Shown: piece after piece, positions 1-64,000 of the stretch
How positions within the stretch are numbered: the first letter of the stretch is position 1
Layout: every line of letters begins with the position of its first letter
Assembly (NCBI GenBank): GCA_937877715.1
Contig: CALEHW010000023.1
Location: 21,290 to 85,289, forward strand
DNA length: 64,000 nucleotides
Reading direction: 5' to 3'
Source: an uncultured Methylophaga sp.
GTDB taxonomy: Bacteria > Pseudomonadota > Gammaproteobacteria > GCF-002020875
Made by a program: the position numbers and the translations under genes
Notes under the pieces: generated by a model
Told to the model about the DNA's origin: nothing
The model's input: the letters and a program-made list of their open reading frames with translations, nothing else
Databases searched by the model: none

Positions 1-617
1 GTAAAAAAGAGGTTCAGGTCACCATTAACGGCAAACAGATATGTGTCCCGTCGACACTCTCTGTGATTCAAGCCTTGTGGCATGCTGGATACCCTAGGGT
101 GCAGGGAGTTGGCTGTCTGGAGGGTGTCTGCGGCTCATGTCGCGTTCTGGTGCGCCGCTCCGACACCCAGGAGGTAAGCATGGAGATGGGGTGCCAGACC
201 CTGGTTGAGGAGGGAATGGAGGTGATGTTTCTGGTCTTCCCCTCCCCATCACAGCACACCTACACTCTGGAGCAGATTCCCAACTCTTGGGAGGTTCAGA
301 CCGAATTTCATAAGATTTTTCCAGAGGCACAACAGTGCCGCAACTGTCACGGCTGCAGTGTTGCCTGCCCCAAGGGGATCAGTGTGGAAAAAGGGGTAGA
401 GCTCGCAGTCAAAGGGCGCTTCAAGGAGGCTGGTGACCTCTTTGTCGAATGTATTATGTGTGATCTCTGCATGACCGGCTGCCCTGAGCAGATCGCACCC
501 AATCGGGTCGGACTCTTCTCCCGCCGGGTAACAGCCTATTTTCACGCCCGCCCCTCAAATCTGATCAACCGGCTTGAGAAAATCCGTACCGGCGAACTGC
601 AGATCATAAAAGAGTAG
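1..617 (+). CDS. Iron-sulfur subunit, SdhB/FrdB-like. N-terminal 2Fe-2S domain plus two Cys4 ferredoxin motifs. 5' end lies outside the window.
   Basis: Frame 3 is open from position 3 to the TAG at 615-617. It contains VQVTINGK...GCLEGVCGSCRVLV (a 2Fe-2S motif of the type found in SdhB and XDH small subunits), then CRNCHGCSVACPKG and CIMCDLCMTGCP. The CPKG motif is typical of succinate dehydrogenase/fumarate reductase Fe-S subunits. It sits directly upstream of the FrdA-like gene. Confidence 0.7.
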   Translation, partial: KKEVQVTINGKQICVPSTLSVIQALWHAGYPRVQGVGCLEGVCGSCRVLVRRSDTQEVSMEMGCQTLVEEGMEVMFLVFPSPSQHTYTLEQIPNSWEVQTEFHKIFPEAQQCRNCHGCSVACPKGISVEKGVELAVKGRFKEAGDLFVECIMCDLCMTGCPEQIAPNRVGLFSRRVTAYFHARPSNLINRLEKIRTGELQIIKE

Positions 618-620
618 CAC

Positions 621-2258
621 ATGATCGACAGAGCAAATATTGGAACCACATACCGTGAGGCACTAAAAAGATATCGTCCCAGAGATGAGCGCCCACTACC
701 GGAGCCCGGCATCGATGATGAAAAGCTGCTAAATAAATTTCATCCGGACCATATTGCGGAGAGCCTCACCACCCTGAAGGTTGGCATCAACCGTGGAGAT
801 CCGTGCCACAGACAGCTGGCCGATCTATTGCAATCCGATTCGCGAATCAACGAGGCCGACCTTGCCGGAGCAGCAACTGTAGAGACCGATGTGCTGGTAA
901 TTGGTGGTGGTGGCGCCGGATGTACCGCTGCGCTTATTGCCCAACAGCAGGGTGCCCGGGTTATCCTCGCAACCAAGCTGCGTCTTGGCGATAGCAACAC
1001 AGTAATGGCAGAGGGTGGAATTCAGGCCTCCATCAACAAGGATGACTCGCCCCAGTTTCACTACAATGACACCATCAAGGCTGGACATCATCAATCGGTA
1101 CCTGACCTGGTATCACAACTGGTACTGGATGGACCTGATGTGATCCGCTGGTTAATCCAGCAGGGAATGCAGTTTGATCTGGATGAATTTGGTGACCTGT
1201 TAACCAGACGCGCCGGAGGCACCTCAGCAGATCGCATCTGTTTCTACCGTGACTATACCGGCCTGGAGATGATGCGGGTGCTGCGTGAAGCAGTCCATAA
1301 CAGCAACATAGATGTCTGGGATTACTGCCCCACCGTGGAGCTGCTGGGTGACGACCTTGGTGGATGTTCCGGTGCCGTCATCTCCTCGCTCAAAAACAGG
1401 AAATATATACAGGTCAACGCGAAGGCAGTCATCATTGCAACCGGTGGAATCGGGCGCATGCATCTCAACGGGTTCCCTACCTCAAACCATTTCGGGGCGA
1501 CCGGGGATGGCTTGATACTCGCCTATCGCATGGGTGCGGCCCTGCGCGATCTCGACTCATTCCAGTACCACCCTACCGGTCTTGCCCACCCCTTCCACCT
1601 TGCAGGCAGTCTGATTACCGAGGGGGTTCGCTCCTGCGGAACCTATCTACTGAATAGCAAGGGTGAACGTTTTGTCGATGAGCTCTCGGCCCGGGACATT
1701 GTGGCTGCCTCGGTGATTCGTGAGTGCCGTGAGGGACGCGGAATCGTAACTGACGATAACAACTGCGGGGTCTGGCTCGACATCCCGGGGCTTGAGCTGC
1801 GTCAGCCAGGAATTCTCCAGCAACGCTTTCCAAAACTTATGCGCCTGGGGGAGAAGGCGGAGATTGACCTTACCAAAAAACCCCTCCTAATCTACCCCAC
1901 CCTCCATTACCAGAATGGTGGTGTTGTCATTAACGAGAATTGTGAAACCTCAATCCCCGGACTTTTCTGTACTGGAGAGGTGACCGGTGGAATTCACGGC
2001 AGAAACCGCATCATGGGCAACGCCCTGCTGGAGATTATCAGCTTTGGACGCAAGGCGGGAATGGCCGCAGCACAGCGAAGAAAGAAGAAACGGAGCAGTC
2101 AGCTCTCCATTGAACACCTAAACCAGCTGCGTAGGGAGCTGACCAACATGGGGCTCTCTATGGAGACAGAGGGGCCTCTACTATTCCCAGAGTATGCAAA
2201 GTTTGATCTCGACTCGGACTATGCCGGCCTGCGCCGTAACCGCGGGAGCACATCATGA
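621..2258 (+). CDS. Fumarate reductase/succinate dehydrogenase flavoprotein-like subunit. Soluble type with His to Asn at the covalent-FAD position.
   Basis: 545 aa. N-terminal FAD fold VLVIGGGGAGCTAAL. GDSNTVMAEGGI replaces SdhA RSHTVAAQGG. QYHPTG and LITEGVRSCGTYLLNSKGERF closely match the SdhA/FrdA active-site region (LVTEGCRGEGGYLLN..GERF). Confidence 0.8.
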   Translation: MIDRANIGTTYREALKRYRPRDERPLPEPGIDDEKLLNKFHPDHIAESLTTLKVGINRGDPCHRQLADLLQSDSRINEADLAGAATVETDVLVIGGGGAGCTAALIAQQQGARVILATKLRLGDSNTVMAEGGIQASINKDDSPQFHYNDTIKAGHHQSVPDLVSQLVLDGPDVIRWLIQQGMQFDLDEFGDLLTRRAGGTSADRICFYRDYTGLEMMRVLREAVHNSNIDVWDYCPTVELLGDDLGGCSGAVISSLKNRKYIQVNAKAVIIATGGIGRMHLNGFPTSNHFGATGDGLILAYRMGAALRDLDSFQYHPTGLAHPFHLAGSLITEGVRSCGTYLLNSKGERFVDELSARDIVAASVIRECREGRGIVTDDNNCGVWLDIPGLELRQPGILQQRFPKLMRLGEKAEIDLTKKPLLIYPTLHYQNGGVVINENCETSIPGLFCTGEVTGGIHGRNRIMGNALLEIISFGRKAGMAAAQRRKKKRSSQLSIEHLNQLRRELTNMGLSMETEGPLLFPEYAKFDLDSDYAGLRRNRGSTS

Positions 2259-3511
2259 GCACAGATGATCTTAACCAGGTCCTGCTTCACCCGGATCGCC
2301 GTTTTGGTGCAGATCTTGATACCTGGCTGGTTGATATCGGCGGTGACGGCTTGGAGAGTGCCATCCAGAATAGGGAAGAGATTCTGCCAACAATTCACAA
2401 GGCCAATCTGTTGGGGCTTGGGGGGAGCGGATTCCCCACCCATGTAAAGTGGGAATTCGTTGCTAATGAACCATCGGATCAGGACAAATATCTAATCTGT
2501 AATGGCAATGAGGATGAGCCGGGAACTTTCAAAGATCGGATACTTCTCCAGGAGACTCCTCATCAGGTAATTGAAGGTGCGATGATTACCGCCCTGGCCA
2601 CCGGCACCAACCAAATTGTCTTCTATATCAACCCCGAGCAGGAGGGCTCACTCGAGGCGATGAAAGAGGCTACCAACCAGTGGAGTGAGACCGATTACGT
2701 CAGCCAAATCTCCGAACTGCTGGGGCGCCCACTGGAATTTTATATTGTTGCTAGCTCTGGACACTACATTGGTGGGGAGGAGACTGCTGCCATCGAGTCC
2801 ATTGAGGGGAAATTCCCCTTCCCACGTGGCAAGCCACCCTACCCCGCCCAGACTGGATTGTTTGGACTGCCAACACTGATAAACAATGTAGAGACGATGG
2901 CCAATGTCTCTCACATCATCCGTAACGGCTCCGACTGGTTCATCAATCTGGGGCATGGGGAGTCTCACGGAACCAAGATTTTCTCTCTGAGTGGTGACGT
3001 ATTGCGCCCTGGGGCCTATGAGCTGCCAATGGGGACCCCGCTCTCCAACCTGATCTATGAGCACGGCGGAGGAATGCTGCTTGACCGAAAATTGAAGGCG
3101 GTATTCACCGGAGGACCATCCAACACAATTCTCACCCCGAAGGATCTTGATGTACCGCTGGACTTTGAGTCTGTGCAGCAGAGACGCTCCAGTCTCGGGA
3201 CTGGCGCAATGATCGTGATCTCCGAGGGGACCGGTATCGTACGTCGAGTCACGGAGTATGTATCCTTCTTTGCAAACTCCTCCTGTGGTCAGTGCCCATC
3301 ATGCAAGACTGGAACCTTCTATGCCTCACAGTTGCTCACTCGCATCGATAGCGGCAATGGGAATCGTGCCGATCTCGATACCCTGATTAACCTTACCCGC
3401 ATTCTTCCCGGAAGTGGTCGCTGCCACCTACTGGATGGAGCAATGAAACTACTAGACAGCTCACTCTACCACTTTATGGAAGAGTATGAGCAACCGCTAA
3501 AACACTCCTAA
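2255..3511 (+). CDS. NuoF-like (51-kDa subunit family) NADH-binding FMN/4Fe-4S protein.
   Basis: 418 aa. GLGGSGFPTHVKWEF matches the NuoF GRGGAGFPTGLKW motif. The C-terminal SCGQCPSCKTGT matches the NuoF 4Fe-4S motif. Overlaps the upstream gene by 4 nt. Confidence 0.75.
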   Translation: MSTDDLNQVLLHPDRRFGADLDTWLVDIGGDGLESAIQNREEILPTIHKANLLGLGGSGFPTHVKWEFVANEPSDQDKYLICNGNEDEPGTFKDRILLQETPHQVIEGAMITALATGTNQIVFYINPEQEGSLEAMKEATNQWSETDYVSQISELLGRPLEFYIVASSGHYIGGEETAAIESIEGKFPFPRGKPPYPAQTGLFGLPTLINNVETMANVSHIIRNGSDWFINLGHGESHGTKIFSLSGDVLRPGAYELPMGTPLSNLIYEHGGGMLLDRKLKAVFTGGPSNTILTPKDLDVPLDFESVQQRRSSLGTGAMIVISEGTGIVRRVTEYVSFFANSSCGQCPSCKTGTFYASQLLTRIDSGNGNRADLDTLINLTRILPGSGRCHLLDGAMKLLDSSLYHFMEEYEQPLKHS

Positions 3512-3767
3512 AAATCCGGGGAGAAAATACCCCTGACAATCTTCGGTGAAATCCCACTAAAAATCGGGTAACTTCTGGCTATTTTCGTCAAACTAACGCG
3601 ATCAAGCGCCATTATAACCCTCTCCGAACTTGATTTTTGGGTCCCTTTTGTGAGATCATGCGCGGCTATCACGGTTGATTGGTTAAGTATCACACAACGC
3701 CAACTCAACCAATTCATGGCAGAAATGGAAACAACTGCAACAAGCAGAATCTACGAGGGAATCGTTA

Positions 3768-5639
3768 GTGCAACCACAAACCAAACAGGAACATATTGTA
3801 GAAATCGTCAGTGATTCCGGAGAAGGGGCGCAGAAGTGCGGACAGACCTTCGGAACCATCAGTGCAAAGATGGGGAATGGTGTCTGGACAGTAGAGATCA
3901 TTCCCGCTGAGATCCAGCCACCGGCACGAACCCCTTCCGGGGCCAGCGGCATCCGTATCAGACTCGGCTCAAAAGAGATTACTAATGTAGGTAACGAGGG
4001 TGATCTGGTAGTCGCCTTCAATGAGCAGGTTCTCTACTCCAGAATTGCAAATGGTGCTTATAAAGAGGGAACTGTGGTTCTGCTTGATAACCGCTGGGAG
4101 AGTGATCGCTCTACCGAGATTCAGCAGATGTACAAGAAGGCTGTTGCGGAGTTTCGAGACCATGGATTGGTTGTCCATGAACTACCAATCCACGAGGCCT
4201 GCCTAAAAGTTGTCAAAGATCCCCGCAAGGGGAAAAACATGTTTGTCCTTGGTATGCTCTGCCGAATATACAACCGTGACAAAGAGATGGGGCGCAATGA
4301 GATTGCACTCACCTTTGCTGGCAAGGCAGAGAAGATCATCACCAGCAACCAGAAACTGTTTGATGCCGGATACCAATTTGCAGCCGAGCAGCTTGGTGAA
4401 TATTTCTTTGAAATCCCAACTCGTGAAGACCGTAGTGACAGCCCAATGGTGGTCACAAATGGAAATACAGCTGTCGGCCTTGGAGTGATGGCCTCGGGAA
4501 TGGAGCTAGTCTCCATGTACCCGATTACCCCAGCCACCTCAGCCTCGCACTACCTTGCCGATGTGTTTCCAGCCGCAGGTGGCTTTGTCCACCAGGCAGA
4601 GGATGAGATTGCAGCAATCGCCTTTGCCATTGGTGCCTCCTATGCAGGTAAAACTGCCTGCACCATCACCTCCGGACCAGGTATGGCCCTAAAGACCGAG
4701 AATATTGCCCTAGCGGTAATGGCAGAGGTTCCCCTTGTAATTGTCAATGTTCAACGAGGCGGCCCATCCACTGGACTCCCCACCAAGATTGAACAGGGTG
4801 ACCTGCTCTCCGCACTTTATGGCGAGCCGGGTGATGCACCTAAAATTATCCTTGCAGCAGCAACTATCGCAGAGTGTTGCAGTATGGTGGTGCTGGCCAG
4901 AAAGCTGGCAGAGTCATTCCGTACCCCGGTAATTGTATTAACCGATGCCAACCTGGCAACCGGAGTACAGCCATGGGAACGTCCAGAGTTGAGTCGTGAC
5001 ATGCTGGCTCCACCTCTCGACCAATCAGAGTGGAATAGTGATATTCCCGCTTATGACTGGGATGAAAAAACCGGACTCTCACAACGTCCCATCCCGGGCA
5101 TGCCGAATGGTGAATACGTACTTACCGGACTCTCTCACACCAAACAGAGCAAGGTCTCATACGAATCTGCAGAAAACCAGTACAGCGCCACTATGCGTAG
5201 CCGTAAACTGGCCACCCTGCAGAGCACCCTGACCCCACCTAATATCCATGGGGACGAGAGTGGAGATATGTTGGTGGTTGGTTGGGGATCTACCTTTGGT
5301 GCAATCGAGGAGGCAGTCGATAATCTGCGGACAACGGGCGAGAAAATCTCATCAATCCATCTGCGCTTCCTCTCACCTCTGGAGCCTGGATTGACCGAGA
5401 TCTTCTCCCAATTTAAAAAGGTTATAACAATTGAGGTGAACTACAGTGATGACATCAATGCACCGATGATCACCACTGAAAATCGCCGCTATGCACAACT
5501 GGCAATGGTGCTTCGTGTTCAGACCCTGGCAGATGTCGACTGCTGGTCGGCAGTCTACGGCCATCCCCTGCAACCAGAGATGATCGGTAATGTTCTGCAG
5601 GAACGTCTAAACCAACTCAACAAGAAAACAGGAGAATAG
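3768..5639 (+). CDS. korA: 2-oxoglutarate:ferredoxin oxidoreductase alpha subunit (two-subunit Kor type; gamma+alpha domains).
   Basis: 623 aa with a GTG start. N-terminal SDSGEGAQKCGQ (gamma-domain glycine motif). YPITPATSASHYLAD is the hallmark YPITPxS motif of 2-oxoacid:ferredoxin oxidoreductases. Confidence 0.85.
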   Translation: MQPQTKQEHIVEIVSDSGEGAQKCGQTFGTISAKMGNGVWTVEIIPAEIQPPARTPSGASGIRIRLGSKEITNVGNEGDLVVAFNEQVLYSRIANGAYKEGTVVLLDNRWESDRSTEIQQMYKKAVAEFRDHGLVVHELPIHEACLKVVKDPRKGKNMFVLGMLCRIYNRDKEMGRNEIALTFAGKAEKIITSNQKLFDAGYQFAAEQLGEYFFEIPTREDRSDSPMVVTNGNTAVGLGVMASGMELVSMYPITPATSASHYLADVFPAAGGFVHQAEDEIAAIAFAIGASYAGKTACTITSGPGMALKTENIALAVMAEVPLVIVNVQRGGPSTGLPTKIEQGDLLSALYGEPGDAPKIILAAATIAECCSMVVLARKLAESFRTPVIVLTDANLATGVQPWERPELSRDMLAPPLDQSEWNSDIPAYDWDEKTGLSQRPIPGMPNGEYVLTGLSHTKQSKVSYESAENQYSATMRSRKLATLQSTLTPPNIHGDESGDMLVVGWGSTFGAIEEAVDNLRTTGEKISSIHLRFLSPLEPGLTEIFSQFKKVITIEVNYSDDINAPMITTENRRYAQLAMVLRVQTLADVDCWSAVYGHPLQPEMIGNVLQERLNQLNKKTGE

Positions 5640-5641
5640 TC

Positions 5642-6604
5642 ATGTTTGGAATCAAGGCAGACTGGTCCCTAGATATTCAGGAACGTTATTTCACTCTCGA
5701 TGATTATGAGGGCAATGAGGCACGCTGGTGTTCTGGTTGTGGTGATCATGCCGTACTGGCAACAGCCCACCGTATCCTGCGTGACGCACAGCTTCCACCT
5801 GAAAAATCTGTTTTTGTCTCAGGTATCGGTTGCTCCAGCCGTATGCCCCACTATATGGCTACCTATGGGCTACATGGAATCCATGGACGAGCCCTGCCAC
5901 TAGCATGTGGCGTCAAGTCACGCCGCCCTGATCTGGATGTCTGGGTTGCCACCGGAGATGGTGACTGTTACTCTATCGGTGCCGGTCACTGGATCCATGC
6001 TGTGCGATACAATATGGATATGACCGTACTGATTTTTGACAACCAGATTTATGGGCTAACCAAAAAACAGACATCCCCAACCAGTCCAATTGAACTAAAG
6101 ACCAACACCCACCCTGAAGGTGCCTCCCTGGATGCCATGAATCCCAACACAGTAACCCTGGGCATTACCAATGCATCCTTTGTGGCACAGGTGGTTGACT
6201 GGAACCCTCCCCTGCTACACGAGACACTCAAGGCTGCCCATGCCCACAAGGGAGCCAGCTTTGTACGCATCATTCAGCGCTGCCCGGTCTTTGTCGACTC
6301 CATCACCAAGGAGCTACAGGAAGATGCCTCACGTCTGCGGCTACTGACTCATGAGAATGGTATCCCGGTTGCCAAGGGGGTCGAAAAACTGTTCCCGGAT
6401 AGCGTAGAGCATGATCCGTCAGATATGGCAGGGGCACTCAGAATTGCACGAGACGAGACCGAAAAAGGGATTATTCCGGTTGGACTTCTCTACCAGAACC
6501 AGAACATCCCCTGTTACAGCGACCTCTCTGGTCAGGGCGTTGAGACTACAGATGAAGAGAAGATTGCAGCAACCAATGCAGCATTGGATGTATTTGCAAT
6601 ATGA
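5642..6604 (+). CDS. korB: 2-oxoglutarate:ferredoxin oxidoreductase beta subunit (TPP-binding).
   Basis: 320 aa. WCSGCGDH is the characteristic Cys motif. TGDGDCYSIGAGHW...DNQIYGLTKKQ is the TPP GDG...N motif. Lies 3 nt after korA. Confidence 0.85.
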   Translation: MFGIKADWSLDIQERYFTLDDYEGNEARWCSGCGDHAVLATAHRILRDAQLPPEKSVFVSGIGCSSRMPHYMATYGLHGIHGRALPLACGVKSRRPDLDVWVATGDGDCYSIGAGHWIHAVRYNMDMTVLIFDNQIYGLTKKQTSPTSPIELKTNTHPEGASLDAMNPNTVTLGITNASFVAQVVDWNPPLLHETLKAAHAHKGASFVRIIQRCPVFVDSITKELQEDASRLRLLTHENGIPVAKGVEKLFPDSVEHDPSDMAGALRIARDETEKGIIPVGLLYQNQNIPCYSDLSGQGVETTDEEKIAATNAALDVFAI

Positions 6605-9069
6605 GTAGCGCACCCTCCCTTCCTGTTCTCAAGTCAACTCGACCGGACCCAAAGTCCGAGGCCGCCATTCTGCGAACACTCCACCACTTCCATCTGGGAG
6701 ACCCCAGCGTGGAACAGGAGACCAGAGAGATCGGCAGCGACTACCTGCCAGCACTGTTGAATCCATTTCGTGACGCCTCCAAACTACGTTATGACTATCC
6801 ACTGATTCTCTTCTCCAGAGACTCGAAGCAGGATATTGCGCAGCCACTTACCTTATTTCTACAAGAGTCTGTCGCAGAGTTTGCCCCTGGGGAGAATAGT
6901 GCACGCATCCTCAAGGATAATCTCACCTGGCTAGAGCACGCTATTCGCAGCGAAATTACAGATAGTGAGAGACCAATTGGTCTCTCCCCAATCATGCAAC
7001 GTGCAATCGAGGCGCTACAGCAGCACCTATCTCTCTCGGGCGAAAACAAGGATAAACTGCAGAACGATCTTGACCAGCTACAAAAACAGTTTACTGATCA
7101 GGACAAGTTTCTCACCTACAATCGCTACACTGCAATCCATCTGATGATTCATCTGATCCATGGAAGATCAGAGGAACGCTGGGATGAATTTGAGAGCGAG
7201 CTTGAACAGCTACAACAACAACTGTCAAAAATACTGGAGATTGAGCAGAGCAAGTCCAAAGAGGCAATGGGTGCAGATGCTATGCAGAAAAGCGTAGGCA
7301 GCAGCGCATCCCGATTCAATCCTGAGGCTCTCTCATCTATTCTTCCCCATAGTGCCGGCACAGTGGCAATGTCGGATGAACGAAAGGAGCGTATCAGCCG
7401 CGCTGCAGAGACTCTAGACCAATTCAACCGTGACCCCATTCAGGTGCACTTCATCCATACTGGAGACTTCTCTGGGGATTGGAGTGATAGCAGTGTACAT
7501 TTCAAAACCACTATCGACGCAGACCCATGCCACAAGGCAGCGGAACTATTCGATGAGGAGGCCAATAATCTGGCAGAACTGTTCAGTGCCTGCAGGATTG
7601 CGCGCCTAGAAATAAACAACAGCTATGATCCCATTGTGCATGATCCATGGTTTGCCAATTTTAACTGGGAGGCCTTCTCTGAAGAGGAGTTATTGCTGGT
7701 TCCAGCAATTGTTGCCTTGGAGCCTGCCGATAGGCTGGGACATGAAGGACTAAACTCGTTTTCTCAGTTATTGGGGTCGGGCAGGCCAATTCAGATCCTC
7801 AGCCGAGTCAAGGGGCACAGCAACCCGGCAGCCACTGAAGATGAATCTCCATTTCATGATTTCCGTCTGGAGCTGGGATACCTCGCAACAGCCCACCGCC
7901 AATGTTATGTCGCCCAGACCTCAGCAGCACGTTACCAGCATCTAATGCAGGGCTTCCTTGAAGCGACAGAGATACCACGGACCGGGGTACATCTAATTAA
8001 CACTGGAATTCAGCATGCCGATGACGACTTCCTGATGGACCCATGGATGGTTGCCAGTGCAGCCCTCGAGGGACGTGTACACCCCTTCTTCCGGATGAAT
8101 CCAGAACGGGGAGACACCTTTGCAGAGCGCATGGATTTCAGCATAAATCCGCAGCCGGAGAGAGACTGGGCGACCCACCCTTTCAGTTACAAAAACGAGT
8201 CCGGTGAGGTTACCCATACCGAATTCGCATTCACCTTTGCCGATTACGCACTACTGGTTCCACGCCTACAAAACCATTTTCGCCTGATTCCAGATGACTT
8301 TGAATCAGACTCTCTAACCCCTATTGCAGAGTATCTTGACTGCTCCAATGAGGAGAGTTTCTCACTAGTACCGTTTGTCTGGGCCATCAATGAGGACAAT
8401 ATTCTTCACAGGGCAGTAGTCTCACGCGAACTAATCCTTGCCTGCAAGGACCGCCTCAACTACTGGCACACCCTGCAAGAGCTATCTGGAGTTCGGAACC
8501 TACATGCAGAGCAGGCCGTAACTGAGGCTCAGCTGCTTATGGAGGCAAAACAGAACAGTGTAATCAGCGAACTAAATGCCGCACATGATAAGGAGATCAA
8601 CCAACTCAGAGCCGATGCAACAACCGAGGTGATGGGGAAACTGGCCCAAGTATTGATGGGAATGAATCTTGGGGCAAGATCGAGCGACCTTGAACATGGA
8701 TTCTCCTCTCCTCCCCCCACAGAGGCAGTCCTCCAAACTCCAGATAGTGAACCGACCAAGGTAAGTAAGGAGGAGGCCAAGGATCAGGTTACGGAAGAGG
8801 AGCCTGAAGCAGAGATTTCGGAAGACCCATGGATTGAGTCTATTCTATGCACTACCTGCAATGACTGTACTGACATGAATCCTCAGATGTTTGTCTACAA
8901 TGATGACAAGCAGGCCTATATTGCCGACCCTAATGCCGGAACCTATGAGGAGCTGGTCGAGGCAGCAGAGATATGTCCCTCACGCTGCATCCATCCCGGC
9001 CTTCCGCTCAACAGTAGTGAGCCCAACCTAGATGAGCTGATCGAGAGAGCAGCCCCCTTCAATCAGTAG
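6601..9069 (+). CDS. Large uncharacterized protein. N-terminal approx 330 aa are unknown and helical. The central region resembles PFOR domain VI but has no GDG motif and no proximal-cluster Cys. The C-terminus is a single [4Fe-4S]/[3Fe-4S] ferredoxin domain.
   Basis: 822 aa. Overlaps the korB stop as ATGA. The region ...YVAQTSAARYQHLMQGFLEATEIPRTGVHLINTG...HPFFRMNPERGDTFAERMDFSINP aligns by eye to the PFOR C-terminal region (YVAxVSMG...PGPSLxIAYSPC...WPLYRYNPxxxxxGKNPFxLDS). The C-terminal CTTCNDCTD...FVYNDDKQAYIADPN...CPSRC is the pattern of single-cluster ferredoxins (Pyrococcus/Thermotoga Fd type). It shares the helical motif AHDKEINQLRAD with the 1286-aa protein (GHQQEINNLRNQ). Confidence 0.6.
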   Translation: MSSAPSLPVLKSTRPDPKSEAAILRTLHHFHLGDPSVEQETREIGSDYLPALLNPFRDASKLRYDYPLILFSRDSKQDIAQPLTLFLQESVAEFAPGENSARILKDNLTWLEHAIRSEITDSERPIGLSPIMQRAIEALQQHLSLSGENKDKLQNDLDQLQKQFTDQDKFLTYNRYTAIHLMIHLIHGRSEERWDEFESELEQLQQQLSKILEIEQSKSKEAMGADAMQKSVGSSASRFNPEALSSILPHSAGTVAMSDERKERISRAAETLDQFNRDPIQVHFIHTGDFSGDWSDSSVHFKTTIDADPCHKAAELFDEEANNLAELFSACRIARLEINNSYDPIVHDPWFANFNWEAFSEEELLLVPAIVALEPADRLGHEGLNSFSQLLGSGRPIQILSRVKGHSNPAATEDESPFHDFRLELGYLATAHRQCYVAQTSAARYQHLMQGFLEATEIPRTGVHLINTGIQHADDDFLMDPWMVASAALEGRVHPFFRMNPERGDTFAERMDFSINPQPERDWATHPFSYKNESGEVTHTEFAFTFADYALLVPRLQNHFRLIPDDFESDSLTPIAEYLDCSNEESFSLVPFVWAINEDNILHRAVVSRELILACKDRLNYWHTLQELSGVRNLHAEQAVTEAQLLMEAKQNSVISELNAAHDKEINQLRADATTEVMGKLAQVLMGMNLGARSSDLEHGFSSPPPTEAVLQTPDSEPTKVSKEEAKDQVTEEEPEAEISEDPWIESILCTTCNDCTDMNPQMFVYNDDKQAYIADPNAGTYEELVEAAEICPSRCIHPGLPLNSSEPNLDELIERAAPFNQ

Positions 9070-9076
9070 CAAACTG

Positions 9077-9940
9077 ATGAATAGCTTGCTTGCCTCTCCA
9101 GCCATCATGATGGGAATTGGCCTCTTCTTTGGGGTGATTCTTGCTGTGGCCTACCGCCTGCTAAAGGTGGACGAAGACCCAAGAATTGATGAGACCGAGG
9201 AGATGCTGCCCGGCACCAACTGTGGCGCCTGTGGTGTCCCGGGCTGCCGCGCCTTTGCCGAGGAGCTGATCAGGGGCACTGCCGAACCGAGTCAGTGCAC
9301 GGTTGCCCCCAAGGATGAGATCGTGGAGATTGCAGATTTTCTCGGAGTTGATGCAGGATCACAGATCAAGCGGGTTGCCCGCCTCCACTGTGCCGGCGGC
9401 AAGGCCGAGGCCTGGCAGATTGCAGAGTACCGGGGGTTTGACAGCTGCCGTGCGGCCGCCGTGGTATCCGGTGGCGGCAAGGGGTGTTCCTGGGGATGCC
9501 TTGGGCTGGCCGACTGCGAGATAGCCTGCAATTTCGATGCTATCCATATAAACAGTAATGGACTACCTGTAGTAGATCCGGAGAAATGTACAGCCTGTGA
9601 GGATTGTGTTGTTGCATGCCCCAAGGATCTCTTCAAGATCCATCCTGTCAACGAACACCTGTTTGTGCAGTGCAGTGCCCCTCTGGAGGGGGACGCCATC
9701 CTCTCTCTTTGCAGTGCCGCCTGTGACAGCTGCAGCCGTTGTGCCTCAGACTCCAACCCTGGCCTAATAGAGATGGTCGACGGACTACCCGTTGTTGACT
9801 ACAGCAGCGGGGCCGAAGAGAGTCCCGATGCTACCTGGCGCTGCTCAACCGAGGCCATTATCTGGCTTGATGGTGGACAGTTTGATCAACAAAACCAAAA
9901 CATGACCGAAGGTCAGAAACGTTATGCCCAGCTTCGCTGA
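9077..9940 (+). CDS. rnfB: Rnf electron transport complex subunit B (polyferredoxin).
   Basis: 287 aa. N-terminal membrane anchor followed by LPGTNCGACGVPGCRAFAEEL, the RnfB signature. Multiple CxxCxxCxxxCP motifs downstream. Confidence 0.85.
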   Translation: MNSLLASPAIMMGIGLFFGVILAVAYRLLKVDEDPRIDETEEMLPGTNCGACGVPGCRAFAEELIRGTAEPSQCTVAPKDEIVEIADFLGVDAGSQIKRVARLHCAGGKAEAWQIAEYRGFDSCRAAAVVSGGGKGCSWGCLGLADCEIACNFDAIHINSNGLPVVDPEKCTACEDCVVACPKDLFKIHPVNEHLFVQCSAPLEGDAILSLCSAACDSCSRCASDSNPGLIEMVDGLPVVDYSSGAEESPDATWRCSTEAIIWLDGGQFDQQNQNMTEGQKRYAQLR

Positions 9941-12900
9941 AATTGCCAACCGCATCTATCGTAAAGTTCTCGGTGTAGATGGCACCGTGGGGGAAGACAA
10001 GAACAGCATCTCTGTGCTGCTCGATGGTGCCACCGCAGTGGCCACTGTCGAGGCGATACTCTCCGAGGCTGCAGCCAGTGGCGAAACCTTCCCTCCAGAG
10101 AGGGGATCAAGTGCCTGGCGTAGCGAACAGCAGCGCCAGCAGGTAAACCTGTTCGGAAAACCACTGCTACAGATGGAGAGTAACACCCCTCGCGGCTCTC
10201 TCTCTGCCGCCATGGGTCTTGCAATGGCTGGCAGACGAGCTTTCTGCAGCCTCTGGTCGAGCGATCTTGCCGCCTCACAAGATCTGGTTCGCAGAGCAGT
10301 TGGCCGCCACCTGCCACTGGTTATCCATACCATTAATCGTGCACTCCCTCTAAACGGAGAGAGCCTTGGCGGAAGTGATGAGGGAATCCACCAACTGACA
10401 AATAGTGGGGCATTCATCCTCTTTGCCGAGAATGGTCAACAGGCAGTTGATTTCACTCTGATCGCCCGTGCCGTTGCAGAGCGAGCCCTGGTTCCCGCAA
10501 TCGTGGTCATGGATGGTGACGAGACTGCATTTGCATCTCAACAGATCGATCTCCCATCTCCTGAACTGATTGAAAAACTTATCGGCAACAGCTCCGACCC
10601 CATATCAATTGCTGACCCGGCACAGCAGCTGCTGTTTGGTGATGAACGCCGCAGGGTGCCGGGCTGGTACAGCCTGGACCACCCCACCCTGCAGGGGAGT
10701 TATCGTGACCGCCACAGCTTTGGAACTGGAGCGGTCTCTCACACCACCTTCTTTGGAAAACAGGTTAAGGGAATTCTGCATGAAATCTTTGGTGAGTTTG
10801 CAGACTTAACCGGAAGAAACTACAGCTCCCTTAACTACCATGGTAAAAAAGGTGCAAGGAAGATAGTAATCACCCAGGGAGCCATTACTGGACGCTGCCG
10901 CACAATTGTCGATCTATTGCAGAAGAGAGAGAAGATCTCGATCGCGGTTGTTGGAATAGGGACTACTGCCCCCTTCCCTGCCGCAGAGCTGGGAGAAATT
11001 CTACAAAATTGCCAGGAGATCACCCTGTTCGATCGCAGCGAACCTCTGCTAAACGAGCTCCCTCCACTGTACAGTCAGGTGGCCCCACTCATTCCAGCTA
11101 ACTGCAGATCCGCATCCATCATTTATGGGGTTGGCGGAACCCCAGTCAATGATGCCGACCTGATCGCCGCCTGCATGGCTCCACACAACAGATCAGCTGG
11201 TGAAGTCCCCGTCTACCGAATGGGAATAACCACACTAGCCGACAATAGCAATCCAAAACAGCAGGTACTCAGGGATCTGCTGGAAAGAAACTATCCACAG
11301 CTGGCAGAGCTGGGAATCAGAGAAGAAGATTCTGCCGCAGAGGAGAGCCCAGCAACACCATCCGTCTTGCGGGCATCCGCAGGAGGCGAAACGCCCACCC
11401 ACCGGACGCCAATGGCGGTACGACACCTTGGCAAACAGGGTGGTGTCGGCCACGCTGGATACCACAACCTGTCACGATTCTGGGATCAGACCGGTCTGCT
11501 CTATCGGGATGGAATGGAGAGTAGACAGGGGGTTGATCCATTTGCTGCCGCTGCTCACATACCACCACTGACATCAACATTTTCCAGCGTTGGGGATGGA
11601 TCCATTCCATTCTTCAATCCGGAAAACTGTAGTGGATGTGGCAGCTGCTGGAGCAACTGCCCAGACAGCGCTATTGGCGCCGTCTCCATACTACCCAGCA
11701 AACTACTGGAATCAGCCCTACAGATGGGAGGAGCAGATGCACTACGCCCACATCTCTCCGAGCTATCCAGGGAAATAAGCCTTACTACCGAAAGTGGAGA
11801 GGCTGGCACTATTATCCGAAAGAGCTGGGATACGATAATGGAACAGTCCCCTCTTTCAGAGGAGAGAAGAGCCAGTGCCGAGGATGCCATAACAACACTT
11901 ATCTCTAATATCGGCGCCCTCCCGGTTGCCCATACAGAACCACTATTCCATCAGCCGGAACGGCTTAAGGCTCAATCAGGTGAACTACTCTCTGTGGTCA
12001 TCAACCCTGATAGCTGTAAGGGGTGCGGAATATGCACCCGCCTCTGTCAGGATGAGTCTAATCGACAGGAGATTGAAAATCCCGCCCTCACCATGATGGA
12101 GCAGGATAGTAAAGATAGAGAGAACAGTTATCACACCTGGAGCATCTGGGAACAACTCCCAGATAGTGCCTCAACCACACTGGTCAATTATGGGACATAT
12201 CCCGATATAGGTCAGCTCAATGCAACCATGCTCTCTCGCTACGCCTCCATGACCATGGCTGGTGGAGATTCTGCAGAGCCAGGCTCTGGAGAGAAGATTG
12301 TTGTTCGTCAGCTACTGGGGATTACTGAATACCATCAACAACCACTTGTTCGTCAACTTCTCAAGGAGATGGATGAGAAACAGAGTGGGCTGGTTGCAGG
12401 GATTCGCGAAAAACTGGCTACAGCATCCCATGCAGATGATCTCTCTCTTCTGGCAGAGGGGCTGGGGAATCTATCCAGTCGTCAGCTTGATCTAACCACC
12501 CTGGCAGAAAAAACTGCTGGTATTGAGGGTGACAGTGTAGATGCCCACGAGCTGAAAGAGTGGGTAGAGCTTGCCGAATCCATTCGCATAGAAAAGGAGA
12601 AGATCGAGAAGGGAGAACACTCTCTGGGACGTGCTCGCTACAGTCTGGCCTTCGCCTCGGGAACCGCTGCCACCTGGGCTGGCACCTTCCCCTACAACCC
12701 ATTCCAGGTTCCGGTAGTAATTGGAGAGGCTGGGGAGATCGGGGCTCTGGCCTCAGGATTGATGGAGGGACAACTAGAGCAGACAACTGAAGTCCACCGC
12801 CTTCTCCGCAAGGCAAAGGCCTTGCTCAAGGGGAGACTTCCTGCCGAGCGCAAGGAGATAGACAAAACAACATGGGGAGACCTTACCGCAGATGAGCTGC

Positions 12901-13784
12901 AACAGTGCCCTCCCATGCTGCTTATTGGGAATGACACTACACTGGGTGCAGGATCTGCCGGTGAGCTCAACTGGATTCTCAACAGCAGGCTCCCCATCAA
13001 GATTATCGTGCTGGCAGAGATGGATCTTGGCTTTAGCGAGGCTCATGCAGACTCCAGATCAGAGCTTGCCATGGCTGCCCTCTCCCAACGCGGTGCATAT
13101 GTGGCCCAGTGCTCCATCGCGGCACCAGAGCAGATGAACCGAGCAATGCGTGAGGCCCTAAACTACCCAGGCCCTGCACTATTGCGGCTCCACGCCCCAA
13201 GCCCACAACGCCACGGATTTGGCCCCGAGATGACTACTGTCCAGGCAGAACGAGCAGTAAATGGACGTGCCTTCCCACTATTCAGTTACAACCCGGAGGC
13301 AACAGGGGTGTTTGGTACCCGCATCAGCCTTGGGGGCAACCCGGAGAGTGAGATCTCCATCGCAGAGTGGGCCTTCCATGAGGGGCGCTTCTCCGGACAA
13401 TTCCAACCCTTATCTCCTGCACTGCAGAGCCAATCTGCAAATCTTGAGGAGTGGCTCAAACTGGATGAGAGGGGGCAAAACAACAAGACACCAATATTCA
13501 ACGAGTATGCAATCGAACCGGATTTTGCACGTCGACTGGGGCAACTTGTCGAACAGTGGCAGATGCTGCAGGAGCTGGCCGGTATCGTCACCCCATTTAC
13601 CGAAGATGTCAGAGAGCAGGCAGACAAGGCAATTGCTGAGAGTCACCAAAGAGAAATTGACGAGTTGAAAAAGGGACACCAGCAGGAGATAAACAACCTG
13701 CGCAACCAACTGGAATCCGAGATTACCCAGAGGATTACCGAACGCCTAGTTGCACTAACTGAAACCCAGAAAAAACCAAACTAA
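9924..13784 (+). CDS. Divergent pyruvate:ferredoxin oxidoreductase (PFOR/NifJ)-like protein. It keeps the two-cluster ferredoxin domain but apparently lacks the proximal-cluster cysteines. It has an insertion of about 170 aa and a coiled-coil C-terminal tail.
   Basis: 1286 aa. Domain-I-like region DGATAVATVEAI...MGLAMAGRRAFCSLWSSDL...LPLVIHTINRAL matches PFOR DGNTAxAHVAYA...HGALAAGALTTTFTASQGL...LPGVFHVSARA. Ferredoxin domain CSGCGSCWSNCP + CKGCGICTRLC (8 Cys). Domain-VI-like region IGNDTTLGAG...YVAQCSIAAPEQMNRAMREALNYPGPALLRLHAPSPQRHGFG...FPLFSYNP. The positions of the PFOR proximal-cluster ligands (GACxGCGE, ATGCSS, SPC) read AGGDSAEPGS, ASGTAATW and SPQ. Confidence 0.65.
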   Translation: MPSFAEIANRIYRKVLGVDGTVGEDKNSISVLLDGATAVATVEAILSEAAASGETFPPERGSSAWRSEQQRQQVNLFGKPLLQMESNTPRGSLSAAMGLAMAGRRAFCSLWSSDLAASQDLVRRAVGRHLPLVIHTINRALPLNGESLGGSDEGIHQLTNSGAFILFAENGQQAVDFTLIARAVAERALVPAIVVMDGDETAFASQQIDLPSPELIEKLIGNSSDPISIADPAQQLLFGDERRRVPGWYSLDHPTLQGSYRDRHSFGTGAVSHTTFFGKQVKGILHEIFGEFADLTGRNYSSLNYHGKKGARKIVITQGAITGRCRTIVDLLQKREKISIAVVGIGTTAPFPAAELGEILQNCQEITLFDRSEPLLNELPPLYSQVAPLIPANCRSASIIYGVGGTPVNDADLIAACMAPHNRSAGEVPVYRMGITTLADNSNPKQQVLRDLLERNYPQLAELGIREEDSAAEESPATPSVLRASAGGETPTHRTPMAVRHLGKQGGVGHAGYHNLSRFWDQTGLLYRDGMESRQGVDPFAAAAHIPPLTSTFSSVGDGSIPFFNPENCSGCGSCWSNCPDSAIGAVSILPSKLLESALQMGGADALRPHLSELSREISLTTESGEAGTIIRKSWDTIMEQSPLSEERRASAEDAITTLISNIGALPVAHTEPLFHQPERLKAQSGELLSVVINPDSCKGCGICTRLCQDESNRQEIENPALTMMEQDSKDRENSYHTWSIWEQLPDSASTTLVNYGTYPDIGQLNATMLSRYASMTMAGGDSAEPGSGEKIVVRQLLGITEYHQQPLVRQLLKEMDEKQSGLVAGIREKLATASHADDLSLLAEGLGNLSSRQLDLTTLAEKTAGIEGDSVDAHELKEWVELAESIRIEKEKIEKGEHSLGRARYSLAFASGTAATWAGTFPYNPFQVPVVIGEAGEIGALASGLMEGQLEQTTEVHRLLRKAKALLKGRLPAERKEIDKTTWGDLTADELQQCPPMLLIGNDTTLGAGSAGELNWILNSRLPIKIIVLAEMDLGFSEAHADSRSELAMAALSQRGAYVAQCSIAAPEQMNRAMREALNYPGPALLRLHAPSPQRHGFGPEMTTVQAERAVNGRAFPLFSYNPEATGVFGTRISLGGNPESEISIAEWAFHEGRFSGQFQPLSPALQSQSANLEEWLKLDERGQNNKTPIFNEYAIEPDFARRLGQLVEQWQMLQELAGIVTPFTEDVREQADKAIAESHQREIDELKKGHQQEINNLRNQLESEITQRITERLVALTETQKKPN

Positions 13785-13816
13785 ACAATATTGAACAGAT
13801 ACAAGGAATGTAATTC

Positions 13817-14995
13817 ATGAACCTCCACGAATACCAATCCAAACAGCTCTTTGAGCAGGTAGGCATCCCCATCCCCAAGGGCAAAACAGTTGAGAGACTG
13901 AATGATGTAGAGCAGGCAGCAGATGAGATTGGCGGCTCTGCATGGGTTGCCAAGGCACAGGTTCATGCCGGCGGCCGCGGCAAAGCCGGGGGGGTCAAAA
14001 TTGCCAGCAGCAAGGATGAGCTTGCTACATTCACCAATGAGATGCTTGGTGGAACCCTGACCACCCCACAGACTCATGGCCGGGCACTACCAATTCAGAA
14101 AGTCCTGATCGAGCAGACCCTGGATATCGGTCGCGAACTCTATCTGGGCGCACTGGTTGACCGCGATCGCGAACAGATTGTCTACATGGCATCCGCTGCA
14201 GGTGGCATGGATATCGAGCAGGTTGCCGCCGAGACACCGGAGAAGATTCTCACCGTACATGCCCACAGCGCTGCCGGTCTACAGCCTTACCAGTGCCGTC
14301 AACTGGCGTTTGGTCTCGGACTGAAGGGAAAGCAGATTGGTGCGCTTACTCGTATCCTCAGCGGACTCCATATCCTATTCATCCATAACGACCTGAGCCT
14401 GGTCGAGATCAACCCCCTGATCGTTACGGTGAGTGGGGAGTTACTGGCACTGGATGCAAAGATTAACCTTGATGACAACGCTCTATATCGCCATCCCAAA
14501 CTGCAGGAGCTGCATGACCCATCTCAGGAGGACGCAAGGGAGCTGGAGGCGGGCAAGCATGACCTCAATTACATTACCCTGGATGGCAATATTGGTTGCA
14601 TGGTAAACGGTGCAGGCCTGGCAATGGCCACCATGGATCTTATCAAGCTCCATGGTGGAGACCCGGCAAATTTCCTCGATGTTGGTGGAGGCACAACCGC
14701 AGAACGGGTAGCTGCCGCATTCAAACTAATCCTCAGTGACTCCAAGGTAGAGGCCATTCTGGTAAACATCTTTGGCGGCATTGTCCGTTGTGACCTTATC
14801 GCCGAGGGGATTATCACTGCAGTAAAAGAGGTGGGAGTAGAGATACCGGTAATTGTCCGCCTCGAGGGGACCAATGCCCCTCAGGGGATGGAGCTATTGA
14901 AAAAGAGCGGCCTTGATATTGATGTCGAAGAGACCCTGACCGGCGCCGCCAAAAAAGCAGTCGCCTCCACCACGTCAACAGGAGAAGGGGCATGA
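13817..14995 (+). CDS. sucC: Succinyl-CoA synthetase beta subunit (ATP-grasp).
   Basis: 392 aa. [12 protein letters not shown]...[17 protein letters not shown] is a near-canonical SucC N-terminus. Confidence 0.9.
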
Positions 14996-15879
14996 GTATC
15001 TTGATCAACGCAGAGACCCGCGTCATCGTACAGGGATTTACCGGAAAACAGGGTACCTTCCATGCCGAGCAATCCATCGCCTATGGCACCAATATTGTCG
15101 GTGGCGTCACCCCCGGCAAGGGTGGCCAGAGCCATCTTGATCGACCCGTATTCAATACCGTAGCTGATGCGGTGACAGAGACTGGTGCAGATGCCACCAT
15201 GATCTATGTCCCCGCAGCCTTTGCTGCCGATGCAATATTTGAGGCCGCCTCGGGTGGAATCAAAACCATTGTCTGCATTACCGAGGGGATCCCGGTTCAG
15301 GACATGATCAAGGTTAAAGCATTCCTGAGCGACTACCCCGATACCCACCTTATTGGACCCAACTGCCCCGGCATCATCACTCCAGGTAGCAACAAAAATG
15401 GCTGCAAGATTGGAATCATGCCAGGAAATATCCACCAGGAGGGCTCCGTAGGAATCGTCTCCCGCTCCGGAACACTCACCTATGAGGCAGTATTCCAGAC
15501 CACCAATGAGGGGCTGGGACAAAGCACCTGTATCGGAATTGGTGGAGATCCGATTCATGGCATGAACTTTATCGACTGCCTGGAGCTATTCCAGCAGGAT
15601 GAGCAGACCAAAGGAATTGTTCTGGTTGGCGAGATTGGCGGCAGCAAGGAGGAGGAGGCTGCCGAATATATCCGCAACAGTGTCACCAAGCCGGTAGTTG
15701 CCTATATTGCCGGAGTTACTGCACCTCCAGGACGAAGAATGGGCCACGCCGGTGCCATCATCTCCGGCGGCAAGGGTACAGCCGAGGACAAGATAGCCGC
15801 ACTCGAGGCTGTCGGGGTAACAGTCTCCCGCTCCCCGGCCGAGATTGGCAAGCACATGGCAGAGCTATTAAATAGCTAA
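14992..15879 (+). CDS. sucD: Succinyl-CoA synthetase alpha subunit.
   Basis: 295 aa. Rossmann CoA-binding N-terminus [12 protein letters not shown]. Phosphohistidine loop [15 protein letters not shown]. Overlaps the sucC stop as ATGA. Confidence 0.9.
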
Positions 15880-15888
15880 CCAGTTGAT

Positions 15889-17238
15889 ATGGGCCTTCTC
15901 TCAAGCTTCAAACGCAGCTTTTCTCACGGTGTACATCCTGCCCACTACAAGGGGCAGACCGAGAATCTCGCGATTCAACGTGTCCCTTTTGGCAATCGCT
16001 ATGTGATGCCACTAGGACAGCACATTGGGGCGCCAGCAATTGCTGTCGTCAACAAGGGGCAGCATGTCGGTCGAGGTGAGCTGATTGCCAAGCCAGGAGG
16101 GTTCATCTCAACAGCACTCCACAGTCCAGTCACAGGAACAGTCACTGAGATCTCCCCGCAACGAACCCTGGATGGATCCTTCAAGCCTACAATTGTGATT
16201 GAGGCAGATCCATTCTCCGCACAGAGAGTTGAGACCACCCCACCCGCCTCATGGGAGGAGTTATCTATTGAGGAGTTCATCGAAACAGTTCAGCAGGCGG
16301 GAATTGTTGGGATGGGAGGCGCCGCCTTCCCCAGCCACGTCAAATACTCGATTCCAGATGGTGCACATATTGATGATCTTCTGGTCAATGGTGCCGAGTG
16401 TGAGCCATTCCTAACCAATGACCACCGACTGATGGTTGAGCGTCCCGAGACGGTAATTCAGGGAACAGAGATCCTGCGGCAGAAACTGGGGGCAAAACGG
16501 GCCAATATCGGGATCGAGAGGAATAAACCAGAGGCGATAAGAGCACTGGAAAAAGTTCTGGAGAAGAGTCCATCCCTGCCTATTACGCTATCCCCGCTGG
16601 AGGTCAAATACCCTCAGGGCGCAGAGAAGATGCTGATCCAGTCTGTCTACCGCAAAGAGGTTCCGGCGGGCCAGCTCCCCAGAGATATTGGGGTTGCCGT
16701 CAATAATGTAGGAACCGTTGTAGCCATTGCAGACCTGTTTGCGACCGGTGCCCCACTCATAGAGCGCGTTGTTACCGTCTCCGGACCGGGAATCGATCAA
16801 CCTGCAAACCTGATGGTGCCACTTGGTACACCAGTTCGTGACCTACTCAGTTTCTGTGGCGGGCTCAACGATAAGACTCGCGAGATCATTATGGGCGGAC
16901 CGATGATGGGGTTTCCCATCACCAGCCTGGATGTACCAATACTGAAGGGCAGCTCCGGAATTCTTGCATTCACCGAAGAAGAGACAGCACGCCCACATGA
17001 ATACCCGTGCATCCGCTGTGGCCGCTGCCTGGAGGCATGCCCCTATTTCCTCAACCCATCTCGTCTGGCGCTGTTGAGCCGTAACCGACGCTACGAAGAG
17101 ACTATGGATTATCACGTAATGGATTGTGTAGAGTGCGGGGCCTGCAGTTTTGCCTGCCCCTCAAATATCCCAATAGCTCAGTTGATCAGAACAGCCAAAG
17201 ACAATCTCAGGCAAAACCCTGTAGAGGAGGCTGCATGA
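15889..17238 (+). CDS. rnfC: Rnf complex subunit C (NADH/FMN-binding, 2x[4Fe-4S]).
   Basis: 449 aa. GMGGAAFPSHVKY (NuoF-like FMN/NADH motif). CIRCGRCLEACP and CVECGACSFACP. Confidence 0.85.
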   Translation: MGLLSSFKRSFSHGVHPAHYKGQTENLAIQRVPFGNRYVMPLGQHIGAPAIAVVNKGQHVGRGELIAKPGGFISTALHSPVTGTVTEISPQRTLDGSFKPTIVIEADPFSAQRVETTPPASWEELSIEEFIETVQQAGIVGMGGAAFPSHVKYSIPDGAHIDDLLVNGAECEPFLTNDHRLMVERPETVIQGTEILRQKLGAKRANIGIERNKPEAIRALEKVLEKSPSLPITLSPLEVKYPQGAEKMLIQSVYRKEVPAGQLPRDIGVAVNNVGTVVAIADLFATGAPLIERVVTVSGPGIDQPANLMVPLGTPVRDLLSFCGGLNDKTREIIMGGPMMGFPITSLDVPILKGSSGILAFTEEETARPHEYPCIRCGRCLEACPYFLNPSRLALLSRNRRYEETMDYHVMDCVECGACSFACPSNIPIAQLIRTAKDNLRQNPVEEAA

Positions 17239-18251
17239 GCAAGAGAGATCCAGACCTTCTCCTACAGTCTGCGCCACTGCTTAAACAGGGGCTGAGTGTG
17301 CCTACCGCAATGCGTGATGTCCTGCTGGCCCTGATGCCGGCACTATTTGCGGGATTCTGGTTCTTTGGCCTCAGCGCCATTCTTGTGGTTGCAGCAACCA
17401 TTCTTGGTGCTATGGCAACCGAGTGGCTCTTCACCCCAAAACAGGAGCGGGCAGTTGCACTTGGTGACGGCAGCGCACTGCTGACCGGTCTACTGCTGGG
17501 AATGACTCTCCCCCCCGCCCTCCCTCTCTGGATGGCGTGGCTTGGCGGTGTGGTTGCAATTGGTCTTGGTAAAACCATCTGGGGAGGGCTCGGCAACAAC
17601 CTCTTCAACCCTGCCATTGTGGGACGTGCCTTCCTGCTGGGAACCTTTCCAATCGCCATGACCACCTGGCATGTGGCCGCAGGACCCGATTCATTCTTCC
17701 AGCTCCACCCCAGCACCCTTGCCCTCCCCTTCATGCAATCCCCCCCAATGGACGGGATGAGTGCAGCCACCCCACTGGGTCTGATGAAATTCGAGCAGAT
17801 CGACTCCCCGATCTTCTCCCTGATGTTTGGGAACAGCTCCGGCTCCCTGGGAGAGACCAGCGGGGTACTGCTGATGGTTGGTGGACTCTACCTGCTCTTG
17901 CGTCGCGCCCTGGAGTGGAGAATTCCCTTGGCAATTTTTATCTCTGCCGGACTCTTCACCCTACTGCTAGAGACCATAGACCCTGCACGCTTCCCCGGTA
18001 TACACTTCACCATCTTCTCTGGCGGAATGATGCTGGGGGCCATCTATATGGCAACCGACCCGGTCACCTCCCCGGTCACCCCCAAAGGGGCCTGGATATT
18101 CGGTTGTGGTATCGGGGTTCTGGTGGTACTGATTCGTAACTTCGGCGGGCTCCCGGAGGGAATACTCTATGCGATCCTACTCATGAATGCCGCCACACCG
18201 CTGATTAACCGCTACACTCAGCCCCGGGTCTTTGGCAGGAGCAGGTCATGA
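17235..18251 (+). CDS. rnfD: Rnf complex subunit D (membrane subunit with covalent FMN).
   Basis: Polytopic membrane protein. SAATPLG contains the FMN-attachment Thr. ATG at 17235 overlaps the rnfC stop as ATGA, so I prefer it to the longer ORF-track start at 17124. Confidence 0.8.
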   Translation: MSKRDPDLLLQSAPLLKQGLSVPTAMRDVLLALMPALFAGFWFFGLSAILVVAATILGAMATEWLFTPKQERAVALGDGSALLTGLLLGMTLPPALPLWMAWLGGVVAIGLGKTIWGGLGNNLFNPAIVGRAFLLGTFPIAMTTWHVAAGPDSFFQLHPSTLALPFMQSPPMDGMSAATPLGLMKFEQIDSPIFSLMFGNSSGSLGETSGVLLMVGGLYLLLRRALEWRIPLAIFISAGLFTLLLETIDPARFPGIHFTIFSGGMMLGAIYMATDPVTSPVTPKGAWIFGCGIGVLVVLIRNFGGLPEGILYAILLMNAATPLINRYTQPRVFGRSRS

Positions 18252-18943
18252 CAGAGCCGGCTGACCAGAGACCAAATAGCACGAATGAGGCTCCACCACC
18301 AGTGGTGATGGAGCCGAGCTCAATCAGACTTATCTCCACCCTGGCAATTGCCGGGCTTGTCTCCGGTATTGCAATTGTCGCCATCTATGAGGCCACCCTG
18401 CAGACCATCACCGAAAACAAGGCTCGAGAGCTGCGCGAGGCCGTATTTAAGGTGCTGCCAGGGGTTAGCAAGATGAAAAAATTTCAGCTTGAGGAAAATG
18501 GCATCCGCTTCCGTGCCGAAGAGGGCAAGGATGAAAATACCATATATGGGGGATACAACCAGCAGGGAGAATTTGTCGGTTATGCCCTCCCCAGTGCCGG
18601 TCCCGGCTTTCAGGACACTATCGGAATACTCTACGGGTACATCCCGGAGTCCCGCAAGGTTGTGGGAATGGAGATCCTGGAGAGCCGTGAAACCCCGGGG
18701 CTGGGAGACAAGATATACAAGGACCTCTCCTTCGTCTCCAATTTTGATAACCTCTCCATCGACCCTGAGATTGTCACCATCAAGAAGGGGATGAAAAGTG
18801 CCGCCAATGAGGTAGATGCCATTACCGGGGCAACCATCTCCTCCAAGGCAGTTGTTCGCATCATCAACGAGGGTAACGAACGCTGGATAAACCAGCTTCC
18901 CACTTATGGGATCCCCCTACCTGAAGAAGGGAGTCCAGAATAA
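18248..18943 (+). CDS. rnfG: Rnf complex subunit G (periplasmic FMN-binding).
   Basis: 231 aa. N-terminal TM helix. ITGATISSKAV is the flavinylation motif. Confidence 0.8.
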   Translation: MTEPADQRPNSTNEAPPPVVMEPSSIRLISTLAIAGLVSGIAIVAIYEATLQTITENKARELREAVFKVLPGVSKMKKFQLEENGIRFRAEEGKDENTIYGGYNQQGEFVGYALPSAGPGFQDTIGILYGYIPESRKVVGMEILESRETPGLGDKIYKDLSFVSNFDNLSIDPEIVTIKKGMKSAANEVDAITGATISSKAVVRIINEGNERWINQLPTYGIPLPEEGSPE

Positions 18944-19596
18944 TGGCAAAAACACCAGAGAGCGTATACCAGGAGATGCTCAAGGGAATCTGGAGAGACA
19001 ACCCGGTCTTTGTCCAGGTACTAGGGATGTGTCCAATGCTGGCGGTCACCAACTCCGCAGTCAATGCACTGGCGATGGGGCTGGCCACATTCTTTGTACT
19101 GGTTGGCTCCAGCCTGCTGGTCTCGATGATGCGCAAGTGGATCCCCAAACAGGTCCGAATCTCCAGCTACATCATTATTATCGCCACCTTTGTAACCATC
19201 ATTGACTACACCCTACTGGCGCTGTTTCCCAAGATCCACAAGGAGCTGGGAGCATTCATTCCACTGATTACCGCAAACTGCCTGATCCTTGGGCGACAGG
19301 AGGCCTTTGCCTCACGCAACAGTGTCCGTTTTGCAGTGATGGATGCGGTGGGCATGGCGGGGGGATTCCTCTTTGCCCTGCTGGCACTTGGTGGGGTACG
19401 CGAGATTCTCGGTGAGGGGGCGCTGTTTGGAGTATCCCTGTTTGGCCCCAATTTTGAGCCCTGGATAATCATGATCCTGCCACCTGGCGGATTCCTTACC
19501 CTGGGGTTAATTCTGCTCTTCTTTAACTGGGTTACAGAGAAGCACAAAGAGGCACAGATGCGTCTGCTACAGCCAGCTGAGGAGAGATCATCATGA
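18943..19596 (+). CDS. rnfE: Rnf complex subunit E (NqrD/RnfE family).
   Basis: 217 aa polytopic membrane protein. VLGMCPMLAVT and LITANCLILG resemble the NqrDE/RnfAE conserved Cys helices. Confidence 0.8.
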   Translation: MAKTPESVYQEMLKGIWRDNPVFVQVLGMCPMLAVTNSAVNALAMGLATFFVLVGSSLLVSMMRKWIPKQVRISSYIIIIATFVTIIDYTLLALFPKIHKELGAFIPLITANCLILGRQEAFASRNSVRFAVMDAVGMAGGFLFALLALGGVREILGEGALFGVSLFGPNFEPWIIMILPPGGFLTLGLILLFFNWVTEKHKEAQMRLLQPAEERSS

Positions 19597-20186
19597 TGAC
19601 AGATGCCGCCTTCCAGCACTTTCTCTGGATATTTATCAGTGCCCTGCTAGTCAACAACTTCGTGCTGGCCTACTTCCTTGGACTCTGCCCCTTCCTGGGC
19701 GTATCCGGAAAGCTTGAGACCTCATTCAGGCTTGGTCTTGCCACCACCTTTGTACTGATCATCACCGCCATCTGTGCCTGGATACTCAACACCTACGTAC
19801 TTCCCCACGCCCCCTACCTGCGGCTGATCAGCTTTATTGTGGTGATCGCCAGCGTGGTGCAGTTTATCGAGATGTTGATCAAGAAGCTGAGCCCGGCCCT
19901 GTTCCGATCACTTGGAATCTTCCTGCCACTGATCACCACAAACTGCGCCATCCTCGGACTCGCCATCTTTGCCACCAATCGTGAATATAGTTTTGCCGAG
20001 AGCATTATATTCGCCCTCGGTGCTGGCGGCGGATTTACCCTGGCGCTGCTGCTAATGGCAGGATTGCGTGAGGAGAGCGAACTCTCCGATGTCCCCACCC
20101 TGATCCGAGGCACCGCTTTCAACCTGATCATTGCGGGAATTCTCTCCATGGCCTTTATGGGCTTTGCCGGACTCTTCTCGTCATGA
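19593..20186 (+). CDS. rnfA: Rnf complex subunit A (NqrE/RnfA family).
   Basis: 197 aa. FLGLCPFLGVS and LITTNCAILG are RnfA-type motifs. Confidence 0.8.
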   Translation: MMTDAAFQHFLWIFISALLVNNFVLAYFLGLCPFLGVSGKLETSFRLGLATTFVLIITAICAWILNTYVLPHAPYLRLISFIVVIASVVQFIEMLIKKLSPALFRSLGIFLPLITTNCAILGLAIFATNREYSFAESIIFALGAGGGFTLALLLMAGLREESELSDVPTLIRGTAFNLIIAGILSMAFMGFAGLFSS

Positions 20187-20365
20187 TGGGATATATCCTC
20201 TCCATTCTTGCACTGATCGCCCTGCTGGTTGGATGGGTACTGTTTCAGCAGTGGCTGAAGAAAAAAGATCCAGAGCAGTTCGGATACAAACCCGGCTGTG
20301 GTGCCTGTGCCAGCAAGGGGAGCTGCTCAACCTCAGGCAATAAGCATCAAAAAAAACACAACTAA
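20183..20365 (+). CDS. Small single-TM protein with a C-terminal GCGACxxKGSC cysteine cluster. Resembles NqrM (DUF539), the Na+-NQR maturation factor.
   Basis: 60 aa. Overlaps the rnfA stop as ATGA. Hydrophobic N-terminal helix followed by KPGCGACASKGSCSTSG. Confidence 0.5.
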   Translation: MMGYILSILALIALLVGWVLFQQWLKKKDPEQFGYKPGCGACASKGSCSTSGNKHQKKHN

Positions 20366-20380
20366 ACAGATAGAGACAGC

Positions 20381-21319
20381 ATGAGTTTACAGACAAGAAA
20401 AATTGCACTCGTTGGTGGTGGCCAGATCGGTACTGCACTGGCCCTAATGATCACCCAGAAAGACCATGCGGAGGTAGTAATTGTCGACCTCCCAGATGCG
20501 GTCGACCCCATCAAGGGCAAGGCTCTCGACATCATGGCACTACGCCCACACGCCGGGGTGGATGTAGAGATCACCGCTACCAGCGACTACAGCGAGATTG
20601 CCGATTCCGAGGTAGTAATTGTTACAGCCGGGATTCCACGCAGGGCCGGCATGACCAGAAATGACCTGCTGGAGATAAATCTTGGGGTTATCAAATCTGT
20701 TGCCAAAGAGGTTGCTACTCACGCCCCCAATGCCTTCGTTGTACTCTCTACCAACCCTGTCGACACCATGTGCCAGGCCTTCCAACACTACTCAGGATTT
20801 CCAAAGAACCGAGTAATTGGACTCTCCGGGGCACTCGATAGCGGTCGATTCCGACTCTTCATTGCGATGGAAACTGGCTTCTCAGCCAAAGATGTTTCAT
20901 GCATGGTGATGGGAGGTCACGGCCCTGCAATGATTCCTCTGACCCGCACCGCAACCGTTGGTGGCATTCCAATCCAGACTCTACTTTCTGATGAAAAGAT
21001 CGAGGAGATCGTCGAGCGTACCCGTCAAGCTGGAACCGAGATCGTGCAACTACTTGGACAAGGCAGTGCCTACATCAGCCCCGCATCAGCAATCATGGAG
21101 ATGGTCGAGGCCTACCTCTACAACAAGAAGCGGCTGATCGCCTCCTCAGTCCTCTGTGAGGGAGAGTATGGAATCGATAACTGCTTTATCGGCGTCCCCT
21201 GCGTTATCGGTGCCGGTGGAGTCGAGCGGATTGTAGAGATGGAGCTGACCGCAGAGGAGCAGGCCCAGCTCAACGAGAACTATCGCTCACTCAGAGAGAA
21301 TATAGAACGGATAGGTTGA
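20381..21319 (+). CDS. mdh: Malate dehydrogenase (LDH-like family).
   Basis: 312 aa. KIALVGGGQIGTALAL NAD fold. GIPRRAGMTRNDLL has the Arg typical of MDH substrate specificity. Confidence 0.9.
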   Translation: MSLQTRKIALVGGGQIGTALALMITQKDHAEVVIVDLPDAVDPIKGKALDIMALRPHAGVDVEITATSDYSEIADSEVVIVTAGIPRRAGMTRNDLLEINLGVIKSVAKEVATHAPNAFVVLSTNPVDTMCQAFQHYSGFPKNRVIGLSGALDSGRFRLFIAMETGFSAKDVSCMVMGGHGPAMIPLTRTATVGGIPIQTLLSDEKIEEIVERTRQAGTEIVQLLGQGSAYISPASAIMEMVEAYLYNKKRLIASSVLCEGEYGIDNCFIGVPCVIGAGGVERIVEMELTAEEQAQLNENYRSLRENIERIG

Positions 21320-21328
21320 TATTTAATA

Positions 21329-21394
21329 CGCTAGTCTCTAATTCCAAGTGCAACACCAATCGTAGGGTGTTGCACTTGGAATTAGAGACTAGCG
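21329..21394. repeat. Perfect 28-bp inverted repeat (hairpin with a 10-nt loop) between mdh and higA. Likely a bidirectional terminator or a REP/MITE-like element.
   Basis: cgctagtctctaattccaagtgcaacac ... gtgttgcacttggaattagagactagcg. The right arm overlaps the higA stop codon. Confidence 0.7.
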
Positions 21395-21682
21395 TGTCTC
21401 GATCATCATTGGTCGCGTATTAGACAAGTTAATAGTTTGGCTGGTTACCCACAATTCATAATTATCCTGCATGGCCAACCAGCTCTCTGGTGTCCTTCCG
21501 AGAACCTTTGATAATCTGAGAGCCATTTCTGGCGTTACAGAACTCCTCTCTTTTAGTACCCGATTCAAGGTTGATGCAGCTACACCAAGATGTCTGGCAA
21601 GATTACGGCCACTAATACCATTAGGCTCCATATAGACCGAGGCAATAAATTCACCGGGATGCGGGGGATTGTACATAGTCAT
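21389..21682 (-). CDS. higA: HigA-type antitoxin (XRE-family HTH).
   Basis: 97 aa. ...LGVAASTLNRVLKERSSVTPEMALRLSKVLGRTPESWLAMQ is the HigA/VapI HTH pattern. Directly downstream of the toxin gene. Confidence 0.8.
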   Translation of the reverse strand: MTMYNPPHPGEFIASVYMEPNGISGRNLARHLGVAASTLNRVLKERSSVTPEMALRLSKVLGRTPESWLAMQDNYELWVTSQTINLSNTRPMMIETR

Positions 21683-21960
21683 TAATGATAGTCCTCATAG
21701 TTCAAAATATAGGCATTACCGTCCCTAAATTCAAAGGTAATACGCCAGTTACCACTCACCGAAATGGACCAAATTCCTGATCGGCCACCTTTTAATTGGT
21801 GCAATCTGAAACCAGGCAGGTCGATATCATCAATCACCTGTGCGGTATCGATAGCGGCTAGTTGCATTCGTAATTTTTTAGAATGCTTGGATTGGACACC
21901 AACCGCTTTTCCGGATCGAAAAAATGTTTCCAGCCCCTTATGCCTGAATGTCTTAACCAC
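21682..21960 (-). CDS. higB: HigB-type toxin (RelE/ParE superfamily, 'plasmid maintenance system killer').
   Basis: 92 aa. MVKTFRHKGLETFF...LKGGRSGIWSISVSGNWRITFEF is a typical HigB. Toxin-first order with a 1-nt overlap to higA. Confidence 0.8.
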   Translation of the reverse strand: MVKTFRHKGLETFFRSGKAVGVQSKHSKKLRMQLAAIDTAQVIDDIDLPGFRLHQLKGGRSGIWSISVSGNWRITFEFRDGNAYILNYEDYH

Positions 21961-22045
21961 CTGGCAAGTGTAGCGTGTTGCGCAACAGGGGTCAATTTTT
22001 TATTCCCACCATTTAGATGTAGCCCTGTAATACCAAATCCGGGAA

Positions 22046-22291
22046 GTGGTCAGGCAATTCATGGATCAACACTATCGACAGGCCCTGGATGAGGCTCTGC
22101 CTATGCTCAACGACCGGACACCTCGCGAGTGCGCCATGGATCCTGATCTACAGGGTAAGGTGGTGCAGTGGATCAAGACACTGGAGAACCAGGACTCCCA
22201 TGCCCAATCCCATGACTTGTCTTCATCGACGGAAGGGTATGACTTCTCGTGGATCTGGGTGGAGCTGGGGCTTGACAAGTACCGTACCTGA
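22046..22291 (+). pseudogene. Possible remnant of an Xre/ParS-type (DUF2384-like) antitoxin C-terminal domain. No HTH and no partner toxin.
   Basis: 81-aa ORF. LNDRTPRECAMDPDLQGKVVQWIKTLEN resembles the C-terminal toxin-binding domain of DUF2384 antitoxins. There is no RES/ART toxin downstream. Confidence 0.3.
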
Positions 22292-22350
22292 ATCTCATCC
22301 CGTACCCTTTAAAGAGACGGGAGACGGCCAAACCCTGGAGGTGAACGGGC

Positions 22351-23739
22351 CTAGATCACCTTAGAGAAGTGCTGTGCCTTCTTTTCGCGCAGGTAGCGGT
22401 CGAATACCATGCAGACATTACGGATCAACAGACGTCCTGATGTGGCCACTGTGATGCCATCACCATCCATGGTCAGCAGCCCATCCTGCTCCATTGCCTT
22501 GAGCTCTTCCAGCTCTACCGGGAAGTAGTCGCTGAAGTTAATATTGTGACGCTCCTCTATTGCACTGTAGCGAAGACGGAAGTTACAGATGATCTCGGTG
22601 ATTACATCCCTGCGCAGCAGGTCGTCTGCATCCAGCTCGACCCCACGGAATATTGGCAGTTCACCTGCGTCAATTGATGCGTAGTAGTCATCTATCCCTT
22701 TCAGGTTCTGTGAATAGGTATTCCCCACTACTCCAATAGATGTAACCCCAAGTCCGATCAGGTCACAGTCACGGTGGGTGGAGTAGCCCTGGAAGTTTCG
22801 ATAGAGGGTGCCCTCACGCTGAGCAACTGCCAGTTCATCATCCGGCAGGGCAAAGTGGTCCATCCCGATATAGAGGTATCCAGCCTCGGAGAGCTGTTGG
22901 TTGGTGCGCTGCAGGATTTCCAGCTTCTGATCTGGCGAGGGAAGATCCACATCATTGATGCGTCGCTGTGGCTTGAATATCTCCGGCAGATGAGCGTAGT
23001 TAAAGACCGAGAGACGATCCGGACGTACCGCCAACACCTTGTCTACTGTCTTCTGGAAGCTGTCTGCTGTCTGCAGAGGAAGGCCGTAGATCAGATCGAT
23101 ACTGATTGACTTGAAACCGGTATCACGTGCGGCATCGAGTACCGCAAAGGTCTCCTCTTCAGACTGGATTCGATTTACCGCCCTCTGTACTGCAGGGTCA
23201 AAATCCTGCAGCCCTAGGCTCATACGGTTGAACCCCTCCTCCCTGAGCAGGGCAATGGTCTCTGCCGTCGCCTCACGGGGGTCGATCTCGATGGAGTACT
23301 CCCCCTCATCATCGGTTCTGAGGTTAAAGTTGTCACGGGTTGCATCCATCAGACGACGAATCTCGTCATGGTTGAGGAAGGTTGGAGTGCCGCCACCCCA
23401 GTGCAGCTGGTCAACAACTCTGGAGTTGTCAAACTGCTCACCCTGAAGCTCAATCTCACGAATTATCCGGTCAAGATAGGGTGGAGATTTCTCTCTATCC
23501 TTGGTTGCGATCTTGTTACAGCCACAGTAGAAGCAGACGGTATCGCAAAATGGGATGTGGAAGTAGAGGGAGAGCGGACGCAGCGGATCTTCTCCGTTGG
23601 TACGGGCAGCCGCAGCCTTGTAGGATTCACGATCAAATCCCTCATGGAATTGAACCGCAGTTGGGTATGATGTGTAACGTGGACCCGCCTTGTCGTAACG
23701 GCGAATCAGCTCCATATCAAAGGTAAGTATCTGCTCCAT
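22351..23739 (-). CDS. hemN: Oxygen-independent coproporphyrinogen III oxidase (radical SAM).
   Basis: 462 aa. YFHIPFCDTVCFYCGCN is the radical-SAM CxxxCxxC motif. N-terminal RYDKAGPRYTSYPTA is typical of HemN. Confidence 0.9.
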   Translation of the reverse strand: MEQILTFDMELIRRYDKAGPRYTSYPTAVQFHEGFDRESYKAAAARTNGEDPLRPLSLYFHIPFCDTVCFYCGCNKIATKDREKSPPYLDRIIREIELQGEQFDNSRVVDQLHWGGGTPTFLNHDEIRRLMDATRDNFNLRTDDEGEYSIEIDPREATAETIALLREEGFNRMSLGLQDFDPAVQRAVNRIQSEEETFAVLDAARDTGFKSISIDLIYGLPLQTADSFQKTVDKVLAVRPDRLSVFNYAHLPEIFKPQRRINDVDLPSPDQKLEILQRTNQQLSEAGYLYIGMDHFALPDDELAVAQREGTLYRNFQGYSTHRDCDLIGLGVTSIGVVGNTYSQNLKGIDDYYASIDAGELPIFRGVELDADDLLRRDVITEIICNFRLRYSAIEERHNINFSDYFPVELEELKAMEQDGLLTMDGDGITVATSGRLLIRNVCMVFDRYLREKKAQHFSKVI

Positions 23740-23755
23740 TCTGACTATTTATCCC

Positions 23756-24649
23756 TCAATCTGGTAATTGTGTTGTGCACCGCTCATGCTCTTTACGAAA
23801 CAGCGACTGGTGTGCATCCAGCGTATTGCGGTCAACCGCAAAGACTCCATGGCCGCCGCGCTCAAATTCGAGCCAGCTCCAGGGGAGCTCCGGGAAGAGT
23901 TGCTCCAGCGCCTCGGCACTGTTCCCCACCTCGCAAATAAGTACGCCATTCTCTTCCAGATGGGCCGGTGATTCCAGCAAAATCTGTACAATCAGGTCAA
24001 GGCCATCCTCCCCGGCCTCCAGCCCCATCCTGGGCTCGGCAAGAAACTCCGCCGGCATCGACTCCAGATCTGCTCTATCTACGTATGGCGGGTTGGTTAC
24101 GATCAGGTCGTAACACCTTCCATTTAGCGCAGAGAAGAGATCGGATTTTTTAACTCGAACCCGATCCCCAACTCCGTGGTTCTCGATATTTATTCTGGCG
24201 ACTGCAACTGCATCCTCGGAGAGATCCACTGCATCAACCATTGCATCAGGGAACCCATAACTGCAAGCTATTGCAATACAACCACTTCCTGAGCCAATCT
24301 CAAGAATATTGTTAACACCATCAGGATCGATCCAGGGGTAGAAGTGCTGCTCGATCAGCTCTGCAATTGGTGAACGCGGAACCAGGACACGCTCATCCAC
24401 ATAGAATGGGAGCCCTGCAAACTGCGCCTTATTGGTCAGGTATGATGCCGGAATCCGCTCCTCAACTCGGCGACGGAAGAGGACAACCAGATGACTCCGT
24501 TCGGTTGGAAGCAGCCTCCCTTCCAGCAGAATATCTGGGCAGTCAGCTGGTAGATGCAGTCCATGCAAAACCAGCTGGAGGGCCTCATCCAGCGCATTGT
24601 CGGTGCCGTGTCCAAAATATAGGTTGCCATCACGCTCTGCCTCCCCCAT
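23756..24649 (-). CDS. prmB: Ribosomal protein L3 glutamine methyltransferase (PrmB/YfcB family). The true start is probably upstream of the first ATG.
   Basis: GHGTDNALDEALQLVL, NKAQFAGLPFYVDERVLVPRSP and VTNPPY closely match E. coli PrmB. Homology (TPRDFIRW) continues about 25 codons upstream of the ATG at 24649. Confidence 0.8.
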   Translation of the reverse strand: MGEAERDGNLYFGHGTDNALDEALQLVLHGLHLPADCPDILLEGRLLPTERSHLVVLFRRRVEERIPASYLTNKAQFAGLPFYVDERVLVPRSPIAELIEQHFYPWIDPDGVNNILEIGSGSGCIAIACSYGFPDAMVDAVDLSEDAVAVARINIENHGVGDRVRVKKSDLFSALNGRCYDLIVTNPPYVDRADLESMPAEFLAEPRMGLEAGEDGLDLIVQILLESPAHLEENGVLICEVGNSAEALEQLFPELPWSWLEFERGGHGVFAVDRNTLDAHQSLFRKEHERCTTQLPD

Positions 24650-24720
24650 TAAAGAGGCACCCCAACGGATGAAATCCCTTGGGGTGAGCAGTGTCTCCTC
24701 TATGGTTACGGTGTCGATAG

Positions 24721-25089
24721 TCAGGCCTTGGACTCCTGCTCCTGAATCTGCTTGCGCACATCCGACATATCCAGCTCCTGAGTCTTGGCAATCAGATCCT
24801 TGAGGCCATCAGCTGGCACCATCCCGGGCTGTGAGAAGATCACGATCTGTTCACGGAAGATCATCAGTGTGGGGATTGAGCGAATCTGGAAGTGGGACGC
24901 AAGCTCCTGTTCGGCCTCTGTATTTACCTTGGCAAAGACCACATTCTCGATCTCTTCAGAGACCTTCTCGTAGATCGGACCAAAGCTCTTGCAGGGTCCA
25001 CACCACGGGGCCCAGAAATCTACCACTACAATATCGTTGCCGCTAATAGTCTCTTCAAAATTGGATCCGTCCAGTTCAACTGTGCTCAT
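24721..25089 (-). CDS. trxA: Thioredoxin.
   Basis: 122 aa. WAPWCGPCK active site. Confidence 0.85.
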   Translation of the reverse strand: MSTVELDGSNFEETISGNDIVVVDFWAPWCGPCKSFGPIYEKVSEEIENVVFAKVNTEAEQELASHFQIRSIPTLMIFREQIVIFSQPGMVPADGLKDLIAKTQELDMSDVRKQIQEQESKA

Positions 25090-25148
25090 AACTCTCTCTT
25101 CCTTGTTTCTAAAACCAAATTAGCTCTAACTACCACACCCTTCCCATT

Positions 25149-25562
25149 TTAGCACCCCTCATCAACCTCTTTGTGGCTCTTTTCATCGCTCATATTCTGC
25201 TCATCCTCCATATCAGACCCCGAATCAAACGAGGATGGCAACATCCTCCAGGGGACAACCTTGGCAACCAGTGGCAACAACAGGGCTCCGCCCGGCAGCA
25301 TGAAGATCCCGAAGGCAGGAACCGTACGTGCCAAATCCTTGGCTTGCTCAAGCGCATCCTGCCGCTCCTCCTCACTGGTCTCCTGCCCCAGCGAGATCTT
25401 GCGCAGGGTTGTCAGCATCATCCCAGTCTGCTGTACTTCCATCCATGTCTTGACACTAATGTCCATGAAGATCCTGCTAACCATATCAGGGTCACGACCC
25501 CTCTCTGCCGTTACCCGTAGCACCTCCCGGGTTCTGGTGACAATTTTTATCTCACTTAGCAA
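25149..25562 (-). CDS. Hypothetical protein.
   Basis: 137-aa ORF between mogA and trxA on the same strand. No recognisable motif. Confidence 0.4.
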   Translation of the reverse strand: MLSEIKIVTRTREVLRVTAERGRDPDMVSRIFMDISVKTWMEVQQTGMMLTTLRKISLGQETSEEERQDALEQAKDLARTVPAFGIFMLPGGALLLPLVAKVVPWRMLPSSFDSGSDMEDEQNMSDEKSHKEVDEGC

Positions 25563-25565
25563 CTG

Positions 25566-26102
25566 CTACTTACCCTTGGGGCGAAAGACCTTGACCACCT
25601 CTGGATGCGCCTCCAGTCTGGGGCCTTCGATCAGATCAACGCAGTAAGGGATTGCGGGGAAGAGTTCGTCTAGGGTCTCGGCAATTGCAGAGGGTTTTCC
25701 CGGCAGATTGACAATCAGGCTATTGCCACGAATACCCGCGGTCTGACGCGAGAGAATGGCTGTGGGTACGTACTTCAACGAGATCTGGCGCATCAACTCA
25801 CCAAAACCGGGCATCATCCGCTCACAGACCGCCTCCGTTGCCTCCGGAGTCACATCTCGTGGCGCGGGCCCTGTGCCACCGGTGGTGACAATCAGGCAGC
25901 ATCCATCCTCATCCGCAAGCGCCCTCAGAGTCTGCTCAATCACTGGCTGCTCATCAGGGATAACCCGTGCAACCGGCTCCCAGTCAGACGAGAGGGCCCT
26001 CTCGAACCACCCCTGCAGCGCAGGGCCGCCCAGATCCTCATACTCGCCGCGACTGGCGCGATCCGATACCGTTACAATTCCAATTTTTGCGCTACTGCCC
26101 AT
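25566..26102 (-). CDS. mogA: Molybdopterin adenylyltransferase MogA/MoaB family.
   Basis: 178 aa. KIGIVTVSDRASRGEYEDLGGPAL matches the MogA N-terminus. GGTG motif present. Confidence 0.8.
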   Translation of the reverse strand: MGSSAKIGIVTVSDRASRGEYEDLGGPALQGWFERALSSDWEPVARVIPDEQPVIEQTLRALADEDGCCLIVTTGGTGPAPRDVTPEATEAVCERMMPGFGELMRQISLKYVPTAILSRQTAGIRGNSLIVNLPGKPSAIAETLDELFPAIPYCVDLIEGPRLEAHPEVVKVFRPKGK

Positions 26103-26172
26103 TACTAAATCCTCAGGTTCTGCGGAACATCTAAAATTGAAAACATTCTATAACAAAAAGTGCCAGTCCCAC

Positions 26173-26200
26173 CTTGAAAAAAGAGAAATGATCCCCACAA
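26173..26200 (+). promoter_or_regulatory. Sigma-32 (heat-shock) type promoter upstream of lon.
   Basis: CTTGAAA-N13-CCCCACAA. The sigma-32 consensus is CTTGAAA-N13-14-CCCCATNT. Confidence 0.5.
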
Positions 26201-26285
26201 CAATCACTCCTTTCCAAAAATTGTAGAGTCAGGGAGAATGCACCCCTGATAGCAGCCAACAAGAATAGAGCAGAACAGACTGACC

Positions 26286-28697
<2,412 letters not shown>

Positions 28698-28716
28698 CGG
28701 ACCGGTAGCTCCCTGA

Positions 28717-30615
28717 ATGAGTCTGCTACAACTCAAGGATATTCAGCTCGCCTACGGTGACCTCCCCCTGCTCGACCACGCCAACCTTGTCGTCGAGCGT
28801 GGTGAGCGCCTCTGTCTGGTCGGGCGCAACGGTACTGGCAAATCTACACTGTTCAAGGTTATCTCCGGAGATGCAATCTCGGAAGATGGCATCATAGAGA
28901 AAGGAACAACAAAAATATCCCGTCTAAAACAAGAGGTTCCAAAAGATATATCAGGCAGTATCTATGATATAACGGCGCAGGGTGTTGGTGAAATAGGGCA
29001 GCTGATTGCCGACTACCACCACCTTGTTGTAGAGCTTGAGAGCGACAGCAGCGAAAGAATACTGGAGCAGATGTCCGCTGTTCAGCAGAAAATCGAGGCC
29101 GCCCATGGCTGGTCAATCCAGCAGCAGATTGAGGCCACCCTTTCTAAAATGGGGCTTGATCCGGAGGAGAGTTTCGAGGATCTTTCTGGTGGCATGAAGC
29201 GTCGAGTGCTGCTGGCACAGGCCCTGGTTCAGAAACCAGATCTGCTCCTGCTGGATGAGCCCACCAACCACCTCGATATCGAATCAATCCAGTGGCTGGA
29301 GGAGTTCCTTCTGGGCAGTCAGACCGCCCTCCTCTTCATCACCCATGACCGACAATTCCTGCGCCGACTGGCGACTCGAATAATCGAGCTGGATCGCGGT
29401 AACCTGGCCGACTGGCCCGGAGATTATGACACCTACCTCAGACAGAAAGAGAAGGCACTGGAGGATGAGGAGAAAGATAACGCCCTCTTCGACAAGAGGT
29501 TGGCCCAGGAAGAGGTCTGGATTCGCCAGGGGATCAAGGCCAGGCGCACCCGTAACGAGGGGCGTGTACGTGCTCTGAAGGCACTGCGTGAGGAGCGCAG
29601 CAGGCGGCGCAACCGCACCGGCAATGTGCGCATGGCTACACAGCAGAGCGAGGCCTCTGGCAAGAAGGTGATCCGCGCCAAAAATCTGCATCACAGTTAT
29701 GACAGCAAGCCACTGATACATGACCTCTCGATAAATATCCAGCGCGGGGATCGTATCGGCATTATCGGACCAAATGGAATCGGCAAAAGTACTCTGCTGC
29801 GTATTCTGCTTGGAGAGACCATCGCAGACGAGGGGACTGTCAAACACGGGACAAAGTTACAGGTCTCCTATTTTGACCAACTAAGAAACCAGCTAAGTGA
29901 GGAACGCTCGGTACAGGACAGCGTTGCAGATGGCAGCGACAACGTCATCATCAATGGCAATAGCAGGCATGTCATCAGCTATCTGCAGGATTTTCTCTTC
30001 TCTCCGCAACGGGCCCGCAGCCCCGTCAGCACCCTCTCCGGTGGCGAACGCAACCGCCTACTGCTGGCACGGCTATTTTCCAAACCATCAAATCTGCTGG
30101 TAATGGATGAACCAACCAATGATCTCGATATAGAGACCCTGGAGCTGCTGGAGGAGCTACTGCTTGAGTATCAGGGCACCCTGCTCCTGGTAAGCCATGA
30201 TCGCGCCTTCCTCAATAACGTTGTTACCAGCACCTTGGTGTTTGAGGGGAGCGGCGTGATCGAGGAATATGTTGGCGGCTATGATGACTGGCTCCGGCAG
30301 CGAAAGAGTGCGCCATCCACCACCAACAAAACCAAACCGGAAAACAACAGCAAGAGCAGTGTAACCAGCAACCAGAACCCCGGCCAGAGAAAGCTGAGCT
30401 ACAAGGAGAGGCGTGAACTTGAGAAGCTCCCCAAACAGATCGAGAAACTGGAGAGTGAACAGGAGGACATTCACCAAAAGCTGGCTGATCCAGCCTTCTA
30501 CCAGAGCGGTGGGGATGAGGTCAGTTCGATAACGGAGCGGTTGAATGAGATTGAACAACTTCTCGTTACCCAGTACGATCGCTGGGAAACGCTTGAGGAG
30601 ATAGAGAATGGATAG
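28717..30615 (+). CDS. uup: ABC-F family ATPase Uup.
   Basis: 632 aa. Two ABC cassettes. KRLAQEEVWIRQGIKARRTRNEGRVRALKA is essentially identical to E. coli Uup. C-terminal coiled coil. Confidence 0.9.
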   Translation: MSLLQLKDIQLAYGDLPLLDHANLVVERGERLCLVGRNGTGKSTLFKVISGDAISEDGIIEKGTTKISRLKQEVPKDISGSIYDITAQGVGEIGQLIADYHHLVVELESDSSERILEQMSAVQQKIEAAHGWSIQQQIEATLSKMGLDPEESFEDLSGGMKRRVLLAQALVQKPDLLLLDEPTNHLDIESIQWLEEFLLGSQTALLFITHDRQFLRRLATRIIELDRGNLADWPGDYDTYLRQKEKALEDEEKDNALFDKRLAQEEVWIRQGIKARRTRNEGRVRALKALREERSRRRNRTGNVRMATQQSEASGKKVIRAKNLHHSYDSKPLIHDLSINIQRGDRIGIIGPNGIGKSTLLRILLGETIADEGTVKHGTKLQVSYFDQLRNQLSEERSVQDSVADGSDNVIINGNSRHVISYLQDFLFSPQRARSPVSTLSGGERNRLLLARLFSKPSNLLVMDEPTNDLDIETLELLEELLLEYQGTLLLVSHDRAFLNNVVTSTLVFEGSGVIEEYVGGYDDWLRQRKSAPSTTNKTKPENNSKSSVTSNQNPGQRKLSYKERRELEKLPKQIEKLESEQEDIHQKLADPAFYQSGGDEVSSITERLNEIEQLLVTQYDRWETLEEIENG

Positions 30616-30826
30616 CCAAACCACAGAACAACGATTGGAGGAGCTGGAGAGCCGTCTCGCCTTTCAGGATGAGCATATAGAGGAGCTAAACGATGTTATT
30701 GCCAAGCTGCAGCTGGAGGTGATGACATTGGGGCAACGCCAGCGAGAGGCGGAGCGGCAGATTCAGCAGATCACCCCGTCGCTTATCAAGTCACTTGCGG
30801 AGGAGACGCCCCCTCCTCACTACTGA
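30608..30826 (+). CDS. slyX: SlyX family protein.
   Basis: 72-aa coiled-coil. EQRLEELESRLAFQDEHIEELN is the SlyX pattern. Confidence 0.75.
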   Translation: MDSQTTEQRLEELESRLAFQDEHIEELNDVIAKLQLEVMTLGQRQREAERQIQQITPSLIKSLAEETPPPHY

Positions 30827-30835
30827 TGTTACATA

Positions 30836-30948
30836 ATGTTCTGACTAACTGTCTCATACAGTACACTCAAGTACATCCATGTACCGCTCGACCGCGGCCA
30901 TCCCTTCCCTAGCCGCAGACGACTGTATGAGCCAGTTAGTCAGAACAT
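30836..30948. repeat. Imperfect 26-bp inverted repeat (25/26 matching) flanking a 61-bp core with internal palindromes. MITE-like or a structured regulatory element.
   Basis: atgttctgactaactgtctcatacag ... ctgtatgagccagttagtcagaacat. The core contains GTACATCCATGTAC. Confidence 0.6.
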
Positions 30949-30956
30949 CTTAAACA

Positions 30957-31643
30957 TTGAGCATGACTGAAAGCGATCGAATTAAACTTGAAGATAGGTG
31001 GAAGCAGGTACTGCTTGCGGAATTCAACGAACCCTACATGGTAGAGCTCCGCAGGTTTCTGCTGCAACGCAAAAAGCAGGGGGCAGCAATATTCCCCCCC
31101 TCCAGCCAGTGGTTCAATGCCTTCAACCATACCCCGTTCGATCGGGTGAAGGTGGTGATTATCGGACAGGACCCATACCATGGAGCAGGACAGGCGCATG
31201 GGCTCTGCTTCTCTGTGCAACCGGAGATCAAAATCCCTCCATCCCTGCTAAATATCTACAAGGAGTTGGCCTCGGATCTCAACATCCAGAACCGTAGAGG
31301 AACCCTCACCCCGTGGGCAGATCAGGGAGTGCTGCTGCTGAATGCAGTGCTAACCGTAGAGGCTGGTCAGGCTGGTGCCCACCAGGGCAAGGGGTGGGAG
31401 GAGTTTACCGATGCTGCAATTGATCACCTAAATCGGGAACGTGAACACCTGGTCTTTATCCTCTGGGGAGCCTATGCGCAGAAAAAGGGTAAACGTATCG
31501 ACCGCAGCAGGCATCTTGTCATCAGCTCACCACACCCATCACCCCTCTCTGCCCACAGAGGATTTTTTGGCAGCCACCCATTCTCGCAGACCAACCACTA
31601 CCTTGTTGAGCATGCGATTGAACCCATTAAATGGCAGCTGTAG
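30957..31643 (+). CDS. ung: Uracil-DNA glycosylase.
   Basis: 228 aa. GQDPYHGAGQAHGLCFSV is the Ung active-site motif. Confidence 0.95.
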   Translation: MSMTESDRIKLEDRWKQVLLAEFNEPYMVELRRFLLQRKKQGAAIFPPSSQWFNAFNHTPFDRVKVVIIGQDPYHGAGQAHGLCFSVQPEIKIPPSLLNIYKELASDLNIQNRRGTLTPWADQGVLLLNAVLTVEAGQAGAHQGKGWEEFTDAAIDHLNREREHLVFILWGAYAQKKGKRIDRSRHLVISSPHPSPLSAHRGFFGSHPFSQTNHYLVEHAIEPIKWQL

Positions 31644-31683
31644 TGGGCATTACTATTCAGCTGCATTATGGTTGCCATTTACA

Positions 31684-33588
31684 TCACTCAATCTCACCAT
31701 ACAGATCGAGCAGCAACTCCTCCCTCTCTTCAATCTGTCGGGTCAGCTCCCCCTTCTCCTGAAGAATCTGCCTAAGCCTCTCTCTGGCGCTATCCTCGTA
31801 GATCTCTGATTGTGCCAACTGCTGTTCCAACTCCAGAGAGCTTGACTCCAGCTCCCCAATCTCGCGCTCCACTCTGTCGATTCTCTTTTTGATTGGTGCC
31901 AACCTCTTTCTCTGTTCTGCCTCAATCCTGCGCTGCTCCTTGCGATTCACTCTCTGACTCTTGCTGCCGGCCTCACTCTCCGCTCTTCCAGAACCATTAC
32001 TGGAGCTCTTGCCTAAGCTATCTGCAGAACGGAGCCACTGCGCATAATCATCAAGATCACCGGAGAATGGCTCCACTCTGTGGTTTGCAACCAGAAGAAA
32101 CTGGTCAGCCACACCCTCCAGCAGATATCGATCGTGCGACACTACCACCAGCGCCCCCTCAAACTCTTGCAGCGCCACCACCAGTGCATGACGCATCTCA
32201 AGATCAAGATGGTTGGTTGGCTCATCCAGCAGCAGCAGATTGGGGCGTTGACGAATAATCATCGCCAACACCAGTCTCGCCTTCTCGCCCCCGGAGAGCG
32301 GCCCAACCGGATCTTTTACCCGATCATCCCTGAAGCCAAAACTTCCAAGATAGCCCCTCAACTCCTGCTCTGTAGCGTCAGGGTGGTTGCGCTGCAGATG
32401 AAGCAGTGGGGTTGCAGCAAGGTCGAGTAGCTCCAGCTGGTGCTGTGCAAAATATCCAATAGTGAGAGCCTTGGACTCTACACGCCCCCCCTGGAGCAGA
32501 GTCTGGGAAGAGGCCAGCAATTTCATCAGGGTAGATTTTCCCGCACCATTACGCCCCAGCAGGGCCATCCGGTCTCCAGGGTTGAGGGTGATCGAGAAAT
32601 CGTCCAGCACAATCGCCTCTCCATATCCGGCTACTGCATGATTAATAGTCAGCAGTGGATGAGGCAGCTTTTCTGGGGGCGAAAAATGAAAGTGGAATGG
32701 TGAGTCTACGTGTGCTGGTGCAATAGTCTCCATCCGCTCCAGTGCCTTGATCCTGCTCTGCACCTGCTTAGCCTTGGTTGCCTTGGCACGGAAACGCTCC
32801 ACAAAACGGTGCATATGCTCTTTCTCGCGCTGTTGCCTCTCCCACGCCGACTGTTGTTGCGCCAGCCTCTCGGCACGGATCCTCTCGAACGCACTGTAGT
32901 TTCCAGGAGTCAGCTCCATCCGCTGATGCTCTATATGGATAATCCCATTTACCACCCTATCCAGCACATCACGATCATGTGATATCAGCAGCAGGGTTCC
33001 GGGGTACTGCTTGAGCCAATCCTCCAGCCAGAAGACGGCATCCAGATCAAGATGGTTGGTTGGCTCATCAAGCAGCAGCAGATCAGAACGAGCCATCAGC
33101 GCCTGTGCCAGATTGAGGCGCATCCTCCATCCTCCAGAGAATGACTCTACCGGAAGATTCTCCTGCTCCACTGTGAAGCCCAGACCCTGCATAAGTTTTG
33201 CCGCACGGTTGCGGGCATTGAAGCCATCAATCGCTTCCATCTCCGCAAATAGTGCCCCCTGGCGCACCCCGTCACCACTCTGTTCTGCCTTGCTCAGCTC
33301 AAGCTGCAGGCGACGCAGCTCATGGTCGCCATCCATCACTAGATCGATTGCGCTGCAGCTCAGAGAGGGGGTCTCTTGGGCAACATGGGCGACTACCCAG
33401 CCAGGTGGAATCCTCAACTCACCCTCATCAACCCCAATCTCTCCGATAACAAGGGCGAACAGGCTAGATTTCCCGCTTCCATTTCCGCCAGTAACCCCGA
33501 CCTTCTGGCCAGGATGGATAGAGAGCGTACTATTTTCAAACAGCAGTCTTGGCCCTCGACGGATCGAGAGAGAGGAGATACGAATCAT
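31684..33588 (-). CDS. yheS: ABC-F family ATPase, YheS-like.
   Basis: 634 aa. MIRISSLSIRRGPRLL... and FSGGWRMRLNLAQAL, LLDEPTNHLDLDA closely track E. coli YheS. Confidence 0.85.
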   Translation of the reverse strand: MIRISSLSIRRGPRLLFENSTLSIHPGQKVGVTGGNGSGKSSLFALVIGEIGVDEGELRIPPGWVVAHVAQETPSLSCSAIDLVMDGDHELRRLQLELSKAEQSGDGVRQGALFAEMEAIDGFNARNRAAKLMQGLGFTVEQENLPVESFSGGWRMRLNLAQALMARSDLLLLDEPTNHLDLDAVFWLEDWLKQYPGTLLLISHDRDVLDRVVNGIIHIEHQRMELTPGNYSAFERIRAERLAQQQSAWERQQREKEHMHRFVERFRAKATKAKQVQSRIKALERMETIAPAHVDSPFHFHFSPPEKLPHPLLTINHAVAGYGEAIVLDDFSITLNPGDRMALLGRNGAGKSTLMKLLASSQTLLQGGRVESKALTIGYFAQHQLELLDLAATPLLHLQRNHPDATEQELRGYLGSFGFRDDRVKDPVGPLSGGEKARLVLAMIIRQRPNLLLLDEPTNHLDLEMRHALVVALQEFEGALVVVSHDRYLLEGVADQFLLVANHRVEPFSGDLDDYAQWLRSADSLGKSSSNGSGRAESEAGSKSQRVNRKEQRRIEAEQRKRLAPIKKRIDRVEREIGELESSSLELEQQLAQSEIYEDSARERLRQILQEKGELTRQIEEREELLLDLYGEIE

Positions 33589-33649
33589 CAGAATTTAATA
33601 GCTAACCAAAAATATGGAGAGATTATATACCCGCAACCATTTGGTTGTT

Positions 33650-34183
33650 CTATTCAGAGATGAACATATTGAACTTATCTGGACCAACCCGATAAGGAAA
33701 TTGCAGATAAAATTCAATCTCAAACGGCTTCTTTACAGGACCAATATTTGCACCTAGTAATACCCCATCTGTAGATGGCCGCAAGAAACGCATAATATCA
33801 TCCTCTTCCTCATCATCAGAAATGACGCGAACCATTCCAAGCAACTGATCCTCTGCATGAACTTCTTGGGTATAGGAGTTATAGAGAATAACCTGCGCCC
33901 CACATTGGGCAGAATAGAGAAGCTCTAGGTGATGGACATTATTTGGGGCATGAAAAAAACTACCCCCATAGTGTGCGGCATGATCAGAATGCGCTATAGA
34001 GAGTGGAGATTTGCAGTAAACCCCTTGACCCATCTTATAACGAGAACCACCACCGACCAGCTCCGCATTGTCATCCACCACAATACCGTAAAGACATGGG
34101 TCTGCGCCAATTGTCCTCTTTTCACCGCCCAGACCAATTATGATTGGCATCACAATAAGTGATATCATCAGAATCCTGATCAT
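33650..34183 (-). CDS. Hypothetical secreted protein (signal peptide).
   Basis: 177 aa. N-terminal hydrophobic leader MIRILMISLIVMPIIIGLGG. Last gene of the putative sco1 operon. Confidence 0.45.
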   Translation of the reverse strand: MIRILMISLIVMPIIIGLGGEKRTIGADPCLYGIVVDDNAELVGGGSRYKMGQGVYCKSPLSIAHSDHAAHYGGSFFHAPNNVHHLELLYSAQCGAQVILYNSYTQEVHAEDQLLGMVRVISDDEEEDDIMRFLRPSTDGVLLGANIGPVKKPFEIEFYLQFPYRVGPDKFNMFISE

Positions 34184-34355
34184 CTCCCCCCTCCTAACAA
34201 AAACTAAGGAATCTAAAGAAGTCGCTTCACAACTTATTCAGAGCTCCCTTGCAAGTTATCTGATTGTGGGAAGGAGAATAAAATAAATGCGTTGTAATAA
34301 GCATAATTCTGTTCCTTCCCCCACCCCCCTCCCACAGAAATTTTTCATGGTACCC

Positions 34356-34853
34356 CTATCTCAGATGAATTGTTTCAAATTCAAATGGCAGTTCGTAAAT
34401 ACTATCTCCCATTTCCACTCTCAGCACGGCAATCCACTCCATAAGGCTACGTATACAGACCGACAGGCTCCCCTCTCCCTGAAAGGTGGCATAGTCCCGC
34501 CCTGCGGCAAGCTCATACTGTAGAAACCCCATATACATATCTTTCCCCTCAAACAGCACCTCTACCCTCTCCGGTTTTGAACCACTAAATTTTGCGGTCA
34601 GCAATATCGATTCTGTTGGAGATGGATTTTTTGGGCTCATCTCAAACAACACCTCTCCCCCATCAGACAAAGTAGCACTACAGGCCTGCAGATGGAGCTG
34701 GCAATCCGCCGCCAGCGACAGACGGGTAACTCTTTTCTCTACTGATAAGGTTGAGAAATAAAACCCCAACCACATCGCCAACATCACAACTACCGCAGCG
34801 AGAAGAGCTCTCCATCTATGCCACAAATGACTGGCCAATAGATTCAGTCCCAC
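34356..34853 (-). CDS. Hypothetical membrane-anchored protein.
   Basis: 165 aa. N-terminal TM helix. Start overlaps the end of sco1 by 10 nt. Confidence 0.45.
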   Translation of the reverse strand: MGLNLLASHLWHRWRALLAAVVVMLAMWLGFYFSTLSVEKRVTRLSLAADCQLHLQACSATLSDGGEVLFEMSPKNPSPTESILLTAKFSGSKPERVEVLFEGKDMYMGFLQYELAAGRDYATFQGEGSLSVCIRSLMEWIAVLRVEMGDSIYELPFEFETIHLR

Positions 34854-35521
34854 GCTCTCTGGATTGTAGCAAGGTCTTTAACCATTACATCAGGATTGTG
34901 TGGAGCGGAGAAGACGGCATGCATGTCACCTTCAGGATTAACCAGGAAGATTGATGCTGAGTGGTTAATTAGATATGAATTCTCTACCCCCTCAGGCACA
35001 CCCTCTTCCTCGTCAATCAACAACTGCTTACCATTCAGATAGTAAACACGTTCATACATTGTACCCATTGCACGAGCCAGGATATCTACGCTCTCCTGCT
35101 CACCAGTTGTTCCAATAAATGATTGGTGATAATAACCCGCATACTCCTGCAGTGAATCAGGGGTATCTCGCTGAGGATCAACAGAGACAAAAACAACCTG
35201 TGGGACCTCAGCTACACTCTCCGGATTTTTTTCAATCTTGCGCATAACCTCACTCAACATAAACAACTCAGTCGGGCAAACATCCGGGCAATGCGTATAA
35301 CCGAAGAAGAATAGTGACCACTTCCCCTTTAGGTTCTCAGCACTGAACTTCCCCATATCTCTATGTTCAAAAATAAACTCCGGCAACTCTTTTGGTGGAG
35401 ACAACACCATTGAACCATCAAGGTTTAACCGTTCAGCAGAACGATCACAACCAGAAAGTACCGCCGACAAACCAAACAACAGCAAAAGTGCCACGCTGTT
35501 TTTTAAAAATATTCTTTTCAC
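34844..35521 (-). CDS. SCO1/SenC family copper chaperone (thioredoxin fold) lipoprotein.
   Basis: 225 aa. Lipobox LSGCD. FFGYTHCPDVCPTEL is the SCO CxxxC copper-binding motif. Confidence 0.85.
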   Translation of the reverse strand: MKRIFLKNSVALLLLFGLSAVLSGCDRSAERLNLDGSMVLSPPKELPEFIFEHRDMGKFSAENLKGKWSLFFFGYTHCPDVCPTELFMLSEVMRKIEKNPESVAEVPQVVFVSVDPQRDTPDSLQEYAGYYHQSFIGTTGEQESVDILARAMGTMYERVYYLNGKQLLIDEEEGVPEGVENSYLINHSASIFLVNPEGDMHAVFSAPHNPDVMVKDLATIQRAWD

Positions 35522-35579
35522 TATTCAATACTCCTTGAGAACGGACGGGGAGAATTCTCTCCCCATCCTCCTCTTGCTA

Positions 35580-36056
35580 TCAGTGATGCATCATCTGATG
35601 ACCACCACCTTTCATCATCATACCGCCTCTGCGTACCTCAGCCATAACCATCTGCTCACTACCATCACTAAAGCTCAGTGTTAGATGAATCTGATCACCT
35701 ACAGTTGGCACCTTGGCAGGGCCAATCATCATGATATGCCAGCTGCCTGGCTTCAGTACGGTACTGGAGTGTGGGGCAACTGGGATGTTCTTTTGCTGAA
35801 TCATCTTCATCATGCCATCTGCCATTTTGGTACGATGCATCTCTACACGGCCCAACTCAGCGGCAGCAGTAACTCCAATCAGTGCAACCTCGGAACCACT
35901 GTGATTTTCCAGACTCATAAATGCAGCCAGTGCAGGGGCATTTGGTGGTGCAGCACGCACCCATGGATCACTCACCATAACCCCCTCTGCACGAACAGAA
36001 AAAACGGTTGCCAATAAAAACAGTGTACTCAGGACACGGGATATATTCATATTCAT
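35580..36056 (-). CDS. Periplasmic copper chaperone PCu(A)C (DUF461) with a Met/His-rich C-terminus.
   Basis: 158 aa. Signal peptide. HxnMxnM arrangement. C-terminal MMMKGGGHQMMHH. Confidence 0.7.
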   Translation of the reverse strand: MNMNISRVLSTLFLLATVFSVRAEGVMVSDPWVRAAPPNAPALAAFMSLENHSGSEVALIGVTAAAELGRVEMHRTKMADGMMKMIQQKNIPVAPHSSTVLKPGSWHIMMIGPAKVPTVGDQIHLTLSFSDGSEQMVMAEVRRGGMMMKGGGHQMMHH

Positions 36057-36195
36057 TCTAAAATCTCTCTATATAATTTCTTGGTATGTTCGGCTCAACC
36101 GAGCCTGATAACCCCCACCCCCCTAATTTTATTACGAGATGGCAGGGTCATACACTCCACCTCTCCCAAGATGAAGTGATATTGAACTGCAGAAA

Positions 36196-36591
36196 CTATA
36201 CAGGTGGTGCCCTACCGAGGAAGCGGGGATAGGAGTGACTTTCCGGAGTCAGTGGAAGTCGCTCAACCCACTCCTCATGATCCTGTAATGTGTGAGAATC
36301 AAAAAGCGAACTGTAGCTATCAATCCAGCCTGTTGCGTTGGCCTGAACAATACATGTTGGACACTCATAGTAACTAGCATCCAACTGATCATCTGCCTGC
36401 TCCTGATCTATACCATCAAAAGCGACGAATACTGTCTTGTAGCCATAGGCTGTACAGATTGTTGTTGTATAGCCATTAACAGGTCCGGCTGTTGCAATCT
36501 GGAAATAGGGAACAATGGAGTGAAACAGGAAGGTGAAAACCCCAACCAGAAGGATGGAGCGCCTACGCTGCCCTGTTCTATCTCTTGACAT
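36196..36591 (-). CDS. Hypothetical exported or membrane protein. Start uncertain; the ORF track extends to a TTG at 36675.
   Basis: The ATG at 36591 gives MSRDRTGQRRRSILLVGVFTFLFHS, a signal-like sequence, followed by a Cys-containing mature part (YECPTC). Confidence 0.4.
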   Translation of the reverse strand: MSRDRTGQRRRSILLVGVFTFLFHSIVPYFQIATAGPVNGYTTTICTAYGYKTVFVAFDGIDQEQADDQLDASYYECPTCIVQANATGWIDSYSSLFDSHTLQDHEEWVERLPLTPESHSYPRFLGRAPPV

Positions 36592-36723
36592 TATATTAGT
36601 GACTAATGATTTGATTTCATTATGTAATGTTGAATAATAGCCACCCTTTTTACCTTTAACATTGATTGAAGTCAACCCGTAAGATTACAGTCGAAGTGCA
36701 ATTGTAATGTTATCCTTTGCCCC

Positions 36724-38559
36724 ATGATCCAACCACGCCTTCAAGCCAATGCCCTTGTTCTCTACAAGAGCGGCCCCGCCCGTATCACTGCCATCACCGA
36801 CAAAATCGAAATCCAGCTCCCCAACAGTAAGGGCAAGCGGGTGCGTGACAAGGATATCTTGCTACTCCACCCAGGTCCTATTCGATCCCTAACAGAACTG
36901 GAGCAACCCATTGAGGGAGAGGTTGAGGAGGCATGGGAACTATTGGGCGATGAGTCCACTACACTCGATGACCTGAGTGAACTGATTTTTGGCGAAATCA
37001 CACCGCATACTATCTGGGCTAGCTGGAAAATTGTTGCCGATGACCTCTATTTCCATGGGAGACCAGAGGATATCCGGAGCTACCCGGCAGAACACATCGA
37101 AACCGTACGCAACGAAAGAGAGTCCAAGGCACGGGCAGCAGAAGAGAAGGCCGCCTTTCTGGAGCGCCTAAAAAGTGGTGCCCTCATTCCTGATGACCAT
37201 GCCCAGCTGAGTGATGTGGAGATGGTCGCCCTCAAACGTAGTGGGGTAAGCCGAATCCTGCGTGATCTTGGAAGAGAACAGCGCCCGGAAAATGGCCACC
37301 ACCTGCTACTCGAGACCGGTTACTGGGATGAAAACCATAACCCCCACCCTCACAGAATGGGGCTGGAGACTACACCTCCACAAGGTGAGGTTCCAGACCT
37401 CCCGGATGAGGAGCGAGTTGATCTAACCCACCTCACCGCATGGGCTATTGATGATGAGGGCAACCGTGACCCCGATGACGCCATCAGTCTGGATGGAGAG
37501 AATATCTGGGTCCATGTGGCCGATGTTGCGGCACTGGTCAAACCAGATAGTGAGCTGGATCTGGAGGCACGTACCCGTGGGGCAAACCTCTACATACCAG
37601 AGGGCACACTGACCATGCTTCCCCCAAAGGCAACAGAGCTGCTTGGTCTGGGGCTGCAAGAGCGCTCACCAGCACTCTCCTTCAGCTTCATCCTGACAGA
37701 GAATGGAGAGGTAGATAATGTCGAGGTAGTGACCAGCTGGGTCAAGGTGACCCGAACCACCTATGGTGAGGTGGACAAACAGATTGAAGAGCCCCCCTTC
37801 GCATCACTCTACGAGAAGGCACTGCAGTATCAGCGGCGACGAATTAGCCAAGGCGCCATCCGTCTCGATCTTCCTGAGGTGAAGATTCGGGTAGTGGAGA
37901 ATGAGATAATCATCACCCCACTCCCCCGCCTACGCAGTCGTGATCTGGTGACCGAATTCATGTTGATGGCAGGAGAGGCTGCGGCACGCTTTTCACAGAA
38001 CAACAACATCCCCTTCCCCTACTCCACCCAGCCACCACCGGAACCGGATGAGAATGGGGAGTCCTGGCCATTGCCAGAGAGCCCATCCGAGATGTTTGGC
38101 TTCCGTCGCCGTTTTCAGCGCAGCCAGTTAAAGAGTATTCCAGGACCCCACTCTGGGCTGGGGATGGAGCAGTATAGCCAGGTAACCAGTCCGCTTAGAC
38201 GCTATCTTGATCTGGTTGCCCACCAACAGCTGCGGGCATGGATTCAGAAGAGGCCAATACTGGATAGCGATGAACTGACCGAGCGGGTTGGGGCTGCCGA
38301 GGCTGTGATTGGCAATGTGCGCCGTGCCGAGCGCTTCTCCAACCGTCACTGGACCATGGTCTGGCTACAGCGTAATCCAGAGTGGAGAGGAGAGGGGGTT
38401 TTGGTCCACACCATGAAGCAGCGCGGAACCTTCCTGATCCCGGAGCTGGCGCTGGAGTGCAAGGTGCGTCTGAAAGAGCCAACTGAACTAAACTGCAGCG
38501 TTCAGCTAAAATTATCAGAGGTGGATCTACCGGAACTGACCGCCTACTTCCGCAGCTAG
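36724..38559 (+). CDS. rnb: Exoribonuclease II / RNB-family 3'-5' exoribonuclease.
   Basis: 611 aa. RNB catalytic motif DLTHLTAWAIDDEGNRDPDDAISL. Confidence 0.8.
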   Translation: MIQPRLQANALVLYKSGPARITAITDKIEIQLPNSKGKRVRDKDILLLHPGPIRSLTELEQPIEGEVEEAWELLGDESTTLDDLSELIFGEITPHTIWASWKIVADDLYFHGRPEDIRSYPAEHIETVRNERESKARAAEEKAAFLERLKSGALIPDDHAQLSDVEMVALKRSGVSRILRDLGREQRPENGHHLLLETGYWDENHNPHPHRMGLETTPPQGEVPDLPDEERVDLTHLTAWAIDDEGNRDPDDAISLDGENIWVHVADVAALVKPDSELDLEARTRGANLYIPEGTLTMLPPKATELLGLGLQERSPALSFSFILTENGEVDNVEVVTSWVKVTRTTYGEVDKQIEEPPFASLYEKALQYQRRRISQGAIRLDLPEVKIRVVENEIIITPLPRLRSRDLVTEFMLMAGEAAARFSQNNNIPFPYSTQPPPEPDENGESWPLPESPSEMFGFRRRFQRSQLKSIPGPHSGLGMEQYSQVTSPLRRYLDLVAHQQLRAWIQKRPILDSDELTERVGAAEAVIGNVRRAERFSNRHWTMVWLQRNPEWRGEGVLVHTMKQRGTFLIPELALECKVRLKEPTELNCSVQLKLSEVDLPELTAYFRS

Positions 38560-38572
38560 CTAGGAGTCTGTC

Positions 38573-38839
38573 CTAGTTATCTCTCTTATCCCACTGCTCC
38601 ATGGTGTAGGTCTTGATTGCTAGCGCATGGAGTTCGCCGCTAGCCAGCACGTCGCTGACGGTAGTCATCACGGCACGCTGCTGAGCCAAAAGACCCTGCC
38701 CCTCAAAGCTGTCGCTGATAACTGTAGTCTCACAGCTGCAGCCATCCCCCTTCACCACTACTGTTGCGCCCGGAATCCCATCCTCGATTCTCTTCTTTAT
38801 ATCTGCCAGCTCCACTACCTCTTCTCCCTGTCTGCCCAC
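38573..38839 (-). CDS. BolA family protein (IbaG-like).
   Basis: 88 aa. ...HALAIKTYTMEQW matches the IbaG/BolA C-terminal pattern. Confidence 0.7.
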   Translation of the reverse strand: MGRQGEEVVELADIKKRIEDGIPGATVVVKGDGCSCETTVISDSFEGQGLLAQQRAVMTTVSDVLASGELHALAIKTYTMEQWDKRDN

Positions 38840-40308
38840 TCTGCCGCCTTGATCAGCAGCGAGTCGATTCGATTCCTGATCTTTCTCTTTCCTGATGCGT
38901 AGTTGTTGACCAGCACCGCAAAGGTCAGCTCTCTCCCCTTTGGGGTCTTCAAATGGCCTGCAATTGTACGAATGCCGGAGAGTGTGCCGGTTTTTGCCCA
39001 GACCTTCCCCTGCAGTGGAGTCTTGTGAAAACGGTAGCGCAGGGTACCATCGTGGCCCGCACGGGAAAGCGAACTCCTAAACACCCTTGCATCTGAGTGC
39101 CCCCTCATAGAGCTCAACACCTTGACCAAATCCTCCGGACGGAAAAGATTATAGCGAGAGAGTCCCGAACCATCTACCAGATGATAACGGTAGGATTTTA
39201 TCTTGAGCCTCTTGAGAAAACGGTTTATAGACTGCATGCCGCGGTCAACCGATCCCGACTTGATCACCTCACCATCTCTATTGCGCTTCACCCCAAGGGT
39301 GCGGAGCAGGTGCTCTGCCACCAAGTTAATACTTCTCTTGTTTGCCAACGGCAGAATCTCACTCAGTGGGTTGGAGTTGTGGCTCCAAATCAGACCACTC
39401 TGTTTCCTGTAACCCTTGATCTGGTCACTATCCAGCGCATTGCCGGTGACCTCAACCCCCGCCCTAATCACTGCCTCCTTGAAGAGCGCCGCAGCATATA
39501 TAGTAGGGTTATCGACCGTCACCTTGCCAGACATCTTTGGGTTGCGGCGCATCTTTTCTGGAACCGTAACCACAAATTTATTGGTGCCTCGCTCACGGCC
39601 GATCGCAACCCAGCTCTGCTCATCAGTTACCACCACCTCAGACTGCAGATAGTTATTCTCTGGATAGAGATGAATCTGACTCTTACTGAGCCTCTTCTTG
39701 CGGTTCTTCTCAATCCGATATCCCGCAACCCCGCCATGCACTGTCAACCCTGAGGATTGTGCAGAGAAGGCGTGGTTCTCATCATCCCAGGCCCACCCCT
39801 TTCCCAGTGGCTCATCAACAAAGAGGTTATCGATGCCGACAATATTGCCCTCGATCCGCTTCACCCCCTCACTCACCAACTGTCTTGCCCAACGGTCAAG
39901 AACCGTACGCCCCACAGCCCCCTCCGGGGTACCAAGAGTCGGGTCCCCTCCACCAATCAGCTGGAGATCACCACGGATCACCCCATCGGAGTGGATCTGT
40001 CGATGCGGAAACTGAATATGAGTTGTAAAGGTGTAGTCTGGACCGAGTCGGTCAAGGGCCACAGCAGTTGTAATCAACTTGACCACTGAGGCAGGAACGA
40101 ATGGGGTGGCCCCATTGCGTGAGTAGAGCACCTGGCCACTATCACTCTCGATAATGTGAATGCCCCAGTGTGCTGCAGGGGTGCTGGGGGCATCGATAAT
40201 GGCGTCCAGATCAGGTGCCATATTGGCAACTGCCCCTTGTGCCCACAACAGGGCTACAAGAGGCAGCAGAAGAGTGGATACCTGCCTACGCGGGTATGAC
40301 GAGAACAT
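38815..40308 (-). CDS. dacB: D-alanyl-D-alanine carboxypeptidase/endopeptidase (PBP4, peptidase S13).
   Basis: 497 aa. Signal peptide. PASVVKLITTAVAL (SxxK). Confidence 0.85.
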   Translation of the reverse strand: MFSSYPRRQVSTLLLPLVALLWAQGAVANMAPDLDAIIDAPSTPAAHWGIHIIESDSGQVLYSRNGATPFVPASVVKLITTAVALDRLGPDYTFTTHIQFPHRQIHSDGVIRGDLQLIGGGDPTLGTPEGAVGRTVLDRWARQLVSEGVKRIEGNIVGIDNLFVDEPLGKGWAWDDENHAFSAQSSGLTVHGGVAGYRIEKNRKKRLSKSQIHLYPENNYLQSEVVVTDEQSWVAIGRERGTNKFVVTVPEKMRRNPKMSGKVTVDNPTIYAAALFKEAVIRAGVEVTGNALDSDQIKGYRKQSGLIWSHNSNPLSEILPLANKRSINLVAEHLLRTLGVKRNRDGEVIKSGSVDRGMQSINRFLKRLKIKSYRYHLVDGSGLSRYNLFRPEDLVKVLSSMRGHSDARVFRSSLSRAGHDGTLRYRFHKTPLQGKVWAKTGTLSGIRTIAGHLKTPKGRELTFAVLVNNYASGKRKIRNRIDSLLIKAAEWADREKR

Positions 40309-40319
40309 ATCCTAAGCAG

Positions 40320-42278
40320 TTATCCGGCAAGGGTCTGCAGTAATCCATTAAGACGTTTGGTAAAGCTTGCCGGGTCATCAAGCTGACCTCCCTCCGCCAA
40401 CAGCGACTGATCAAAGAGGATTCTGGTCCAGTCGGCAAAACGCTCCTCATCGGCTTCATTCTGCAGGCGCTCCACAAGTGGATGCTCTACATTGATCTCC
40501 ATCACACGCTTGGATGACGGAACCTCCTGCCCCATGCTCTTCATGATGCGCTCCATATTGGCATCCATGGCACCAGAATTAGCAACCAGGCAGGCCGGGG
40601 AGTCAGTCAGACGATGGCTGACACGAATATCCTCAACCTCCTCTCCCAGCACACCCTTCATCTGGTCGATCAGGCCCTTGAAGCTCTCCTCTTCCTTCTT
40701 CTGCTCCTTCTTCTCCTCCTTGTCATCCATCTCACCAAGATCAAGATCACCCTGAGTTACAGATTCCAAAGACTTGCCGTCAAACTCACGCAGGTGGTTT
40801 ACCACCCACTCATCGACATGATCACTAAGCAGCAGAACTTCGATTCTCTTCTTGCGGAAGACCTCAAGATGAGGACTATTCTTGGCCGCATTATAGGTCT
40901 CAGCAGTGATGAAGTAGATCTTATCCTGACCATCCTTCATCCGCTCCACGTAAGTCTCAAGCGAGACATCCTGAGTCGCACTCTCACTCTCGGAAGTAGC
41001 AAAGCGACAGAGCTTGGCAATGCGCTCCTGGTTGGAGGTGTCCTCAATCAGACCCTCCTTGAATACAGGACCAAACTCACTCCAGAACTTGGCATACTCT
41101 TCCTCACCCTTCTTGGCGATCCCATCCAGCAGACCAAGGACCTTCTTGACCGAGCCCTTGCTGATCTGGTCCACCACCTTACTGCTCTGCAGCAACTCAC
41201 GAGATACATTCAGAGGAAGGTCATTAGAATCAACTACTCCCCTAATAAACCTAAGGTAAGTTGGCATTAGTTTTTCGGTATCCTCCATGATGAATACGCG
41301 ACGCACATAGAGCTTGATGCCGTGGGCACGTTCACGATCATTGAGGTCAAATGGGGCCTTTGAGGGAACATAAAGCAGCTGGGTATATTCAAGATTACCC
41401 TCTACCCGAGCATGCACCCACTCCATTGGATCCTGCCAGTCATGACCAACACTTTTGTAGAACTCTTTGTACTCCTCGTCACTGATTTCGTTGCGATTCA
41501 TCGACCAGAGTGCAGTTGCCTTGTTGACCTGTTCCCACGGCTCCATCTCTTTTGGCTCTTCACCCTCCTCTGCAGGAGGTGGTGCATCCGGCTCCATCAT
41601 GATTGGCAGGGTAATATGTTCTGAGTATTTATGAACCAGCGACTTTAGCTTCCAGTTATCGAGGAATTCCCCCTCATCCTCACGCAGGTGGAGGGTAATA
41701 CGGGTACCACGACGCTCCTTCTTAATAGTCTCCAGGGTGTAGTCCCCCTCACCACCCGACTCCCAGCGCACTCCATGTTCTGAGGTGAGGCCGGCACGGC
41801 GAGTCTCGACTGTTACCTTGTCGGCAACAATAAATGAGGAGTAGAAGCCAACACCAAACTGACCAATCAGATGTGAATCCTGCTGCTGATCTCCGGTCAG
41901 CTTCTCGAAGAATGACTTGGTGCCAGAGCGGGCGATGGTACCGATATTCTCCATCACCTCCTGACGATTCATGCCAATACCATTGTCCTCGATGGTGAGG
42001 GTCTTGGCATCCTTGTCTACCGTAATCTCAACCTGCAGATCAGGATTATCCTCATAGAGCGCATCATCAGAGAGCGCTTCAAAACGTAGCTTGTCGCAAG
42101 CATCTGCCCCATTGGAGACCAGCTCTCTGAGAAAGATCTCCTTGTTACTGTACAGTGAATTAATTACTAGCTTAAGTAGCTGCTTGACCTCAGCCTGAAA
42201 CCCCATGGTCTCCTTGTGCGCTTCCGTTTTTGTCTCTGTAACCATTTCCTTTTCTACTCCATTAGCGTTTATTTTCAA
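40320..42278 (-). CDS. htpG: Molecular chaperone HtpG (Hsp90).
   Basis: 652 aa. FQAEVKQLLKLVINSLYSNKEIFLRELVSNGADACDKLR is the canonical HtpG N-terminus. Confidence 0.95.
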   Translation of the reverse strand: MKINANGVEKEMVTETKTEAHKETMGFQAEVKQLLKLVINSLYSNKEIFLRELVSNGADACDKLRFEALSDDALYEDNPDLQVEITVDKDAKTLTIEDNGIGMNRQEVMENIGTIARSGTKSFFEKLTGDQQQDSHLIGQFGVGFYSSFIVADKVTVETRRAGLTSEHGVRWESGGEGDYTLETIKKERRGTRITLHLREDEGEFLDNWKLKSLVHKYSEHITLPIMMEPDAPPPAEEGEEPKEMEPWEQVNKATALWSMNRNEISDEEYKEFYKSVGHDWQDPMEWVHARVEGNLEYTQLLYVPSKAPFDLNDRERAHGIKLYVRRVFIMEDTEKLMPTYLRFIRGVVDSNDLPLNVSRELLQSSKVVDQISKGSVKKVLGLLDGIAKKGEEEYAKFWSEFGPVFKEGLIEDTSNQERIAKLCRFATSESESATQDVSLETYVERMKDGQDKIYFITAETYNAAKNSPHLEVFRKKRIEVLLLSDHVDEWVVNHLREFDGKSLESVTQGDLDLGEMDDKEEKKEQKKEEESFKGLIDQMKGVLGEEVEDIRVSHRLTDSPACLVANSGAMDANMERIMKSMGQEVPSSKRVMEINVEHPLVERLQNEADEERFADWTRILFDQSLLAEGGQLDDPASFTKRLNGLLQTLAG

Positions 42279-42348
42279 CTGGATAATTGAATAAGTTGAA
42301 CTTAAATGTTTTTCTTTAGTGGTGATACCAATGATCTCCCTCTCTCTT

Positions 42349-42376
42349 CATGGGGGCAACCAAGGCTATTTTCAAC
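42349..42376 (-). promoter_or_regulatory. Sigma-32 type promoter for htpG.
   Basis: Minus strand reads GTTGAAA-N14-CCCCCATGA about 25 nt upstream of the htpG ATG. Confidence 0.55.
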
Positions 42377-42384
42377 CCCTGTTA

Positions 42385-42879
42385 TTACCCTTTCTGCAGA
42401 TCTTTTGCGAACCGATAACCACTCTCAAGACAGTGCCTCAGCCAGTGGCTTAGGAAGAGGTTGAGGCGCCAGCGGGCATCCAGATTTTCCATCCCCTCAT
42501 CCACAAGAGAGAGAAACGTAAGCAGTGATTCACCCCGGCTCATTGACAGCACCTCACCCTGCTGACTGTCATGATAAAGACGAATCCGTGCCGAGGGCTC
42601 CTCCTCATGACCAGACTCCTGTCTGAATCGGTGAGTCAGAACCATGGTGGTGGTATAGGGGCTCTCCTCCACAATAGTCAGAAAGAGTGGGAACTCCCCC
42701 TCTGCAATCAAGTCCTGTCTGCAAGGCAATGAGCGTACATCTGGGGCAAGCTGAAAGAAGAGGTCAAAGTTCTCCTCATATAGTGCCATCAAACTCTTTA
42801 GATCATGGCACAGCAGCTTCCTGAGAAACCGCGGTTTCTCGAGGACTCTGCTCTCTTTTACGACTGCCTGCAACATCAC
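42385..42879 (-). CDS. DUF1249 family protein (YqiB-like).
   Basis: 164-aa ORF. Recognised by overall similarity only. Confidence 0.5.
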   Translation of the reverse strand: MMLQAVVKESRVLEKPRFLRKLLCHDLKSLMALYEENFDLFFQLAPDVRSLPCRQDLIAEGEFPLFLTIVEESPYTTTMVLTHRFRQESGHEEEPSARIRLYHDSQQGEVLSMSRGESLLTFLSLVDEGMENLDARWRLNLFLSHWLRHCLESGYRFAKDLQKG

Positions 42880-43033
42880 GCTATTCTACCACTCCCTGCG
42901 CAGACGCTCCCGGTTTGCCGTCAGCCATTGCAGGGCAATAATTGGGGTTGCGGAGTTGATCTCCCCACGCTCGAAAAGCTCCTGTGACATAACCTGTCAG
43001 CAGATATTAACCCATGGTAAAATTCTCCGCCTT

Positions 43034-43110
43034 CTCCCCGTGGCACAACTGGATAGCGCGTGCCCCTCCTAAGGGCAAGGTTACAGGTTCGACCCCTGTC
43101 GGGGAGGCCA
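43034..43110 (+). tRNA. tRNA-Arg (anticodon CCT).
   Basis: Acceptor stem CTCCCCG/CGGGGAG. Anticodon arm TGCCC-CTCCTAA-GGGCA. T-arm ACAGG-TTCGACC-CCTGT. Discriminator G. CCA encoded. Confidence 0.85.
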
Positions 43111-43165
43111 TACAGAGAAAAGAACAGGCTTGTGGTTGGTCTGCTTACCAGCCTAAACGGCAGGA

Positions 43166-43627
43166 CTATTCACTTGCGCAGGCGTCGGCAATTGACTCCT
43201 TGAAGATGGCCTTGTGCACATCACCAAGACTCATCATGCCAAGCAGTTTGTCGCCATCAATTACTGGGATGCGACGGAAGCGATGGCGCACCATGACTGA
43301 GGTTGCCTTGAGAATCGGCATATCCTCTGTCACCCCGATCACCCCAGTTGTCATTAGATCACTGACCTTCAGCCCCAGCACCTGGGAATATTCCTGCTCC
43401 ATGTCCTCGAAATCAATGGTTCGACCTGCATCCATTACCTCCTCCAACGATGGAAACATATGGTGCAGCACATCCTTTTCAGCAATAAAACCCATCAATT
43501 TATCATTATCATCCAATACTGGCAGACCACTAACACGATAGAGTGTCATCGCAGAGACCACCTCGCGCATCGGAGTATCTGGCTTAACGGTACGGATGTG
43601 ACGGGTCATTATATCTTTTACTAGCAT
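43166..43627 (-). CDS. CBS-domain pair protein.
   Basis: 153 aa. VKDIMTRHIRTV ... GLPVLDDNDKLMGFIAEKDVL are typical CBS repeats. Confidence 0.75.
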   Translation of the reverse strand: MLVKDIMTRHIRTVKPDTPMREVVSAMTLYRVSGLPVLDDNDKLMGFIAEKDVLHHMFPSLEEVMDAGRTIDFEDMEQEYSQVLGLKVSDLMTTGVIGVTEDMPILKATSVMVRHRFRRIPVIDGDKLLGMMSLGDVHKAIFKESIADACASE

Positions 43628-43632
43628 GGATC

Positions 43633-44031
43633 TTATCCTCCTGAATTATTGTTACTTTCTGTCACTTCGGCCTGCTTTCTAATAGCGTCATTGTGTTCTT
43701 TGAAACCCGCATGAACCGCTTCGGTAAGCTCTTTCTGTTCGTTCAGTTTACCTCGTTCCAAAGCAAAGGCAACAGCAACCTCAACAATGAAAAGGTGATC
43801 CATGGTCAATCGTGGGGGCTCTTTATCACCCCCATCATCTTCCGCCAACTTGTTGTCAGGCTCATCCTGTGAATAGACTTGCAACAGACCATTGAGAAGG
43901 TCATAGACCTCCCCCACCTTTTTAAACTCAGAGGCATGGTATGCACCATTTAGGCTAGCCATCCCGATCAACCGCAGTGCAGCAACAAAATACTCGTCAG
44001 GAATGGTTGGTACCTCAAATTTCTCACTCAT
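43633..44031 (-). CDS. Hypothetical protein.
   Basis: 132-aa ORF between cysG and the CBS gene on the same strand. No motif recognised. Confidence 0.4.
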   Translation of the reverse strand: MSEKFEVPTIPDEYFVAALRLIGMASLNGAYHASEFKKVGEVYDLLNGLLQVYSQDEPDNKLAEDDGGDKEPPRLTMDHLFIVEVAVAFALERGKLNEQKELTEAVHAGFKEHNDAIRKQAEVTESNNNSGG

Positions 44032-44050
44032 AATAAAGCCTATGAATTAA

Positions 44051-45475
44051 TCAGAAGACACGCGGCTCACTGCTACGGCGCTCATCTGGCTGGAACCAGT
44101 CAAGACTGTCATGGAGGGTGACCACACTACCAATAATGATCAAGGTTGGTGGCTTGATTTTTGACTCAGAGACAATCTCCGGTAGCGTTACTAGAGTCCC
44201 GATATACTCCTTCTGGTCAGGGGTAGTCCCCTTTTGTACCAGTGCTGCTGGAGTATTGGGATCCATCCCATGCTCAATCAATTTGGCAGTAATGATCTCA
44301 ATACCCTTAAGCCCCATATAGAAGACAATAGTCTGTCCAGGATGGGCCAATGCATCCCAATTAAGATCTGAGGTTCCATCCTTTAGATGGCCAGTTGCAA
44401 AGGTAACGGACTGGGCATGATCCCTATGCGTCAGTGGTATCCCTGCATATGAGGAGATCCCGGATGCTGCGGTAATTCCTGGCACCACCTGGAAAGGAAC
44501 ACCCATCTCTGCCAACAGCTCAATCTCTTCACCACCACGCCCAAAGATAAATGGATCCCCTCCCTTGAGACGCAACACCCTTTTTCCCTCGCCAGCAAGA
44601 TGCGCCAACAACCGATTGATCTCATCCTGTGGCACAGAGTGGTTATTGTTTTCCTTGCCAACATAGATCCGTTCCGCATCGCGACGCGTTAGATCCAGTA
44701 CTGCAGGTGAGATCAGGCGGTCATAAACCACAACATCAGCCTGCTGCATCAGACGCAGGGCCCGGAAGGTAAGCAAATCTGGGTCACCAGGGCCTCCTCC
44801 TACCAGATAGACCTCACCTTGATTGAGATCATCGCCTTCCTTGCTAGAGCAGAGATCAACCATCTCATTCAGTGTCTGCTCAGCCTCTTCCTCACGCCCC
44901 GAGAATATCATCTCGGCAATAGGGCCTTGGAATGCCTTCTCCCAAAAGAGGCGGCGCTGTTTTGGTTGAATTCTTTCTTTGACCTTACCTCGGAAACGGG
45001 CTGCCAATTCTGCCAACTTGCCATAGGCAGATGGAATCATCGATTCCAGTCGTGCGCGAATCAATCTGGCCAGTACCGGGGATGCACCACCCGTGGAAAT
45101 CGCAGCCACAACCGGAGAGCGATCAATAATAGATGGGGTAATAAAGGTACAGAGATCCGGAGTATCAACCACATTTACAGGTATATTCCTCTCTCTCGCC
45201 AGATCAGAGACCTGTTGATTCACCTCATTCTGATCGGTGGCCGCATAGAGCAGAACGTGATCAGCTACCATATCGGGTTGAAACTCCCCCTGGATCCACT
45301 GAACCTCTCCACTCTCATGAAAAATCTCCATGGTCGACCCAAGCCTTGGGGAGACTACCTCAACGGCTGCATTCGCTCGTAACAGCAGCTGAACCTTGCG
45401 TGCTGCGACCTCACCACCACCAACAACCAGGCAACGACGCCCCTGTACATCAAGAAAAATTGGTAAATAATCCAT
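44051..45475 (-). CDS. cysG: Siroheme synthase (multifunctional CysG).
   Basis: 474 aa. N-terminal [27 protein letters not shown] (precorrin-2 dehydrogenase). C-terminal SUMT methyltransferase domain. Confidence 0.9.
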
Positions 45476-45481
45476 AATTAA

Positions 45482-46819
<1,338 letters not shown>

Positions 46820-46862
46820 TTATTCACTCATCAACCGTTCTGCGTACCAATAGACCATATGA

Positions 46863-47240
46863 CTACCCCCACGATATTCTACCGACAATTACACCCAACC
46901 AGGCAGCACCAACACAGACCACTACACTGCCCACCATATTCAATACTGCCCGCACTACCTCGCCACCCTCCAGCAGATTCAGCGTCTCCATCGAGAATGC
47001 GGAAAATGTGGTAAAGGCCCCGAGAAACCCGATCAACAGAAAGGCACGCCACTGTGGCCCCAGAGCCAACCGCTCGGTCAACAGTACAAACAGCAGCCCC
47101 ATCACCAGAGATCCCAGCACATTGACGGTCATGGTTCCCCACGGAAAACCACGCCCCAACCAGCCATAGATTCCGTTGGAGACCAGATAACGCATTACGG
47201 CACCCAAGGCACCTCCTGCGGCAATTGCGATCAGTTGCAT
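46863..47240 (-). CDS. crcB: Fluoride ion channel CrcB/FluC.
   Basis: 125 aa. GGALGAVMRY...GTMTVNVLGSLVMG. Confidence 0.9.
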   Translation of the reverse strand: MQLIAIAAGGALGAVMRYLVSNGIYGWLGRGFPWGTMTVNVLGSLVMGLLFVLLTERLALGPQWRAFLLIGFLGAFTTFSAFSMETLNLLEGGEVVRAVLNMVGSVVVCVGAAWLGVIVGRISWG

Positions 47241-47497
47241 AGCTGCGGATTATACATCACTGTGGGCGGGTTCCATCACTCTCTGGGAGTGATCTCTTGC
47301 AGAGAGCCTTAATAGCTTCTGTTGGTGAAAATACGTAGTTCTACGTATTGCCATTATTGGTGATCCCGGTAGGATTTCAGGTGGGCGGAGTGGCCTGTAT
47401 GATGAGATAAAACTCTGCTGTCAAGTCACTCTGGTCCACTAAATCATCCCATCAATCCTTGTGCGCTACAGTAATCAGTCGCCCAACAGGCGCCTGC

Positions 47498-49177
47498 TCA
47501 GATCAGCTGACTTCTCTCACTAATCTCATGATTGAGGATGCGATCATTCTCACTATAGTCAACAGGAACCTCAACCAGATGGACACCAGGGGTCTGAAAG
47601 CAGTTCTCGATAATCTGTACCAGTGAGTCGACACACGCTACCCGGTGACCCTGCGCCCCATAACTTCTGGCATAGAGGACAAAATCGGGGTTTCCATAGT
47701 CCAGTCCAAAATCCTCAAAGCCCATGTTGCTCTGCTTCCACTTGATCATCCCGTAGGCATCATCGCGCAGCACCAGCACCACAAGGTCAAGTTTCAACCG
47801 CACCGCAGTCTCCAGCTCCTGGGAGTTCATCATAAAACCGCCATCACCACAGATCGCCATCACCTTCTTGTGGGGGAAGACAATTTTTGCGGCAATCGCC
47901 GATGGCAGGCCGGCCCCCATGGTGGCAAGGGCGTTATCCAGCAGCACGGTATTAGACCGATAAGCAAGATAGTTTCTGGCAAACCAGATCTTGTAGACCC
48001 CGTTATCCAGAGTAATTATCCCATCCTCCGGCATCACCATCCTGATGTCAGCTACCAGACGCTGTGGATAGACCGGGAAACGGGGATCATCTGACCCCTC
48101 AAGCAGATGGGCATCAAGACTGACTTTCACATCCATCACCCGGGAGAAATCCCAGCCATCCTGTGGCTTGATTTGGCTGGTGATTCTGGTAAGGGTGTTG
48201 GCAATATCCCCGATAACCCCAAGTTGCGGATGGTATATCGGGTCCACCGCAGCGGTCAGATAGTTGATATGGATGACCGTCGGCCTCTCCTTCTGCATGA
48301 AGAATGGTGGCTTCTCCACCACATCATGGCCTACGTTGATTATCAGGTCGGAGGCCTCAACTGCACGATGGAGGAAGTCATCTGCTGAGAGCGAGGCACA
48401 CCCCAGGAAGCAATGACAGCGCTCATCAACCACCCCCTTCCCCATCTGGGTAGAGAAAAACGGGATGCCAGTCTTGTCGATAAACCTGGTCAGACTCTTG
48501 CTAGTACGTTTACGGTTGGCGCCAGCCCCCACCAGAATCAGCGGGCAGGACGCCTTTTCAATCATCTCTACTGCCATTGAGAGCGACATAACATCGGCAT
48601 CGGGGCGCCGAAACAGGCTCTTGCGAATCAGTGGGGCATCCGTATCCTCACGGGCAATATCCTCCGGCAGCTCCAGATGGGCCGCCCCCGGACGCTCATT
48701 CTCCGCCTGTCGAAAGGCCTCTCGAACCCGGGTTGGAATATTCCCCGCACTCAGAATCTGGTGGGTGGTCTTGGTTAACGGGTGCATCATGTCGACGATA
48801 TCAACGATCTGAAAGTGGCCCTGCTTGCTACTGCGGATCGGCTTCTGCCCGGTTATCATCAGCATCGGCATCGCCCCAAGCTGGGCATAGGCAGCAGCTG
48901 TTACCAGATTGGTGGCGCCAGGACCAAGAGTGGAGAGACAGACTCCTGCCTTTCCTGTAAGTCGGCCATAGGTGGCTGCCATGAAGCCGGCAGCCTGCTC
49001 GTGGCGGGTCAGAATCAGCCTGATCGATGAACCCTTGAGGGCATTGAGAAAATCGAGATTCTCCTCTCCCGGAATCCCGAAGATGTACTCAACCTCCTCA
49101 GCCTCCAGGGCTTTAACAAACAGTGCAGCTGCCTTCATCAACCCCCCCTTTCTACCACTCCCGTCTTTTGACACCAT
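47498..49177 (-). CDS. TPP-dependent enzyme of the acetolactate synthase family (AlsS-like; no regulatory subunit adjacent).
   Basis: 559 aa. FGIPGEENLDFLNAL, TRHEQAAGFMAATYGRLTGKAGVCLSTLGPGATN. Central FAD/TPP domains. Confidence 0.7.
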   Translation of the reverse strand: MVSKDGSGRKGGLMKAAALFVKALEAEEVEYIFGIPGEENLDFLNALKGSSIRLILTRHEQAAGFMAATYGRLTGKAGVCLSTLGPGATNLVTAAAYAQLGAMPMLMITGQKPIRSSKQGHFQIVDIVDMMHPLTKTTHQILSAGNIPTRVREAFRQAENERPGAAHLELPEDIAREDTDAPLIRKSLFRRPDADVMSLSMAVEMIEKASCPLILVGAGANRKRTSKSLTRFIDKTGIPFFSTQMGKGVVDERCHCFLGCASLSADDFLHRAVEASDLIINVGHDVVEKPPFFMQKERPTVIHINYLTAAVDPIYHPQLGVIGDIANTLTRITSQIKPQDGWDFSRVMDVKVSLDAHLLEGSDDPRFPVYPQRLVADIRMVMPEDGIITLDNGVYKIWFARNYLAYRSNTVLLDNALATMGAGLPSAIAAKIVFPHKKVMAICGDGGFMMNSQELETAVRLKLDLVVLVLRDDAYGMIKWKQSNMGFEDFGLDYGNPDFVLYARSYGAQGHRVACVDSLVQIIENCFQTPGVHLVEVPVDYSENDRILNHEISERSQLI

Positions 49178-49371
49178 ACTCCACTCGGATAAAAAGACAA
49201 TTACTATTACATTTTTACATTTCCAGTTTTCTAAAAAAGATCCTGGTACTGCCCATACCCCTCATCCACCAACTTATCACTGGGGATAGTTTGTGATCTT
49301 CTTGCTCAATACTGGTGACTCCTCTAACGCCTATGACCACAGTAAAGGGTGAGAAGTTTCAAAAACCGTTG

Positions 49372-50697
49372 CTATATCTTTTTACCAGCCTCCCAATCTA
49401 GAGAACGCAGATACTTCAGCCTCTCCCCAATCTTGATCTCCATTCCCCGCTCCACCGGATGATAGTACCGCTGCTCCCCCAACTCATCAGGGAAATAAGT
49501 CTCACCGGCCGCATACCCATCCGGCTCGTCATGGGCATAACGATAGTCATGACCATAACCTAACTCCTTCATTACCTTTGTTGGGGCATTACGCAGATGA
49601 ACTGGGACCTCTGCCGACCCCCCTGCCCTCACGTCTGCCAATACACTATTCCACGCCTTGTAGACGGCATTACTCTTGGGTGCAACCGCCAGGTAGACAA
49701 TGGCCTGGGCAATGGCAAGCTCCCCTTCTGGGCTACCCAGCCGTTCATAGGTATCCCATGCGCTCAGGGTAATCTGCAGGGCCCGCGGATCTGCATTGCC
49801 GATATCCTCACTGGCCATCCGCACCACCCGCCGCACCACATAGAGCGGGTCGGCACCTCCGTCGATCATCCGTGCAAACCAGTAGAGAGCCGCATCCGGG
49901 TTGGATCCCCTGACCGACTTGTGAAGGGCGGAGATCTGCTCATAGAAGGCATCTCCCCCCTTGTCGAAACGACGGGAGCCTTCGGCGATTACCGTAGCAA
50001 TCTCCTCTTTGGAGATAACCTTCTGCTCCCCCTGCTGATCAGTAATCTCTGATACGATCTCCAGAATGTTGAGGGCACGACGTGCATCCCCATCAGCAGC
50101 TGAGATAATCTGCCCCATCCCCTCTGCCGAAAGAACCAGATTCTCTCTCCCCAATCCGGACTCACTAGAGCTTAGTGCCTGGTTGATAATGTCCTCGATA
50201 GCCTCATCAGTAAGCGGCTTCAATCGGTAGAGGCGTGCCCTGGAGAGTAGAGCATTGTTGAGCTCAAAGGATGGATTTTCAGTGGTTGCCCCGATAAAGA
50301 TGAAGGTGCCATCTTCCACATGGGGAAGAAATGCATCCTGCTGACTCTTGTTGAAACGGTGCACCTCATCGACAAAAAGGAGTGTACTCTGCCCCAGTTT
50401 ATGAGATTGTTTAGCCTGTTCAATGGCTGCACGAATCTCCCTAACCCCAGAGAGCACCGCGGAGATGGAGAGAAAATTCGCATTGGAGTGGCTGGCGATC
50501 AGTCGTGCCAAGGTGGTCTTGCCTGTGCCGGGCGGCCCCCAGAAGAGCATAGAGTGGAGATGGCCGCTCTCGATAACTCTGCGCAGTGGTTTCCCCTCTC
50601 CCAGCAAATGCTCCTGCCCCATGAATGCCTCCAGCGTATCTGGACGCATACGCTCTGCTAATGGCGTAGCCACAACAGTGGTCTCATGGCAGATCAC
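49372..50697 (-). CDS. rarA: Replication-associated recombination protein A (AAA+ RarA/MgsA).
   Basis: 441 aa. [18 protein letters not shown]. Confidence 0.9.
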
Positions 50698-51313
50698 CTA
50701 CAACATCAACACCATCAGGTGGGGTAAACATAAAGTTGTGTTCAGGAATTGATGGATTGAAGAGTAGGTCCTGCAGCTCAATTCTGGTTCTCTGCCCAAG
50801 GCTGTCCTCTACATCAATCACTTTCAGGCCATCATCATCCATTGCCACCAGCAGGCGTTCATATCCACCATTCTGTTTCTTTGGGATAAGATCAGCCCAC
50901 TCATAGCCACCCTTGTTACCAACTGGGTAAATTATAAATTGCTCACTCAGTGATCCCCGTCTGGTAAGTAGTGATGCCGGGGTATTGGTGAGAGAGTTCT
51001 TCTGACGACGCACAGTTACCTGATCCAGGTCTGGATCATAAATCCATATTCTCGTCCCATCCCCAACAATCTGCTGAACAAACGGTGTTACTGTCTGCCA
51101 GCGAAACTTTCCTGAGCGCTGGACTAGCAGGGTTCCATAACTCTCCTCAACCATCCGTCCATAGCTATCTCTGACCTGCTGGTGAAACCCACCCTGCAGG
51201 CTACTCATCTCTGAGAAATAGTGATCCAGACGGTCAGGCAGATCTGCACTGCCCATAACCATGGTGGGAACAAGAAACAGCAGCCATGAGATATTTTTCA
51301 GCAACTCAATCAA
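50684..51313 (-). CDS. lolA: Outer-membrane lipoprotein carrier protein LolA.
   Basis: 209 aa with a signal peptide. Conserved position between ftsK and rarA. Confidence 0.8.
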
Positions 51314-53639
51314 CTTCTATCGGTGGAGGTGCCAATACCTCACGCTGCCCATTGGAGCCAATCGGTCCAACTACACCAGTAATCTCCATCGCCTCAACTA
51401 GACGTGATGCACGGTTATACCCCACACGCAGTCGACGCTGCACCCCGGAGACAGAGGCCTTGCGGCTCTCCGTAACTATACGTACCGCATCATCATAGAG
51501 CACATCATCCTCGGCATCATCAACTCCACCCCCATTGCCTGCTCCTCCCTCACTACTCTCGCGTGTAGTCAATACCTCCTCTACATATTGAGGCTCACCA
51601 CTACGTTTCAGATGGTCAACCACACGGTGGACCTCCTCATCATCGACAAAGGCACAGTGCACACGTACTGGTAGCCCTGCACCTGCAGGAAGGTAGAGCA
51701 TATCTCCCCTACCCAGCAGATTCTCTGCTCCCATCTGATCAAGAATAACCCTGGAGTCCATCCGTGAGGAGACCTGGAATGCAATTCTGGTCGGGATATT
51801 GGATTTGATCAGTCCGGTAATGACATCCACCGATGGGCGCTGGGTTGCCAGAACCAGATGGAGTCCTGCTGCACGTGCCTTCTGGGCAATACGGACAATC
51901 AGATCCTCCACCTTCTTACCCACCTGCATCATCAGATCGGCAAACTCATCCACAATCACCACAATGTATGGCAGGTGCTCCAGGGTATGCGGGGCCTCAC
52001 CCTCAACCACCTCGTAAAGTGGGTCGGCCAAGGGGGCACCTGCATCAATCGCATCCTGCACCTTCTTGTTGTATCCACCAAGACTGCGCACACCCAGTGC
52101 CGACATCATCTTGTAGCGACGCTCCATCTCAGCCACACACCAGCGCAGGGCACTGGCAGCCTCATTCATATCTGTAACTACCGGAGCTAGCAGATGGGGG
52201 ATGCCCTCATATACCGAAAGCTCCAGCATCTTAGGGTCCACCATGATGATGCGCACATGCTCAGGCGAGTACTTGTAGAGCAGGCTAAGCACCATGGTGT
52301 TTACACTGACCGACTTGCCAGAACCGGTGGTACCAGCCACCAGCAGATGCGGCATCTTGGTGAGGTCGGCAACTACCGGCTGGCCGCCGATATCCTTACC
52401 CAATGCCAGGGTCAGGGCGCCCTTGGAGTGGTCATATTGGTGTGAGGCGAGAATCTCTGAGAGGAATACTGTCTCCCGAACCTCGTTGGGGATCTCCAGG
52501 CCTATAGTTGGTTTGCCTGGAATAACCTCAACCACACGAACGCTCTGCAGACTCAGTGAACGGGCCAGATCATTGGATAGTCCGGTGATCTTGCTTGCCT
52601 TCAACCCCGGGGCCGGCATCAACTCAAAGCGGGTAATAACTGGCCCGGGCTGCACTGCCACTACCTCTACCTCCACCCCAAAATCCTTCAGCTTGAGCTC
52701 AACCTGACGTGATATAACCTGAAGTATCTCATCGGAATAGCCGCCATCCTGCTGTATAGCCTTGCTCAACAACGAGAGTGGTGGTGGAGAGGATCTGTCG
52801 ATCGCGAAAGTAGTGGGGAGCTCCTCGAACAGTGACCCCTGTGTCTCCTTGAGTGCACGCTCACTAATCTCTACCGAGCCAAGCTTTGGCTCAATCTTTG
52901 GCTGCTTCTGTTTGCGTGTCTTCTTGCGCTCTCTTCTCACCTCCTGGTCACGATTCTCCTTGGCCAGACGTGCCGCTTTCCAGTCTCGGATCTGCCCCGG
53001 CAGTGAACGTATCCGCAGCATCCCCTCCAGCACCATGGCCCCAACCCGATCCATCAACGCAAACCATGAGAGATGGGTAAAGATGGAGACTCCCGCAAGG
53101 AATATGGCAAGCAGGAAGACGGTACTACCAAAAGAACCAATAGTGGACTCAAAACCACTACCGACAAGGTTGCCCAGGATTCCTCCTGTCTGCGCTGGGA
53201 AGCTCTCGTCAAAGCGGTGAAAATGGAGATAGGATATCCCTGCACCTCCTATGATCATCATCAGAAACCCCCCAACCCGGATCGCCAGCAGGTGGGGTTG
53301 ATAACGCAGCAATCTGGCCCGATCAATAAATAGCAGCCATCCAATCCACCCCGCAATTGGGGGGATAATCCACGCCATTACCCCGAGAATAGTGAAGAGC
53401 ACATCGGCAAACCACGCCCCTATAACCCCTCCGGCATTACTATAGCTGGAGACCGGTGCACTATAGTTCCAGGCCGGGTCATTCATGCTGAAGGTGAAGA
53501 GCGAGACCAGCAGATAGAGGGTGAGCGCAAGACTGATGAAGAGCGCGCCCTCGCGCAACCCCCGACTCACATGGGCGGTATTGGCAGTTGGACTAGCTCT
53601 CCTTCTACTGTTCTGGCTTTTTTTTCTGGTTGTTGCCAA
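51306..53639 (-). CDS. ftsK: DNA translocase FtsK.
   Basis: 777 aa. N-terminal TM segments. C-terminal motor with GTTGSGKS and a winged-helix gamma domain. Confidence 0.95.
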   Translation of the reverse strand: MATTRKKSQNSRRRASPTANTAHVSRGLREGALFISLALTLYLLVSLFTFSMNDPAWNYSAPVSSYSNAGGVIGAWFADVLFTILGVMAWIIPPIAGWIGWLLFIDRARLLRYQPHLLAIRVGGFLMMIIGGAGISYLHFHRFDESFPAQTGGILGNLVGSGFESTIGSFGSTVFLLAIFLAGVSIFTHLSWFALMDRVGAMVLEGMLRIRSLPGQIRDWKAARLAKENRDQEVRRERKKTRKQKQPKIEPKLGSVEISERALKETQGSLFEELPTTFAIDRSSPPPLSLLSKAIQQDGGYSDEILQVISRQVELKLKDFGVEVEVVAVQPGPVITRFELMPAPGLKASKITGLSNDLARSLSLQSVRVVEVIPGKPTIGLEIPNEVRETVFLSEILASHQYDHSKGALTLALGKDIGGQPVVADLTKMPHLLVAGTTGSGKSVSVNTMVLSLLYKYSPEHVRIIMVDPKMLELSVYEGIPHLLAPVVTDMNEAASALRWCVAEMERRYKMMSALGVRSLGGYNKKVQDAIDAGAPLADPLYEVVEGEAPHTLEHLPYIVVIVDEFADLMMQVGKKVEDLIVRIAQKARAAGLHLVLATQRPSVDVITGLIKSNIPTRIAFQVSSRMDSRVILDQMGAENLLGRGDMLYLPAGAGLPVRVHCAFVDDEEVHRVVDHLKRSGEPQYVEEVLTTRESSEGGAGNGGGVDDAEDDVLYDDAVRIVTESRKASVSGVQRRLRVGYNRASRLVEAMEITGVVGPIGSNGQREVLAPPPIEVD

Positions 53640-53843
53640 CAGGTTATTCCCCTAGCGTATCAATCTACTTGTAATCTTCGTCATTCTAACGGATTTGGCC
53701 AAAACACCGGTTATTTTCTTGACACGTCGAAATCATATCCTATCCTCTCGTGGAGTCTCATCCACATCCGTTCAGTGTAATAATCAGAGGCAGCCAGGCA
53801 CACACGAACCGTATGATGGGTGAGGCTTTTCAGTGCTCGCATA

Positions 53844-54923
53844 CTATTGCTGCATCCCACGCAGTGCATGGTAGACCACCTCCCCGCCCTCTACGTTGAT
53901 TCCCTCTGACAGTGGTCGGCTCTCTCTCCAGTCTGGACGACCCAGCTCTGACACCCATGGAAGAATGGCAGAGGAGAGTGCCTGGGTGGCCGTTCGTGGC
54001 ACTGCACCCGGCATATTGGTTACCCCAAAGTGGGTGACTCCTACCACTGAGTAGGTGGGATTTTCATAGTTTGTCGGGTGGGTGGTCTCAACACAGCCCC
54101 CCTGATCGACTGAGATATCGATAACCACACTACCCGCCTCCATCTGCCTGATCACCTTCTCTGATACCAGCTTTGGCGCACGCTCCCCCTTGATCAGAAC
54201 CGCTCCCACCAGAAGATCCGCCGCGGCTACCTGCTCCTCAATGTTTTCCGGGGTAGAGAAGAGCCCATTAACCCTGGCACCAAGCCCCTCTACCCGATTT
54301 ATATTCTCCTGACTGTGTTCAAGAACAGTAACCCTGGCCCCCAATGCAGAGGCAACCTGAATGGCTGCCGAGCCGGCAACTCCACCACCAACCACAACAA
54401 CATGGCCAGAATTTGCCCCCTCCAGCCCACCCAGCAGCACTCCCTTGCCACCCTCTGGCTGGTGCAGTAGCCTGGTTCCAATCTGAACGGAGAGTTTTCC
54501 CGCAATCAGACTCATTGGGGTCAATAGTGGAAGTCTCTCCTCAACCTCAACAGTCTCGAAAGCAACCGCAGTCAACCCTATCTCACACAGCGCATTCATC
54601 AGCCGCAGATCTGCTGCTAGATGGAGAAAACAGAATAGCAGATGGTCACTGCGCAACAGAGAGAGCTCCTCTGGTTGCGGCTCCTTCACCTTTACAATCA
54701 GTTGCGACATTCCATAGAGTGAAGCTGCATCAGGCAGAACCTCTGCCCCGGCTAACCTATACTCCTCATCACTGAAACCACTCAGGGTACCGGCCCCCTG
54801 TTCAACATGGACTCTATTGCCCCGCACCACCAGAACAGAAACCGCCTCCGGGGTCAGCGCAACCCTCCCCTCAAGGGTCCTTATCTCACGCGGAACACCA
54901 ATTATTGACCCATTCATGTACAA
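53844..54923 (-). CDS. ald: Alanine dehydrogenase.
   Basis: 359 aa. IIGVPREI...RVALTPEAV N-terminus. VVGGGVAGSAAIQVASALGARVTVLE NAD fold. Confidence 0.85.
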   Translation of the reverse strand: MYMNGSIIGVPREIRTLEGRVALTPEAVSVLVVRGNRVHVEQGAGTLSGFSDEEYRLAGAEVLPDAASLYGMSQLIVKVKEPQPEELSLLRSDHLLFCFLHLAADLRLMNALCEIGLTAVAFETVEVEERLPLLTPMSLIAGKLSVQIGTRLLHQPEGGKGVLLGGLEGANSGHVVVVGGGVAGSAAIQVASALGARVTVLEHSQENINRVEGLGARVNGLFSTPENIEEQVAAADLLVGAVLIKGERAPKLVSEKVIRQMEAGSVVIDISVDQGGCVETTHPTNYENPTYSVVGVTHFGVTNMPGAVPRTATQALSSAILPWVSELGRPDWRESRPLSEGINVEGGEVVYHALRGMQQ

Positions 54924-54961
54924 TCCTCATCATAAAATTTGCCCCATAATACAGAATTTAA

Positions 54962-55927
<966 letters not shown>

Positions 55928-55998
55928 GCAGCCCACTGGCGATTAATGTATAATCTCGCACCTTCCAACAGACAGCACACAAATATTTCACGGCAGAC

Positions 55999-56217
55999 AT
56001 GGCAAAAGAAGAACATATTGAGATGGAGGGGACGGTCATTGAGAACCTCCCCAACACCACCTTCAGGGTGGAACTTGAGAATGGACATAAGGTGATAGCC
56101 CATATATCGGGCAAGATGCGCAAGCACTACATCCGTATCCTCAAGGGTGACAAGGTGACTGTGGCACTTACCCCTTATGACCTGAGCAAGGGACGAATCA
56201 CCTTCAGAGCCCGCTAA
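55999..56217 (+). CDS. infA: Translation initiation factor IF-1.
   Basis: 72 aa. [30 protein letters not shown]... is near-identical to the bacterial IF-1 consensus. Confidence 0.95.
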
Positions 56218-56227
56218 GCGAAAGCTG

Positions 56228-58543
56228 TCAGGACTCCTCGGCGGACGACCTCTCTCTGATTTTTCGTCTACTCCGGTCAGGCTTCTCCGCCTTGCGGTAG
56301 GTAAAGTCCAAAGCCCCATCACTTACCGAGACCTCAACCTCTCCCCCGTTCATCAACTCGCCAAACAGCAGCTTCTCTGCCAACGGCTTGCGAATCTCTT
56401 CACGAATCAGACGAGCCATTGGGCGAGCCCCCATACTGGAGTCATACCCCTTCTCTGCAAGCCAGGTCCGGGCCTCATCATCAACAGCAATCTGAACCCG
56501 TTTCTGGTCAAGCTGTATCTCCAGCTCTGTAATAAACTTATCCACAATGTTGGCAATATTGGCCATATCAAGTGAATGGAACTGAATTGTTGCATCCAGC
56601 CGATTTCTGAACTCCGGAGTAAACTGCCGTTTCACCTCAGCCAGGCCATCACTGGAGTGGTCCTGACGAGAGAAGCCAATTGATGGACGATTTATCTTTT
56701 CCGCCCCGATATTGGAGGTCATAACCAACACAACATTTCTAAAATCACTCTTACGGCCATTTGAATCGGTCAGTGAGCCATGATCCATAACCTGCAGCAG
56801 CAGATTAAAGACATCGTGGTGAGCCTTCTCTATCTCATCAAGCAGAAGTACTGCATATGGGCTCTGGTTGACGGCATCTGTTAATAACCCTCCCTGATCA
56901 AACCCCACATAGCCAGGGGGCGCACCAATCAGACGGGAAACGGTGTGGCGCTCCATATATTCAGACATATCAAAACGAATTAGCTCCACCCCCATCTGCA
57001 GGGCCAGTTGACGGGCAACCTCGGTCTTCCCCACCCCTGTGGGACCGACAAAGAGAAATGAGCCTACAGGTCGCTCCTCACTACCCAGCCCGGAACGGGA
57101 GAGCTTGATTGCAGAACCGAGGGTCTCAATAGCCTCGTCCTGTCCAAAGACCACCATCTTCAGATTGCGTTCCAGCTTCTCAAGATGGTCACGATCTGAG
57201 CTGGAGACATTCTTGGAGGGGACCCGGGCAATTTTTGCAACCACCTCCTCAACCTCTCTGACTCCAACAGTCTTGCGTCGGCGCGATGGAGAGAGCAGCT
57301 GATTCCTTGCCCCCGCCTCATCCATCACATCAATCGCCTTGTCGGGAAGATGGCGATCCCCGATATAGCGATCCGCCAGTTCTGCCGCTGTAGTCAGGGC
57401 CTGACGGGTAAACTTCACCTTGTGGTGCTCCTCAAAACGGCTCTTCAGCCCCCGCAAAATCTTGATGGTATCGGGAACGGATGGCTCATTGATATCAATC
57501 TTCTGGAAACGGCGAGCCAGCGCGTGGTCCTTCTCGAAGATTCCCCGATACTCCTGAAAGGTGGTGGAGCCGATACAACGGAGATCTCCAGCTGCCAGTT
57601 TCGGCTTGATCAGATTGGAGGCATCCATGGTCCCACCAGAGGCCGCCCCGGCACCGATAATGGTATGGATCTCGTCGATAAAGAGGATGGTATCTGCAAC
57701 CCCCTCCAGCTGCTTCAGTAGCCCCTTCAGACGTTTCTCAAAATCACCGCGATATTTGGTTCCTGCTAGCAGGGAGCCCATATCTAAGGAGTAGATAGTG
57801 CTCTCAGCAATCACCTCCGGGACCTCGCCATCCACAATTCTGCGGGCAAGCCCCTCAGCAATGGCGGTTTTGCCGACACCAGCCTCCCCCACCAGCAACG
57901 GATTGTTCTTGCGACGACGACAGAGCACCTGAATCGTGCGCTCCACCTCATCCTCCCGCCCTATCAGCGGATCGATTTTTCCCTGTTCGGCCAGAATATT
58001 GAGGTTGGTAGCGTAGCGTGTGAGTGGCCCATCCTCCTCTCCCTCCTGCACCTCGCCACCATGTTCCGGCTGCTCCTTGCCCTCCTCATCCTCCTGGAGA
58101 TATTCACTCTCATGGGAGACGTAGTGGACCACATCTAGGCGGGAGATCTCCTGCTGGGCAAGGAAGAAGACCGCATGTGACTCCTTCTCTCCAAACATTG
58201 CAACCAGAATATTCTCCGCACTAACCTCACTCCTGCCTGCCGACTGCACCTGAAAGATGGAGCGCTGCAGCACCCGCTGAAAACCCAGGGTTGGCTGGGG
58301 ATCACGCTCATCACCATCAACCAGCGGCGGGGTATTCTGCTCGATAAACTCCTCCAGCTGTCCACGCAGAACCTCCAGCTTGGCGCCACACCCCCTCAGC
58401 AGATCTGCCGAGAGCGGATTATCCAGCAGCACCAGCAGCAGGTGCTCCAGGGTAATGAACTCATGACGCTGGTCACGTGCCTGCTTGACTGCGAGTCCCA
58501 GGGAAAATTCCAGTTCCTTGCTTAACATATCTGTAGGCCTCAA
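56228..58543 (-). CDS. clpA: ATP-dependent Clp protease ATP-binding subunit ClpA.
   Basis: 771 aa. Two AAA modules ([16 protein letters not shown]). Confidence 0.95.
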
Positions 58544-58899
58544 ATCCTCTCCAGTGAACTTACCAGCGGATGCTGATGTTCACGTGCATAATCATTGACC
58601 TGCGCCACCTTGGTCTCGGCAATCTCGTGACTGAAGGTGCCACATACCCCCTTGCCGCGAGTATGGACGTGAAGCATCACCTCTGTCGCCTGCTCACCAT
58701 CCATCTGAAAGAAGCGTCGTAGCAACTCAACCACAAACTCCATCGGCGTATAGTCATCATTCAGCAGAATAACCTGGTACCTTGACGGCTCCTGCAGCTG
58801 CGGGCGCGCCTCCTGCACGTCCAGCTCGGTGTGGTGGATGGGGCCTATTTCGTGACTACTCATAACGATCTTATATGGGGCCTCTTCTGCTGTTTTCAA
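58540..58899 (-). CDS. clpS: Clp protease adaptor ClpS.
   Basis: 119 aa. [20 protein letters not shown]. Confidence 0.9.
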
Positions 58900-58998
58900 C
58901 CATCCCCCCTCTCCAAAACCATATAACCTCGGGGATCCTGTATTCTCTCCTCACTACTGAATATACTACCGGATATCATCCCTTCCCAACTTTTTTTC

Positions 58999-59532
58999 AT
59001 GATTATCCTCTTCAACAAACCGTTTAATGTGCTGACCCAGTTCCGTGGCCATGATGGCCGCCCAACGCTGGCTGACTATATCCCGATCAGCAAGGTCTAC
59101 CCCGCCGGACGGCTCGATCGAGATAGTGAGGGTCTGTTGATACTGACAGATGATGGTACGCTGCAGGCTAGAATCAGCCACCCCAGACACAAGATGGAGA
59201 AGAAGTACTGGGTACAGGTTGATGGGATGCCAGACGAGGAGGCACTCCAGCAACTCAGAGAAGGGGTGGAGATAAAGGGCGGAAAAACTGCTCCAGCATA
59301 TGCAGAACATATCGCTCCGCCTCCCGTCTGGCCACGTACACCACCAATCCGGGTGCGCAAGAACATCCCCGACAGCTGGATTGAGTTACGCATTCGTGAA
59401 GGGAAGAATCGTCAGGTACGGCGAATGACCGCTGCGGTCGGCCACCCCACCCTGCGCCTGATTCGTGCAGCCATCGGTCCCTGGAGCCTGGATGGTCTAG
59501 AGCCCGGAGAGTGGCGTAAAATAGAGCAGTGA
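58999..59532 (+). CDS. rluE: 23S rRNA pseudouridine synthase RluE.
   Basis: 177 aa. [13 protein letters not shown]...[35 protein letters not shown] matches E. coli RluE. Confidence 0.85.
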
Positions 59533-60617
59533 ACAGCCACAAAAAAATCATTGTTGGACTCTCTGGCGGGGTGGACTCCTCAGTTGCCGCAAAGCTTCTG
59601 CTGGAGCAGGGGTTTGAAGTTGAGGGGCTCTTCATGAAGAATTGGGAGGAGGATGACGACTCCGGCTACTGTAGCGCAGAGGAGGATCTGGCCGACGCAC
59701 AGAGCGTTGCAGAACAGCTGGGAATCCATCTCCACACCATCAACTTCTCTCACGAATACTGGGAGCAGGTCTTCAGCCACTTTCTTGACGAGTATCGAGC
59801 AGGGCGTACCCCCAACCCGGACATCCTCTGCAATCGGGAGATCAAATTTCGTGCCTTTCTCGACCACGCGCTGGAACTTGGAGCTGATGCCATAGCCACC
59901 GGTCACTATGCACGAATCGAGCAATATGGAGGGGAATTCCAGCTCCTCAAGGGGGTTGATTCAGGAAAGGACCAATCCTACTTTCTCCATCTACTGAACC
60001 AGCAACAGCTATCTCATGCCCTCTTCCCTCTGGGCGGAATGCAGAAAGATGAGGTACGAAAGATTGCAGAAAACAGTCAATTTACCAATGCCGACAAACG
60101 GGACAGCACCGGAATCTGTTTTATCGGGGAGAGAAATTTCCGTGATTTTCTCAGCAACTATCTCCCTGCCCAGCCCGGCGAGATCAGAACTCCAGAAGGT
60201 GACCGCATCGGAGAGCACCAAGGGTTGATGTACCACACTCTGGGGCAACGCAAGGGGCTGGGGATTGGTGGCCTGGCAGGCTACAGTGAGGAGCCCTGGT
60301 ACGCTGTCGCCAAGGATCTCGAAAACAACACACTTATCGCCGCCCAGGAGAAGAACCATCCGCTGTTGATGAGTACAAATATAGAGACCGGCCCCATCCA
60401 CTGGATTGGCACCCCCGTGAAGAGCTTCCCCTTCAGCTGTATGGCACAGAGCCGCTACCGCCAGAGTGACCAGAGCTGTACCATCATATCGGCTGACGAT
60501 AGTGGAGCAGAGATCCATTTCGATACCCCCCAGCGTGCCATCACCCCTGGGCAATCTATGGTTTTCTACCTGCATGATCACTGCCTGGGTGGGGCTGTGA
60601 TAAGATCGTCGAAATGA
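59529..60617 (+). CDS. mnmA: tRNA-specific 2-thiouridylase MnmA.
   Basis: 362 aa. [17 protein letters not shown]-loop. Confidence 0.9.
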
Positions 60618-61111
60618 GAAAACTCGCCTATATAACTCTCTCCCTGTTGCTGTTTACCACCACAATATTTGCAGCAGAGCCTCCTACTCAGGAGATGCTA
60701 GTACAACATTCGGTGGTCAAGATGCGGCTCTCCCCGGCAATCACTATTGAGGATGCAACCGAGGCCATGCTCTCCAAGGCTGTGGAACTTAACCTTGCCC
60801 TGGTTGGCAGGCAACAGATGTCTGCCGCCCTTGGTAGAAGAGGGATTGATTCCTCCCACATTGAAATTTTCCAGTTCTGTAATCCAGAAGATGCAGTAAA
60901 GATGGTGCGCTATGACATAATCTACGCCGCCTACATGCCGTGCCGGATTGCCCTGGTCGAGGATGAGAGTGGATCTCCATGGCTCACTACCCTCAATCTC
61001 AACATGATGATTGAAAAAGACAGGCTACCTGACGAGATCTACCGAATTGCAGTTACCACCAACACCAAAATGATGGCCATCATGACTGCCGGAGCCAACG
61101 GCGATTTTTAG
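60614..61111 (+). CDS. DUF302 domain-containing secreted protein.
   Basis: 165 aa. Signal peptide. [10 protein letters not shown] is a DUF302-like core. Confidence 0.6.
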
Positions 61112-61270
61112 GTTTAGTATTACTGAGGTGGTTCCGCACCACCATCACAACACACTCTCTTAATTGACATATCAATATTATTTGTTAAAGTCAGCAGGTA
61201 GCCAGTAACCCTCTTGGGCTATTTGGTTGTTCTAGATATTAACAAGCAGTGTTGTTGCAGGAGGAGAAAG

Positions 61271-61546
61271 ATGTCAGTAGCTAAATATAATATAGACAGT
61301 TTTGTTGAATTTGGACAGATCCTGGGTGATCATGGCCTGACCGCTCATGTACTGCCTGAGGAGCAGAAGGTAGAGATTTCCGACCAGTATGGAAACAAAA
61401 TCAAGCGAAGATTTTCAGATGTGCTGTATGGCAAGGAGGGGTGCATCCTCTGCATACGCAGGGCTGCCGAACGCTTTGATAAACTCAAATTCCAGAGCAT
61501 GCGTGGAGTAAATGCGGCCAAGGCCGGAAAAATAGCCAATCACTAG
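61271..61546 (+). CDS. Hypothetical protein (91 aa).
   Basis: I prefer the ATG at 61271, preceded by GGAGGAGAAAG, over the ORF-track start at 61214. Confidence 0.4.
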   Translation: MSVAKYNIDSFVEFGQILGDHGLTAHVLPEEQKVEISDQYGNKIKRRFSDVLYGKEGCILCIRRAAERFDKLKFQSMRGVNAAKAGKIANH

Positions 61547-61662
61547 CCACCAAGATCTACCCAGACCTCCCCATCCTCTATGGTGAGTGGGTAGACTTTT
61601 ACGCTCTCCTCAGCCGGATGATCCATTACCTCCAACTCATCAACCAGCAGCAGCCTTCTCAT

Positions 61663-62751
61663 CTATAGGCGTCCAGCGGCTCTACCACTGGAGAGAGTGT
61701 CACGAACCTCTTCAACCCCCCGTTCCAGAGAGTCACAACGCCCCAGATGGTGCAATACAAGAGACGCGCCAAGTAGCAGGGCATCAGAGGTGATTCCCTG
61801 CTCTCCCTGTAGCGCAGCAATGCCCACCTCGGCTGCTCGCTTCGAGATTTCAAGATTACCCTCAGCTCCAACCGGTATGGCTTGGGCTCTAAGATCATGT
61901 TGTATTCCCAGTGCCCCAGGATCAACCTCGACAGCCAACCCCGGCCTCTCTTCAATAAATTGGTAGGTTGTTGATCCCTGTCTCAATGATGCCGTTACCC
62001 CACCCTCAACACCTCTAACCAACAGTGCAGAATTAAACCCTGCATGACGCGCCATCATTGCATAAATTCGTGCATATGGTTTATGAACATAACCTGTCAC
62101 CAGATGGGTTTTCTTAGAACCACGGATTGGGTGGGTCAGAGTCTCAGCAGTGGTTATCACAGTGCGCTTAATCAACTGGTTGCGTAACGGAATTAACTTA
62201 TGCAGAAGTGGGCATGACTGACTCTGATCGAGATAAGCCCACCCCACTGTGGGGTTACTTAACTGTGCAGCAGCCTGCTCTATAGAGAGATCAACATTGA
62301 CCCCTGCCTCACGCAGGATTTGGCGGTGAGTAAAACCAAATTTAGGGGGAACTATCTCAAGGCCCTGGGAAAATGCGGGTATACCTAGCTCAGCCAGTAG
62401 CGGTGCAAGGAATGGGGCAGCTGGTAGAGTCCTGTTATAGCCATTGTAGGGATCAGCTATATCAACCACATCATCCACCTCTGCAGTGGCCGTTTCTGTT
62501 ACATCCTGAATTCCACTAAGAATCCCACAATTCTCTTCATCAGTCTCTCTCTTCACACGCAGAGCAATCAGGAAAACTGCTGCCTGAATGGGGTCTACAA
62601 CCCCTTCCAGAATGGCCCGCATGCCAATTCGCGCCTCCTCCATCTCAATATCCTTACTTAGGGTTGGGCCAGTTGCAATACGCTGGATAATGGATCGCAT
62701 AACCTCTTGTGAATCAGCCACAGAAAGTGGTGGTTGGGCAGACATAGTCAA
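61663..62751 (-). CDS. Glycosyltransferase family 3 / anthranilate phosphoribosyltransferase-like protein (TrpD paralog).
   Basis: 362 aa. EEARIGMRAILEGVVDPIQAAVFLIALRVKRETDEE matches the TrpD N-terminal helical region. Not in a trp operon context. Confidence 0.65.
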   Translation of the reverse strand: MTMSAQPPLSVADSQEVMRSIIQRIATGPTLSKDIEMEEARIGMRAILEGVVDPIQAAVFLIALRVKRETDEENCGILSGIQDVTETATAEVDDVVDIADPYNGYNRTLPAAPFLAPLLAELGIPAFSQGLEIVPPKFGFTHRQILREAGVNVDLSIEQAAAQLSNPTVGWAYLDQSQSCPLLHKLIPLRNQLIKRTVITTAETLTHPIRGSKKTHLVTGYVHKPYARIYAMMARHAGFNSALLVRGVEGGVTASLRQGSTTYQFIEERPGLAVEVDPGALGIQHDLRAQAIPVGAEGNLEISKRAAEVGIAALQGEQGITSDALLLGASLVLHHLGRCDSLERGVEEVRDTLSSGRAAGRL

Positions 62752-62784
62752 ATACTCTCCTCAAGTAGGTTGATGTTGATGATA

Positions 62785-62830
62785 ACAGATAAAAATCTGT
62801 TTTTGATTTTTATCATTTTACGTGTATAAT
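62785..62830 (+). promoter_or_regulatory. Sigma-70-like promoter with an upstream palindromic operator.
   Basis: TTGATT (62803-62808), 16-nt spacer, TGTATAAT (62823-62830, extended -10). ACAGAT-aaaa-ATCTGT abuts the -35. Confidence 0.5.
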
Positions 62831-62872
62831 AACCCGGTAATCAACCACTAAATATTACAAGGAGCATATAGA

Positions 62873-63043
62873 ATGAATGTAGACCAACATCTTAAGGTTG
62901 CACAGTGGCATTTGGAGCAGGCAAGGATGCATGCAGCTAACGGGGATCATAAGTGCGGATGTCCCGCAAATGAACATGATCAAAAGGCAATTAATGCCAT
63001 TGAGAAGGGACTTGTTGAGGAAGAGAAAGCCTGCAACATCTAG
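62873..63043 (+). CDS. Small cytoplasmic protein (56 aa) with an HKCGCP motif. Below the ORF-track size cutoff.
   Basis: AAGGAG RBS 8 nt upstream of the ATG. Open frame ending at TAG 63041-63043. Immediately upstream of the HCxxMCGG membrane protein. Confidence 0.5.
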   Translation: MNVDQHLKVAQWHLEQARMHAANGDHKCGCPANEHDQKAINAIEKGLVEEEKACNI

Positions 63044-63083
63044 ACCGCAGAGGTTGAACAGCTGCCAGGGCTGATCCACACAT

Positions 63084-63821
63084 GTGGCTCAGCCCTTTTT
63101 ATATCTAGCTGTAACTACTACACTCCACCTGATGCTAACCGAATCACTATTTATCTCTGCTTTTTTTATGGGGCTACTGGGTGGAACCCACTGTGTTGGC
63201 ATGTGCGGTGGAATTGTCTCCGGACTTACCATGGGGCTACCTGAAAATGAGCGCAACAAGAGAAATCGACTGCTTACCTATCTGATCTCATATAACAGTG
63301 GAAGGATACTGAGCTATGCCATCGCCGGTGCAGTCGTTGCCACTCTCGGTATGGTTGCAGAAAATATTGGCAGTGGAATGGATGTCCGCAGATGGTTTAC
63401 CCTGATTGCGGCACTGGTAATGATTCTTCTGGGGCTTTACCTAACCGGCTGGTGGACCAGCGCCATTCTGGGTATTGAACGGGCGGGATCAATTGTGTGG
63501 CGCCTAATCGAACCAATGGCCAAAAAGTTCATTCCCATCCGTTCCACCACACAGGCCATGATTGCCGGCATGCTATGGGGATGGCTACCATGTGGGCTTG
63601 TCTACACAGCACTGCTCTGGTCAATGACAGCAGAAAGCTCCCTCCAGGGGGCAATGGTTATGATTAGCTTTGGAATTGGCACCCTCCCCACACTTTTGGG
63701 TCTTGGCTATTTTTCCAACTCCCTAATCAGTAAACTACAGAAAGGATGGGTACGAACCACTATGGGAATAACGGTTGCCGGGTTTGGCCTCTACCAATTA
63801 CAGGCACTCTATCTTTTATGA
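63084..63821 (+). CDS. Polytopic membrane protein with a GTHCVGMCGG motif (DsbD_2/'UreH-like' putative metal transporter family).
   Basis: 245 aa with about 6 TM helices. Conserved HCxxMCGG in TM1. Confidence 0.6.
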   Translation: MAQPFLYLAVTTTLHLMLTESLFISAFFMGLLGGTHCVGMCGGIVSGLTMGLPENERNKRNRLLTYLISYNSGRILSYAIAGAVVATLGMVAENIGSGMDVRRWFTLIAALVMILLGLYLTGWWTSAILGIERAGSIVWRLIEPMAKKFIPIRSTTQAMIAGMLWGWLPCGLVYTALLWSMTAESSLQGAMVMISFGIGTLPTLLGLGYFSNSLISKLQKGWVRTTMGITVAGFGLYQLQALYLL

Positions 63822-64000
63822 AATTTGATATTGATGACAGCGACATCAAGGCCAGCAAGATCCCCCATGAGATCTTCCTGACCAATCTTATCGTCAACCA
63901 CGTACTCTACTTCATATCTGCACTGGGAATGGCCAAATCCCTGCCACAACTGGTCGCAGCAACCCCGATAATCTCCATCGGAGCCTTGGGGTACATAATG
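63818..64000 (+). CDS. Hypothetical membrane protein. 3' end lies outside the window.
   Basis: ATG overlaps the upstream stop as ATGA. Hydrophobic segments. Runs to the window edge. Confidence 0.4.
   Translation, partial: MKFDIDDSDIKASKIPHEIFLTNLIVNHVLYFISALGMAKSLPQLVAATPIISIGALGYIM

Follow-up and report, generated by a model that had tools for sequence, protein, structure and literature searches.

A conserved, rnfA-linked cysteine-motif mini-protein as a new candidate helper or subunit of the Rnf ion pump

The assembly of the intramembrane [2Fe-2S] cluster of the Rnf complex, and of its electron-input side, is poorly understood. Membrane-tethered helper proteins with a Cys motif are a kind of factor already known from Rnf and NQR pumps; to our knowledge, NqrM is known for NQR alone, and the role of RseC is disputed. 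An rnf operon in a 64,000-nucleotide stretch of DNA from an uncultured Methylophaga sp. (the window, analysed here as a whole) raises the question of whether a very small protein encoded directly after rnfA is a further helper of this kind, a subunit of the pump or a chance reading frame. This open reading frame, termed X, lies at positions 20183..20365 of the forward strand and encodes a 60-aa single-pass membrane protein, MMGYILSILALIALLVGWVLFQQWLKKKDPEQFGYKPGCGACASKGSCSTSGNKHQKKHN, with a Cys motif predicted to be cytoplasmic. It is presented here as a new candidate helper or subunit of the Rnf ion pump.

The window operon sits in an rTCA-like island that includes a FAD fumarate-reductase-like gene with a NuoF-like gene (621-3511) and korAB-like genes (3768-6604), and that runs on through a gene for an 822-aa protein, rnfB, a PFOR-like gene, sucCD, rnfCDGEA-X and mdh. 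All genes from rnfB onward described below lie on the forward strand. The rnfB gene (9077..9940) encodes a TM helix, a PF04060 FeS domain and two Fer4 domains, and scores 78.8 bits with TIGR01944 against a cutoff of 68.7. It is split from rnfCDGEA by the large PFOR-like gene (9924..13784), whose 1286-aa product carries POR_N, PFOR_II and Fer4 domains and a weak TPP domain, and by sucC and sucD (13817..15879), which in this gammaproteobacterial subclade are inserted between the PFOR-like gene and rnfC. The rnfC gene (15889..17238) has kept its FMN and Fe-S domains, the rnfD gene (17235..18251) overlaps the rnfC stop codon with its ATG at 17235, and rnfG (18248..18943) is recognised by profile matches. 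The intramembrane cluster site is represented by rnfE (18943..19596), in which both cluster Cys are present (GMCPML, ANCLILG), and by rnfA (19593..20186), which scores 243 bits with TIGR01943 against a cutoff of 229 and has its cluster Cys in GLCPFLG and TTNCAILG. According to cryo-EM structures (review PMC12174285), RnfA and RnfE hold a [2Fe-2S] cluster between them, and in the window both proteins keep the Cys residues for it. The proposal of a sequence-only reading of this DNA, that Rnf also carries the intramembrane Fe site, is not new, as the cluster is already visible in these structures.

The start codon of X (ATG at 20183) and the stop codon of rnfA (TGA at 20184-20186) share an ATGA overlap on the forward strand (20183..20186), which suggests translational coupling of X to rnfA; across related loci, the gap between the two genes is typically -3 to about +25 nt. 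This overlap, the single TM helix and the GCGACxxKGSC motif had been noted from the sequence alone and are all seen here, the motif reading GCGACASKGSC. X had also been described as fused onto the end of an rnf operon. Its rnf linkage holds, but X is a separate gene, and the transcription unit runs on beyond it, since mdh (20381..21319) begins 15 nt past its stop codon; mdh is probably co-transcribed with X. Close homologs of X, with 44-84% identity and the same synteny as in the window, occur in gammaproteobacterial metagenome-assembled genomes, and the gene callers of NCBI, JGI and ENA each called X independently. Comparison of the window with two relatives over residues 1-50 gives a pN/pS of 0.19-0.26 with a pS of 0.5-0.6, and the extreme C-terminus varies freely among the same sequences. 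X is thus under purifying selection, with a pN/pS of about 0.2.

The distribution of X was surveyed from both directions. In the first survey, 80 genome loci were fetched through RnfA, 78 of which were evaluable, and small ORFs were detected as reading frames of 35-110 aa with an N-terminal hydrophobic stretch followed by at least three Cys. Such an ORF stands directly after rnfA in 64 of the 78 evaluable related loci and about 450 nt further downstream of rnfA in two more; a survey of rnf operons for a trailing small ORF of this kind was the check proposed in the sequence-only reading. Applied to 1515 random positions as a control, the detector reports such an ORF at 10 (0.7%). The carrier loci span at least seven phyla, and X carriers include Gammaproteobacteria, Bacteroidota, Gemmatimonadota, Acidobacteriota, Planctomycetota, delta/Myxococcota-like bacteria and other lineages. 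In the reverse survey, metagenomes were searched with a sub-alignment of Bacteroidota-type X, so that only this subtype is covered; 41 loci were obtained, and rnfA lies immediately upstream of X in all of those with enough upstream sequence (38/38). An exhaustive HMM search of 1.84 billion representatives retrieved 432 members at E<=1e-3, all of them stand-alone proteins of 48-101 aa, and 151 at E<=1e-10. No precomputed Pfam domain is recorded on the X homologs listed, no NCBIfam family matches the window protein or its family, and a PDB sequence search with the family profile returned no chain resembling X. The notion that X is spurious, a chance reading frame over the end of rnfA, could draw on its shortness, its want of database annotation and the absence of a strong Shine-Dalgarno sequence; set against the conservation of its position, length, TM helix and Cys motif across phyla, its pN/pS and the low detection rate at random positions, it is hardly conceivable. 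X is a genuine conserved gene for an Rnf-linked mini-protein, and the surveys show it to be an ancient, obligately rnfA-linked mini membrane protein that is specific to the PFOR-linked class of Rnf.

This class has an unusual shared layout, in which a large PFOR-like gene is followed by rnfCDGEA, X and then either apbE or an FNR-like gene with rnfB. The very large PFOR-like gene is found directly upstream of rnfCDGEA-X in about 60 of the 80 loci. Among the rnfA-seeded loci, apbE directly follows X in 17, mostly from Gemmatimonadota and Acidobacteriota, and an FNR-like gene does so in 13; in Flavobacteriia the order is PFOR-like gene, rnfCDGEA, X, FNR-like gene, rnfB. X lies directly before or near an FNR-like gene in 39 of the 41 X-seeded metagenome loci, and in most of those that are long enough rnfB comes after the FNR-like gene. 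From this gene order, X appears to be a dedicated component of one class of Rnf operon, composed of the PFOR-like gene, rnfCDGEA and X, with rnfB upstream or downstream. Two other ideas about this layout were considered and set aside. The idea that X replaces a missing RnfB is ruled out by the presence of rnfB at 9077-9940 in the window and after the FNR-like gene in Bacteroidota. The idea that the FNR-like neighbour is a precursor of NqrF, and the clade an intermediate from Rnf to NQR, is not supported: the best NCBIfam matches of this neighbour are BoxA and PetH-type FNR, with 119 and 115 bits, and NqrF reaches only 60 bits. RnfA of the X-bearing operon scores higher with clostridial RnfA (195 bits) than with NqrE (153 bits); by this measure, the Rnf complex here stands at least as far from NQR as other Rnf complexes do.

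Members of the X family are about 50-100 aa long, cross the membrane once in a predicted N-out/C-in orientation and carry three or four Cys in a CX2C...C motif on the cytoplasmic side. In the window protein, AlphaFold2 predicts a single helix over residues 2-28 (20186..20266, forward strand) with a pLDDT above 85 and a disordered tail, resolving nothing beyond the TM helix. Five residues vary little or not at all across the family, namely W18 and Q22, where the helix reaches the cytoplasm, and C39, C42 and C48. Lys and Arg together average 0.12 residues per family member ahead of the TM helix, compared with 2.54 in the 15 aa that follow, and this excess of basic residues after the helix predicts an N-out/C-in topology that would place the Cys motif of X in the cytoplasm. 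The motif itself, C39-x2-C42-x5-C48 (20297..20326, forward strand), reads C39-GA-C42-ASKGS-C48 in the window. Most family members have four Cys, the Bacteroidota type being C-x2-C-x-C-x3-C, whereas the window subclade has three, in the pattern C-x2-C-x5-C, and carries an invariant Ser44 at the position of the fourth Cys of other subtypes. The pattern C-x2-C-x5-C is found in 120/125 and 105/149 members of two sets of family members.

The sequence-only reading had called X NqrM-like (DUF539-like) and proposed an HMM search as the check, and this search speaks against membership in that family. Neither the window protein nor any of 65 family members matches PF04400 at E<=1 (0/65; gathering score 22 bits), and the Cys spacing differs as well. 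In a sensitivity control, three NqrM-like test sequences score 59-82 bits with the same model. A search with one of them yielded 1197 proteins at E<=0.001, and the 120 of these that were listed bear precomputed PF04400 domains, several being named NqrM by NCBI or UniRef. The features of NqrM used here were taken from an alignment of real NqrMs and from a review (PMC12174285). In that alignment the motif is an invariant GSCGGLG...C-x-C-PEP-C, that is, C-x11-C-x-C-x3-C, and CxxC is found in none of the 120 NqrM sequences among the matches listed. Profile-profile alignment with hhalign gives 85% probability and a score of 32.7 for the X family against NqrM, the NqrM alignment being of low diversity (Neff 1.8); 100 shuffles of the tail columns give a mean of 17.9 and a maximum of 22.5, so that the real score exceeds all of them. 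This signal comes from the Bacteroidota subtype (84%), and the window subclade reaches only 3% and 9.8%.

These data bear on the possibility that X is a true, divergent NqrM homolog delivering Fe or [2Fe-2S] to the RnfA/RnfE site. Such a homolog would account for the agreement of the TM-plus-tail build and topology with NqrM, for the alignment scores above all shuffles, and for the C-x2-C-x-C-x3-C of the Bacteroidota subtype, which has the spacings of NqrM's last three Cys; it would also suit the adjacency of X to apbE and the retention of all four cluster Cys in RnfA and RnfE. The complete failure of PF04400 on 65 family members, when NqrM-like controls are readily recognised, argues the other way, as do the low hhalign values of the window subclade, the absence of CxxC from the listed NqrMs, a first loop that differs by nine residues, and an RnfA that resembles its clostridial counterpart more than NqrE. 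True homology is accordingly judged unlikely. The earlier statement that the architecture matches NqrM survives for the short N-out segment, the single TM helix and the basic Cys tail, and does not extend to the Cys motif. Given its NqrM-like build, topology and operon position and the lack of any PF04400 match, X is NqrM-like but not a member of DUF539. The N-terminus of RnfB is matched with 90.8% probability by the X family and with 87% by the three-Cys group of the window, the matched segment comprising the TM helix plus EDPRI...LPxxNCGACGxPGC. Real scores against NqrM and the RnfB N-terminus are 33-37, compared with a mean of about 18 for shuffled tails, and at most one of 100 shuffles equals the real score in the RnfB comparison. 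The main rival to an accessory role builds on this result. It makes X a permanent part of the complex, a seventh subunit left over or duplicated from the RnfB N-terminus (a relic or paralog), whose extra Fe-S centre or metal-stabilised knuckle would serve as a docking point on RnfA/E for RnfB, the PFOR-like enzyme or the FNR-like protein. Between X and the RnfB N-terminus, the alignment covers the TM helix, 'DP' and PG..CGAC...GxC; X occupies the rnfB slot after rnfA with apparent translational coupling, it co-occurs with the PFOR-like gene, and it precedes the FNR-like gene directly in the 13 rnfA-seeded loci and directly or nearly so in the 39 X-seeded ones. The ATGA overlap together with the fixed slot in Bacteroidota (rnfA / X / FNR-like gene plus rnfB) would also fit a stoichiometric subunit. 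This proposal is nevertheless regarded as doubtful, since neither PF04060 nor the TIGR01944 rnfB model matches X, the fourth ligand Cys of RnfB is absent, a complete RnfB is already encoded in X operons, and X persists in subclades that have no FNR-like gene. Solved Rnf and NQR structures, none of which comes from the X clade, contain no such chain. An unrelated candidate, RnfY (MA0665) of Methanosarcina, was also considered; it figures in the literature merely as an extra gene after rnfB, and no sequence link to X was established.

The only Pfam family with repeated matches to X is PF12669, which reaches E<=1 in 18 of 65 members (best E=1.1e-6) and scores 20 bits on the window protein (E=8.3e-4), below its gathering score of 27. 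If X were a protein of this type, its role would be a general one in iron, metal or redox sensing and would not be confined to Rnf; one UniRef entry for X does bear the PF12669 family name, and a regulatory role has been proposed for RseC (PMC9124969). Such a role is very improbable for X, which follows rnfA wherever the context is readable and has no DNA-binding or signalling domain, while PF12669 differs from it in motif and in its feoB context (PMC8749426). Comparison with RseC (RnfF, PF04246) yields no significant match. The window protein scores 10.4 bits with PF04246 (E=0.62; gathering score 24.4), 2 of 65 family members reach E<=1, and hhalign aligns 15 columns of X and RseC with 0.7% probability. 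With E. coli RseC as the query, phmmer found no RseC-like ORF in the window and none across the 80 loci. The sequence-only reading had not considered RseC, whose CX2CX5C is the motif of X.

Taken together, X is best regarded as an uncharacterised family that would be functionally analogous to both NqrM and RseC and that belongs to neither. A role as an accessory or assembly factor of Rnf, analogous to these two proteins, is the favoured reading and stands at about an even chance of being correct; it is preferred because of the motif identity with RseC, the adjacency to apbE and the absence of rseC from these operons. In this proposed role, the TM helix would tether the Cys motif at the cytoplasmic face of the membrane, beside RnfA/RnfE and RnfB, and the tethered motif may bind a labile Fe-S cluster or iron. 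X would then serve the electron-input side of the pump, namely the proximal cluster of RnfB and the intramembrane [2Fe-2S] of RnfA/E, a function that has been attributed to RseC in Rnf/Rsx and to NqrM in Na+-NQR. That X binds metal, has these partners and assists assembly instead of forming part of the structure is what we infer. Several observations speak against the accessory role. X has no significant membership in any known sequence family, and the profile similarities, which consist of a TM helix and a short pattern of Cys, all lie under 95% and may have arisen by convergence. The ATGA overlap and the fixed slot would suit a structural subunit as well, a factor of the RseC type is not needed for the assembly of some Rnf complexes, as described below, and the window protein has only three Cys, with Ser44 in place of the fourth.

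Neither the X family with its architecture nor its association with a PFOR-coupled class of Rnf was found described in the literature and libraries searched. The family offers a compact, operon-encoded and obligately rnfA-linked candidate that occurs in culturable aerobes (Flavobacteriia, Cytophagia), with Seonamhaeicola aphaedonensis, Flavivirga rizhaonensis, Shivajiella indica and Cecembia rubra among the culturable carriers, and it marks a widespread class of Rnf that is wired to a giant PFOR-like enzyme. The association with an rTCA-type island (korAB, sucCD, mdh and fumarate-reductase-like genes) raises the prospect that reductive carboxylation in bacteria exposed to oxygen may be powered by NADH together with an ion gradient. 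A bolder and improbable reading would make X the seventh, clade-defining part of a hard-wired '2-oxoacid oxidoreductase-Rnf' machine, made up of the PFOR-like enzyme, RnfB, RnfCDGEA, X and, in some cases, the FNR-like protein, and at the same time an evolutionary bridge between three elements hitherto regarded as unrelated, the anchor and cluster loop of the RnfB N-terminus, the CX2CX5C of RseC, and NqrM. This bridge is suggested by the X profile matching both the RnfB N-terminus (91%) and NqrM (85%), two segments that do not match each other (0.6% with hhalign). If it were true, membrane-tethered mini Fe-S carriers would answer a general and ancient need in building or feeding the [2Fe-2S] of all Rnf and NQR pumps.

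The known systems to which X can be compared resemble it in different respects. PF12669 proteins are likewise tiny peptides with one TM helix and a Cys-rich tail; unlike X, they have the motif Cx3-5Cx2-3Cx6-8C and adjoin feoB, downstream of it or fused to it (PMC8749426), whereas the neighbour of X is rnfA. The RnfB N-terminus shares with X a TM helix followed by ...DP...PG.(N)CGACxxxGxC, and X takes the gene slot after rnfA that rnfB holds in rnfCDGEAB operons. X differs from RnfB in ending after the third Cys, with neither the fourth ligand nor the ferredoxin domains, and in a spacing of x5 instead of x4, and full rnfB coexists with X in these operons.

RseC, the SoxR-reducing-system protein of the RseC_MucC family (PF04246), comes closest in its motif. 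It has a conserved, cytoplasmic and membrane-tethered CX2CX5C that forms an O2-sensitive Fe-S cluster, and its interaction partners are RsxB and RsxD (PMC11729352). The spacing is exactly that of X, with C-SS-C-ASRAG-C in E. coli RseC and C-GA-C-ASKGS-C in the window. Both proteins are tied to Rnf/Rsx, for X through genomic association alone (64/78 and 38/38 loci). The rseC gene of acetogens immediately precedes rnfC, and Rnf-dependent autotrophic growth of C. ljungdahlii requires it (PMC9124969). Rnf of V. cholerae and of A. woodii is assembled even when RseC is absent (PMC11729352), so that a factor of the RseC type need not be essential. The two proteins differ in build and position. In RseC, a chain of about 140-160 aa, a soluble N-terminal domain leads into two TM helices and a C-terminal tail, whereas the roughly 60 aa of X begin with the single TM helix and continue into the motif. 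The gene for X comes after rnfA, while rseC is either placed ahead of rnfC or unlinked.

NqrM, the maturation factor of Na+-NQR, comes closest in build. The four Cys of NqrM form C-x11-C-x-C-x3-C within GSCGG and CPEPC, whereas X has C-x2-C-(x-C-x3 or x5)-C, with three Cys in the window, and NqrM belongs to nqr operons and Na+-NQR, whereas X belongs to Rnf operons, after rnfA. Both are small proteins (about 60-90 aa for NqrM) with one N-terminal TM helix, an N-out/C-in orientation and a Cys-rich cytoplasmic tail, and their Lys plus Arg counts before and after the helix are alike (0.12 / 1.96 for NqrM, 0.12 / 2.54 for X). Both are encoded in the 3' part of a pump operon beside apbE, in the order nqrF-apbE-nqrM in the case of NqrM. 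Both pumps contain an intramembrane [2Fe-2S] cluster, and its holders, NqrD/E and RnfE/A, are homologous (PMC12174285).

The rnfCDGEA genes are directly preceded by a very large PFOR-like gene in approximately 60 of the 80 loci, which represent many phyla (the window and loci L003-L081). This gene occupies positions 9924-13784 in the window and encodes a protein of 1286 aa, while its counterpart in Seonamhaeicola reaches 1647 aa. This recurrent arrangement suggests that these Rnf systems form a class of their own, hard-wired to a 2-oxoacid oxidoreductase, and no description of a PFOR-linked Rnf class was found in the literature searched. The window does contain rnfB (9077-9940), but the PFOR-like gene and sucCD stand between it and rnfCDGEA. 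Loci of the Bacteroidota type instead carry rnfB on the downstream side, in the order rnfA-X-FNR-like-rnfB, where X is the small ORF directly following rnfA.

Upstream, the region 63-9069 contains genes for an Fe-S protein, a fumarate-reductase-like FAD_binding_2 flavoprotein, a NuoF-like protein and korA/korB-like 2-oxoacid:acceptor oxidoreductases. It also includes an 822-aa ORF (6601-9069) located between korB and rnfB, whose sole Pfam/NCBIfam match is a C-terminal Fer4_13, a single-cluster ferredoxin domain. Together with sucCD and mdh, these genes look like a reductive-TCA gene island. Immediately after mdh, a HigB-like toxin is encoded together with its HTH antitoxin on the minus strand (21389-21960); this pair is missing at the same position in the syntenic locus L001.

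An X-like ORF was not found within approximately 1.3 kb after rnfA in L016 (Candidatus Achromatium palustre), L017, L020, L021, L023, L026, L030, L040, L059, L065 and L071; in L026, apbE comes straight after rnfA. These loci represent either natural losses or variants missed by the detector, which sought an ORF of 35-110 aa with an N-terminal hydrophobic stretch followed by at least three Cys residues. Within X itself, Ser44 (20312-20314) is invariant in the window's subclade and occupies the third-Cys position of the four-Cys subtypes. Ser44 may act as a Ser ligand, or a partner protein may complete a site to which X contributes three Cys. In the close homolog P0006, the first Cys of the motif is replaced by Gly (GGGACASKGSC), reflecting either a sequencing error or the dispensability of that Cys.

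In essentially all Bacteroidota-type loci (L082; L087-L126), the gene next after X encodes a plant-type FNR/BoxA-like flavoprotein (L082 10233-11090; 285 aa; NAD_binding_1), which itself lacks both a TM helix and an Fe-S domain. The nearest NCBIfam placement of this protein is not NqrF. X and the FNR/BoxA-like protein would together formally resemble a split NqrF, comprising an anchor, a Cys site and an FNR module.
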